51,688 nt of DNA from Candidatus Hodarchaeota archaeon (GTDB lineage Archaea; Asgardarchaeota; Heimdallarchaeia; Hodarchaeales; Hodarchaeaceae): the NCBI GenBank assembly GCA_016839815.1, contig JAEOTM010000137.1, positions 1 through 51,688 of the forward strand, given 5' to 3'. Position 1 is the stretch's first letter, and every line of letters starts with the position of its first letter. Below, one piece after another: positions 1 through 51,688 of the stretch. A program made the translations under genes and the position numbers. The notes under the pieces are model-generated. The model searched no databases and was not told the DNA's origin. It saw nothing but the letters and a program-made list of their open reading frames with translations.

Positions 1-533
1 CCTGTGGGTTCATCTGCAAGAATTATGGTTGGATCATTTGCTAGTGATCTTGCAATAGCCACTCGTTGCTGCTGGCCTCCACTCAATTCTGCTGGTTTAT
101 GATCAAGTCGAGATCCTAGTCCTACAAGACTTAATAGATCTGCTGCTTTCTTCCGTCGTTCTTCTCTTGGAGTCCCAGTGAAAATCATTGGTAATTCCAA
201 ATTCTCAAGAGCGGACAATACAGGCAGTAAGTTGTATGTTTGGAAAATATAGCCGATTTTTCTAGCCCGTAGCCAGGCAAGTTCATAAGCATCTAGTTTT
301 GAGATATCAACTTCATCAATGTAAATTTTTCCATTTTCAGGTTTATCTAATCCACCTATTACGTTAAATAGAGTTGTTTTTCCTGATCCTGAGGGACCCA
401 TTATGGATACGTATTCTCCCCTTTGAACACGCATAGTTACTCCTCGTAATGCTGGAACAGAGATAATTCCACCTTCTAAATAGTATGTCTTTTCAACATC
501 TCTGGTTTCTATTGTATATTCATAAAATGCCAT
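1..533 (-). CDS. ABC transporter ATP-binding protein, LolD/MacB family (3' end runs off the window)
   Basis: Not in the ORF track. Manual translation from ATG at 533: [18 protein letters not shown]...GPSGSGKTT (Walker A)...[10 protein letters not shown] (Q-loop)...[15 protein letters not shown] (signature)...ILADEPTG (Walker B). AGGTGA RBS at 538-543. Confidence 0.95.
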
Positions 534-542
534 AATTTCACC

Positions 543-1151
543 TCAGACCTCGTATCGTAACGCGTCGGCTGGATCGAGCTTAGCACCACGCCATATTGGA
601 TAAAAACTTGCCAGAATACTCGACAATGCTCCAAGAAATATTGATAATAACATAGCTGTAGGTATAAATGATATATCCGCTAATAGAGCATCAATTACTT
701 TATCTATACCAAAACGAATTGTGTAAATTAAACTCCCTGCTACTACTCCAAGGATCGAACCTAAAAATCCTCCAATTAAACCTAAAATCAATGATTCAAT
801 CAGAAACATTTTCAAGATATGATTAAAAGTTCCCCCTAGTGTTTTATATACCCCAATTTCTTTGGTTCTCTCGGTAACTGCCATTAACATCGAGTTTGTG
901 ATCCCCACGAGTGCCACAATCATAGATATCCCTGCCAGCCACCATGTATATTCGGCAATTGTCGAGCTTTCTTTTTCGATATAATTAAGGATCGTAGTCA
1001 TAGTTAAAAGTGCAGTTAAAAACGCAAGTCCGAGAATAATTCCAAACGACGTGATAAGACTTCTTGAGACACGCTTGGTAATATTTTCGATGGAAATCTT
1101 TAAAGCTTCTCTTAGAGGAAATTTACTGGCTGGACGTTTCTTTTTTGGCAT
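543..1151 (-). CDS. Minimal FtsX/MacB-family ABC permease (4 TM, no extracytoplasmic domain)
   Basis: NITKRVSRSLITSFGIILG (TM1), VGITNSMLMAVTERTKEIGVYKTLGG...FLIES, C-terminal YPIWRGAKLDPADALRYE. Start placed at ATG 1151 rather than 1193 to avoid overlap with the upstream gene. Confidence 0.9.
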   Translation of the reverse strand: MPKKKRPASKFPLREALKISIENITKRVSRSLITSFGIILGLAFLTALLTMTTILNYIEKESSTIAEYTWWLAGISMIVALVGITNSMLMAVTERTKEIGVYKTLGGTFNHILKMFLIESLILGLIGGFLGSILGVVAGSLIYTIRFGIDKVIDALLADISFIPTAMLLSIFLGALSSILASFYPIWRGAKLDPADALRYEV

Positions 1152-1171
1152 TTTACACAAACTCCAATATT

Positions 1172-1519
1172 TTATGTGACAAGAGTCTTCCAATCAATTT
1201 TATTTTTGACTATATCTGTCAGTTGAGCCTTTAGAGATATCTCTGCTTGTTTTTCTGTTAATCTAGTAGCGTTCCAAGTCACGAATGGTACATAAAATTC
1301 TGCACGATCAAATTTAATCTGTTTTTTGCCCTGATCTTCAACCTTTTTGAATAAAATAAACCCGAGTTCTCGAAGATAACAAGAATCGTTGGGACATAAG
1401 ATATCAATCTCATTCATTTCCTTTTTTAGGAAGAGAAGCTTATATTCAGCAGTATCAAGTATCTCGCGTCCACATGGGCACTGTATAGTATCTACTTCAG
1501 ATTGATCGGAGCTTTCCAT
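1172..1519 (-). CDS. Small hypothetical protein, probable Zn-ribbon
   Basis: 115 aa with CPCG and CPNDSC Cys pairs; co-directional with the permease and ATPase. Confidence 0.7.
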   Translation of the reverse strand: MESSDQSEVDTIQCPCGREILDTAEYKLLFLKKEMNEIDILCPNDSCYLRELGFILFKKVEDQGKKQIKFDRAEFYVPFVTWNATRLTEKQAEISLKAQLTDIVKNKIDWKTLVT

Positions 1520-1587
1520 ATCCCATCACACGTAATAGTATGTCAGATTAAGATATCATCTATTTTTTGAGTCTTTTTATCTTCTTT

Positions 1588-1603
1588 TTGATAATTTTAT
1601 CAA
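1588..1603. promoter_or_regulatory. 7-2-7 inverted repeat TTGATAA-TT-TTATCAA in a divergent promoter region, putative operator
   Basis: Perfect inverted repeat between divergent starts 1519(-) and 1682(+). AT-rich context makes a chance occurrence possible. Confidence 0.35.
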
Positions 1604-1681
1604 TAATTATAATACACTTATACTTCTGGTTGAAGTAGACAAGAAAAGTATTTAATGGGTCTTTTCTGGTGATATCGCGAA

Positions 1682-2638
1682 ATGGTAAATTCTGGCTGGG
1701 ATAAAATAATATTCGATGTACCTTATGATTGGCAACTAGCAATGAGCCAGAAAGAAACAGAGAAAGATAAAATTAAAGGCATGTTCACTTTCAAGGATCT
1801 AGATCAACTTCTCAGGATGAGTGTTAAATGGGAATCCGTGGTAAAAAAAGTTCCACAACCTCAAGTAATTGTGGATAGTTACTTGAAGAAATTGAAAAAG
1901 AAGTATGCTAAGAATCCAATTTCTATCCGATCACGTAAAAAGATCAAGATCGATGGCCATGATGCTGACTATTTATTATGGGAGAGTAAGAAGAAAAATG
2001 AACTAGCTGCTGTTGTTTCTTGGCTGTGTCCAGAGAGAGAACGGATTTATCTAAGCTTATGGCCGTTTAAAACTAATGAGGTCAAAGAATTAAAGAGTCA
2101 CATTCAACAAGTGATTGACTCAATAAAATGTCATGAATCTTGGGTCACTTGGCGTGGCCCTGGAATCACATTGCATGTACCAGATGAGTTGAAGTTAGTT
2201 GAGACTTCATTTGTTATTGGTACATCTTACATGAAATTTGTAAAGGGTGATACTTCAATTTTAATTGAACGATTTGGTCTCGCACAACAAAATTTAAGAA
2301 AGTATACCTCTATCGTTGATTTCTATAAAGACAAATATGTCCCTAAAATGACCAAAAGAATTAAGGGATTCAATTTTAAGGATCCCAAGCGATATATCTC
2401 ACGAAGAAAATCAATAGAGGAAGTATGGAGGATAAAATCCCAATTACGTATGGGAAAACTCCTTTTGAAACAGAAACTGGTTCTTTTACAATATTTCTGG
2501 GTTGATACAGAAAAAAATGCCATGTTTTTTGCCACTTTACTGGTAGGATCAGTTAATGAAACAATTAGTGATTATTATCCCAAGAGAATTTTTGGTACCA
2601 TTCTTAAACAGCTATTTAAACCTGATATCAAGCCTTGA
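1682..2638 (+). CDS. Lys-rich soluble hypothetical protein, possibly two tandem PsbP/Mog1-like alpha/beta domains
   Basis: 318-aa ORF with no TM or signal. Internal similarity between WDKIIFDVPYDWQL and WRGPGITLHVPDELKL. The fold is a guess. Confidence 0.7.
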   Translation: MVNSGWDKIIFDVPYDWQLAMSQKETEKDKIKGMFTFKDLDQLLRMSVKWESVVKKVPQPQVIVDSYLKKLKKKYAKNPISIRSRKKIKIDGHDADYLLWESKKKNELAAVVSWLCPERERIYLSLWPFKTNEVKELKSHIQQVIDSIKCHESWVTWRGPGITLHVPDELKLVETSFVIGTSYMKFVKGDTSILIERFGLAQQNLRKYTSIVDFYKDKYVPKMTKRIKGFNFKDPKRYISRRKSIEEVWRIKSQLRMGKLLLKQKLVLLQYFWVDTEKNAMFFATLLVGSVNETISDYYPKRIFGTILKQLFKPDIKP

Positions 2639-2872
2639 AGCTTCACTATATATTTCATCTAGAAATCTCTTTTCAAATTACATCTCAACTCTAATTTTTT
2701 TAGTAATACTCGTTTAGAAGAGTGTCGTTATTTCTTTCTCCAAATATGATTATCGTAGTATATTTTCGAGAGCAAAAAATTATAAACTGAATATCATTAA
2801 GCAGTTCTAATATTATCAACAAACTAGGAAACTTCTTTTCCTGTCTTAAGCAACGTCGAGGTGTAATGATAC

Positions 2873-5800
2873 TTGTCCCTGAATAAGAGTTCATTAGCTA
2901 TTGCTGCTTTATTCATTATAATGTTTGCTCTCAGTAGTTTTGAGCAAGTAGAATCTTTGAATCAAGGAATTAATGTTGGAAAATTAAATGATTCAGACAT
3001 CTTTGGTCAAAAAAGAGCAAGACATATACAAGCTTCAAGTACAGATACGAGTGATACATTCGATAGTGTATTGGTTTCTCCAACAAGTAGAAATAATATT
3101 GAGGAACACATCGATGCCCTTACATTCGAAGGTAGAAACTATCAGGGAAGTAGGATTACTGGATATGGAAAAGGATTGGATCAAGCAACATCTGATCCTG
3201 ATGACATGAATGATTATTATGATGCAGTTGCTTACATCAATGAATCATTACATACCCTACCAGGAATGGAAGTAATTTTTCATGAATTTCCAGTTACTGT
3301 AGCAATTGATAGAGGATCGTGGTTGGGTGTTTATGATTCCTCAAATGTAATAGTAGATAATATCACAGTACATGCTTTAGAAACAAATGGGGTGAATCCT
3401 TCTACAGCAGACATACAAGATCGTGATATGTATTATGTTGAAGAGGGACTAGTTAGTTCTTACCCTATGGAAGATGTCAAATCCTCCATAATTGCCATGG
3501 ATATGGACTCGGAAGCTCGTTGGAAAGTAGCGATGAGTTTTGGGGCGGATGCTATTATGTTTATCGAGCCCGAAATCAATATGAGTAAAGGAATTCTTGA
3601 CGATAAATCCACTGGAATTCCATTAAACGTCCCACGAGTAATGATTAAACGAAATGATTGGTTAGGAGTAGAACCACTCCTCGAAACTCATTCTTTCCGA
3701 CTTAAAGTTAATATGCATTGGGAGCAACGAACAGGAATAAATGTACTTGGGGTATTAAATGTAACTCAAAGAATCGATCCTGCTGACCTTGATGCAATAG
3801 AAGAAAGCAAAGTGGGACTTTTATTGTCAAGTCACTTTGATACATGGTCTACTGTTCCTTCTCTAGCTCCGGGCGCAAGTGATGTTGGTGGTATTGCTAC
3901 CTTACTTGAGTTAGCACGAATTTATGCAGTTAAAGCAACTCAAGATAAAGTAAAAAGGAATCTTTTCTTTTTAGCATTATCAGGCCATTATCAATCTCTT
4001 GCAGGGTCAAGAGCGTTCGTTGAAGATTATATATTTGCAAATGATAATATCAAATCTTCCGATCAAGGAACACGTCATCCTCTTGCCGAAGAAATGTGGT
4101 TTGGAGTGAATCTTGATTTAACTGGAGATTATCATATTGCATCTCCGTTCGCTTATGGGTATTACTACTCTCAGTTTCTACCATATCTAACTGCAGCCGT
4201 TAGAAATCCTGCTGATATGGTACGACAAAGATGGGCTGAATTCCTTGGTAATTGGACTACTTTCTCCGCTGATGGAGTCTCAGCTGAAGCTTACGCATTC
4301 CTTACTACAGAACTGCTAAGTTCTACTAGGGGAACCATGGATGCGGATCATTTTCAGGATTATATGACATATTATTATTGGCTTGATTCAGAGCCATTTT
4401 ATGTTAGTGGAACGACCAGCGTAACATTAAAGACCATTTTCTCCGCAAATTTATATAGAGATTCTCCTGATGATGTTCCACTCTCCTATGGTGGGATGAC
4501 ACAGTATTTGGCAAACCTTATTCCTCAGGTAGCCATAGCGAATTATCTCATTGATCAGACTATAGATCAATTTTTCTATGAGGAGATTGACGAAGGTACT
4601 AAAGAACTTAATCAATATTTAGTGCATGAAGCCTATCGACAAGGTGCCCCTTGGGCAGAATTTTCCAAATTATATGGTCGGGTTGTGCTTCATCCACAAG
4701 CAGAGCAAGATACTTTAAATATTAATTCTACTTGGGTTAACACTAATATTTCTAAATCTGAAGGTCGACGTTTCGAACGATCAGTCCTGTCAGGGACAGA
4801 GGGACATTTCTTGGTTCAAGCTGTCCACCAAAGTGGTGTAACTTGGGGTGTCAATGAAATTATTATGGCAGATGACGCCACAGGATTTTTCGATCTTACA
4901 GGTCTTCACAACAATAACATGGGAGGCCTAGCTTCTGGAGGTTCTTACACTATTGCCGTGTATTTTGTATCCACTGATGGACGGGTATTATATGTTACAG
5001 ATTATGGTAATTTTGGCACACCCTCATCTATTACTGTTAATCAAGCAGTGTTAGGCGATCCTCGGTTAAAATCTGCCCATAGACAACCTGGACAGGAAAG
5101 AATTGACTATGCAGTATTCGAATGTGCAAGCCTAGGTGTCTTCAATTTATTAAATAGCCGTAATCTCCTAGATCCACAAAGTGAACTTACTGTAAACCGA
5201 CAAGCTGATAGATTGTCATTTACTCAAGGTTTCAACTTTGACGGAATTGAAGTAGGAAGTGGTGCTCATCCTCAGCGTTATTTTGCTTCTTTTGATGCCT
5301 ATGGAAATGCCATACTTTTTACTCAAGAAAACAAACCAATTCGAATAAGAGTCTTTGTGGGAGGTGGACATCCTGTTGCAGTTCTTACAAACTCTACAGA
5401 AACAAACATCGACGGATTTGGATATCAGTCTAAGGCAGGGATTACTACAATCATTGAGCATGCAATGTTTCAATCAGCTAAAGATTTTTGGTATATTACT
5501 GACAAAAGACTTACCCAGATGAAAGAATTTAATGTTTTTAGTCCTACTGCTGATCAAGCTCATAATCGGGCAACAGACCTAATTTCTGTAGCGGAAGAAG
5601 CGCTAAATGTATTCGATTATGATACTTATTATTCTGCTTGTTTAAATGCGTTCTCCTTAGAAAGAGAAGCATATTCAGCAACTCGCTCTACAATGTTAAG
5701 TGTAATTCAGAGTACTATATTCTTCTTTATATTATTACTGCCTTTTGCATTTATTTTTGAGCGGATGGTCTTTGATTTCAGTGGTCTAAAGCGAATTATT

Positions 5801-7804
5801 GCTTTAGTGGGAATCTTTCTTGCTTTTAATCTTCTAATTTACTTCTTCCAACCAGGGTATCATCTAGCAAGTAATGTAATTATGGTAGGGATAGGTTTCA
5901 TAATGATTGTTCTCAGTGTCCCCGTAGTGATCATATTAGCGAATGATGCTTATACCTACTTACAGGAATTTCGTAAAAAAGTTGTTGGAGAGCATTTTGC
6001 GGAATTTGGTCGAGTTGAGGCTGGACTTGTCTCTTTTGGAGTAGCAGTGTCAAATTTGAGGAAACGTCGATTTTCCACTGCATTAACAATTGCATCTATC
6101 ACACTCATTACATTTAGTTTAGTAAGTTTCGTTTCTGTATCATCTGCTGCGGAATTACAGGCATCTCCAAGTCAAGGAGACTACATTGGGTATAATGGGA
6201 TATTAATGCAGCGAATCGGGGATGGAAGACAGAAATTATCCATCGATCTTGTGGATTATGTTACAGAACGACTTTCAAATGAATTTGAGAATATTACGAT
6301 AACTTCCCGAATCTGGTCTGATCCTCTTCAAGGATCTAATTGGTATATTCTCTCAGAATATGAGGGTAAATTTTCTAAAGGTGACGTTGGAGCATTCCTA
6401 GGTCTTCAACCTCAAGAAAATGAGTTTTTAGATTATAGATCTATCTTAATTGGGGATTGGTTTACTGAAGATTCTTACGAAGAAGTAATCCTACCCACAT
6501 ACATTGCAGGAAAATTAATCTCTGGAAATGTGTCACAATTATTAGGCCAACAGATTCACATACGTGGTGTAGATTTAAAGGTTGTGGGGTTACTGAATAC
6601 ATCTAAAACTATTAGTTCAACCAATAAAACATTTGATCAAATCACACGAACCTTAGATCAAGAGGATGTGTCCCCTATCTCAGATAAGGGGAATCATTTC
6701 AGTCTTGATGAAACTGCGATTATTCCGTTTAAACTTGCTGCAGATAATCCTTGGGGCTCTTATCGAAAGGGAATTTACTTATCACTTGCTCAAATAGCGA
6801 TTAAATTTAATGAGGTTCTCGACTGGGATACTCTCCAAGCTAAAGCGGTTGACTTAAGAAAATCACTACCATCACTAGATATTTATATTGGATTACGAAA
6901 ACCCACCTCTAAAAATCCATTTGCAGGGCAATTTGCTGAATATAGGAAAGGACAATCCTTCCAGCTTATTGGGATTGAGACATTAATCATTCCTGTTATA
7001 ATTGCTGTTTCAGTTGTAGCTGGAACAGTTCTATCGGCTGTCCAACAACAACTTAAAGAAATAAGTGTATATAATGCACTTGGATTATCACCAGAAAATA
7101 TCGGATGGATGTATCTGGCTCAATCTCTCGTGTACGGACTTATGGGTGGAGTTCTTGGCTATTCTTTCGGAATGGTTATTTTAGCATTCTTAGAAGCATT
7201 TTCACTCCTTCCTGCAAGTTTTGTCCCGAATTATACAGGCCTTGCAGTGATTCTAGCTATTGGATTAAGTATTGCCTCGGTTGTTGTCGCTAGCATCTAT
7301 CCTATTAGACAAGCAGTATTGTTTTCATTACCAAGTCATCAACGAAAGTGGGAAATCCCATCAAAACCAGAATTAGATTCATGGAACATACCTTTTCCTT
7401 TTTCAACAGCCTCTTTAGATGAAGCACTAGGTGTTTTACACTACCTATTCGAGTTTTTTGAATCTCACAGAAGTGAAGGAATTGGATCCTTTGCAGTTTT
7501 GGAGGCAAAAATAGATGCCTCTGATAAAAACAAGGTCCAATTCATAGGGAAAATGCGATTAGCTCCTTGGAATTGGGGACTTCTCCAAGAATATAATTTT
7601 CTGACCTACTATGACTCAGAAGAGGAAAAATATCTGTTCGAATTGAGTGTTACAAGAATATCTGGTGATAGAGCTAAGTGGGAAAAAGTTAACGGCCGTA
7701 AATTCTTCAGGGATATTAGAAAACAGCTCTTATTATGGAGAGGATTAGATCTAGATAAGAGAGGTTCTCATATTGAACAAGGTAAGAAACTGGCTAATCT
7801 TTGA
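2873..7804 (+). CDS. Giant membrane protein: signal peptide + PA/M28 peptidase-like domain (degenerate) + beta-rich and helical extracellular region + 3 TM + MacB/FtsX permease + C-terminal soluble domain
   Basis: SSHFDT, APGASD, LLELAR, LFFLALSGHYQSLAGS, VNLD (M28 fold); NLRKRRFSTALT (MacB TM1); LIGDWF...EVILP...VVGLL (MacB periplasmic core); KEISVYNALGLSP and SIYPIRQA (FtsX). TTG start with GAGGTG upstream. Confidence 0.88.
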   Translation: MSLNKSSLAIAALFIIMFALSSFEQVESLNQGINVGKLNDSDIFGQKRARHIQASSTDTSDTFDSVLVSPTSRNNIEEHIDALTFEGRNYQGSRITGYGKGLDQATSDPDDMNDYYDAVAYINESLHTLPGMEVIFHEFPVTVAIDRGSWLGVYDSSNVIVDNITVHALETNGVNPSTADIQDRDMYYVEEGLVSSYPMEDVKSSIIAMDMDSEARWKVAMSFGADAIMFIEPEINMSKGILDDKSTGIPLNVPRVMIKRNDWLGVEPLLETHSFRLKVNMHWEQRTGINVLGVLNVTQRIDPADLDAIEESKVGLLLSSHFDTWSTVPSLAPGASDVGGIATLLELARIYAVKATQDKVKRNLFFLALSGHYQSLAGSRAFVEDYIFANDNIKSSDQGTRHPLAEEMWFGVNLDLTGDYHIASPFAYGYYYSQFLPYLTAAVRNPADMVRQRWAEFLGNWTTFSADGVSAEAYAFLTTELLSSTRGTMDADHFQDYMTYYYWLDSEPFYVSGTTSVTLKTIFSANLYRDSPDDVPLSYGGMTQYLANLIPQVAIANYLIDQTIDQFFYEEIDEGTKELNQYLVHEAYRQGAPWAEFSKLYGRVVLHPQAEQDTLNINSTWVNTNISKSEGRRFERSVLSGTEGHFLVQAVHQSGVTWGVNEIIMADDATGFFDLTGLHNNNMGGLASGGSYTIAVYFVSTDGRVLYVTDYGNFGTPSSITVNQAVLGDPRLKSAHRQPGQERIDYAVFECASLGVFNLLNSRNLLDPQSELTVNRQADRLSFTQGFNFDGIEVGSGAHPQRYFASFDAYGNAILFTQENKPIRIRVFVGGGHPVAVLTNSTETNIDGFGYQSKAGITTIIEHAMFQSAKDFWYITDKRLTQMKEFNVFSPTADQAHNRATDLISVAEEALNVFDYDTYYSACLNAFSLEREAYSATRSTMLSVIQSTIFFFILLLPFAFIFERMVFDFSGLKRIIALVGIFLAFNLLIYFFQPGYHLASNVIMVGIGFIMIVLSVPVVIILANDAYTYLQEFRKKVVGEHFAEFGRVEAGLVSFGVAVSNLRKRRFSTALTIASITLITFSLVSFVSVSSAAELQASPSQGDYIGYNGILMQRIGDGRQKLSIDLVDYVTERLSNEFENITITSRIWSDPLQGSNWYILSEYEGKFSKGDVGAFLGLQPQENEFLDYRSILIGDWFTEDSYEEVILPTYIAGKLISGNVSQLLGQQIHIRGVDLKVVGLLNTSKTISSTNKTFDQITRTLDQEDVSPISDKGNHFSLDETAIIPFKLAADNPWGSYRKGIYLSLAQIAIKFNEVLDWDTLQAKAVDLRKSLPSLDIYIGLRKPTSKNPFAGQFAEYRKGQSFQLIGIETLIIPVIIAVSVVAGTVLSAVQQQLKEISVYNALGLSPENIGWMYLAQSLVYGLMGGVLGYSFGMVILAFLEAFSLLPASFVPNYTGLAVILAIGLSIASVVVASIYPIRQAVLFSLPSHQRKWEIPSKPELDSWNIPFPFSTASLDEALGVLHYLFEFFESHRSEGIGSFAVLEAKIDASDKNKVQFIGKMRLAPWNWGLLQEYNFLTYYDSEEEKYLFELSVTRISGDRAKWEKVNGRKFFRDIRKQLLLWRGLDLDKRGSHIEQGKKLANL

Positions 7805-7826
7805 CTTTAAATAAATGTGAATACTG

Positions 7827-8531
7827 ATGACAACTTCAACAGTTCAACCCCGACATGCACCAGCCATTGTGAAGGCTATAGACGGTCTGGGTTATTTGAA
7901 AACTTGGCATCAGGCTCGAGGATCTTTTTCAATAGGACTGAAAGATCTTCCAGGAAATTTTCTGAATTTACTGGTAATTTCGAAGAAAAAAATTGGATTT
8001 GCGGAAAATTTATGGCATTTTTCCGCAACTTTGCCTATAGTAGACGTTCAAAAAATGACTGAAAACCCAGAACGGGGCATCGCATTATTTCATCGATTGA
8101 AAGGTGAGGAGTGCGTTCTTACATGGAATGGTGTTTTCAATAGAAAGCCTAGCTGGAAGAAAAATCCTCAGCTCAGTGACTTATTTCAAACGTCAGTAAT
8201 CAACCTCCCTACAACCCTGATGAATCGAATTAATGAGTTAGATACCATTGAGGAGCAGATAAGGGAACTAAAACCCGAAAAAATTCTAATCAGTATATCA
8301 GGTGGAGTTATCCCCCCACCCACAGGGGGTGTGAAGAGGGCCTATTATGTTACTAAACAGCGGGAAATTTTTGAAAAACCGCTCGAATGCGCATGGTACA
8401 CTGTTCTTACCCAACAGTTCTATTTAACTCGAAAAATATCTGAAAAATTGGAAAGAATTCTTCTTCTACTAAATAAATTACTTGAAATTCAGAACTTCAT
8501 TACCAATATTACTGTCCAAGAGTTGATGTAA
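7827..8531 (+). CDS. Soluble hypothetical protein
   Basis: 234-aa ORF tightly packed in the operon (22 bp after the previous stop; next gene starts immediately after its TAA). No recognisable motif. Confidence 0.7.
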   Translation: MTTSTVQPRHAPAIVKAIDGLGYLKTWHQARGSFSIGLKDLPGNFLNLLVISKKKIGFAENLWHFSATLPIVDVQKMTENPERGIALFHRLKGEECVLTWNGVFNRKPSWKKNPQLSDLFQTSVINLPTTLMNRINELDTIEEQIRELKPEKILISISGGVIPPPTGGVKRAYYVTKQREIFEKPLECAWYTVLTQQFYLTRKISEKLERILLLLNKLLEIQNFITNITVQELM

Positions 8532-11507
8532 GTGACTACAAATATTATTTCTAAAACGGTTCCGATTGTGGATAAGATCATCGAAAATGGATTCACTTTG
8601 ATATTTGATACTTCATTCTTGATATGGTCGGCGTGTTTTCTGGTTCTAATTGCCTATGGTATTACTCAACTTTTGGAAAATAAAATAAAACACTCCATTT
8701 TACTCAGTCCCCTTAGACTCGTAAAGATTTCTGGACAATTACTTGTCTATTTCACATCGGTAATAGTTATTGCTCTAGTTGCACTTGGTTTTCCATTAGG
8801 ATCATCCTATGCAAGTCATTTACCAGTTATCTCGGACATGATTGAAACTGATCTAGCTGTAAATAGTGGATTGGCTGCAGTAGGAGTGTTACTAGGGATC
8901 ATGGTTGGTTTGTTACCATTTTATTGGATATATCATAGAGAAAATCAAGAAGAGAGTGAATCTAAAGGAAAAACACCTGTTCTCTTGTTTTTTGTAGTCC
9001 TAGCCATCGTGCTTGCTGTCGCGTTCTTCGTATCGTTCTTACTTGAAGAAAATGATCCACCTGTATCATTTCAGATTTTTGAAACAGCTTTTCTATTTTA
9101 TCTCATACTTCTCTTTTCCATCATTGTTTATCCCATTGCTCGAATAGTTGTTAAACTCTTACCTGTTGAAAAGCTGGAATCAGCAGGAATCTCACAGGGA
9201 GCATTAACCATTGCAGTAATTGGAGCTATTGTTGGCCCCTTCATTTCAGTCTTCGTTATGAATATTACATCCTTTGTTATACCACTTCTTGGATTAACAA
9301 CTCCTGATATTTCTGTATGGACTTATAATGGCGAATTTACTCATATCATTGGACCCCTAATTTTATTAGGCGTTTTAATGATTGCACACAAAATAATCCA
9401 TTCCGCAGGTCAGAAAAGAGGGTTGAATTTTAGTGAAATTGGTGTAATATACTCAACTTTATCAATATCCAGCATTTTTGCAATTCTTCCAATGTGGATC
9501 CTTCGATTTTTAGTATTCGAATTTTTCAAAGGAGCAGGGTCAGTTGGGGGATCAACAGGTGCATATATTCCCTCTGTTTGGATTCCAACATGGCCAGAAG
9601 CAATTAATAATATGGTTTTAGGTGGGGAACCAACTTGGGGATATTGGCTTTTACCAATTTTGTTCTGGTCCCTTTATTTCATCTCTTGGGGTATTGTACA
9701 ATTATCCATGAATATTGTCAATCGTCAGCAATGGATAGAAGTAGAAAGACTAAATTTTCCAGTAGCTCAAGCGATTGTTGAATCATTCAAAGCTGGAGAA
9801 ATTGAAGGTTTAGAAGAAAAATCCAGAGTATTCGGTTTTTCTCCATTTTGGATTGGGGGAATCCTCGGTTTCGCGCTATATATCCCGAGGTTACTAGCAG
9901 CCCTCTCTATACGAAATATAATACCTATTGACTTTGCCGTTCCAGAAGTCTTTAATTGGCTTTACTATGACAATATTGAGAATTTAGGGACGGATCTAGC
10001 CACAGGATTATTCGGGGGAAGTGCAAACAGAGTTACTTTAAACATCAACTTCGCATTAATATGGATCGCATTTGCTTTTCTAATTCCAATTGATATTCTA
10101 CTAGGAGCCATAATATGGTATGTAACCTTTTATATAATTCTTCCTCCAGTACAAGTCAGTTTACGGCTTTACGATAATCCCCCTAATCAAGATGTAGGGA
10201 CGAATTATATATTTGTTGGCCATAGAGCGGGTGCTGTGCGAGATATGTTTTCGTTTACGTTGGAAACACTGTTCACACTCTTATTTATTATATGTCTTTT
10301 AATATTCGTAGTTACGCTAATCAGAAATGCCTTTAAATCGAGAAGAAAACCGCTTGGAGATGAATATTTCGTCCCCCAACCTTTTTTAGCAATGACATCA
10401 CGAATGTGGACCTTAGCTATTTTGTTGTTGGTCTTTCTTATTCTTGGTCCCCTAAATTTGGGAGGTGATTATGTCCCACTAAGTGACGAAACGTTTAGTA
10501 TTGGGGGACTATTTCCGCATTTCATATCACGAGGAATGTGGCTTGGCTTTCCACTAGCTTTAATCTATTTCCAGCGGCAATATTTTGCGCAAACGATAAG
10601 GAAAGCCTTAAACAGAACGAAATCGGTTGAAGAAGACGATGACTACCGATTTGCTTATAGCGCAATTATTATTGGAGTACTAGTTCTCATCATCCTAAAC
10701 TTAATGTCAGGAATGGGTGAATTAGCATTTGCCTTCCCAATTTTCTTTATCTTAATTTATTGGACATGGACTCGTGTACGAGCTGAAACAGGATTTATGT
10801 CCTTCTTTATGATGTACGGACCATGGTTACATGAACAAGAGGCTTTACCTTATATCTACTGGCATCTTCAAGGAAATACCAACTCCCAACAAATGTCTAC
10901 TACAGGAATAATGTTTATCTATCTTTCAACAGACAGGGCATTAGGTGCAGCTCCTCAGCCAGCGAGTATGGAGAGTTTCAAGCTTGCTGATATGGCAGGA
11001 GTCCCTCCCCGGCGGTTATACCCACTCCAAATCATGGCAGTTATTTTTGGAGTAGTATTAGTATTTCCCTTAGTGGTTTGGGGAACTTATTACTTTGGAT
11101 GGACAGATTTCAAAGAATTTAGTGAATTTGATTTCGGCCTTTGGGAAGGAGCTGTGGGTTCAAATGTTACTGGAGACAAGATTACTGGACTCCCACCCGA
11201 ATGGCAAGGGTGGATTATGCAATTTTTTGCGGGGATTCCGCTCGCGTTTCTTATTGTTTGGGCCCAACAAACTTTTCTGTGGTTCCCTCTCTCAGTACCA
11301 GCTATAATTTATGGAGATGCCGCAATGACTGGTATGGGATTGTTGGTTCCCAATATAATAGCTTATTTATTAAAATCATTCATTTTTAGATATGGTGGTA
11401 CAAGGATTTATGAAAAGATTGCATTTCCACTAGCTGCAGGCTTTTTCATATTTGGCTTGTCAAGTTTCTGGCTTTCAGAAGGTATAGGACAGCATGCTAG
11501 TTTGTAA
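8532..11507 (+). CDS. Large polytopic membrane protein, OPT-superfamily-like (DUF6785/DUF6784-like) with extra N-terminal TM bundle
   Basis: About 20 or more hydrophobic segments; RQQWIEVERLNFPVAQ, FWIGG, TRVRAETG, FRYGGTRIYEKIAFPLAAGF motifs. Confidence 0.75.
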   Translation: MTTNIISKTVPIVDKIIENGFTLIFDTSFLIWSACFLVLIAYGITQLLENKIKHSILLSPLRLVKISGQLLVYFTSVIVIALVALGFPLGSSYASHLPVISDMIETDLAVNSGLAAVGVLLGIMVGLLPFYWIYHRENQEESESKGKTPVLLFFVVLAIVLAVAFFVSFLLEENDPPVSFQIFETAFLFYLILLFSIIVYPIARIVVKLLPVEKLESAGISQGALTIAVIGAIVGPFISVFVMNITSFVIPLLGLTTPDISVWTYNGEFTHIIGPLILLGVLMIAHKIIHSAGQKRGLNFSEIGVIYSTLSISSIFAILPMWILRFLVFEFFKGAGSVGGSTGAYIPSVWIPTWPEAINNMVLGGEPTWGYWLLPILFWSLYFISWGIVQLSMNIVNRQQWIEVERLNFPVAQAIVESFKAGEIEGLEEKSRVFGFSPFWIGGILGFALYIPRLLAALSIRNIIPIDFAVPEVFNWLYYDNIENLGTDLATGLFGGSANRVTLNINFALIWIAFAFLIPIDILLGAIIWYVTFYIILPPVQVSLRLYDNPPNQDVGTNYIFVGHRAGAVRDMFSFTLETLFTLLFIICLLIFVVTLIRNAFKSRRKPLGDEYFVPQPFLAMTSRMWTLAILLLVFLILGPLNLGGDYVPLSDETFSIGGLFPHFISRGMWLGFPLALIYFQRQYFAQTIRKALNRTKSVEEDDDYRFAYSAIIIGVLVLIILNLMSGMGELAFAFPIFFILIYWTWTRVRAETGFMSFFMMYGPWLHEQEALPYIYWHLQGNTNSQQMSTTGIMFIYLSTDRALGAAPQPASMESFKLADMAGVPPRRLYPLQIMAVIFGVVLVFPLVVWGTYYFGWTDFKEFSEFDFGLWEGAVGSNVTGDKITGLPPEWQGWIMQFFAGIPLAFLIVWAQQTFLWFPLSVPAIIYGDAAMTGMGLLVPNIIAYLLKSFIFRYGGTRIYEKIAFPLAAGFFIFGLSSFWLSEGIGQHASL

Positions 11508-11519
11508 GGAGAATTTATC

Positions 11520-13580
11520 ATGGTAGACAATTCAGAAGTATCATATGATGACGGAACAATTCAATTAGATTCCCCTGATCTCGATGATAGCGGAGTTGAT
11601 TCAGGAGAGGAAGAATTACTCCCTGTCTTTCGTGAAAAACCTGAATGGAAATCAGGAGCTAGCTGGCGAGTTGGTCTTGCAATAATTTATGGGACAATTG
11701 TACTTCAACCAGCAGCAATCTGGCTGTCTTGGACAGTAGGACTTCAACCATGGCAGCTAGTTTCCTCATTCGAGTATACGGCTATTATTCTTTTTTCCAC
11801 ATTGGCTGCTAGATCGGGTAAAAATCTAAGTCGTCAGGAAGCTTTCGTCCTTTTTTCAAATGTCGGAACTACAATTGTTGAATCCATAGCAGCGAATTTC
11901 ATCTTCTTTTACTACCTGTCAAGAAAATCTCCCGCAGCAATTACATATGGATTTGACGCAGGAGGTAGCAATCCTGCACCGAATTGGTTTGCACCACTAG
12001 AAATTGTAGGTCGGACTTTCCTAGATGCTGCTTGGATACCTTCCATTCTACTCTGGATCATTGTTTTTGGTGTTTTAGTTAAATTAGTAGATCTGTCAGT
12101 TGGATTTATCACATATCAACTTTTTGTCGTCGAGGAACGCCTTCCGTTCCCAGGCGCACAGGTTTGGGCTAACGCATGTGTTGCAATATCTGAAAAAGCA
12201 AAAATGCCTCGTAAAAGTCGTATTCTAGTATATAGTTCAATGATTGGAATTGGTTTTTCACTCGTAGTTCATAGTACATGGATTCTGTTTGGTAGACCAA
12301 TTTTAATTAATCCATGGATTGATGCTACTGGAAGTTTAGAAACTTTTGGATTTGAAGGCGCGAGCTTTGGGATTTTGCTTGATCTAATCCTTTTCGCAGG
12401 GGGATTTGTTATGCCATTCAAAATGGTTGCATCGATTTTTATTGGAGGTCTTATTGCATATACAATTGGAGGGGCCTTAATTCGAAATGATTTTGCTGGT
12501 CTTGGATATCTCTATCCATGGAGTCCAGGGGGTCAATATGGTCTCAGTGAAGTTTTTGAAACGCTATTGTTACGAGTTTGGGTTTCACCTATTATTGGGT
12601 TTGCTGTTGCTGCAGGGATGGTTCCAATAATTCGAAATCGGCATACAATTTGGGCTGGCATCAAAAAAATAAGAGATATTCGTGATATACAAGAGCGAAG
12701 GGATATGATTCCTTTATGGTTAATAATGTCAATGTTCTTAGGAGGAACGCTTGGCTCAGTTATCATTACAGTCATTCTTGTACCAGAATTATTACCTTTG
12801 ATCTGGTTATTACTATTGCTATCTGTAGTGTGGACATTTTTCTTCAACATAATAAATGCAAGAATTATAGGAGAATCTTGGGTCGGTTTAAGTATTCCTT
12901 ATGTAGCTCAAGGATCGTATTACGCGGTTGGATACACAGGTTATAAAGCGTTTTTTGCACCCCTTCTTGTTGGCGGTGCTGGTGGTCCTGGTCATGGTGG
13001 TATAGCTCCTGGAGGATATGGATGGGCATCTGTATTCAAAGCATGCCGTATGACTGAAACTGACATTAGATCTTATCTAAAAATATATTTCTTCGCATTT
13101 CCACTGACAATGTTAGTATCATTTGTATGGGTTCAAGCATTTTGGCAATTTTCTGACATCCCCTCCTCATTATTTAATTACACTGCAGAATTCTGGCCAG
13201 TAAACGCTCAAGCTGCATTAATATGGCCAGCAGAAAATTTACCTGACGTAGAAGGACTTGGATATGAGCTATTCCACTTAGATTGGATGGCATTAGCGTT
13301 TATTGGTGGTTTTATTCTAACTTGGACTTTCTCAGCTTTTGCCATACCATTTGAAATGGTAGGATTAACTATAGGTCTTTCCCAACCAATTCTATTTAGT
13401 TCTATTGCATTCTTGGGAGCGCTTTTTGGTAAATTAATGGAACGAATGAGAGGTAAGGAATGGTGGCAAGAAAATCGAAATGTAATTGCTGCTGGTTTTG
13501 GTCTTGGTGAAGGATTAACGATTGCAATTGTTGCTGCGATCGCTCTTATCTCACGTGCCATGTGGATTTGGCCAATCTAG
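11520..13580 (+). CDS. OPT/YSL oligopeptide-transporter-like membrane protein
   Basis: Acidic N-terminus, SWRVGLAIIYG, LSRQEAFV, VEERLPFPGAQ, AAGFGLGEGL; many TM segments; AGGAGA RBS. Confidence 0.8.
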   Translation: MVDNSEVSYDDGTIQLDSPDLDDSGVDSGEEELLPVFREKPEWKSGASWRVGLAIIYGTIVLQPAAIWLSWTVGLQPWQLVSSFEYTAIILFSTLAARSGKNLSRQEAFVLFSNVGTTIVESIAANFIFFYYLSRKSPAAITYGFDAGGSNPAPNWFAPLEIVGRTFLDAAWIPSILLWIIVFGVLVKLVDLSVGFITYQLFVVEERLPFPGAQVWANACVAISEKAKMPRKSRILVYSSMIGIGFSLVVHSTWILFGRPILINPWIDATGSLETFGFEGASFGILLDLILFAGGFVMPFKMVASIFIGGLIAYTIGGALIRNDFAGLGYLYPWSPGGQYGLSEVFETLLLRVWVSPIIGFAVAAGMVPIIRNRHTIWAGIKKIRDIRDIQERRDMIPLWLIMSMFLGGTLGSVIITVILVPELLPLIWLLLLLSVVWTFFFNIINARIIGESWVGLSIPYVAQGSYYAVGYTGYKAFFAPLLVGGAGGPGHGGIAPGGYGWASVFKACRMTETDIRSYLKIYFFAFPLTMLVSFVWVQAFWQFSDIPSSLFNYTAEFWPVNAQAALIWPAENLPDVEGLGYELFHLDWMALAFIGGFILTWTFSAFAIPFEMVGLTIGLSQPILFSSIAFLGALFGKLMERMRGKEWWQENRNVIAAGFGLGEGLTIAIVAAIALISRAMWIWPI

Positions 13581-14812
13581 GTGAATTCCGAATTGCAGTC
13601 AGAACTCGAAAGTTTTTTCGATTCTGACTCTCCCCAGAAAGCAAATCTCAGAATTTTACTATACATATATCCACAACTAATTGCCATCGGAATTTCAAAC
13701 ATCGTCAAATACTGAGGCCATTTTGTTTGCCATAATACTAAGAAAGCTATGTTCACAAAGTAAAATACAATAATTGAAGTATATTTTACCGACAATTCCT
13801 TTGTTTCCTTATTGTATGCTGCGGATGCCAAGAAAGCAAGTCCAAAAATTGACCCAATAAACAATATCCCGTCCAAGTACACAATAGGAAAATGTTCATG
13901 CCATATTGTCGGATTGGTTTCTCCTAGTAACCAATCAAACTGTTTGAATGGATCTGGGTCCATTGCTTCCTCTCCCTGAGAATAATCGTAATGAAAGAAT
14001 ATTGACTGGATAAACTCTGTAGGACTGTTCATTGTTCTCGGATTAAAGATACAGAATGATACCGTAAAGATAACTCCCCAGAGAAGAATCTTCTGGACAA
14101 ATTTCTTATTTACGAATTGATTCAACTGAAGCTTTGATTTTGATAAGAAGCCAGCAGATCTAGGAGTATCCTCTTCTTCATCTAAAAAGGCCATTAGTAA
14201 GAAAACTGTACCTCCAACTAATAAGCCTGGATATTTCGCTGCAAACGCTGCTGCGGAGAAGATAGCACTTAGATTCCACCATTTATCACCTGTTTTCCTT
14301 ATATAATACAACATTATCAATGCTAATAAAGCAAAGAATGATAAACTTGCTTCTAGGTATGCTTGAGCTGTATATTTAATTGAATAACTTGAAATTGCCC
14401 AGAATAAAGCTGGAAATAGTCCGAATTCCTTCCAAAGTAGAATACTTATGCCAGTTGCTAGAATAATTGAGATAAATCTTGCAGCCATTAAATTATCCAT
14501 GTCAAAAATCGTTCCTTCCCCAAACAATAGAATCCCTAATCCCATGAGGATTTTCCCAAAAGTAGGATGTTCAGGATTTTCCTCCTCAGTTATTATTTCA
14601 GCCCAGTCCCATTCTCTAATAGCTTCTGCATACGTCTCAGCAATTGGAACATATACCATTTCATCAAAATCACGGTCAGAATATGGATTATCTAAATACA
14701 TCGTATTAGCAGCTTGAAATCTCAGAGAAAAGGTCAGTATGATAATAAAACTTAGTGATAAAATGCTAATAATCAGTGGGGAGTATTTCTGTACTTCTAC
14801 TTGGAAACCCAT
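13577..14812 (-). CDS. GT-C fold glycosyltransferase (GT39/PMT-ArnT-like)
   Basis: DFDEMVY acidic motif after TM1, NPEHPTFGK, AARF, AAKYPG, multiple TM helices, KWPQY. Confidence 0.8.
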   Translation of the reverse strand: MGFQVEVQKYSPLIISILSLSFIIILTFSLRFQAANTMYLDNPYSDRDFDEMVYVPIAETYAEAIREWDWAEIITEEENPEHPTFGKILMGLGILLFGEGTIFDMDNLMAARFISIILATGISILLWKEFGLFPALFWAISSYSIKYTAQAYLEASLSFFALLALIMLYYIRKTGDKWWNLSAIFSAAAFAAKYPGLLVGGTVFLLMAFLDEEEDTPRSAGFLSKSKLQLNQFVNKKFVQKILLWGVIFTVSFCIFNPRTMNSPTEFIQSIFFHYDYSQGEEAMDPDPFKQFDWLLGETNPTIWHEHFPIVYLDGILFIGSIFGLAFLASAAYNKETKELSVKYTSIIVFYFVNIAFLVLWQTKWPQYLTMFEIPMAISCGYMYSKILRFAFWGESESKKLSSSDCNSEFT

Positions 14813-14896
14813 TTACATTCAATTCGTTATTTTCTTGAAAATAAATAAATTTGTTGTATACTTTTGATTTGATTATTCATTTAGGAGGTACACCTC

Positions 14897-17836
14897 ATGA
14901 AACGACTCAAGTTATCCATACTTCTAATTCTTATTCTCCCACTATTTATACTACCAATGAATAATCTAATTTCTGTAACAGAATCACTACAAAGTGAGAG
15001 ATTAGATGGCATAAGAAGCACTATAGCGTCTACTTCCGACTCTACATTCGGGTATGAGAATACAACAAATGGAATTAAGATTTTCAACTCAGAATTTAAT
15101 GTTACTATCAGCAAGAATGGATCAAAATTCAGTCAGTGGTTTATCAAAGATAATAATATTGATCTAGCTAATAAAACATCAGAATTTCAAGGAGTACCCA
15201 TGTATTCCCCCATGGATATCCTTCCGGATTTGGGGTGGAATGAGGAGAACTATCGAGATCTATATAGTATTACAGCTATAGAAGAGTCTCCAACTGTTAT
15301 CAAAATTACTTTTAACAAAACTCTCTCAAATAATATGGAACTTCTGAAAACCTATGAAATTTTTCCAGATCGTGCAGATATCAATATTACTGAGCAGATT
15401 TATAATCCTACGGGTGAAATATATAATTTAACATCACTCTGGAATCCCTCTGGTGTTGAAGGATTCATGATTGATCTTCTTGGCCTTAAGCAAGAAAGAC
15501 TCACATTTCGTCATGATGAAGGAGTGGAAATAAATTCCGGTTTACATTGGCAGTGGTTGAATGTCTCTAATCTTCGGTGGGTAGGATTGTATGAACCTGA
15601 CTCCTATGCACGTATTATTAGGCCATTTAATGATTCAAGTAGTATCTATGGTGAGTGGACTAGCTGGGATGTTAAGATTGCCCGATTGTCCTTTTTTCCT
15701 TATATTCTTTCTTCACATAATTCTGTACGTTACAAATATAGTTTATACGGCGGTGCTATTGATTTCAATAATTTAAATAATTCCAATCTATCTGATTTTT
15801 ACTTATTTGCAACGGGGCCTAATGTGAAACTTGACATGAATAATAAATGGACAATTCAACCTAATGAGAATTTTTCCGCTCGTTTTGAGATGATATCTAC
15901 TCAAATCGCTATTAATAATTTAACACTCCAGTATTTTGTTAATGATGTTCTAATCAATGAAACGGCTGATTACAACTTGGACGTCAATGTTACTACAATC
16001 GTGAACTATTCTCTTCCCATTCCACATCCCGAGGGAATCTATAGACTCCGTGTAGTTGGGATTGTGAATAATCTTGATATTTTCTCTATCCAGAAAGCTC
16101 TTGTTGTTCTGGATGATGCTATACCACGCGATGAAGTATCCTTATCTTTTGTTTTTCATCATCATCAACCTTGGTATATTAATCCAGTAGGGAACTTTAT
16201 TCAACCCTTCGCTCAAAGCTTTGGCAATTTATACTATCAACATTTGGCAGCTCAATATATGTATCCTGATGTTCATGTCACTGCAAATCTACAACCGAGT
16301 TTACTTGAACAATGGAATCAATCCCTAGATGGATACACTCTTGAGCTCCCATCTGGGCAAACTCTAATTGTACCCAGTGACAGTGCAGAGGTATTACTTG
16401 TTAAAAACTTAATAGAGGAATTTTCCATATTAGGTCAAACTGAGCGTTTAGAAATTCTAACTAGCCCGTTTTTTCACCCCATTTTAGCGATTTTAGGAAA
16501 TCAAGGGTATGAGGAGGATGCAATTGCACAAATCCTACTAGGAAAGGAGAAGACGCAAGCTTTACTGGATATATCTCCTAATGGTTTGTGGAGTCCTGAA
16601 CAGACGTTTAATAGTTACGTTATTCCGATATTAAACAGAACCAACATTAAATATACTATATTGGATGACCGACTCTTAGCTGATTCTTACCCTGGATTTA
16701 CTAATCGTCAACCGTATTACCTCGTAGATCCTCAAACCCAATTACAGACCATCGCCTTTTTTCGAGATTCAGAAATTTCGAATAATATTGCATTTAATTG
16801 GAATGGTTATAGTGATGGAGATGAAGCTGTTAGAGAATTTCTCGCAAGTTTAGCACAGATTCTGCTTTCTCAACAAGATCAAAGTATAAATGGCAAGATT
16901 CATGTTACACTAGCGATTGACGGAGAAAACTGGTTGACAGATAACAATTTACTCGAACGGATGTATCAAGTTGTTCATGAAAATGCATTTCTAAGCACCG
17001 AGACATTGAGTGAACAGTTAATTCAAAATCCCCCGGAGGAATACTTATGGGACTTACGTGAAGGTTCATGGGGTCGACAAACAAGTTTAATAACCTGGGA
17101 AGGTACTCCTGCAAAGGATTGGGTATGGGAGCATATTGACCGTGTTCGTGAAGGTGTATTACTTGCGAACGCCTCATTAGCTCCTGAAAATGGTTATCGA
17201 CAGAATATGATGCAAGAGTATTTTATTTCGCAAGGATCTGACTATACATTCTGGGAAGAAACAAACCCTTCATTCTTAGCAATATTTGCGGGATCCTATG
17301 CTAATCATAGCTTAGAATTAGCCCAAGATATTATCAGTAATGGCCCTTCCCTTGATTCATTCATAGTTGATGGATTAATTGATGCAGAAAAATTATTTAT
17401 TGATCTAACTATTAATAACCCATCTCCTGAACCATCATTTATTAAAATAAGAGCAAGAATATTCTCTGAAGGAAGAGTACTTGTGGATGACAAATCACAA
17501 TTACCATTTGAAGCTTCTACTGGTTCACATGACTATGCAATCACCATTAATTTTCCCCATTGGGTATCTCAATCGTTAGGAAATTCATTTGAGGTGAATA
17601 TTACATTTATTTCAGGTTATGGATTCTACGCATTATCTTCCATGAAAGTGGACGTCCAGCTCATTGAAGAATCAACTACGAACACAACCACCATTACCAC
17701 TCTTACTAGTATTAGTACTAGTGAAATTACAACAACAGAAGATGCTGCTACAGGATTTATTTCATTTACAATCCTCATAGGTTTTATCGTTACTGGTCTA
17801 GTTAAAAAGAAAAAAGAGAAGATTAGAAAATTCTAA
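14897..17836 (+). CDS. Secreted, C-terminally anchored glycoside hydrolase family 57 (amylopullulanase-like), paralogue 1
   Basis: Signal peptide; GH57 regions FHHHQP, TSPFFHPIL, GLWSPE (nucleophile), AIDGENW (acid/base), SQGSDYTFW; Thr-rich linker + TM + KKKK tail. AGGAGGT RBS. Confidence 0.9.
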   Translation: MKRLKLSILLILILPLFILPMNNLISVTESLQSERLDGIRSTIASTSDSTFGYENTTNGIKIFNSEFNVTISKNGSKFSQWFIKDNNIDLANKTSEFQGVPMYSPMDILPDLGWNEENYRDLYSITAIEESPTVIKITFNKTLSNNMELLKTYEIFPDRADINITEQIYNPTGEIYNLTSLWNPSGVEGFMIDLLGLKQERLTFRHDEGVEINSGLHWQWLNVSNLRWVGLYEPDSYARIIRPFNDSSSIYGEWTSWDVKIARLSFFPYILSSHNSVRYKYSLYGGAIDFNNLNNSNLSDFYLFATGPNVKLDMNNKWTIQPNENFSARFEMISTQIAINNLTLQYFVNDVLINETADYNLDVNVTTIVNYSLPIPHPEGIYRLRVVGIVNNLDIFSIQKALVVLDDAIPRDEVSLSFVFHHHQPWYINPVGNFIQPFAQSFGNLYYQHLAAQYMYPDVHVTANLQPSLLEQWNQSLDGYTLELPSGQTLIVPSDSAEVLLVKNLIEEFSILGQTERLEILTSPFFHPILAILGNQGYEEDAIAQILLGKEKTQALLDISPNGLWSPEQTFNSYVIPILNRTNIKYTILDDRLLADSYPGFTNRQPYYLVDPQTQLQTIAFFRDSEISNNIAFNWNGYSDGDEAVREFLASLAQILLSQQDQSINGKIHVTLAIDGENWLTDNNLLERMYQVVHENAFLSTETLSEQLIQNPPEEYLWDLREGSWGRQTSLITWEGTPAKDWVWEHIDRVREGVLLANASLAPENGYRQNMMQEYFISQGSDYTFWEETNPSFLAIFAGSYANHSLELAQDIISNGPSLDSFIVDGLIDAEKLFIDLTINNPSPEPSFIKIRARIFSEGRVLVDDKSQLPFEASTGSHDYAITINFPHWVSQSLGNSFEVNITFISGYGFYALSSMKVDVQLIEESTTNTTTITTLTSISTSEITTTEDAATGFISFTILIGFIVTGLVKKKKEKIRKF

Positions 17837-20800
17837 TCTTGTCTTCTTCGACGGTAAGAGACGTAAACAAGTATTATCGCTGATAAACTTATCCAAAATG
17901 GGATAGGGCTATCCTGACTTGTTGTTGTGGTTGTTGTAGTCGTAGTTGTAGTTGTTGGTAGAAGTGAGGTAGTTGTAGTTGTGCTTACAGGGGGAAAACC
18001 TGTTATCTCGATGATATGGATGGAAGACATTCCTTCGTTACCAAAAGTATCAATGGCTTTTGCATAAACATATACTTGGGGTACAGTAAATGGTCCCATT
18101 ATCGCTGCATACGTTTCTGATGCAGTAAATGACATCGACTTCTCGGTATAAGTTACACCTTCATCTGTACTTATATATAATACAGCTGAAGATATTCCTG
18201 AATGATCAGTGGCATTTGCTACAATGGTAATTCGAGCATCTTTATCCAGTTCACTAGGCACGTCAAGAAGTTCAACAACTGGGGCTAGTGTATCTATCAC
18301 TGTACTATCAATCTCTGTACTGAATAATGTTGTATCTTTAAATGTGAATGATAGAGTCAGTGTCGATTGTCCTCCTGCAAGACCCTGTAGTGGAATGATG
18401 AAAATATTATTTCCAGGATCAAGCTGTAAATACCCACTCCATGATCTAATAAGATTACCTTCGACTTTTAAGAGACCATACAGACTATAGGATTCTATAT
18501 TATCAATAGAGATCGGAATAAGAATTGGTCCTTCAACATTGATACCGCTTATCGTTGAAGTTAGTAGTAGCGGAAGAGATGAAGGCTCAGCTGTTGAAAA
18601 GGATCTGTGAATTATGAAGGGAGTTTCTAGTTCGTGAGCATCAACAATAAATGTGAGATTATCTGTTGACAAAAATCCAGTAATATTAACAACAAACACT
18701 ACTTGCCTAGGAGTGAAAGGTTGTAGATCCCCTAAATTAACACTAGAGGTGATTATTTCCAATCCTGAATGGGGAAGGAAGGTAATAGTTGTATTGGAAG
18801 CTTTTACATCGGCGATGTTGGTTAGTGTCATTTCAAATTGAGTGGTACTATTAGGCATGAGATCTACGGGGTATTGAAGGAGTCCAGCTTGGATTGAAGG
18901 GAGCTCAACAGTAACACTAACAAACTGCTCTTTATGAAGTACTCCATCAACATAAACACGAATAACCACTGTATAATCAGTACTTTGAGCAGAACTCTTG
19001 GCACTGATATTCCATGCAACAGAATTTACTGAAAATGGTTCTAAATCACCCATATTGTACACAACGGATCCTTGCAAAAGCTCAAGGTCAGCTGGTAAAA
19101 TAAGTTCAAGTTGAACTGCTTTAGCTGTGAGATTTCCACGTGATTCTACTGAAAGTGTGAGATTTTTCGAAGAGGTTTTTGAGATAGATCCGAGATCTAT
19201 CGTCCGATTCTCCACCAAATTGATATTCTTTAGATTCAGAATCGAAGAATCTTGTGAATTTCCTTCTACAAATGCCTGCCAAGAGCTTCGAGGTTCATTA
19301 AGAGTTATCAGTGAGTGATTTATTGAAGAAGTTATGGCATCAATATACATGATCATTCGAGCTGTAAATTGCCAATCATCACCAATTTGTTGATCTGTAC
19401 CTGCCCACCAGAACGCATCACTGCCCTCAGCAATCGTAATATATTTCCAAAATGTTTCCTGTTCTTCAGGAGTGAGTTCTGATTCAAATTGTTCTAAAAG
19501 CTCCCGACCTTCCATGATGTATTTCCATAAAAGATTTTCATCGGGTTCTCCATACCAAGTAGAAACAGATCCATCAACCCATGATCCTCCTCCATACGGA
19601 AGGGGAAATTCCTTAGGATAAGAGAAGTCATCTGTAGTAAGCGTTTTACTAGGAGGTACATAATGCATGGCTTCTTCTAGAGTTGCGGTTTGTACCCAAC
19701 CAAGCATTTGTGATTCTTCCAAAGCAGCATAGACGCGATCAGAAAAGTATCTTGCAGCGGGAGATCCCCAAATCATATAATTCTCGCCATCGAGAGCAAC
19801 AGTTACGACTTTATCAAGATCCTCACTAACCACGTGATTTTTGTACATATTCACAATTTGACCCATAAAATCTCGTGCTGCATCTTCCGCAGAAGCATAT
19901 CCATTATATCGAAAACCAATGTCATTAGAAATAGGCGTATATCTGAAGAATGCCACCATTTGTTTACCAGTGACCTCATCAAGCACTAAATATGGTTCGA
20001 AGGGTTTATTTCCACCACCAAGATTCGCATCAGACCAAATGGTATGATTGATACCATTATCTACCCAGTAAGGTATAATTTGTGTATTAAAACTCATTTC
20101 AGGCTGCCATGCACCGTAAGGTGTGTAATCAAATAGGTTAGCTGTCACATTTTTTCCTAACACGATCTGACGAGTCATATCTTCATCCCAACCCCAATTT
20201 GCTAACAAAGCGAAAATCGGATGATTATACCCACTGGTAAGTAACTGTAATTTACCAGATCGAGAGGTATTATGTAGTACATCATAATGAAGATCAATAG
20301 TTTGATTAATGTTATCAACCCAATCCATTGTCCATTCCCCATTATTTGACCATCCGTTACGAGAAGCAAGCCACTGTTCAAGTAGACTAGGTTGAAGGTT
20401 GATTGTAGCTGAAATATTAGGATGATTAGCTAGTGCTTGAATTTGCCATAGATAAGGTCCTTCTGTATGAGCCTGAGCCCATGGTTCTAAGAAATTCGGA
20501 GGATTGGTAAATGGTTCTGTGTAAAACGGCTGATGTTGATGCCAAACAAAAGAAAGATAGAGTTTTTTGCTAGTAAGGGTAGTATCAACCACATTTAAAT
20601 TAATTGTTTTTTCAAACACTAATTCAAAGGCTTCTTCAACTTCAACCTTTATATTATAAACCCCCAATTCTTGCCCATGGGTGAAAACGTGGGTCAAGGT
20701 AATATTTCCATCTCCAGGAACAGTTTCACTAGACCATTGCCAGATCTGGGTTGTTTCCAAATATAATCTAACAGTAACATCCTTGGAAACATTATTGACA

Positions 20801-21855
20801 TTTTCGAGAAAGATTGTCACATTGGGTTGATCGAGAGTTGTGTGAACATATTTATCTAAACTCATTGTCCCTATAATCCCAAGTTTGTCGAGAAAACCAT
20901 TTATCCCAGCTTCTTCTAATTCAGAGGTTAAGGGTCCTCCATATAAACTTAAACTATACATTACTGATTCTCCCGCTGAAAGAGTTCTTTCAGAGTAACA
21001 AACTCGTGTTTCTATACCCCACGAAGACGTTTCTAATCTCAAATACTTCGTCGCATTATGGTAAACCATTCCTCCAAAGGCACCTTCGGAAAGATCATAA
21101 ATACCAGACCATTCAAGATCATTCCACTGAAAAAAGTTCCAAGAAAGGAGCTGGCCAATGGAGACCTGCCCACCATGGCTATAGGCTTGATAATCACTCC
21201 CTAAGTCAGTACCGACAATACTTCCCCAACCAAGTGTATATCCCATTCTGTTACCAGTATCCTGGCCATCTAAACTGATCGAACTAGCGGTAGGATTATG
21301 AAAATCTACAGTCAAATTTCCCCAATGTTTCCCATCTGCTATTTTAAACGTAATATTAACTTCAAGACCAGCCAGCTCAGAAGCTGTACCAGCATACGTT
21401 TCATTTAAGGTATATATCCCTGAAACAGTTGCAATATTCGCGCTTTCGGAGGTAGTGATATTAAATGGCGCATCCCAGAGCTCTCCTGTCCACGGTTGAC
21501 TTGTTACCCAACTCCAAAGAGGATGTCTATTAGAGATTAAATCCCCACCAGAACTTGATACCCCTGAATTAGCAGCTAACTCCGTTTCTGAAGTATTGTC
21601 GTACCACTGAACGAGACGAAAACCATATCTTGTGATAGCTATTGAGGCTACTCCAGTATTAATCACTATTTCATCTTCGGGAATGAGTGAGTTAACATCT
21701 TTATAACTTATCATTCCAGCTTGAATACGAGATTTGGGTGCCAAGGATTCAATATTTAACTTGGAAAGTGGTGTATCTTGTTGTACAAAAGTTATGGTCT
21801 TCACTAGACTAAAAAGTAAAAGACAAGAGATTAGAATGGAATAAGTTCGTTTCAT
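17833..21855 (-). CDS. Secreted, C-terminally anchored GH57, paralogue 2, with CARDB/Ig-like C-terminal domains
   Basis: WHQHQP, TSGYNHPIF, GAWQPE, ALDGENY, AEGSDAFWW; poly-Thr + TM + RRRR. ATG 21855 preferred because GGTGA lies at 21861-21865. Confidence 0.9.
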   Translation of the reverse strand: MKRTYSILISCLLLFSLVKTITFVQQDTPLSKLNIESLAPKSRIQAGMISYKDVNSLIPEDEIVINTGVASIAITRYGFRLVQWYDNTSETELAANSGVSSSGGDLISNRHPLWSWVTSQPWTGELWDAPFNITTSESANIATVSGIYTLNETYAGTASELAGLEVNITFKIADGKHWGNLTVDFHNPTASSISLDGQDTGNRMGYTLGWGSIVGTDLGSDYQAYSHGGQVSIGQLLSWNFFQWNDLEWSGIYDLSEGAFGGMVYHNATKYLRLETSSWGIETRVCYSERTLSAGESVMYSLSLYGGPLTSELEEAGINGFLDKLGIIGTMSLDKYVHTTLDQPNVTIFLENVNNVSKDVTVRLYLETTQIWQWSSETVPGDGNITLTHVFTHGQELGVYNIKVEVEEAFELVFEKTINLNVVDTTLTSKKLYLSFVWHQHQPFYTEPFTNPPNFLEPWAQAHTEGPYLWQIQALANHPNISATINLQPSLLEQWLASRNGWSNNGEWTMDWVDNINQTIDLHYDVLHNTSRSGKLQLLTSGYNHPIFALLANWGWDEDMTRQIVLGKNVTANLFDYTPYGAWQPEMSFNTQIIPYWVDNGINHTIWSDANLGGGNKPFEPYLVLDEVTGKQMVAFFRYTPISNDIGFRYNGYASAEDAARDFMGQIVNMYKNHVVSEDLDKVVTVALDGENYMIWGSPAARYFSDRVYAALEESQMLGWVQTATLEEAMHYVPPSKTLTTDDFSYPKEFPLPYGGGSWVDGSVSTWYGEPDENLLWKYIMEGRELLEQFESELTPEEQETFWKYITIAEGSDAFWWAGTDQQIGDDWQFTARMIMYIDAITSSINHSLITLNEPRSSWQAFVEGNSQDSSILNLKNINLVENRTIDLGSISKTSSKNLTLSVESRGNLTAKAVQLELILPADLELLQGSVVYNMGDLEPFSVNSVAWNISAKSSAQSTDYTVVIRVYVDGVLHKEQFVSVTVELPSIQAGLLQYPVDLMPNSTTQFEMTLTNIADVKASNTTITFLPHSGLEIITSSVNLGDLQPFTPRQVVFVVNITGFLSTDNLTFIVDAHELETPFIIHRSFSTAEPSSLPLLLTSTISGINVEGPILIPISIDNIESYSLYGLLKVEGNLIRSWSGYLQLDPGNNIFIIPLQGLAGGQSTLTLSFTFKDTTLFSTEIDSTVIDTLAPVVELLDVPSELDKDARITIVANATDHSGISSAVLYISTDEGVTYTEKSMSFTASETYAAIMGPFTVPQVYVYAKAIDTFGNEGMSSIHIIEITGFPPVSTTTTTSLLPTTTTTTTTTTTTSQDSPIPFWISLSAIILVYVSYRRRRQD

Positions 21856-21878
21856 ACAATTCACCAGTTTCGGGAAAG

Positions 21879-24800
21879 TTAGACTGATCTACGCCTCCTA
21901 TGAATAATGGGAACTATCAGTACTAAGAGGATTAATACTTCAATAAGGAAAATACTTGAAGCATCACCTGTTGTAGTTGTAGTAGTCGGAATGGTAGCAG
22001 ATGTTGTGGTTGGTAGTACTGTAGTTGTAGTTGTTGTCGTAACTTCAATATCCAGATTGATGGTAAAAGCCAATACTTGAACATTGTTTAGATTATCTTC
22101 AGCCTCAATTTCAATGTAGATAGTTTCACCATCTGGAAATGGTCCCAAAATAGAGGACCAGATATTTTCTCCAGTTAAAGACATAGGTTTTGTTGTCCAT
22201 CGATCATCCTCACTTAATCGATATTTCAAGGTAACAGCATATATTCCTGAAGGATCTTCTACCATAACTGAAAGTGTTAATCTATCATTGGGAGTGGGGA
22301 TATCAGGGGTCCAGGTTTGATTACTTATTACAGGAGAAATGTTATCCACAATAAATATAGATGCTGTATCGCTCTGTAAGTGAGTTGTGGCAAAAAATAG
22401 ATCATACACAAGGATATGAGATCCACCTACAGTCCCTTGGACGAAGATTGAGATAACTTTTGTCTCAAGAGGATCAAATTGAATTATGGTGTTTGTAGGA
22501 AGGATCGTTGACTCATTTACCTTCAACAGAACTGTTACTCGGGAATTTAAGGTGTTTGTAATATTGAAATAGATAAGTTCAGGTTGAGCAATATTCAATT
22601 CTCCTGTAACACTATTCACAGTAATCACATCACTTACAGGTGACCCTGTTTGAATTTGCTGACTACTACTCACATTATTCGCCATATTTCCAGAAGAGAT
22701 TTCAATAAGGAATTCACCAAAATAATATCCAGTGATATTTATTGTCCACGAATATTCTGCAGTAATTCCTGCACTTATACTTGTAAGCCAAGGTGTATCA
22801 AAGCTATAGACAGTAAACTCCTCAGGAAGATTGATTGAGACACTGACATTTTCAGCATCCACAATTCCACCATTACGTATGCTTAGTTTAAGTTCTCCTG
22901 ATTCACCTGGTAATTTGTTCTTAATATCCATTATGTTGATGGATACAACATCTAATTCTGGTTCTGCAGCATACACCGTGAATGTTTGAGAAAAGTTATG
23001 GAACGGTGCATCTGCAGTGACTAATACAGTGAAATCATATTCGCCTACCATGGAACTGACGTTGAATTCCCAGTTAGCAATGTACATATCTAGGATACCA
23101 TACGCCAGATCAGTCTGGAAAGTTATCGGATTTAATGTTCCGACGTTAGTAGTTGAGCTATTCAATAGAGTTAATCCAGAATCTGCTACTATGGTTACCT
23201 TAACATTATTAGCAGCAGCCCCACCACGACTTTGAATAGCAAATGGTACTACTAATGATGATCCTGCTTCGACTGAATAGGCTGTTGGTAGATCAAGTGT
23301 TGGACCATAACCAGGATAAACAGTATCCCCACTGTCAAAATTGTATACAGCCTTTTTCGATCCATCAGGGGCAATATAGTAAAGAGAGGGAAGTTGATCA
23401 AATGTAACATTCGGATCAGAAAGAAACGGCCACAGTAATGTCCAATCAAGAGTCAGATACGGCTTATCAAAGGAAGCGGTAAGGTGATCGGCCCAATGAC
23501 GGACCTCTGTGAATTGTCCGAGATCTGCTCCAAAACCAGCTGCCCAAGTATTCTCTTCATCCCTGCCTGCATAAAATGCCCAATCAGACGACTCAGCATT
23601 CATAAGCCATCTCCATAATTCGAGCTCTTCAGTAGCATTCAAAGATGAGCGTTCCTGATAAAAGAATTCTCGAGCTTCAACCATATATTTCCACATGTCA
23701 TTTTCAACTATTTCTCCTCTCCAATTTGAGAACGAGAATCCCTCTTTATCAGCCCAGGATCCATCTGGCACATTAGTCAAAACAGGTGCATTTATTCCTC
23801 CAGAATTAATCAAGTCTTCTAACTCTGAGAGTTTAAGAGATTGAATCCATCCTCTCTGCTGTTGTTCTTCCAAAGCTGCATAAAAATTAAATAAGAGTTC
23901 ATGGGCATTAGGCGAACCTCCCATAATCATCCAGTTCTCTCCATCAAGAGCAATGGGTAAAACTTTATCATCTAATCCATAATTTTGGCGATTACTTTGA
24001 TAAATATTGATCATATCTCCCAATAATCGTCTAGCATTCTCTTTCATATCGCCTCGGTTATAACCGAATGCGATCTGATCTCCGATAGGATCCTCAGCAA
24101 GAACAATCGTCTGTTTTCCCGAAGGATGGCGGACAATATATGGTAGAAGTGGGTCATCCATACCTTCTGCCTGCAACATAATTTCTTTATTCACAACAGT
24201 GTAGGCAATCCCCGTATCATTTAACACTGGGATAACATCCATTGAGAATGATTGTTCAGGAAGCCACGTTCCTCTTACAGACGTTCCTAATATGGTTTCA
24301 CTGAAATTCTTTCCCATCTCCATTTGTCGATAAGCATCCTCATCAAATCCTGCTTCTAATAAAAGGGGAAGGATAGGATGAGAATAAGGAGTGGTAGTAA
24401 TTTCAAGAGGACCTCCCGGTTGAGAAAGTTCTCCATATTTTTGGATTGCTAGCTTTAAATCATCTGTAGCACGCGTTGTCCATGTTCCAGAGTCATTCCA
24501 TCCGTCTTGTGCTATCCACCATTGATATAACAGAATGGGAACTATATTGATGGATACATGCGCTCCAGGATGTGCTTCTAATGCTTCCCAATGACGTTTA
24601 TACGCGCCTTGTGCGTGTAACAATGGCCAAGGGGAAGTGAATACGCCTTCATAATCATAATTTGTGGGATTGTGCAAATGCCATAGAAAAACGGGGTATA
24701 ACGTTCCTCCATTATAGTCAACAACATTTATGGTTATTCTTCTCTGAATAGAAGTTCCCCCACGAGTAACTTTAAGCTTGAGCTCGGATTTTCCTATATC

Positions 24801-26039
24801 GTGTAAAACTGTTGAACTGAAAACTTGCCAACCCCAATAAGTTTCTCCTGATGGTATTGTTACATTTTCTTCTAAAAAGATAGGTTCATCCGCTTTATTT
24901 AGTAACTCAATTTTATCAACAGTTTGAGCTGTTGTTCCAAAATTTTTAATTATAAAGGAAGCGTTGACTTGATCTGAAGTTCCATATGCCCATTTATCAA
25001 TATCAAGATTTACACCAATTCCAACACTATCCATAAATCCCGTAAAACCTGCATCTTCTATTGCGGTATTTTCCATCTTACCTGCATAGAATGTCAATGG
25101 ATAGGCAATCGATTCTCCAGATAGAAGTGTCTCAGTAGGAAACTCCATCCTTAGTTCGTTTCCGAAATCTTCAGGCCACTCATCGTATGAAACAGTGGCA
25201 TTGTGGTTTCTAATCCCTGAAGCCAAGCCAAAGACCGAATCATAAGTCATTAACCATTCAAAATCACCCATTCGTCGATTATCCTGATATGCTAATGTAT
25301 TCCATGCATAAGGAATTTCCCCTCTTTCTTTGAAAGTGTAGAAATCATCATTCGAATCAGAACCAATCCAACCACACCAATTCGAAGTAAAGCCTACAGT
25401 TGACCCTCCAGCGTCATAACCATCTAGGTTAATGCTTTGGTTTGTTGGATTACTTATAATGACATTCAGATCAAAATGAGATTTATCTGCATAAAATGTA
25501 TATACCTGCGAAATATTTACTCCCGAATAATAAAAATCAGGAATCATATCTGCGGGATTATAATCAATTCCGTTCATGATATAACTATAACCGAAAGTAA
25601 CTGAATTAGAATATGATCCAACAGGATGAACTCCTCCTATTGGTTCAAATGTAGCTTTGGCTAATTCTCCTGGCCAATATTGTTTTGTGAGCCAGTTCCA
25701 TAGTGGAAACCGATAATAGTTAAGAGAAAATCCTGCGTCGAGTACAGATTCTCCATCATTAGTAACTGCGCTGACAATACGCAAACCCTCTAGTGACATC
25801 CCAAATGATACTTCACCTGTATCTATTACTAGTTCATCCCCTGCTGTTTTATCCACAATATTTTCTACAGTAATATTCAATGTTCCTGCTTGAGTAGAAC
25901 GTGTAATCTCTTCATCGAATAAACCTTTAACCTTAAAATTGCTTGTAGGTGTAGAATACTCGAGTATGACAAGTGATGAAATAATAGATAGTGTAAAAAT
26001 TGCAATTAATGAAATAGGAGTTAATTTATACTTTTTCAT
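21879..26039 (-). CDS. Secreted, C-terminally anchored GH57, paralogue 3, with CARDB/Ig-like C-terminal domains
   Basis: WHLHNP, TTPYSHPIL, GTWLPE, ALDGENW, AESSDWAFY; poly-Thr + TM + RRRR. Confidence 0.9.
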   Translation of the reverse strand: MKKYKLTPISLIAIFTLSIISSLVILEYSTPTSNFKVKGLFDEEITRSTQAGTLNITVENIVDKTAGDELVIDTGEVSFGMSLEGLRIVSAVTNDGESVLDAGFSLNYYRFPLWNWLTKQYWPGELAKATFEPIGGVHPVGSYSNSVTFGYSYIMNGIDYNPADMIPDFYYSGVNISQVYTFYADKSHFDLNVIISNPTNQSINLDGYDAGGSTVGFTSNWCGWIGSDSNDDFYTFKERGEIPYAWNTLAYQDNRRMGDFEWLMTYDSVFGLASGIRNHNATVSYDEWPEDFGNELRMEFPTETLLSGESIAYPLTFYAGKMENTAIEDAGFTGFMDSVGIGVNLDIDKWAYGTSDQVNASFIIKNFGTTAQTVDKIELLNKADEPIFLEENVTIPSGETYWGWQVFSSTVLHDIGKSELKLKVTRGGTSIQRRITINVVDYNGGTLYPVFLWHLHNPTNYDYEGVFTSPWPLLHAQGAYKRHWEALEAHPGAHVSINIVPILLYQWWIAQDGWNDSGTWTTRATDDLKLAIQKYGELSQPGGPLEITTTPYSHPILPLLLEAGFDEDAYRQMEMGKNFSETILGTSVRGTWLPEQSFSMDVIPVLNDTGIAYTVVNKEIMLQAEGMDDPLLPYIVRHPSGKQTIVLAEDPIGDQIAFGYNRGDMKENARRLLGDMINIYQSNRQNYGLDDKVLPIALDGENWMIMGGSPNAHELLFNFYAALEEQQQRGWIQSLKLSELEDLINSGGINAPVLTNVPDGSWADKEGFSFSNWRGEIVENDMWKYMVEAREFFYQERSSLNATEELELWRWLMNAESSDWAFYAGRDEENTWAAGFGADLGQFTEVRHWADHLTASFDKPYLTLDWTLLWPFLSDPNVTFDQLPSLYYIAPDGSKKAVYNFDSGDTVYPGYGPTLDLPTAYSVEAGSSLVVPFAIQSRGGAAANNVKVTIVADSGLTLLNSSTTNVGTLNPITFQTDLAYGILDMYIANWEFNVSSMVGEYDFTVLVTADAPFHNFSQTFTVYAAEPELDVVSINIMDIKNKLPGESGELKLSIRNGGIVDAENVSVSINLPEEFTVYSFDTPWLTSISAGITAEYSWTINITGYYFGEFLIEISSGNMANNVSSSQQIQTGSPVSDVITVNSVTGELNIAQPELIYFNITNTLNSRVTVLLKVNESTILPTNTIIQFDPLETKVISIFVQGTVGGSHILVYDLFFATTHLQSDTASIFIVDNISPVISNQTWTPDIPTPNDRLTLSVMVEDPSGIYAVTLKYRLSEDDRWTTKPMSLTGENIWSSILGPFPDGETIYIEIEAEDNLNNVQVLAFTINLDIEVTTTTTTTVLPTTTSATIPTTTTTTGDASSIFLIEVLILLVLIVPIIHRRRRSV

Positions 26040-26156
26040 TCATTCAAACCTCTAAAAATTAATTGTCTTCCCTCCCTTTCAATTATCTAAATAGATTACT
26101 CTCTAAAAACTGTAGAGTGGATTAAGATGTACTTCGACATACTTATGGAATCTAAT

Positions 26157-28313
26157 TTACTTCCTCTTTTGAATTCTCCTAATTGTCGGAACAATTAGGA
26201 CTACGGAATACAGAAACATCCATCCAGAAGTTCCAGCACTATCTGAAGTTGTCGCGATACTAGTAATTTCTGAATCTTCACTACTAGTATCAACTATCGT
26301 AGTTAAACCGCCAACAATGGAAAAAGTTGCATCAGAACTATCCTCCGATTTTAATCCTGTAGAACAGGTAACTATTACCTTTATAATATAATTATCTCCA
26401 TTATAGACAGACGACACATCCCAAGTATACAGAGTGGTAGTAAGATCTTCCACTAATGGAATCCAAGTATCTCCTGCATCTGTAGAATAGAAAATTGAGT
26501 AAGTAACTTCATGACCAAGAGTATCATGAGATTGACTCCACGTGATTCGGTTTGGTCCACTTAATGTCTCCCCACCATTTGGAAACTTCACTATTGGTAT
26601 ACTAAGGACGTGATTTTGAACCTCAAATCTATTATCGGAAGTATCTTCAGAAATTAACCCTTCCGTACAATTTGCTGTAACTTTCAGTGAATAATTAGCA
26701 CTATTAACCACCGCTAAAGTATCCCATTCGAAACTAGTTTCTATTGTTTCAGTTAATTCAATCCACGTTATTCCCATATCACTAGAATATTTGAGTTCAT
26801 ATCTAATATCATGGTCCAAGGAATCTATTGATGGGATCCATTCAATGGTGATTGTTTCATTTACAATCTCTCCTCCATTTGGATAGACTATGGTAGGAAC
26901 CGTTAAGAGATGATTGTATATTGAAAATATTCCATCTGACACATCTTCGGCAAATGCACCGTCCGATCTATAAATAATGACTTTAAGTAGATACGTTGAA
27001 GATGAAGGGATCCAAGAAGTGTCCCAGATATATCCTAGTGAGCTCTGATTTGCGCTCAATAGAGTCCAAGTTGTTCCTTGATCACCCGAATAATAGACAG
27101 ATGAAGAAAAATTATGGTCATATAATTCTGATCTCGCAGTCCATGCCAATGTTTGAGTACCAGTCAGTGTTTCTGATCCGTTCGGAATGATTATAGTAGC
27201 TTGAAATCCTCCTGTAGATTCATAGGGGGAAATGTCCCGTTTTACTTTTGAGATTACGCCATAATGGTCAGATACTTCCCCTACTACGATTGGGGTGAAT
27301 ATAATCTGAGAAGCTTCTACAGAATATGTTTGATTATTTTCTTTCATGAAAATATAATCAATCCGTCCTGGAAGATCTCCTTTTACTGTATCATGCTTTC
27401 TTTGTGAAGGTATGAAGTTTGCATCCGAATATACTTCCAAATAACTATCCACATAGTTATTATTTACCATCATGGTCTCATACCCCTCACTCCAAGGAGG
27501 ATCACTAGTAGGATTTCCGTTAAAATCTCCACCGACAAAAGATAGAACAGGTTCACTGGTTAAGTTCTCTTTTTCTGCAACAAATGCTTTTAATCGTTTG
27601 ATTTGATTGTTTTGTTCTTCATCAGTTTCGGTAACTCGCCAGCTTAAGTGTACAGAGAATGCATTAACTCGACCAAACCAAGGAACATCTATACTTGCAT
27701 ATATTGCCATACGTGAAATCGTTTCCCATGATCCAATGCTTTTACTGGTATAGGTTGAGATATATCTACTCTCCCAATCTAAAATTGGATATTTAGATAA
27801 GACAGCAACTCCCTCTTCCCAAACATTCCACCCATAATGGGCCCAATCCCAGACAAAATAATAATCGAGTTGATATTCGTGTTTCAATTTTTGTGACAAT
27901 ATGTATGCCATATTATCAATCCGAATGGGATTCCCTTCGGAAACATTGGGTGAGTCTTGGTGTTGAGCGCATTCCTGCAGGAGTAATATGTCAATATCCA
28001 TTTTCGCTATTGTTTCAACAATCATATCGAATTTAGTGGATTGATTCTCTTCTTGGTATGTATGCATATTTAGAGTTAAAACCAGTAACTCATCATTGCC
28101 CATTTTATATGTCGTTGCATTTATCCCCATAAGATCTTTGGTATCCGTCTTCAACTTTAGCTCACCACTTTCAATTATCTCTGAATTTTGTTGATTCTTG
28201 AATGTTAACTCTTTTGTTTCATAATTGCTGATAAACTGAGAATCAAGTATAATTAGAGGACTTAGAGTTACGAAAAATACACTTAGAATTATGATTTCAC
28301 GAAAGCATTTCAT
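26157..28313 (-). CDS. Secreted anchored endonuclease/exonuclease/phosphatase (MapP/RgfB-like) with three Ig-like PNGGE repeats
   Basis: LTLNMHTYQE, LLLQE, EEGVAVLSKYPI, SVHLSW, GGDFN, RIDYIF, SDH; three ~100-aa repeats with PNG(G/S)E and YSxDxGxTW; Ser/Thr linker + TM + basic tail. Confidence 0.85.
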   Translation of the reverse strand: MKCFREIIILSVFFVTLSPLIILDSQFISNYETKELTFKNQQNSEIIESGELKLKTDTKDLMGINATTYKMGNDELLVLTLNMHTYQEENQSTKFDMIVETIAKMDIDILLLQECAQHQDSPNVSEGNPIRIDNMAYILSQKLKHEYQLDYYFVWDWAHYGWNVWEEGVAVLSKYPILDWESRYISTYTSKSIGSWETISRMAIYASIDVPWFGRVNAFSVHLSWRVTETDEEQNNQIKRLKAFVAEKENLTSEPVLSFVGGDFNGNPTSDPPWSEGYETMMVNNNYVDSYLEVYSDANFIPSQRKHDTVKGDLPGRIDYIFMKENNQTYSVEASQIIFTPIVVGEVSDHYGVISKVKRDISPYESTGGFQATIIIPNGSETLTGTQTLAWTARSELYDHNFSSSVYYSGDQGTTWTLLSANQSSLGYIWDTSWIPSSSTYLLKVIIYRSDGAFAEDVSDGIFSIYNHLLTVPTIVYPNGGEIVNETITIEWIPSIDSLDHDIRYELKYSSDMGITWIELTETIETSFEWDTLAVVNSANYSLKVTANCTEGLISEDTSDNRFEVQNHVLSIPIVKFPNGGETLSGPNRITWSQSHDTLGHEVTYSIFYSTDAGDTWIPLVEDLTTTLYTWDVSSVYNGDNYIIKVIVTCSTGLKSEDSSDATFSIVGGLTTIVDTSSEDSEITSIATTSDSAGTSGWMFLYSVVLIVPTIRRIQKRK

Positions 28314-28429
28314 TCAATTTTTCACCTACAAGAAAATAATTGTTAGGAGTATTGGGTGTTAGCTTACTATAAAATCATTATCCACTCATTATCGTTATAG
28401 CTAGAACTGATAATTACTATGTGAACAGA

Positions 28430-30718
28430 TTATTTCATTTTTATTGTTAGAATTCGTTCTAGAAAGAAGTAATCATCAATCTGTAGAAAGAAATAATTTT
28501 TATGCCTTTCAAACGGTATAGGCGTGGTTTCATCATACAAAAAGGGAGTATTGTCTATTTGATGGCAATAGAGCTGTAATTGAAGAGTAATCGGTTTATT
28601 AAAGCCTATCATGGTGCAATGAATTGAAATATGTTTAGTACCTAACTTCTGATACGAAATCGTAATATTTCCTTCGTTTTGTGAAAAAGTGAACTGACTC
28701 CCAAGTAAATCCCCATTGAGGATTGGTGTAAGCGTCAAGATCCGATGGATTGCGTTAGTAGTGACCCCCATCCATCCACTTGAAAAAGTTCGCAGATACT
28801 CTGCGAGACTCCATGCCTGGCTAATAGTACCACGGGAATTACCTAGCAAATCCTCGTCAGTTCCATCCATAATCTCAGCTAACGTTCCTAGAGCACCCCG
28901 TGTTAATATTCGCTCGGTTAACACCGAAGTTAAGTGATTTGCTATATCTATCTGCCCATACTTCAATGAACTTTCGATAACTGGCCCCGATAACCAAAGC
29001 CATACATCTCCATTATGATAACTGAAATCATGGTGATCAGGCCCCTTTCTTGTACCATGATCATGCAATGGATGATAATTAGGATCATCAGGTGAGAGGG
29101 AACGAACACCTTGAGGAGCTAAGCAATGATGAATCACATCCTCTAGTACTAACAGTTCTTGTTTGGAATTTAAGAGAGGATTATCAGGAAGGGGTAGAGT
29201 TACTGCAAAAATCTCATTAGGTCTTTTTTGTTTATTTGGAGAATTATCCTCATTCAAATGGTCATATAGAGAATTATCTTTGGGATTCCAGAATTCTGAG
29301 AGGAAATTCTGTTTAAGTGAAACCATTCGGTCTTTCCAATTTTTAGAATGCTCTTTCTCATTCATTATTAACGCTAGTCGGCTTCCGATATCCAATGCAA
29401 CATAAAATAGTACTTGTACTTCTACAGCTCTATTAGCTCTAGGTGTGGCAATGATACCATCTGTTTGGGCATCCATCCATGATGCCCTGGGTTCATGAGT
29501 TACAAAACCTTTGGTATCTGTTCTAGAAATTTCTCCTTGAAGTGCTATTACTAATGCACTCCATATTTCTTGTAAAAATGTGGAATTTAGACCATAGGTT
29601 TGGAAAAAATCCCAAATTGCTCTAATAAACCATCCTGTGCCATCTGCAGTTTCATAATTTGGATAAGGATTATCCACTTGTATAATATTAGGAACTCTTC
29701 CGTAAGTTTGACTATCTACATTTTTATCTTGGGATTTCGCCATTGTTCGTATCCATTCACGTGCCATACTAGAATTTCCCGAACTCACAAGAGCACCTCT
29801 GAATGAGATAAAACTATCCCTACACCAATACTCAGGAAACCAATGAAGACCCGCATAGATTCCCTTTCCCTTTACATCCATTGACAAGCTATCTAAACTG
29901 AGTATTGCCCAATTTAAAGCCTTTTTCCATCTTGTATTTGCCAAATTAATATTATTGGCTTTTAATAATAATTTTAAGGGGTTAACGGTTGAATTCCATA
30001 ATTCTAACGTTTGTTTTCTTTTGAAAAGATTATAAATTTCTTGTGTCGACTCAGCAAACCCAATAAACAGAGTTACTGGTTCATCCTTAGTCAAAGAGAA
30101 AGAATTACTATTAAATTCAAATATAAACTCATCATCATGACCATCTCCACGAAAATGATCCTTTGAATAAGTTCGACCTAATCTCTTCATTTTATTACTA
30201 ATGGTGGTTTTTGGGAATAATGAAATACCTAAATATTGTGGCCCTCTATAGGAAGAAGGATCCATAGATAAAAAGAAGATACCATTTTCTACGTCGTATG
30301 ATGGAGTAGGTTTGTGTGCCTCCGCTTCCCAATCTCTTCGCATACCCACTTGAAGTCGAAATTGCACCTTAGCCGAAAAATCTGATCTGTATTGAATAAT
30401 CATAAGATTCTGATCTCTTACAAGAAAGATAGACTCAATAACATGTCCTTCTTCCTTCAAAAAGGTTGTTTCGACTTTATGGGGATATATGGAGGTTTGT
30501 ACGATATCCTTATCCGTTGTTACTGATGAAGTGTCTAACCAGAAATTCGTGATTGTTGTCCATCTATTTATTACCAGCCCGTGCCACTTTCGTGATTCTA
30601 ATTTATTTGTTTCAGAGGTCCAGTGCATATTTTTTCTATTGGTAAGAATATATTCATGTATATTATCAGGTAATACCGTTAATGCTAGTGAATCCAATTC
30701 TGGAACAGATCGAAACAT
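28430..30718 (-). CDS. Amylo-alpha-1,6-glucosidase / glycogen debranching enzyme (GDE_C)
   Basis: AGLHWFPEYWCRDSFIS, GRVPN, TADGT, SWMDA, RPNEIFAV, GVRSLSP, YHNGDVWLWL, SQAWSLAE; no signal peptide. Confidence 0.9.
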   Translation of the reverse strand: MFRSVPELDSLALTVLPDNIHEYILTNRKNMHWTSETNKLESRKWHGLVINRWTTITNFWLDTSSVTTDKDIVQTSIYPHKVETTFLKEEGHVIESIFLVRDQNLMIIQYRSDFSAKVQFRLQVGMRRDWEAEAHKPTPSYDVENGIFFLSMDPSSYRGPQYLGISLFPKTTISNKMKRLGRTYSKDHFRGDGHDDEFIFEFNSNSFSLTKDEPVTLFIGFAESTQEIYNLFKRKQTLELWNSTVNPLKLLLKANNINLANTRWKKALNWAILSLDSLSMDVKGKGIYAGLHWFPEYWCRDSFISFRGALVSSGNSSMAREWIRTMAKSQDKNVDSQTYGRVPNIIQVDNPYPNYETADGTGWFIRAIWDFFQTYGLNSTFLQEIWSALVIALQGEISRTDTKGFVTHEPRASWMDAQTDGIIATPRANRAVEVQVLFYVALDIGSRLALIMNEKEHSKNWKDRMVSLKQNFLSEFWNPKDNSLYDHLNEDNSPNKQKRPNEIFAVTLPLPDNPLLNSKQELLVLEDVIHHCLAPQGVRSLSPDDPNYHPLHDHGTRKGPDHHDFSYHNGDVWLWLSGPVIESSLKYGQIDIANHLTSVLTERILTRGALGTLAEIMDGTDEDLLGNSRGTISQAWSLAEYLRTFSSGWMGVTTNAIHRILTLTPILNGDLLGSQFTFSQNEGNITISYQKLGTKHISIHCTMIGFNKPITLQLQLYCHQIDNTPFLYDETTPIPFERHKNYFFLQIDDYFFLERILTIKMK

Positions 30719-30893
30719 ATCATAACGATTTATGGTCAGCTACATTCACCACAGCGGGACAACTGATGACAATTATTCTAATTGAAGCTTATGAATGTTA
30801 AGAAACTTTTTGAGGTTGAATAAGAGAGTTTCCTAAACGTCCACTTGAACTAGAATTTCCACAATAGAATACCCACTTCTGGATAATTGGTAA

Positions 30894-32336
30894 ATGCAAC
30901 GCAAAAAAATCGTATTGAGCTCATTGTTAGTAATCGGAATGTTGATCATGAATTCTACAAACTCTATTCCTTCCTCTCAATATAATTCCTTTGATGAATT
31001 TTTAGATGCAGTAAATCAAGCACTTTTGGTAGATAAGGATCAGTTAATACAAGAATATTTGGATGAGCAACGATTAGTTGACAATATCCCTGTTGTAGAG
31101 GAAAACAACTGTATTTTTCTCTATTATGGTAATATTACTACAGCAGAGGTTGCAGGTGACTTTACAGGATGGTCACCAGAATCAATGACACGAATTACGA
31201 ATACAAATCTTTGGTATCTTCAAAAGCAATTTCCTGCTGATTCACGCTTAGATTACAAGTTAGTTGTGGATGGAAACTGGATACTAGACCCCGAGAATGA
31301 TGCCTTAATCCTAGGGGGCTTTGGACACAATAGTGAAATTTCAATGCCTGAATATAAACCAGATCCAAGTATTCAATTCTATGATTATATTCCTCATGGG
31401 ACTCTGGTAACGATTCCAAATTTTTATAGTGCTACATTTGCGAATTATCGAACCATGAAAGTCTATCTCCCACCAAATTACGATCCGAACGGAACCACTT
31501 TATATCCAACACTCTACGTAACCGATGGACTCGAATATATCGAGATTGCTAAATTTGATAATGTTCTTGATTACCTTCTTGTCAATGGGTTAATCTCTGA
31601 AGTCGTAGTAGTGTTTATTCCACCCATAGATCGAGGTAGCGAGTACTTTGATGAGAAGTTGAAATTTCGAGAATTCATAACTACTGAAGTAATTCCTTAT
31701 ATTGAAACGAATTACAAGGTTTCCCAAAACAGAACAGATAGAGGGTTGATGGGAGCTTCTTTAGGTGGATACATCTCATTTTTTACTGGATTTAATGAAG
31801 AAAATACATTTGGACTAATAGCTTCTCAATCTGGTTATTTTCCTATGGATTTAATTGCAGCATACTCAAGTAGAACACCCAATATTAAATATTATGTGGA
31901 TATTGGTACATTTGAAACATCTGTTTCGGGAACAAACCTTTTTCTGTTTAATGAAGAAATGAATAATACATTAACAAGCAAAGGCTACACCTTCACCTAT
32001 CAGAAGATCAATGAGGGGCATTCGTGGGGAAACTGGCGTGCACACTTAGATGATATACTAACATACTTCTTTCCTGGAAGTGGAGAATCTCAGAATACAA
32101 CGATTTTCACAACCACTGAACCTATCACAACAACTGAAACACAAATCGAGAATACCTCTTCACAGTCTTCCCAATCCTCTCAATCCAGTGATTCAACCAC
32201 ATCTACATCTGAAGGTAAAACTACCCCGATTGAAACCTCAACCACATCTTCACAAGCCACAACAACATCATTCTTCACTTTTACGTCAATAACCTTTTTA
32301 GGAGTAATAAGACGTATCTTAAAGAGAAAAAGGTAA
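30894..32336 (+). CDS. Secreted anchored Fes-like alpha/beta-hydrolase esterase with CBM48/AMPK-like domain
   Basis: VAGDFTGW...YKLVVDGNWILDPEN (CBM48-like), VYLPPNY, LYVTDG, GASLGG nucleophile elbow, EGHSW; Ser/Thr tail + hydrophobic stretch + RRILKRKR. Confidence 0.85.
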   Translation: MQRKKIVLSSLLVIGMLIMNSTNSIPSSQYNSFDEFLDAVNQALLVDKDQLIQEYLDEQRLVDNIPVVEENNCIFLYYGNITTAEVAGDFTGWSPESMTRITNTNLWYLQKQFPADSRLDYKLVVDGNWILDPENDALILGGFGHNSEISMPEYKPDPSIQFYDYIPHGTLVTIPNFYSATFANYRTMKVYLPPNYDPNGTTLYPTLYVTDGLEYIEIAKFDNVLDYLLVNGLISEVVVVFIPPIDRGSEYFDEKLKFREFITTEVIPYIETNYKVSQNRTDRGLMGASLGGYISFFTGFNEENTFGLIASQSGYFPMDLIAAYSSRTPNIKYYVDIGTFETSVSGTNLFLFNEEMNNTLTSKGYTFTYQKINEGHSWGNWRAHLDDILTYFFPGSGESQNTTIFTTTEPITTTETQIENTSSQSSQSSQSSDSTTSTSEGKTTPIETSTTSSQATTTSFFTFTSITFLGVIRRILKRKR

Positions 32337-32764
32337 AAAAACTTATCCTATGAAATACTTCGGTTGTTAGTGTTCACTTCGTGTACAATGAGAATGTGTT
32401 ATCAGCTTTATATAGAGGGTGAATAATGTATCCACTTGTTTGCATATTTTTTCCTTGTTTAATTCTTCTTTTTACAAATTTTACAAATTTTTCTTTCAAA
32501 TTTCTCAACCTTCTGATCTATGATAGATACATATTCAGAAGTATTTATAGAGTTCTAAACTGGTGATTTAAAGGCCTCTACAATCAGGTTGATTGATAAA
32601 ACTTTGGGGTTTATTTAAGATAAAACAATCTCTCTTGAACATATTAATCAGATTCTTTCTTACATGTACTTCGAAAATCGAGAAATTATGAAATCCAGAA
32701 AATAAACTATTATATCAGAACAAAAAGTGACCGTATTCACATCATATCACATACAAAAATAGGT

Positions 32765-33601
32765 ATGAGGAAAATGAGTGAATTTGTATTTAATAATGGG
32801 GAAAAATCCTCTATTAGTGCTGCTTATTTAAAGAAATTTAATGTAGCTATGGCAGTATTGCATTTAGTTCAAGCAATTTTAATTTTTGGATTAAGCTTAT
32901 TCATTGATGAGATTAAGAATTTTTCAGTTGATATTTATATTTCAAAACTTCAAGTAGTAGAATATACTGGAACAAAGCCAATATTTGGACCAGTTCCGGA
33001 AGTTTTATTTCCTTTTGAAAACATTGCAGGAATATTATTGGCAAGCTTTCTATTAATGTCCGCAATTGCACACTTCTTGATCGCTTATCCAATGAACGCT
33101 TCTTATGTAGAAAATTTGAAAAAGAAAATGAATCCAATTCGTTGGTGGGAATACGCCTTTAGTTCGTCTGTAATGATCATTTTCATTTCATTAGCATTTG
33201 GAATTCTAGATATTTGGGTAATTACTCTTGTATTTGTCCTAAATTTCCTAATGAACATGTTTGGGTTGTTAATGGAGAAATATAACCAATATACTGAGAA
33301 AACTAGTTGGTTACCTTACTGGTTTGGTTGGATCGCCGGGATAATGCCTTGGATAGTTATAGTCGGAACCTTTTTCACATTTGATTTAGCAGTTGGCCAA
33401 GAAATCCCGACTTTCGTATATGTAGCCATAATTATGTACTTCATATTTTTCAATAGTTTTGCTCTGAACATGTTCCTCCAATATAAGAAGACAGGTCCTT
33501 GGAAAGATTATCTCTTCGGTGAAAGAGGCTATATTATCTTAAGTTTGGTCGCAAAATCGGCGCTTGCTTGGTTAGTCTTCTCAGGATTAATTTTTGCTTA
33601 A
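32765..33601 (+). CDS. heR: Heliorhodopsin
   Basis: LHLVQ (TM1 His), SAIAHF (TM2 His), NPIRWWEYAFSSSVM (counterion Glu), YLFGERGYIILSLVAKS (retinal-binding Lys). Alternative start ATG 32774. Confidence 0.95.
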   Translation: MRKMSEFVFNNGEKSSISAAYLKKFNVAMAVLHLVQAILIFGLSLFIDEIKNFSVDIYISKLQVVEYTGTKPIFGPVPEVLFPFENIAGILLASFLLMSAIAHFLIAYPMNASYVENLKKKMNPIRWWEYAFSSSVMIIFISLAFGILDIWVITLVFVLNFLMNMFGLLMEKYNQYTEKTSWLPYWFGWIAGIMPWIVIVGTFFTFDLAVGQEIPTFVYVAIIMYFIFFNSFALNMFLQYKKTGPWKDYLFGERGYIILSLVAKSALAWLVFSGLIFA

Positions 33602-33648
33602 TCCTCCCCCATTTTTTCTCTTTTTTTTATTCTCGGGAAGGTGAAAGT

Positions 33649-34107
33649 TTGGGACGATTGAATCCAAAAAAACTACATCTTCATTACATATCACCAACGA
33701 CAATTGATTCTCCCATAATCCCACGAAAATATGCATTGACACATTCAGATCGTACTGGGGATTTATTTTTAACCGTAGCAAGTGATTATAATCATAAACA
33801 GCTCAAAGGTTGGCAGGCACGAATTATGCGCGATGAAGTCCTAGCAGAATGGCAGAGAAAAGAGAAAGAATACTCTTTACATGTGTATTGTAAAGTAAGT
33901 GGGGGATTAGGGCCCACAGGCTTTCGAGATAAAATCTTTCGACAAGAACTCCCATTGGTTCTTGAAGTCTTTCGTTATGGAGATGAAAAACTGATTTACG
34001 CATATCCTATCTTGGATAAAGCCCCAATTTGGGTAAATTTTCAATCAAAAAAGAAGAAGTTCAATAAGGTCGAGGAGTGGGGAACATTGAGTGACTATCT
34101 GATATAA
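33649..34107 (+). CDS. Staygreen (SGR) family protein, Mg-dechelatase homologue
   Basis: PKKLH, PRKYALTHSDRTGDLFLT, RDEVLAEW, LHVYC, IFRQELPLVL, YGD, WVNFQS, EEWG. TTG start at 33649 follows GGTGA at 33640-33644. Confidence 0.92.
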   Translation: MGRLNPKKLHLHYISPTTIDSPIIPRKYALTHSDRTGDLFLTVASDYNHKQLKGWQARIMRDEVLAEWQRKEKEYSLHVYCKVSGGLGPTGFRDKIFRQELPLVLEVFRYGDEKLIYAYPILDKAPIWVNFQSKKKKFNKVEEWGTLSDYLI

Positions 34108-34111
34108 TCTG

Positions 34112-34822
34112 TTAAAGTATTGGATTTCGTAAATCCTTTATACATTTCCGTCCTTCTGAAATAATACCTTTTAAAATTTCTTTTGTTATTTGCTGAGAGG
34201 TTTCTATTGAATTTGGTAAATTATAATAACGATCTAAGTTTATTGGTGATCCAAAATATATTTTTACCTTTGCACTGAAGTTAAGACGGAAGAATTTCCC
34301 AAATGGAATAATATTATTCGTTCCGTAGACAAAAACAGGAACAACCTTAGTGTCTGGACCAGCTAATTTAGCAATCCATCCTGCACCCACTTTGATTTTT
34401 TCAAATTGAATCTTTCCAGTTTTTGACCTACCTCCTTCAGGATAGATCCCGACAGTTTCACTATTTCTAAGTAAACTAAGGGTAGTACGGATGAACTTGT
34501 CTCTTTCTTTTGGCCCCCTCCCAACAGGGAATGCTAGCTCATACTTTGTCCAACGAAACATCATTTTCTTCATAAAATCGCTAGCTCCTGTAAATCTAAT
34601 AGCACGCTTAACTGGAAAAGCAGCCACAGCGGTAAAAACAGAGTCAAGATGACTTAAATGATTGGAGGTGAGTAATGTAGGAACTCCCTCATCTGGAAGG
34701 TTCTCTTTTCCAAATACTTCAAAGGGAATAAACCAAAATATGATTTTGGCCAAGTGAAGAAGGAAGTAATGAATTAATCGCCTTTGAAATCCAAGTTTTT
34801 TGGTAATCTCATATGGTTCCAA
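34112..34822 (-). CDS. plsC: Lysophospholipid / 1-acyl-glycerol-3-phosphate acyltransferase family protein
   Basis: SNHLSHLD (HX4D), FPVGR, YPEGGRS, VVPVFVYG, FGSPI. Confidence 0.85.
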   Translation of the reverse strand: MEPYEITKKLGFQRRLIHYFLLHLAKIIFWFIPFEVFGKENLPDEGVPTLLTSNHLSHLDSVFTAVAAFPVKRAIRFTGASDFMKKMMFRWTKYELAFPVGRGPKERDKFIRTTLSLLRNSETVGIYPEGGRSKTGKIQFEKIKVGAGWIAKLAGPDTKVVPVFVYGTNNIIPFGKFFRLNFSAKVKIYFGSPINLDRYYNLPNSIETSQQITKEILKGIISEGRKCIKDLRNPIL

Positions 34823-34960
34823 GGCCTATACCTTATAAATCTAGAATTCTTATTTCTCTTTTATTTTTTTTCGATAAAAAGCGAAAAATCTTTTAATATT
34901 CAGGCTAGGCTAGATTATTAACCAAAAAAAATAAATCTATTTCAAATCTGGGAGATTTTT

Positions 34961-35716
34961 ATGAGTACTATTGATGAAGTTTTTGTAATTCAAGATTCAG
35001 GAATTCCTTTATTCCATTGGTCTCGTATGGATGAAGATAATGAATCTGATGAATATATTTTACAGTCTAGCCTCTTCCAAGCGCTTTCAGCTTTTGCCCA
35101 GGAGATGGCTCATGATGAAATTAAATTTATAATATTTGAAAATAAATCCTATGCGATCAAAAATATTGGTAAACATAGAATGAAACTTGTATTTGGTCAT
35201 TTCAATTCAGATGTGGATTTAAAAAACAGTGAAAAATATATTCACGGAACAAGTGGATTTATTAGTGGATTTTTGGCTGGGAATTATCCCGAAGGATTAA
35301 ATGATTTTGTTGAGAAGCAGACTAAACACTTTAATGACACAATCAAAGGACACTTAATTAAGGAGAACATCATTCCTTCGCCTCAAATTGATAAGATAAT
35401 GACTGATGAACAGAATCGACAAAGAGTTCAAGGTTTTCTCTTTAAAAGTTTAGGGTACAAACCAGGCCAGTGTAATATTGGTCCTCAAGAACGCCAGAGA
35501 AGATTACTTACTGGATTCGGTTTTGGTGCCTTATCATTATTAATTTTGATAGGAACTATATATCTAGAAAATACTTTTGGGGATTATTCTGAATCATTAA
35601 GATATTTACGATTAATAATCGTTTTCCCCTTGTTTATGTCATTTCAAGGACTTTATCAGTATTTCTTCAAATTTTGCGTAACAAATGCTCTAAAAAATCA
35701 ATATTCTATGAAGTAG
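34961..35716 (+). CDS. Longin-like N-terminal domain fused to a two-TM CNIG...FC membrane module
   Basis: IDEVFVIQDSGIPLFH...SSLFQALSAFAQEM resembles Asgard longin-like domains; C-terminal YKPGQCNIGPQERQRR...FKFC is similar to ORF 41340-41753. Confidence 0.7.
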   Translation: MSTIDEVFVIQDSGIPLFHWSRMDEDNESDEYILQSSLFQALSAFAQEMAHDEIKFIIFENKSYAIKNIGKHRMKLVFGHFNSDVDLKNSEKYIHGTSGFISGFLAGNYPEGLNDFVEKQTKHFNDTIKGHLIKENIIPSPQIDKIMTDEQNRQRVQGFLFKSLGYKPGQCNIGPQERQRRLLTGFGFGALSLLILIGTIYLENTFGDYSESLRYLRLIIVFPLFMSFQGLYQYFFKFCVTNALKNQYSMK

Positions 35717-35725
35717 GAGATAAGA

Positions 35726-35905
35726 ATGAGCGAAAAGAAAGAAAGATTCTATTCACTAGATGCAATGACTACTATGTTCTATACAGGAAAGGTAGGCAAT
35801 AAAGAAATGCGTAGACGAGATTTCAGAAAAGCATTACAGATTACTGGATTATCAATAATCTCTGCAATTATTGTTACTGTAATGGCTTTTCTAGTAGAAT
35901 TTTGA
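35726..35905 (+). CDS. 59-aa single-TM protein resembling the C-terminal third of ORF 41340-41753
   Basis: Not in the ORF track. MSEKKERFYSLDAMTTMFYTGKVGNKEMRRRDFRKALQITGLSIISAIIVTVMAFLVEF; GGAGA RBS at 35716-35720. Confidence 0.7.
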   Translation: MSEKKERFYSLDAMTTMFYTGKVGNKEMRRRDFRKALQITGLSIISAIIVTVMAFLVEF

Positions 35906-35935
35906 TCTTACTACAAGAAACTCTAACCGTAGAAA

Positions 35936-37630
35936 TTACACGTCATCTTGCGCTTGTAAAACTTTTCTGTCAATTTTACCAATACCTGTTTTAGGTAACA
36001 GATCAGATCGAAATTCAACATATTTTGGTATCTTGTAAGATGCAATTTTCCCTTTTAGGTGATTTTTGACCTCTTCATCTGTTAATACTACTCCCTCTTT
36101 TAGTACTGCAATCATTTTTACTGATTCTCCTTGGTACTCATCTGGAACTCCTATAACTGCTACTTCCTCTATTTGGCTAAATTCTTTCTGGATATAAGAT
36201 TCCAATTCAGGAGGAAAGACCTTATATGCAGATACGATGATCATATCTTTCTTTCTAGTTTGAATAAAAAAGAAACCATCTTCATCCATATAGCCAATAT
36301 CTCCAGTATATAGCCAACCTTCCTCATCGATTGTGAGCTTTGTTTCTTCGTCTTTATTGTAATAACCTTTCATTACCTGTGGACCTTTAGCACATATTTC
36401 GCCTGATGTTCCTTGGGGTAATTCTGTACCTGTATCTACATCTACAATTTTTAGTTTAGTATCAGATATTGGAATCCCGATACTTCCAAATTTTCTATTA
36501 TCTTTTTCTAGTGGATTTGCAGCTACCATAGGAGATAATTCAGTCATGCCATATGCTTCAACTACTATAGCATTCTTAAAGGCACCTTCAATCTCCATAG
36601 CTAATTCTGCTGGTAGAGGAGCTCCTCCAGAAAAAATGATCTGCAAGGAGCGCATATCATACTTGTGGAAATTGGGATTACTCATAATCGCCTTAAATAA
36701 GGTCGGAACTCCATGGAAATAATTTATTTTTTCTTTTGAAATAAGTTGTAGGATTGATTCAAACTCTCGAGGATTCGGAACGAGATATACGGTACTATCG
36801 AATTCGACAGTGGCTAGAAAAACTGTAGTTAACCCAATTGCATGGAAAAAAGGGACGGCTCCTAAAAATTTCTTATGAACTCCCAAAGGATGAGCAACTA
36901 CAGCCCATTCCCGTGCTTGACGCATATTACTGATGATATTCTGATGAGTCAGCATAGCTCCCTTCGGTGTCCCGGTAGTGCCTCCGGTATAGGCTAAAAC
37001 TGCAATATCATGCTCTGGGTCGCATTCAACACTTTTAAAAGAAGGTTCATTTTCATGAATGAGTCGTTGATACCTGAGAGCATTTTTTGGTATAGGGGGA
37101 CTTTTCGGTAATTTTCGGATTGCTTTGGCTAGGAATCGTTTTATTGGAGAAAGAAGGTCACCCAATGAAGTAATGACCATTTTTTCTGCATCTTGAAGAA
37201 CAGGACAATCAAAACAATCCTCTGCAAGTTTAGGGTACAGCAAATCTAGGGCTATTATCATTTTTAGCTCAGAATCAAGGATTATATGCTTCAGATCTTC
37301 TGATCCTAATAACGGAGAAATTAAAACAGTTGTAGCTCCTGTTTTCAAAATTCCATAAAATGCTACCACCCATTGGGGAATATTTGGTGCGAATATTCCC
37401 ACCTTATCACCTTTTGATATGCCTCTATTCAGAAGTGCATTAGCAAGTCTATTTGCTTGATCATTAATTTCTACATAAGAATAATCCATTCCAAGAATAG
37501 AAAGGAAAGGATGGTTCTTGTTTTTATTAACAGCCAATTCAAAATGAGTATGGATCGTTATATTAGGATAATCTAGATGTTTTCTGACTCCCTCTGGCCA
37601 CGATTTATACCATAAAGCTTCCATTTTCAT
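35936..37630 (-). CDS. Long-chain fatty acid--CoA ligase (AMP-binding)
   Basis: YTGGTTGTPKG, VPFFH, AYGMTELSP, GPQVMKGY, LYTGDIG, RKKDMI, LPKTGIGKI. Confidence 0.92.
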   Translation of the reverse strand: MKMEALWYKSWPEGVRKHLDYPNITIHTHFELAVNKNKNHPFLSILGMDYSYVEINDQANRLANALLNRGISKGDKVGIFAPNIPQWVVAFYGILKTGATTVLISPLLGSEDLKHIILDSELKMIIALDLLYPKLAEDCFDCPVLQDAEKMVITSLGDLLSPIKRFLAKAIRKLPKSPPIPKNALRYQRLIHENEPSFKSVECDPEHDIAVLAYTGGTTGTPKGAMLTHQNIISNMRQAREWAVVAHPLGVHKKFLGAVPFFHAIGLTTVFLATVEFDSTVYLVPNPREFESILQLISKEKINYFHGVPTLFKAIMSNPNFHKYDMRSLQIIFSGGAPLPAELAMEIEGAFKNAIVVEAYGMTELSPMVAANPLEKDNRKFGSIGIPISDTKLKIVDVDTGTELPQGTSGEICAKGPQVMKGYYNKDEETKLTIDEEGWLYTGDIGYMDEDGFFFIQTRKKDMIIVSAYKVFPPELESYIQKEFSQIEEVAVIGVPDEYQGESVKMIAVLKEGVVLTDEEVKNHLKGKIASYKIPKYVEFRSDLLPKTGIGKIDRKVLQAQDDV

Positions 37631-37821
37631 ATTTCCTGTGGAATGTTTTCATATCTCTCTTTCGATGATAAAAATAAATCAATACAAAGTTTCCCATTTT
37701 CAAAATAAATCGATGCTTAATTGAACATCGAATTATTGAAAACAGATATAATGGAAATAAAAAGTATTTGACCATTTTATTAAATGACACAAGTATGAAT
37801 TTGAAGTTGAGTTGATCTGCA

Positions 37822-38556
37822 ATGCTCCTAGAAAATAAACAAGTTCTAATTACTGGTGCTGCTATTGGAGGAATTGGGGAAGCTATCATGAATAAACTTA
37901 TCAAACAAGATAATCTGATTCTTGTTACTAGTTTAGAGATGTCAGATGACCGATTTCCAAATATTGAAAGTATCTCAGCCGATTGTACTAACAAAGATGG
38001 AATCAAAAAATTAGAAGATTGGATAAAGACTAAAACTGGATCTATAGATGTACTCATTAATGCTATAGGAGGATCATTAGCCTCAAAAAACCCTTTAGAA
38101 ATAGAATCTAACTTTCTCAATAGGGTGATTAAAGTTAATCTAACTTCAGCTGTTTTATTGACACAGATGGCCACTAGGTTAATGAAATCTGGCTCAATCG
38201 TCCATATTGTAAGTACCTCTGCATATGAAGCATCCTTGGATAAAATGTCCTATGGAATAGCTAAAGCAGGATTAGTCTATTATATTCGAGCAATGGCTCA
38301 AGTTTTAGCTCCCAATATTCGTATTAATGGTGTCTCTCCAACATATGTCTTTACTGAGCGTCATAATCAAGAATTAAAACAGAAAGCGGAAAGGACAGGT
38401 ATTTCTCTGGAACAGTTAGTTTCAGATCGAATGGCAAAACAACTATTAAAAAAACCGCTATTACCAGATGATTTAAATGAGATGATAGAATTCGCAGCAA
38501 CAACTCCATTAATGACTGGTAAGGTCCTAGATGCCTCACTCGGACGAATATATTAA
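37822..38556 (+). CDS. Short-chain dehydrogenase/reductase
   Basis: ITGAAIGGIG, DVLINAIG, YGIAK (YxxxK), IRINGVSP. Confidence 0.88.
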   Translation: MLLENKQVLITGAAIGGIGEAIMNKLIKQDNLILVTSLEMSDDRFPNIESISADCTNKDGIKKLEDWIKTKTGSIDVLINAIGGSLASKNPLEIESNFLNRVIKVNLTSAVLLTQMATRLMKSGSIVHIVSTSAYEASLDKMSYGIAKAGLVYYIRAMAQVLAPNIRINGVSPTYVFTERHNQELKQKAERTGISLEQLVSDRMAKQLLKKPLLPDDLNEMIEFAATTPLMTGKVLDASLGRIY

Positions 38557-38593
38557 TTTTAATTTAATTTACTTTGATTTTTCTTTAAATTTC

Positions 38594-39967
38594 CTAAATA
38601 TTCTTAAACATCATAAGTGCCTTTTTTCGTGCTTCTGTATGGTTTACAATTGGACTTGGATAATTTAAGCTACGGGGTGCATTTTTCTCTAAGCTATGGA
38701 TTTCTTTAGGTGTTAAATCTCTGAGTTCCGATATATACTCCTTAATATATTTACAATCTGGGTCATACTTCTTCTGTTGAGTCCAAGGGTTGAAGATGCG
38801 AAAATACGGGACTGGATCACATCCTGTACTACTACTCCATTGCCAGTTTCCGTTGTTGACAGAGATATCAAAGTCGACTAATTTTTGTGCAAAATATTTT
38901 TCCCCCCATTGCCAATTAATCTGCAAATCTTTTGTTAAAAAGGAGGCAACAATCATTCGAACACGATTATGCATAAAACCTGTTTTATTTAGTTGTCGCA
39001 TACCAGCATCTACGATGGGAAAACCAGTTTTTCCCTCGGTCCATTTTTTAAAAGCTTTGTCATTATAGACCCATTTAAGATTATTATATCTTTCCCGAAA
39101 GGGTCCGTTAAAGACATGGGGAAAATAAAACCCAATATAATAGTAAAAATCTCTCCAGTATAATTGTCGTATCAATGGGAAATTCCCATGGCTTTTAATG
39201 ACATGGTATACTTCTCGGATTGATATAGTACCAAATCTTAGATGTGAAGAAAGAAAAGTTGTTCCTTGTTTTGAGGGAAAATCCCTTTCAATTTCATAGT
39301 TTCTATACTGTTTCAAATTCTGTAGGATTAATGATCCATTTTTCCTTCCTCCCCTAATGAATAAATATGGGTTGTTAATTAATTCTACGTCTTCTAAGCT
39401 TACTCCTTCAAAATTTTGTATGTTGAGAAAGTTATTAAGGTTAACATAAATCGGATGGGGAATTTTAGCTTCTGACGCCTTCCTATAGAAAGGAGTAAAC
39501 ACAGTATATGGAGTCCTGTCCTTTTTTAATACTGATTCAGGTTCATTCAATAACAGGTCACTGAACACCCTAACAGAAGCAGCATGAGATTTAGCCACTT
39601 TTAGTATTAATTTATCACGCTTTTTACTATAAGGAGTGTAATCTCGGTTAATAAAAACGGATTGTAAATCCAACTCATTACTACTAAGTAAATCGTTTAC
39701 AATATCCCACGGTTTTCCCTTAAAGAAATGTAAAGTTCCTTTTAAGGCTTCAAGTTGTTTCTTTAAATCTATAATCGATTCTTGCATGAATTGAAGTGCA
39801 TTGTCACTTCTATCTGGATTATTCAAGAGATTTGTATCATAAACGAAGATTGGTAAAACTTGATTAGATGATTCCAAAGCTGAATTTAATGCTGAATTAT
39901 CATCGACACGTAAATCTCTACGAAAAATAAACAAGGAATTAGATTTAGCTTTTTTTGGCATATTCAT
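38594..39967 (-). CDS. phrB: Deoxyribodipyrimidine photolyase (class I CPD-type)
   Basis: FRRDLRVDDN, YTVFTPF, LSSHLRFG, WRDFY, GKTGFPIVDAGMRQL, MHNRVRM, NNGNWQW, YFRIFNP. Confidence 0.93.
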   Translation of the reverse strand: MNMPKKAKSNSLFIFRRDLRVDDNSALNSALESSNQVLPIFVYDTNLLNNPDRSDNALQFMQESIIDLKKQLEALKGTLHFFKGKPWDIVNDLLSSNELDLQSVFINRDYTPYSKKRDKLILKVAKSHAASVRVFSDLLLNEPESVLKKDRTPYTVFTPFYRKASEAKIPHPIYVNLNNFLNIQNFEGVSLEDVELINNPYLFIRGGRKNGSLILQNLKQYRNYEIERDFPSKQGTTFLSSHLRFGTISIREVYHVIKSHGNFPLIRQLYWRDFYYYIGFYFPHVFNGPFRERYNNLKWVYNDKAFKKWTEGKTGFPIVDAGMRQLNKTGFMHNRVRMIVASFLTKDLQINWQWGEKYFAQKLVDFDISVNNGNWQWSSSTGCDPVPYFRIFNPWTQQKKYDPDCKYIKEYISELRDLTPKEIHSLEKNAPRSLNYPSPIVNHTEARKKALMMFKNI

Positions 39968-40857
39968 ATCCTACCTATCTCACGTAGATATCTACACGCT
40001 TTAAGGGCACTTCTCTCTTTATCACGAATTTCAAGAATTAAATCAAAATTCCTCATTCCGATATTAACAATGAATTCCTTAAAGAGGTCCATATCGATCG
40101 TGGTAGTATGTTTACCAATCCTTGCATTTGGTTCTTGATGGCTCCAATCAATCATTGGTATTCCATCTTCAGTATTCCAAAAATCTTCTAAGAGATTTAA
40201 TACTTCGATAATCCTTTCATTATTATTTTTCAGTGAATGATGAAAGACATCAAAAACAATTGGAATGTTTATTTGAGTTGATATATCAATACAATCTCTT
40301 AAATCAAACATCCGATCATCATTTTCGATGACAAGTCTTTTTCTTGCATTTAGTGATAATTTTTCAAAATTAGCAATAAACTGATTCTTTGATTTCTTTT
40401 TATCGCCATAAACTCCTCCCACATGTATTTGAATTTTTGCTGTGCTATCTAAATGCATTTTATCTAATATCCACGTACTTCCCTCTATTTCTTTTAAACT
40501 ATTATTTACTACTTCCTCTTTAGGTGAATTTATTACTGTATACTGACCTGGATGCATCCCTATTCGCATATTGGACTCTTTAATCATTTTTCCAATTGTT
40601 AAAAACAGATCAGAGTAACTTCGTTCAATTAGTTCCCATGGAATAGAGATCCTATGCGATAAAAAAGGAATAAAATCAGCTATACGATAAAATAAGAGAT
40701 TATTTTGGATACAAAACGTAATAGTATCCTTTATACACAGTAAATTAGATTCTATCGTTTCTAAAACTCTTTTTTCAGAGTAAGAAGCTAATCGAAATGT
40801 TTTATCTGGCCTACAATTTATAGTTGTATTTGCCGATCCAACAAAGCCTATTCTCAT
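39964..40857 (-). CDS. uvsE: UV DNA damage endonuclease
   Basis: MRIG, TFRLAS, MHPGQY, IHVGGVYGDK, IENDD, FDVFHH, LEIRDKE; ATGA overlap with the photolyase start. Confidence 0.93.
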   Translation of the reverse strand: MRIGFVGSANTTINCRPDKTFRLASYSEKRVLETIESNLLCIKDTITFCIQNNLLFYRIADFIPFLSHRISIPWELIERSYSDLFLTIGKMIKESNMRIGMHPGQYTVINSPKEEVVNNSLKEIEGSTWILDKMHLDSTAKIQIHVGGVYGDKKKSKNQFIANFEKLSLNARKRLVIENDDRMFDLRDCIDISTQINIPIVFDVFHHSLKNNNERIIEVLNLLEDFWNTEDGIPMIDWSHQEPNARIGKHTTTIDMDLFKEFIVNIGMRNFDLILEIRDKERSALKACRYLREIGRI

Positions 40858-40874
40858 AACATTCGATCAACCAT

Positions 40875-41264
40875 TCAATCTTTTTTTTTTCGTATAGAAA
40901 GAAAATACATGAAAACCTGGGCAATCAAAGCCAAGATTAAGACAATTACTTCAATTATCCAGACAATCCCACCGTTAGTCAGAACGGTCAGGGATACGAC
41001 TAATAAGAAACAAGGAACGATCCAAAACAGTACCCAAGCCCATTTTTCTCCTTTACGGTAACTTTTAATTGAAATTCCAGAGATTGTTAATCCAAAACTG
41101 ATCATAGCAAAACCTAAGACACGAACAATTATGTTGGCATATGTTATGACTTCAGGACCTAGGTTTTGTATTTCTCCCCATATTTTTGGATCCAATAATT
41201 CTTCAAAAATGACATCTAGTATACCTATGTAAATGAAAAAGGCCCCAATTAATGTAAAGGTCAC
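40875..41264 (-). CDS. Small multi-TM hypothetical protein
   Basis: Four hydrophobic segments, YRKGEKWAW motif. Start uncertain: the frame is open back to 41339. Confidence 0.7.
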   Translation of the reverse strand: MTFTLIGAFFIYIGILDVIFEELLDPKIWGEIQNLGPEVITYANIIVRVLGFAMISFGLTISGISIKSYRKGEKWAWVLFWIVPCFLLVVSLTVLTNGGIVWIIEVIVLILALIAQVFMYFLSIRKKKD

Positions 41265-41339
41265 CCAAGAAAAATTTAGCTTTATAGAAAGCCATGTTTT
41301 CAGCCAAATCCCATCATTAAATATAAGATTTCCCTCAAC

Positions 41340-41753
41340 TTATAATTGATATATGATTAATCCTATAAAATATGTTATGGCAGTAATTATTCCCGCATAA
41401 ATTATAGATTGAATTATTATCACTAATGCTTTGTTTCGATCCTTTTTCTGTGACGTAATGTCCTGAATTTTCAAAGTTACACCAAGAGGGGATGCTACGT
41501 TCTGACGATGAGCTAAACCATACGCTGCACAGAATTTTTTTCTTGCCTGAAGAAATCCTATTGTAAATATTTCAGCTGGAATAAGAATGATTACTCCAAA
41601 GAAGGGATTTAAGTCTATTAGATATATTAAACTTAAATAAACAATAAGAAAGACTATTGTCAATACAAGCCCAATATATCCAATTCTTCTTCGCTGGGCA
41701 ATTTCGGCCTCACCAATATTGCACATACCTGTTTTATAATTAATGTCTGACAT
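41340..41753 (-). CDS. Three-TM hypothetical protein with CNIG...FC motif
   Basis: YKTGMCNIGEAEIAQRRRIG, GFLQARKKFCAAYG, KKDRNKA. Confidence 0.8.
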   Translation of the reverse strand: MSDINYKTGMCNIGEAEIAQRRRIGYIGLVLTIVFLIVYLSLIYLIDLNPFFGVIILIPAEIFTIGFLQARKKFCAAYGLAHRQNVASPLGVTLKIQDITSQKKDRNKALVIIIQSIIYAGIITAITYFIGLIIYQL

Positions 41754-41768
41754 GGGAATTCCGTCTTT

Positions 41769-42584
41769 TTATTTTTTTGGAAACCAGGGGATAAGAGTTG
41801 AAGTCCGTTCCTGATACTCACTATAGGAGGGGTCGGATTCAAACCGTCTATTTAAGAGTGGAATACCTGAGACTTTGAGAAGACTCAATGTGATAATCAC
41901 AGGTCCGATAATCGAAATCAATGCCCAGAACATTTCAGATGATGGGACAGAAATTAGTGTGAAAAACCAAAAAGCCCACCAGGTTGACATCTCAAAGAAA
42001 TAATTCGGATGTTGGCTATACTTCCATAATCCGCTGGTATAAATTTTCCCAGTATTATTTGGATTTCTTTTAAACTGGTAAAGCTGAAAATCACTGAGTA
42101 GCTCACCAAATATCGCAATTAAAATGAAGCCCAGCACTATTATTTCAAGCGGGGATAGCTCCCTTGAATTACTATAAAAATTAACAACTGAAACAGGAAA
42201 AGACACTAGGAGAATAGTAAACACTTGAGGTAGATAAAGAAAGAAGAAACCCTTCCAAGTACTGCTTTTTCCCCAGTTATCTCGCATGATTTTAAACCGT
42301 TTATCTTCAGTTGTTACCTCATCCTTACCATACTTCCTTATTGTCAAGAAATATGCAATACGAATACCCCAAAGTGCCACAAGACCAGTTATTACCAATT
42401 TCCTTAGTGTGAGATTATTATCACTCATGATTACTGAGAAGACTGCTATGACAATAAATGAGGTACCATAGGCGATATCTACTGTATTATAGATTCCTTG
42501 TCTTAACGCGATTAGGTAGAAAACACTAAAATATACTAATAACACTAAAAATGAAATAGCTAATAGATTTATCATATGAATCAT
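41769..42584 (-). CDS. DUF1295 family membrane protein (steroid 5-alpha-reductase-like)
   Basis: VDIAYG, WGIRI, EDKRF, SDFQL, GLWKYSQHPNYFFE, SGIPLL. Confidence 0.9.
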   Translation of the reverse strand: MIHMINLLAISFLVLLVYFSVFYLIALRQGIYNTVDIAYGTSFIVIAVFSVIMSDNNLTLRKLVITGLVALWGIRIAYFLTIRKYGKDEVTTEDKRFKIMRDNWGKSSTWKGFFFLYLPQVFTILLVSFPVSVVNFYSNSRELSPLEIIVLGFILIAIFGELLSDFQLYQFKRNPNNTGKIYTSGLWKYSQHPNYFFEMSTWWAFWFFTLISVPSSEMFWALISIIGPVIITLSLLKVSGIPLLNRRFESDPSYSEYQERTSTLIPWFPKK

Positions 42585-42595
42585 TCCGATTTATA

Positions 42596-43048
42596 TTAGG
42601 GACATACTTTTCCAACAGGTTCAACGGTTAAATTTTGCATACGAGAATTAAAATCCCATTGATACAACTTAATAGGTGTAAGTTCTATAGCTACCTCTTT
42701 CACTTTGCGATTCATTAATCTTTGGGCTAATGAATTATCAGTACCACCTAAATATCTATTTAGGAGCGCTATTAATACTTCATCACCTTTTGAATCAATA
42801 ATTCTTGCTGAGGCTTGCCCACGAATTCCACAATATGGAGGAATTTCACTTGAAATTTCAAATGCACATTTTGGATTGTTAGAAAGGTACTTTACAACTT
42901 TTGCTGTTTCGATTGTAGCTAAATAGATCTTATCACCTAAGTAAATAAACCATAAACTTACTAAAAATGGCCAACCCGACTTTGTAACTCCAGAAAGTCG
43001 TAAGGGTATTTTTGAGTCCTTTAAAAACTTTTCAACAGCTCCTAACAA
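42596..43048 (-). CDS. Pyridoxamine 5'-phosphate oxidase-like (split-barrel flavin/F420-binding) protein
   Basis: LSGVTKSGWPFLVSLWF, AKVVKYLSNNPKCAF, PPYCGIRGQA, WDF. Confidence 0.8.
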   Translation of the reverse strand: MLGAVEKFLKDSKIPLRLSGVTKSGWPFLVSLWFIYLGDKIYLATIETAKVVKYLSNNPKCAFEISSEIPPYCGIRGQASARIIDSKGDEVLIALLNRYLGGTDNSLAQRLMNRKVKEVAIELTPIKLYQWDFNSRMQNLTVEPVGKVCP

Positions 43049-43364
43049 ATTATCATCTCTGATTTTCGATTATGTTACGAATTATCGAGGAATTATATTT
43101 CTTTTCTCTTTAAATATCGAAACTTTCATCTTACGAACCTAAGCTTCTCTTTGAAGTATATGAAAACAGTTTTCCCTTCTATTAAATCTCATTTAGGGCT
43201 TTAACTTGATGATATTACAAATCTCTTCTTCTTTTTCATATTGGAACTTCTCCCTTATTCCGAACTTAGTATAAGCTGATTCTTTGCTTCTTTCTTAATC
43301 ATACATTAATAATAGTATTCAAGTTGAATTCTTATGGAAATAATGATTATTGGTCTTGCAGGAC

Positions 43365-43616
43365 TTATTGGTTACTTAATAGGCTCGATGCAAGATCAAA
43401 TCCCGATATTAGTACCCTTCCAGATGTAGGTTTGTCTAAAGCCCCAAGAGTATGCAATAAAGTAGTTTTACCTGACTCTGAAGGTCCTAAAATAGCTAAA
43501 AAATTACCAGAGGGTACTTCGAGATTTACTCCACATAAAGCATTTACTTCTACCTTACCCATGGTATAAGTTTTTTTCAAATCTTGAACTTGAATGACTT
43601 GAGTTATTATTTCCAC
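43365..43616 (-). pseudogene. Truncated LolD-type ABC ATPase remnant
   Basis: DLKKTYTMGKVEVNALCGVNLEV...GPSESGKTT (Walker A G to E)...LDKPTSG, then stop at codon 84 and further in-frame stops; no signature or Walker B motif. Confidence 0.8.
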
Positions 43617-43658
43617 TTCCAGAGAATTATAATACGTTTTATATCGGAAGGATCAATC

Positions 43659-43675
43659 AATCGTTTTAAACGATT
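43659..43675. promoter_or_regulatory. 8-1-8 palindrome AATCGTTT-T-AAACGATT, putative operator
   Basis: Perfect inverted repeat about 40 bp upstream of the ABC pseudogene start. Confidence 0.35.
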
Positions 43676-43735
43676 AAAATACTGGAAAATCTAAAACAAA
43701 CTTTTAGCTTTCCCAGAATTAATTTAGTGGTTTCG

Positions 43736-43776
43736 AAAAAAAAGGTAGAGAGGGAAAGAGAATTATCTTCTCTTTC
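43736..43776 (-). terminator. Hairpin plus oligo-T, candidate terminator downstream of the second DUF1295 gene
   Basis: GAAAGAGAA (43754-43762) / TTCTCTTTC (43768-43776) with 5-nt loop; on the minus strand it is followed by a pyrimidine run and T8 (43736-43743). Confidence 0.45.
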
Positions 43777-43877
43777 TAATCACAGACGGTGTCCTCAATA
43801 GAGGTGGGGAATCACAGTATTGGATATTTGCGAGGAAACCAGATAGTTCCATTTAATCTACTAATATTAGAGTTTGT

Positions 43878-44759
43878 TTATTTCCAGAATTTTATCTTTG
43901 GAATTAACACAGGAGTATTACGCTTGTATGCAATGTAATCTTCTTGATCTCCCCACTTTGCATCTGCACGTTTTTCAAGCAGTGGTACTCCACTAACCCT
44001 CGTTAAGAGGAGTGTTACAAATATTGGAGATATTAATGTTACTAAACTCCATTCTTGCAAATTAGGGATTGCGATTAAAGCTATCCCAATCCATAGCACA
44101 ATCTCTCCGAAGTAGTTGGGGTGTCGAGAAATTGACCATAGTCCGGTTTTAATAAACTTCCCTTTATTTTCAGGAATAGATCTGAACTGGTTCTTTTGAT
44201 AATCCGCAACCGCTTCAAATCCGAAACCAATAATCCAAACTATACTTCCTAATAGAGCAAAAACTCCGAGTTCCACTTTATTATTAGCAGTGATTGCGGC
44301 TAAGGCAGCAGCTAAAGTAAAACTTACCCATAATCCTTGGATTGTCCAAGTTAAAAGAAATCGTGAAAATGATTGTTTGATGGTTTCAAAGCGTTTATCC
44401 TCACCTGCTTTCAATATTCTTCTAAACAAAAAAGTACCAAGTCGAATCGCCCACAGTAAAACCAAAACCATCAGTAAAACAGATCGTGTATCTAATTTTG
44501 GAAGTAATAGAACTGTAAGAATAATAATGGTAGAATACGTTAAAGAACCAATTAAGTCAAAATATTTCTCCGTACTATAAAAATACGCTGGTATAAAAGC
44601 AATCCATTGAATTAAGAAAATAAGAATTATTGCGAATGAAAATAGGGGAATATTTTCAAATACGGTTACACTTTGCTGACTACCAGCTAGTATAAGAAAG
44701 ATAGCCAAGAGAATAACTATAACAATTCCAATCCATGAGTTAACATCTTTTGATTCCAT
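43878..44759 (-). CDS. DUF1295 family membrane protein, second paralogue
   Basis: EKYFDLIGS, WAIRLG, EDKRF, ADYQK, GLWSISRHPNYFGE, SGVPLLE. Confidence 0.9.
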   Translation of the reverse strand: MESKDVNSWIGIVIVILLAIFLILAGSQQSVTVFENIPLFSFAIILIFLIQWIAFIPAYFYSTEKYFDLIGSLTYSTIIILTVLLLPKLDTRSVLLMVLVLLWAIRLGTFLFRRILKAGEDKRFETIKQSFSRFLLTWTIQGLWVSFTLAAALAAITANNKVELGVFALLGSIVWIIGFGFEAVADYQKNQFRSIPENKGKFIKTGLWSISRHPNYFGEIVLWIGIALIAIPNLQEWSLVTLISPIFVTLLLTRVSGVPLLEKRADAKWGDQEDYIAYKRNTPVLIPKIKFWK

Positions 44760-45021
44760 TTTATATCATCAGAACTCTTAATTTTCTTTGATTTTTTCAG
44801 CTTTCTCTGCCTTTTTCAATAACTGGGAATTGAATTTCGGTTTAGAAAAAATTCCATATTTTTACAGTTAAATATAGTCTTTCTAGTCATGAGATGTAAG
44901 TCTGTCGTATAGATTTTGAGAGATAGATTTTGTCCTCAAACTGGCATTTTACGACGATGAGAGAAGTCTAAAAAAAAAGGAAAAGGAAGAAGAAAGGAGT
45001 GGGGCTCTGGAAACCCGCTCT

Positions 45022-45240
45022 TCAGGTGTCTAGAAAATCCAAGCTCTTCAAATAGACAATGGTTCCAGAAATAAAGAAAACTACTCCAAATAATCCGAAG
45101 AAAACGATAGTTTCTAAGTTTCCAGCACTATCAAAGGATTAATTCATTGTTAAATAGGAGGATATAAAAGCAAAAATACCGAGAACCCATTCTATTATTC
45201 CCACAGATTTTAATATTCTTTTGATTTGATTTTTTTCCAT
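45022..45240 (-). pseudogene. Small two-TM protein gene interrupted by one in-frame TAA
   Basis: MEKNQIKRILKSVGIIEWVLGIFAFISSYLTMN*SFDSAGNLETIVFFGLFGVVFFISGTIVYLKSLDFLDT*; internal stop at 45139-45141; GTGA upstream of the ATG. Confidence 0.55.
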
Positions 45241-45443
45241 TTTAATCACATAGTTCTTCAATAAAACTAAAATGGTTCCAATTGGATAATTTAAAGATTT
45301 TATACTATAGGCAAACACTAAATCGGAAAATCTTTCCCGTCTGTCACTACAATAAGCTTAGAGAAAAAAATAATAACTTTCAAAAGGAGGAAGAATAATA
45401 GTTCAGAAGTTTAATTTTAAAAAAAGTTTTGGAAGAAATATAC

Positions 45444-48146
45444 ATGAAAAATAAAGTTCAAGAGGACTTACAACGGGTGGAACAGCTACTGACGCAGAGA
45501 GAATACCAGAGTGCTCTTGAAATATTAGATGATATTTCTACAACGGATAAATTGAAGATAGAGAACCAAGCTGCAATTTTGTTCTTCAGAAGTAAGGCTA
45601 GAACAAAACTTGGGGAGTATAACAAAGCAAATACAATCTTGGAAGAACTTTTATCCTTAGATAAAAAAATGATAGATCAAATACTGGCAATTGATATATT
45701 AATTCTCAAAGCAGAAATTTATTGGCGGTTAGGGAACTTTGAGGGGGGTATAAAGTCAGTAGAAGAAGGATTAAACCTACTTTCAAAAAGAGGAACAGAA
45801 AAAACCGTTATTTCAAAGAAAGTGGATTTTTTACGCCATGGAGGGATCATCCACTGGTATATGGGAAACCTTGATGATGCTGTCTCATTTCATAAGGAAA
45901 GTCTAGAACTCTCTAAGATGGAAAAGGACAAAAAAGGGATTGGCGATTCTCTTAACAATTTAGGACTTGTTTATCAGTCCAAAGGGGAACACAAATCAGC
46001 GTTAGAATATTATGAGAAGAGTTTGCATATTTATGAAGACCTCGGGGATAAAGATACAATTGCAAAATTACTCAACAATATAGGTATCAATTATTCCTCA
46101 GTAGGCGATCAAGAAAAGGCTTTAGATTTTTTCCTAAGAACTTATAAAATTAGACAGGAATTAGGGAAAAAAACGGAAATAGCAATGACTCTCCTAAATT
46201 TAGGGGCTATTTATAGATTAAAGGGAGAGCTCTCAGATGCATTGGAGCATTATCAGAAAGGACAAAAATTATACGAGGAAATAATTGACAGAAAAGGAAT
46301 AGCTTTAGCTCTAAACAACCTAGGTGATATTTATCAGCTAAAAGGAGATCTTGATCTAGCATTGGAATATTATCAAGAAAGTCTTACTCTATATGAGGAG
46401 TTAGGAATTAAGGAGGATATAGCAATGTCCCTTACAAACATAGGTGAATTGTTTAGAGAGAAACGAAATCCAGAGTGGGCATTAAAATATTATGAACGAA
46501 GTTTAACCATGTATGAGGAGTTACAGAATGATTCCTCTGCAACCACGGTCCTATATGAACTAGTATTACTAGCTCTGGATAATAATGATCTAAAACTTGC
46601 ACAACAGCATTTTGATAGAATTAAACAAATTTCAGAGAGAACAGAGAACCGAGTTGTAAAACATCGCTATCTGATCGCCCATGCTCTTATCTTGAAATCT
46701 CACAAACGAACCCGTCATAAAATGAAAGCTGAAGAACTCCTTTTAGAAGTAGTGGAAGATAAAAGTGTTAATCATGTACTTACTATTACAGCAATGATTC
46801 ATCTTTGTGACTTACTGTTATATGAATTAAAGATGACTGGAGAAGATGAAATCCTAGATGAAGTCAAAGATCTGATAGAAGAACTTCATGAAATCGCAAA
46901 ACACCAAACATCTTACTCCCTGCTAATAGAAACTTACGTTCTACAATCCAAATTAGCACTTCTAGAAATGGATGTTCAAACGGCACAGAAACTACTAGGG
47001 AAAGCATTAGTTACAGCAGAAAAAAAGGGCTTACGGAACTTAGCAATTAAGATTTATAGTGAAAAAACCCTATTAGAAACACAAATAGAGAAATGGGAAC
47101 ATTTAGTTAAACGGAAAGCTCCCTTAAACGAAAGACTCAAGTTAACGCGATTAGAAGAAATAATAGTGAGAATCGGAAAGGATAAACCTGAAATAACAGA
47201 GGAGGAAATTAACCAGTACTCTATAAGAGCAAAAAGTATTGCGAGACCGTTTGATATTCTACCCAAACGTAAATATCATCTAAAGTATGTGAATCTCTTG
47301 AAAGACACCTCAAATGTCGAAAAACCGAATTTTCGAGTAGCTATAGCACAAATCGGTAAATCAACTTCAGGTAATTTACTACATGAATTTTATACAGAAC
47401 AGAAAGAAGGATTATTTCTTCTCAAGGAAGAAAAATTACCCATTGTAAGTAAAAAAGTTAGAGAATTGATAGAAGAAGCACATACAGAGGGAGTTAACAT
47501 CATAATTTTCCCTGAACTAGCAATTGACCTAAATTACCAACGACTATTAGAGGAAATAACTAAACTAGCTAATAACTTTCAGATGTATATCATCCCTGGA
47601 TCCTACCATGATCAGGAAACAAATAGAAACATCAGTATAATTATAGGCCCCAATGGGATTCTTTGGCAACAAGAGAAACATATACCTGCAATCATCCATT
47701 ACCAAGGAAGACGGTTCAAGGAAGGGATCGACTTAGAATATGGTCAACGAGAATTGATTGTTGGGATAACAGAATATGGAACAATGGCCATTGCTATTTG
47801 CAGAGATTTTTTGGATATGGATTTACGAGTTGAACTTAAAAATGCAGATCCACCCATAGATTTGGTATTCAACCCTGCATTTACACCAGTTACCGAGGAT
47901 TTTAAAGCAGTTCATTATGATGCCCGAAGATCGATTTTTGCATACTGTTTCTTTGCAAACATCGCAGAAGTTGGAAATTCATTTATCTTTACACCAGAAA
48001 GAGAACGAAAGGAGAGAATTATTCCTCCCATGAAAGAATCTATTATATACAAGGATGTAGATCTATTTCGACTTCGATCAGAACGAAAAAAATGGGAAAA
48101 GGAACATTCAAAGCAAAGACCATTCATTCAGAGCACAAGAGAATAA
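45444..48146 (+). CDS. TPR-repeat protein with C-terminal carbon-nitrogen hydrolase (nitrilase) domain
   Basis: 40-aa repeats such as SLNNLGLVYQSKGEHKSALEYYEKSL and ALNNLGDIYQLKGDLDLALEYYQESL; then RVAIAQI, IIIFPEL, IIPGS, QEKH, AICRDF (E-K-C triad). ORF track starts at TTG 45429. Confidence 0.88.
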   Translation: MKNKVQEDLQRVEQLLTQREYQSALEILDDISTTDKLKIENQAAILFFRSKARTKLGEYNKANTILEELLSLDKKMIDQILAIDILILKAEIYWRLGNFEGGIKSVEEGLNLLSKRGTEKTVISKKVDFLRHGGIIHWYMGNLDDAVSFHKESLELSKMEKDKKGIGDSLNNLGLVYQSKGEHKSALEYYEKSLHIYEDLGDKDTIAKLLNNIGINYSSVGDQEKALDFFLRTYKIRQELGKKTEIAMTLLNLGAIYRLKGELSDALEHYQKGQKLYEEIIDRKGIALALNNLGDIYQLKGDLDLALEYYQESLTLYEELGIKEDIAMSLTNIGELFREKRNPEWALKYYERSLTMYEELQNDSSATTVLYELVLLALDNNDLKLAQQHFDRIKQISERTENRVVKHRYLIAHALILKSHKRTRHKMKAEELLLEVVEDKSVNHVLTITAMIHLCDLLLYELKMTGEDEILDEVKDLIEELHEIAKHQTSYSLLIETYVLQSKLALLEMDVQTAQKLLGKALVTAEKKGLRNLAIKIYSEKTLLETQIEKWEHLVKRKAPLNERLKLTRLEEIIVRIGKDKPEITEEEINQYSIRAKSIARPFDILPKRKYHLKYVNLLKDTSNVEKPNFRVAIAQIGKSTSGNLLHEFYTEQKEGLFLLKEEKLPIVSKKVRELIEEAHTEGVNIIIFPELAIDLNYQRLLEEITKLANNFQMYIIPGSYHDQETNRNISIIIGPNGILWQQEKHIPAIIHYQGRRFKEGIDLEYGQRELIVGITEYGTMAIAICRDFLDMDLRVELKNADPPIDLVFNPAFTPVTEDFKAVHYDARRSIFAYCFFANIAEVGNSFIFTPERERKERIIPPMKESIIYKDVDLFRLRSERKKWEKEHSKQRPFIQSTRE

Positions 48147-48238
48147 ATTCTCATTCGAATCTAAAGAAATTTCCACGTATTCAAATCTTAAGGGAATATC
48201 CAATAACTCTAAGAAGATGATCTAGAAGATTAGTGAGC

Positions 48239-48913
48239 TCACTGCGAAATAAGGACCTGGTGTCTTTGATAATTCTGTGCCAGACCTCCAAATATCAATA
48301 CAATAATTGGTATAAACATTAATGCAGCAAGTAATTCAATAAATTGGATCAATGCCTCACTGTTCACACCCAAGATAGTCAATCCAAGCATACCAAGTGA
48401 AATGAGTGAATAAGCAACTAATGAAAATGGAAAAAGCCTTACCATCTCAATCTGAATTTTCGAAGGTATACGTGAACTCAACCAATTTGTAGGTTTATTT
48501 ATCAAAGTGGCAAGTAAACAAGTAATTAGAGCAAGATCTATTACCCAACCACCTCCCATAAGCAGCTGAACTATAGCCAGTCCTAATAAAACTAAAACTC
48601 CATACTTTCCATCTAGACATTTTACCGACCAGAATATGAACAAATAGCTAAAGAAAATTGCTAAAGTTCCTGTAAGTAAGAAATTAGGGATGATAGTTAT
48701 TGCAAAATATGTAAAATCATCAGCCATACTATATTTCGGACCAATTGTACTGATGGTAAAGCCATCTGGAACGATATTACCTTGAAGAACTTCAAAAATT
48801 CCCGCAATAATACCTGTTAGTCCACAAAGTATAGCAAAAGCAATAACTACAACTCTAGTTCCATTTACATTACGCCAGTACATCTTTCTGTGCTCCTGTT
48901 CAGATAACCCCAA
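48239..48913 (-). CDS. Multi-TM hypothetical membrane protein
   Basis: About six hydrophobic segments; GIFEVLQGN and AITIIPNFLLTG motifs. Start uncertain. Confidence 0.75.
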   Translation of the reverse strand: MGLSEQEHRKMYWRNVNGTRVVVIAFAILCGLTGIIAGIFEVLQGNIVPDGFTISTIGPKYSMADDFTYFAITIIPNFLLTGTLAIFFSYLFIFWSVKCLDGKYGVLVLLGLAIVQLLMGGGWVIDLALITCLLATLINKPTNWLSSRIPSKIQIEMVRLFPFSLVAYSLISLGMLGLTILGVNSEALIQFIELLAALMFIPIIVLIFGGLAQNYQRHQVLISQ

Positions 48914-49022
48914 ATAGAAAGGAGAATATATAATATCTGTTTGATATCAATTGACAGAGATTAATAAATATTGTTAAAGGGGTGATATATCAAGCCACAC
49001 TTCCTCCTCCAGAGTATACATC

Positions 49023-50081
49023 CTAATCCCAATAATTAAGAATGAGAAAATAACCTCCAAATATTAGTAATAACATAAACCCGAAAAGAACATTATGTGG
49101 AAAAGTGGGTTCTTCAACATACTTGGAAGAAACAACAGGAAAAGGATCGACATTCCTTCCACTACCAGCAATATAATAAGGGACGTCGACAATTCCATCA
49201 TCATTATCGTCTGGACTTACCCAATTGTCCCAATAGTTATTATCGAATTGATTTGCGATTCCATCATCTTTTACTTGCCATTTATTTGCATTATTTGCAA
49301 TAAAGGTATTTTGGGTAATACGATTATGAAAACTCCAGTAATTAAGGAAAAGGCCTTCGTACGTGTTGTTGAGGAATAAATTGTCAATAAGGATATTATT
49401 TTCTCCTAAAAGATCCAGTCCCCATATTCCATTTTCATAAAAGGTATTATTCAGGATTAGACATAACGTACATTGATCGATAAGGGTGCCAGTTTCATTA
49501 TTTCGAATAATTGAATTCTTTGCAAAGGTCATATTCTCTATGGCTAAAAATTGGGTTCCATCCTTACAATTTATGATGATATTCTCCAAGATAGAGAGAT
49601 TCGATGCAGATTGACATGTAATACCAGTTCCTGTTACATTAGTAATCACATTATTGAGAATCTTTCCATTAGATGCATAAGAAAGGTAGATCCCATAATG
49701 ACCCCCAATTAATATACAATCCTTAATTTCAAAATAAACCGATGTGTTTTCGATCCTTATTAGGCATGGAAAATACCAAATCATTGAAGTATTAATGTAT
49801 AAATTCTCAATTCTAATAGGATTATCTGCGGATCCATTTCCAGGCCACCCTTTTACATTTGCTTGATGAATAAAGTCCTCATTACTTTCAATCAATATGT
49901 AAGTTGAGGAATCTTTGATTTCATATACTAAAGAAATATCTAAGGTAGCTAGTGTTTCGATAGAAGAAGGTTTTCTGTTTGTTGGACTACTAATTAATTG
50001 AAAAGCTATAAGTGAAACTAAAATAATCAAGATTGGTATAAATAATAATATTCTCCGATTTTTTATCATCAGACTCTCCAA
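49023..50081 (-). CDS. NosD-like right-handed beta-helix surface protein with N- and C-terminal hydrophobic segments
   Basis: GWPGNGSADNPIRIENL, repeated I.NN.(I/F)..N...G turns, NNYWDNW, DGIVDVPYYI, DPFP. Confidence 0.82.
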   Translation of the reverse strand: MESLMIKNRRILLFIPILIILVSLIAFQLISSPTNRKPSSIETLATLDISLVYEIKDSSTYILIESNEDFIHQANVKGWPGNGSADNPIRIENLYINTSMIWYFPCLIRIENTSVYFEIKDCILIGGHYGIYLSYASNGKILNNVITNVTGTGITCQSASNLSILENIIINCKDGTQFLAIENMTFAKNSIIRNNETGTLIDQCTLCLILNNTFYENGIWGLDLLGENNILIDNLFLNNTYEGLFLNYWSFHNRITQNTFIANNANKWQVKDDGIANQFDNNYWDNWVSPDDNDDGIVDVPYYIAGSGRNVDPFPVVSSKYVEEPTFPHNVLFGFMLLLIFGGYFLILNYWD

Positions 50082-50222
50082 GACATCTCAAAACAAGTAT
50101 CTCAGAATTTCATTCCTTATAGATTTTTACTTGACTTAGAGTGGTGTATCATAATTTTTCGGATTCTTCTCAGGAACTTGTCTGACAAATATCGTCATAA
50201 AACATTTCAGGATAAATCTAAT

Positions 50223-51688
50223 TTAAGTTGATGGACAAGGATTGAAACATATAACTTTCTCGATTTTACAAATCAATCCGCTTTCCTGTTCCTCGATTAT
50301 TTCAACTTGGATTGCAACTGAGCGTTCGGCGGTAAATTTAAATTCATAAATATCAAGTATCTTCTTCGTTATTAATTGGCCATCCTCTCTCCACACATAT
50401 GTCCTTCGACTTCCCGTATCACTCACTGGGGGCTGAATTTGTATTAAATAATCTCCTGCCGTTAAACAGTTTAAATCTTCCATTTTCTGATTAGGTCCAT
50501 CGATAACTCTCCAGACTTCTAAATGTACCGTAAGGGGATCAGGGCATTCAGGTATAGGACTACATGGAGAAAGGACAAAAGTTTGCTCGGATTGACAAAG
50601 ACTCCCATCTAGAGTCGGTATTGTGATTTGCACCTGAATAACAACAGTTGTTTCAGCAGAATAACTATATGTAAAAGTAGACGTAGCTTCCTCTAGGTCC
50701 TCAATGTTATCTACTCTCCAGTTAAAAGTTGGAGTCTGTCCTAGAAACTCAGATTGTACATTTATGTGAAATGAATATTCTCCTGGTGCAAAACAGGTTA
50801 AATCAGTAACCACAACAGAATTTTCAGATTCTTCTCGTACAATGGAATAAGTAATAGTTAAAGGATCAGGACATTGAGGAATTGCGGTGCAGGGAAGCAG
50901 TAGCAAAGTTTGATCTACCCTACATAGACTTCCTTCAAGGGTTGTTTGCAAAGTTTCGGCCTTGATAACGACCGCATTGTCCACTGAAAAGTCGTAGAAG
51001 AATGTATGACTAATCTCATCAGGTTGTACGACTCCATCGATTCTCCATACGAAGACCTTTTCACTTGGAAATCCAAGTACATGAAATTTATATCTTCCTT
51101 CGGTCAGGCAATTTTTGACATCCACTGGATAAGATTCAGTATCTTCAATTCGCGAAACTTGAATAGTTAAACTATTAGTATCATTGCAGGGAGGAATATC
51201 ATTACAGGGAGTAAAAGTAATAGTGTCATACGCCTGACACAAGCTCCCGTCATTAGTAATAAATAACACTTCTACTTGAATCATAACCGCTGCTTCGGCA
51301 GAATAGGTGTATGATAATACTGGGCCTGTAGTATCAGTTCGGATTTCTTCGTTAATTTTCCATATATAATTTGCATTGGAGCCTGAATCAGGTGGACCTC
51401 CAACAGCTTGAATTGTATAATCACCTGGCCCTAAACAACTCATATCGTAAATAGGGATGAACCCTTCGTTCTGAATGAGGCGGACTTCTAGATCGATGGC
51501 CAATCCTCCCGTACAGGTTGGAATATTGATGCAGGGAGTGAAAACAATCGTATCATGCGCCCGACACAAGCTCCCGTCATTAGTAATAAATAACACTTCT
51601 ACTTGAATCATAACCGCTGCTTCGGCAGAATAGGTGTATGATAATACTGGGCCTGTAGTATCAGTTCGGATTTCTTCGTTAATTTTCC
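50223..51688 (-). CDS. Cys-rich tandem-repeat (~109-aa, Ig/PKD-like) protein, 5' end outside the window
   Basis: Four complete units plus a partial one with the pattern P.C...L...C(L/F)..G.Y...W.(I/V)D...Y...(D/E)GSLC...PC; the reading frame is open to the window end. Confidence 0.8.
   Translation of the reverse strand, partial: KINEEIRTDTTGPVLSYTYSAEAAVMIQVEVLFITNDGSLCRAHDTIVFTPCINIPTCTGGLAIDLEVRLIQNEGFIPIYDMSCLGPGDYTIQAVGGPPDSGSNANYIWKINEEIRTDTTGPVLSYTYSAEAAVMIQVEVLFITNDGSLCQAYDTITFTPCNDIPPCNDTNSLTIQVSRIEDTESYPVDVKNCLTEGRYKFHVLGFPSEKVFVWRIDGVVQPDEISHTFFYDFSVDNAVVIKAETLQTTLEGSLCRVDQTLLLLPCTAIPQCPDPLTITYSIVREESENSVVVTDLTCFAPGEYSFHINVQSEFLGQTPTFNWRVDNIEDLEEATSTFTYSYSAETTVVIQVQITIPTLDGSLCQSEQTFVLSPCSPIPECPDPLTVHLEVWRVIDGPNQKMEDLNCLTAGDYLIQIQPPVSDTGSRRTYVWREDGQLITKKILDIYEFKFTAERSVAIQVEIIEEQESGLICKIEKVICFNPCPST
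51236..51688. repeat. Exact 126-bp direct repeat (51236-51361 and 51563-51688), period 327 bp
   Basis: Base-by-base identity from GACACAAGCTCC to GTTAATTTTCC; the second copy ends at the last base of the window. Confidence 0.95.

Follow-up and report, generated by a model that had tools for sequence, protein, structure and literature searches.

Gene content of the locus and its continuation on a second contig

The window, i.e., the whole 51,688-nt stretch of Candidatus Hodarchaeota archaeon DNA analyzed here, begins inside an ABC ATPase gene. The original prediction described this end of the window as eight genes in two divergent, tightly packed units; all eight open reading frames were found where they had been placed, and the domains predicted for their products were borne out by Pfam matches above the curated cut-offs. 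The genes, the parts of the largest product and the region between the units are as follows.

3..533, minus strand: first 177 residues of an ABC ATPase, "a" (Pfam ABC_tran, 122 bits)
543..1193, minus strand: minimal FtsX subunit with 4 TMs (Pfam FtsX, PF02687, 71 bits; cut-off 25.5 bits)
1172..1519, minus strand: g3, a 115-aa cytoplasmic accessory protein (homologues in the same position in other loci)
1520..1681, no strand: divergent intergenic region, 162 nt, AT-rich (read directly)
1682..2638, plus strand: g4, a 318-aa cytoplasmic accessory protein with no TM (homologues in other loci)
2873..7804, plus strand: giant 1643-aa, 8-TM FtsX-type subunit (Pfam, TM map, AF2 models)
3053..4618, plus strand: PA + M28-fold head of the giant, extracytoplasmic and catalytically degenerate (Foldseek, VIA)
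4655..5935, plus strand: beta-rich extracytoplasmic domain, long helical stalk and three extra TM helices of the giant (AF2, TM map)
6083..7297, plus strand: MacB-type module of the giant, comprising FtsX TM1, periplasmic core domain and TM2-4 (Pfam MacB_PCD, FtsX)
7298..7801, plus strand: conserved C-terminal cytoplasmic alpha+beta domain of the giant, about 165 aa (sequence conservation)
7827..8531, plus strand: g6, a 234-aa cytoplasmic accessory protein (orthologue with 49% identity)
8532..11507, plus strand: 991-aa permease of the DUF6785/DUF6784 type (Pfam DUF6785, 110 bits, and DUF6784)
11520..13580, plus strand: 686-aa divergent OPT-family permease (Pfam OPT, PF03169, 48.7 bits; cut-off 25.8 bits)

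Within the units, neighboring genes are separated by 9, -22, 22, 0 and 12 nt, the exception being the 234 nt upstream of the giant. The divergent intergenic region presumably carries the putative promoters of both units, and no RNA family was detected by Rfam in positions 1-15000.

The gene of ATPase a is cut by the contig end. The suspicion that further genes had been lost at the window start proved correct, since the rest of the locus was found on another contig of the same assembly (C60), whose end shares a 23-nt overlap with the window start. The overlapping word is unique in the assembly, and the reading frame of ATPase a continues in frame across the join, its remainder lying at C60:1-219 and bringing the protein to a total of about 242 aa. 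Besides this remainder, C60 contains a second ATPase gene and encodes a third FtsX protein as well as a PqqD-like protein and a protein with a DUF2116 zinc finger, all of them missing from the originally proposed gene list. The joined locus comprises about 13 genes, the larger share of which lies in the window, and its gene order is identical in an orthologous locus with 66% identity. Two more paralogous loci (B and C), each with the arrangement ABC-ABC-small FtsX-g3, are present in the same MAG; in this genome every locus has a motor of its own.

A predicted asymmetric FtsX-type motor with a degenerate peptidase head

The two ATPase genes lie in cis, one across the window start (3-533) and one on C60, and all catalytic motifs are intact in both; in ATPase a these are Walker A, the Q-loop, LSGGQ, the Walker B-Glu and the H-switch. 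Only about 18 residues separate TM1 from TM2 of the small FtsX protein, hence it has no ectodomain, and its coupling segment is canonical. Its description as a "minimal" permease is upheld both by the TM map and by the alignment of the family across archaea and bacteria. The third FtsX protein, encoded on C60, is 1010 aa long.

The giant itself matches FtsX (45 bits), Peptidase_M28 (PF04389, 43 bits) and MacB_PCD (PF12704, 31.4 bits versus a cut-off of 27) in Pfam, and its AF2 models have pLDDT values of 86 and 90. Its family comprises 1249 cluster representatives (clusters at 50% identity), nearly all of 1450-1550 aa. The head matches 2ek8, TfR1, PaAP and GCPII in Foldseek with E of about 1e-17 and superimposes on the Aeromonas aminopeptidase 1rtq with a VIA Z of 26.1 (rmsd 2.8 over 270 residues) and on the transferrin receptor with a VIA Z of 25.6. 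We compared its M28 site with the canonical set of co-catalytic zinc ligands and the catalytic Glu (His, Asp, Glu-Glu, Asp, His). His-Tyr replaces the catalytic Glu-Glu pair, the last His ligand is gone, and the first His varies across the giant family. The same degeneracy is present in 20 of 20 aligned giants, i.e., the M28-like ectodomain is, as had been proposed, a pseudo-peptidase, and this holds family-wide. The stand-alone M28 genes of locus C retain all catalytic and ligand residues. The head shares the two-domain fold (Z about 25) with the PA+M28 proteins (2ek8, PaAP, BSAP; transferrin receptor, GCPII), in the transferrin receptor the metal site is likewise not conserved, and the head differs from all of them in being fused to an ABC permease. 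By analogy with the transferrin receptor, the lost metal site suggests a binding role for the head. A special connection with eukaryotic nicastrin or nicalin was weighed and set aside, since PF05450 scores 17.6 bits, below its cut-off of 25, and the giants have a wide distribution beyond Asgard archaea; the best structural matches of the head are bacterial aminopeptidases and the transferrin receptor.

The beta-rich domain and stalk that follow have AF2 secondary structure with high pLDDT; structure comparison yielded no fold assignment for them, the lists of matches being filled by the M28 part. The MacB-type module has as its top Foldseek matches MacB (E 1.7e-11), LolCDE, YtrEF, HrtBA, YbbAP and BceAB, and its core domain superimposes on the MacB periplasmic domain 3ftj with a VIA Z of 13.8 (rmsd 3.0, 187 residues). 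The C-terminal cytoplasmic tail is 37% identical in a paralogue and 24% identical (E 2e-13) in a bacterial giant; its weak helix-grip/START/KA1-like matches (Z 7.5-8.8) are a lead only.

The motor has in common with type VII ABC systems (MacB of MacAB-TolC, LolCDE, FtsEX, HrtBA, YtrEF, YbbAP) the 4-TM FtsX fold with a periplasmic core domain inserted between TM1 and TM2, the coupling segment, and MacB-type ATPases that are separate proteins and have intact motifs, and ATP-driven mechanotransmission to an ectodomain would be the activity predicted from membership in this class. It differs from them in that its three FtsX-type subunits vary greatly in size and one of them is ectodomain-less, in the signal anchor, second large ectodomain, three extra TMs and cytoplasmic tail of the large FtsX proteins, and in its two distinct ATPases, its obligate genomic pairing with OPT-fold proteins and its PqqD-like companion. 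We know of no characterized type VII system with OPT-fold or PqqD-like partners.

The asymmetry has a parallel in BceAB, where an ectodomain-less and an ectodomain-bearing FtsX unit are also combined, with extra TM helices between them. BceB, however, is a single 10-TM chain working with a homodimeric ATPase and a partner kinase, whereas here the FtsX units are encoded by separate genes (4 + 8 TMs) and the ATPases are two paralogues. With BceAB among the fold matches and a split architecture resembling that of BceB, the asymmetric FtsX/ATPase unit could be imagined as a sensor and not a transporter, reporting substrate flux and regulating the catabolic neighbors in the manner of BceAB-BceS. 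We regard this as very improbable: there is no histidine kinase in the window locus, its orthologue or the paralogous loci, no other signaling partner is conserved in the loci examined, and the combination of many receptor/permease sets with a single motor, which is described below for Bathyarchaeia, is ill-suited to one sensor per pathway.

OPT-superfamily permeases, accessory proteins and linkage

The original prediction contained two OPT-like transporters, and both belong to the OPT superfamily: the DUF6785-type and OPT-type families are full-length homologues (hhalign 99.7%, E 1e-26, about 580 columns). The Pfam OPT match is found in 6 of 16 members of the family of the 686-aa permease. 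The 991-aa permease carries an N-terminal extension of about 300 residues and about eight TMs (TM map). Searches of PDB sequences and profiles with both families matched no solved chain. Proton-coupled import of peptides or metal chelates would be the activity predicted for OPT-family members, of which the prokaryotic ones are uncharacterized (PMC3061005). With the OPT/Yellow-Stripe-like family (TC 2.A.67, PF03169) the pair shares the OPT match of the 686-aa protein and the alignment of its DUF6785-type partner; it differs in that both permeases are very divergent and are encoded as a fixed heteropair beside an ABC motor.

Neither Pfam nor NCBIfam contains a family matching g3, g4 or g6, and in a protein atlas g4 retrieved only unnamed archaeal and bacterial clusters and g6 only unnamed clusters. 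The g3 protein has a four-Cys zinc-ribbon-like motif and its gene overlaps that of the small FtsX by 22 nt; both paralogous loci have a homologue at this position (44-53% identity), as does the orthologue. Locus B encodes a g4 homologue with 25% identity, and the orthologue also has one; a further homologue (E 1.8e-11) lies beside PqqD-like, small FtsX and ABC genes in a Chthonomonadaceae contig. The stop codon of g6 abuts the start of the 991-aa permease gene, and its distant homologues lie beside the giant and the permeases in other archaeal phyla, often adjoining a B12-binding radical SAM gene. The PqqD-like protein encoded on C60, outside the window, matches PF05402 with 40.9 bits (cut-off 23.4). 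No RiPP precursor peptide or maturase gene is present in the locus or its orthologue, and a RiPP export cluster was given low weight for this reason. It can be observed separately that the PqqD-like protein and the recurrent B12-radical SAM neighbor, which is found beside trios in other lineages only, point to peptide handling or modification and not to sugar uptake.

The giant, the DUF6785-type permease and the OPT-type permease (the trio) are adjacent in Hodarchaeales, Bathyarchaeia, Thermoproteota, Brockarchaeota, Thermofilaceae, Gemmatimonadota and another bacterium, with the gene order kept from archaea to bacteria, and the components stay together far beyond the source genome. In whole-genome maps of three genomes, all M28-bearing giants belong to trios wherever the contig is long enough to show the neighbors. 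Among 12 related Bathyarchaeia genomes, OPT-type genes adjoin a giant in 17 of 18 cases, usually at 12-250 nt and on the same strand, and the 18th lies at a contig end. The pairwise distances of the three proteins correlate with r of 0.94-0.95 in 18 trios, a value to which shared species ancestry contributes. No fusion of a giant with a permease was found among the stored proteins, including the 150 best representatives.

Trios reach about six copies per genome, with five or six in 1.4 Mb. The small FtsX is a single-copy gene in all of 12 Bathyarchaeia genomes, and the several trios of a genome face a single small FtsX gene and a single strong PqqD-like gene, both unlinked from the trios; two Bathyarchaeia genomes contain the small FtsX and no giant. 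One fixed eight-gene operon, as implied by the original prediction, is therefore not what is found, since the ATPase/small-FtsX motor of Bathyarchaeia lies apart from the trios. On whether the components also occur unlinked, the outcome is divided: the OPT-type permease is practically always linked to the giant, whereas the Bathyarchaeia motor is unlinked and so are solo DUF6785 genes. The latter are the majority (59 of 80 loci lack a giant, and some genomes have about 20 solo paralogues), and their neighbors, such as TPR, GFO/IDH/MocA and DUF1559 genes in a few cases each, follow no dominant theme. The DUF6785 permease fold therefore works without the machine. In a phylum sample, the small FtsX and DUF6785 occur in the same genus about 5 kb apart.

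This pattern may be read in two ways. The first is that two independent, co-regulated systems lie side by side without contact, namely a type VII ABC mechanotransducer, whose head would hold, release or remodel surface-bound polymer or surface enzymes, and an ordinary proton-driven pair of OPT-fold importers. The hugely expanded and mostly solo DUF6785 proteins, functional alone, agree with it, as do the unlinked Bathyarchaeia motor and the fact that characterized OPT proteins are secondary carriers (PMC3061005). We nevertheless find it rather unlikely, because the tight, same-strand attachment of the OPT-type paralogue to the giant and the gene order kept from archaea to bacteria represent a pairing stricter than usual co-regulation. 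Alternatively, the single-copy, unlinked small FtsX and PqqD-like genes suggest a shared motor, and several receptor/permease trios of a Bathyarchaeia genome appear to draw on one and the same motor. Sharing of the motor accounts for the mixed linkage better than the absence of any connection would. Group II ECF transporters, as well as TonB-ExbBD with SusCD pairs, provide an analogy only, with one energizing module per genome and several substrate-specific receptor/channel modules in catabolic loci; there is no homology to them, and sharing is in our case deduced from copy numbers only.

Proposed mechanism of oligomer uptake and its cargo

As a whole, the composition of the locus, the folds of its products, the loss of the peptidase site and the conserved linkage are best explained if the locus encodes one composite membrane system for ATP-assisted oligomer uptake, an explanation to which we give an even chance. 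The motor would be a type VII (MacB/FtsX-class) ABC assembly of two different, catalytically intact ATPases, the ectodomain-less minimal FtsX and one large FtsX subunit with 8 TMs (the 1643-aa giant or else a 1010-aa relative encoded on C60), in a split, asymmetric arrangement reminiscent of BceB. The non-catalytic PA+M28 head of the giant would be displayed outside the cell, where surface hydrolases may release oligomers that it binds. ATP-driven movement transmitted through the FtsX stalk would then hand the oligomer to the OPT pair, or gate this pair, which would carry it across the membrane. The PqqD-like, putatively peptide-binding protein, g3, g4 and g6 would complete the set on the cytoplasmic side. 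We infer the physical complex, the transport direction and the substrate; for the joining of the parts into one complex and for the hand-over from the head to the OPT pair, gene linkage is the evidence. To our knowledge, characterized OPT proteins require no ATPase, which counts against ATP-assisted uptake.

It is possible, moreover, that the locus represents a new class of primary-active uptake systems, in which a type VII ABC mechanotransducer, dedicated or shared, would power OPT-fold permeases via a pseudo-peptidase receptor, and a PqqD-fold adaptor would dock the motor on interchangeable receptor modules through recognition of a peptide segment in their conserved cytoplasmic tails. We offer this tentatively, as being somewhat more probably wrong than right. 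If true, the class would be a cytoplasmic-membrane counterpart of the SusCD/TonB polymer-utilization systems.

An opposite direction of transport has to be considered as well. Surface extraction and release have models in LolCDE, which acts on lipoproteins, and in MacB, which acts on peptides, and all characterized type VII systems known to us expel or extract and none of them imports, which speaks for export and counts against uptake. In an export or envelope-biogenesis machine, the cargo would be either a cytoplasmic peptide held by the PqqD-like protein or a lipid-linked one; the OPT-fold proteins would flip it or pass it outward, and the motor would extract or release it at the surface. 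The PqqD-like protein being a fixed single-copy companion, the recurrence of B12-binding radical SAM genes beside trios in four archaeal lineages and the weak START/helix-grip-like matches of the giant's tail are consistent with such a machine. On the other hand, the precursor peptide and maturase genes are absent from the locus and the orthologue, the presence of five or six copies in a 1.4-Mb genome, next to catabolic genes that change, resembles nutrient acquisition, and we know of no characterized OPT-family member that exports. Export is thus improbable in our estimate.

Each part of the putative uptake system belongs to a known superfamily, and no characterized system known to us combines a MacB/FtsX motor and OPT-fold permeases with a PqqD-fold protein and a dead PA/M28 receptor; a literature search found no paper describing a system of such composition, in agreement with the original assessment. 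The module is common, and uncultured archaea and bacteria that degrade polymers carry it in multiple copies (Bathyarchaeia, Thermoproteota, Brockarchaeota, Hodarchaeales and Gemmatimonadota). If it is an uptake route, it would fill a gap in the intake of digestion products by sediment and hot-spring heterotrophs, its type VII ABC motor would be the first one used for import, and DUF6785/DUF6784 and the prokaryotic OPT proteins would gain a function. Most carriers encode the motor elsewhere in the genome, and the window is useful in that it brings motor, receptor, permeases and accessories together, thus providing a defined gene set for co-expression.

The cargo of the uptake system can be approached through the flanking genes. 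Because three GH57 alpha-glucan genes directly follow the window locus, its substrate would most likely be alpha-glucan fragments. It may also be that the same machine takes up peptides in the window copy, the dead aminopeptidase head retaining an ancestral capacity to grip peptide N-termini and feeding oligopeptides to the OPT pair. The M28 aminopeptidase fold of the head and the name and known substrates of the OPT family fit this, and so does locus C, where six TldD/PmbA genes and the genes of two intact PA-M28 peptidases accompany the same motor and an OPT protein; clostripain or U32 peptidases adjoin other copies. The immediate neighbors of both the window locus and its orthologue are, however, GH57 and glucodextranase-type genes, and the metal ligands that shape an aminopeptidase pocket are gone, so we hold out only a small chance for peptides. 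The neighboring genes, from which the alpha-glucan assignment is made, differ between copies: locus B is flanked by GH2, and GH31, GH38, GH57 and TrmB genes adjoin trios elsewhere.

Gene content and extent of the locus

The original prediction of eight genes in two divergent units at the start of the contig (locus A) was confirmed by ORF listing and Pfam searches.

Genes of locus A in the window (source: ORF; Pfam where marked)
3-533, minus: ABC ATPase, truncated at the contig end (Pfam)
543-1193, minus: FtsX protein, 216 aa (small FtsX; Pfam)
1172-1519, minus: 115-aa protein (g3)
1682-2638, plus: 318-aa protein (g4)
2873-7804, plus: 1643-aa protein (the giant) with Peptidase_M28, MacB_PCD and FtsX matches (Pfam)
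7827-8531, plus: 234-aa protein (g6)
8532-11507, plus: DUF6785/DUF6784 protein, 991 aa (Pfam)
11520-13580, plus: OPT-family protein, 686 aa (Pfam)

Gaps between genes of a unit range from -22 to 22 nt, the exception being the 234 nt upstream of the giant. The stored gene call of the giant begins at ATG 2921, with loss of the signal anchor; TTG at 2873, preceded by GGTG, gives it a proper hydrophobic N-terminal anchor.

Annotations of close homologues (Promethearchaeota, Hodarchaeales, Kariarchaeaceae) identify the organism as an Asgard archaeon. The window start is a contig end in a 4.2-Mb MAG (completeness 89.5%, contamination 7.8%), and the suspicion that further genes lay beyond it proved correct, as the locus continues on another contig, C60. 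Window positions 1-23 overlap the reverse-complemented start of that contig (C60:1-23, locus L097); the 23-nt word has no second occurrence in the assembly, and the reading frame of the ATPase continues unbroken over the join. The overlap falls within the ATPase gene, at its conserved Walker B region; similar words in several paralogous ATPase genes are the probable cause of the assembly break.

Genes of locus A on C60
Second ATPase, 248 aa
FtsX protein, 1010 aa
PqqD-like protein (PF05402, 40.9 bits)
DUF2116 zinc-finger protein with a TM tail

An orthologous locus on a 238-kb contig (66% identical) has exactly the gene order of C60 plus the window: DUF2116, PqqD-like, 991-aa FtsX / ABC, ABC, small FtsX, 116 aa / 318 aa, giant, 235 aa, DUF6785, OPT. 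Beyond the DUF2116 gene, C60 encodes two large proteins without a family match (493 and 1220 aa; L097:4909-10027), and proteins of 504 and 1199 aa in the orthologous locus match this pair in size and position.

The giant and the two permeases

Hydropathy divides the giant into a signal anchor (residues 2-20), an ectodomain (21-943), three TMs (944-1021), FtsX TM1 (1071-1089), a core ectodomain (1090-1371), TM2-4 (1372-1475) and a cytoplasmic tail (1476-1643), an 8-TM plan common to the 1010-aa C60 protein and a bacterial giant. The family counts 1249 cluster representatives (E <= 1e-3), nearly all of 1450-1550 aa. The AF2 model of the PA+M28 head (pLDDT 86.3, pTM 0.89, 102 sequences) matches PA+M28 proteins, with Z-scores of 26.1 (Aeromonas aminopeptidase) and 25.6 (transferrin receptor), and Foldseek E-values of ~1e-17 to 2ek8, PaAP, TfR1 and GCPII. 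The M28 domain had been called a pseudo-peptidase, and the call is upheld because the degeneracy of its metal site, with His-Tyr in place of the catalytic Glu-Glu pair and the last His ligand gone, is common to all 20 aligned giants. The C-terminal half (AF2 pLDDT 90.1) structurally matches MacB, LolCDE, YtrEF, HrtBA, YbbAP and BceAB; that the whole is a BceAB-like sensor seems to us very improbable. The tail is conserved as far as bacteria, and its weak helix-grip/START/KA1-like matches (Z 7.5-8.8) are a lead and not an assignment.

Profiles of the OPT-type and DUF6785 families align over ~580 columns (99.7%, E 1e-26), and 6 of 16 OPT-type members pass the Pfam OPT cut-off. On these profiles, the two permeases are paralogues inside the OPT superfamily; no solved structure for either was detectable by sequence. 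A review of the OPT family describes its prokaryotic members as uncharacterised and nowhere mentions an ABC link (PMC3061005). No paper on DUF6785/DUF6784 emerged from full-text literature searches, nor did any that connects FtsX with OPT, M28 or PqqD in a system of this kind. The window's DUF6785 protein carries an extra N-terminal stretch of ~300 residues with ~8 TMs (8532-9430) that canonical members (650-730 aa) do not have; its match to MAB_1171c putative transporters in NCBIfam is weak (28.7 bits, below cut-off).

Gene linkage and the putative motor

Searching species genomes with a DUF6785 alignment gave 350 loci, the best 80 of which were inspected. Among these 80, adjacent trios of DUF6785-type permease, giant and OPT-type permease occur in Hodarchaeales, Bathyarchaeia, Thermoproteota, Brockarchaeota, Thermofilaceae and Gemmatimonadota, and at the remaining 59, from Armatimonadota, Poribacteria, Latescibacterota and other groups, DUF6785 stands alone or in tandem; it is absent from all 14 control genomes. 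Whole-genome maps placed five to six trios in a 1.4-Mb Bathyarchaeia MAG, and two trios plus ~20 solo DUF6785 genes each in a 1.8-Mb Bathyarchaeia MAG (G202, L047) and a 5-Mb Gemmatimonadaceae genome (G203, L066). For a membrane family that is uncharacterised, some 20 solo copies amount to a very large expansion. On contigs long enough to show neighbours, every M28-bearing giant match in the three mapped genomes belongs to a trio. Twelve related Bathyarchaeia genomes contain 18 OPT-type genes, of which 17 directly adjoin a giant and one lies at a contig end. Pairwise distances of the three trio proteins correlate (r 0.94-0.95, 18 trios), which fits their inheritance as a unit, shared species history adding to r. 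Elsewhere in the window's MAG, a 1253-aa giant-like M28+FtsX protein adjoins a clostripain (C11) gene (L016:7076-10837, contig C36); no OPT-like gene was detected near it in an 18-kb stretch.

The same MAG holds two paralogous loci: locus B (contig C85), with OPT-type, giant and DUF6785 genes, an ABC, ABC, small FtsX, g3-like series, and g4-like, PqqD-like and g6-like genes; and locus C (contig C101), with ABC, ABC, small FtsX, g3-like, an OPT protein and a 579-aa FtsX. In one bacterial contig the consecutive genes are ABC, DUF6785, giant, OPT-like, small FtsX and ABC. Both locus A ATPases keep every catalytic motif and represent two orthologous groups, each found also in the paralogous loci and one bacterial locus. 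The small FtsX has four TMs, with just ~18 residues between TM1 and TM2.

We read the system as an ATP-assisted importer of oligomers, to which we give about an even chance, gene linkage being what suggests physical coupling. In this reading the dead peptidase head would be the receptor and the OPT pair the conduit, with the asymmetric type VII ABC unit providing the motor. The original prediction, an ATP-driven complex of these parts with three accessory proteins, is broadly right in outline; physical coupling, its core, is still a proposal.

The distribution of the motor genes bears on a different reading, in which independent systems are merely co-located. The small FtsX of the window type is present in a single copy in all 12 Bathyarchaeia genomes, which encode zero to six giants each. 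Its surroundings, examined in two genomes, consist of housekeeping genes; it adjoins an ATPase in one and is alone in the other. Among 201 Asgard genomes, it is confined to the window's genus (its own genome and 7 of 10 others), in five of which it lies ~5 kb from a DUF6785 gene. We consider mere co-location unlikely; the copy numbers suggest a shared energising module serving several substrate modules. A strong PqqD-like gene occurs once per genome in five genomes, unlinked in Bathyarchaeia and adjoining a trio in the Gemmatimonadaceae genome; it forms a block with small FtsX and ABC genes in Chthonomonadaceae (with a g4-like gene) and in Phycisphaerales. An export or envelope machine using this protein is, in our estimate, improbable.

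Neighbouring genes and possible cargo

For the importer that we favour, the neighbours offer clues to function. Three GH57 paralogues directly follow locus A (14897-17836, with tblastn matches at 19393-21645 and 23667-25508), glucodextranase-type and GH57 genes follow its orthologue, and a GH2 gene flanks locus B. Trio neighbours elsewhere include GH31, GH38, GH57, GFO/IDH/MocA and TrmB genes. Trio-carrying lineages are known as polymer degraders. Many copies in a small genome, changing catabolic neighbours and polymer-degrading carriers together indicate nutrient acquisition.

Locus C is peptide-centred (L015, C101:5000-24999): its own ABC-ABC-small FtsX-g3 motor is accompanied by six TldD/PmbA genes and by two separately encoded PA-M28 peptidases whose catalytic residues are all kept, and its 579-aa FtsX contains a MacB core domain. 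The locus resembles a relative of the giant arrangement in which the parts are unfused and the peptidases active. That the locus A copy, next to its GH57 genes, likewise carries peptide and not glucan is, in our view, improbable.

Beside trios of other archaeal lineages, a B12-binding radical SAM gene (closest NCBIfam TIGR04190, function unknown) is in most cases paired with an adjoining g6-like gene (L011:14112-15584, L031:7546-9021, L046:8313-9809, L028:10955-12235); it is absent from the window. A convergent gene at 13577-14812, overlapping the OPT gene stop by 4 nt, encodes a 411-aa membrane protein with a weak PMT_2 match, and its homologue in the orthologous locus is 714 aa long and has a Glucodextran_C domain.
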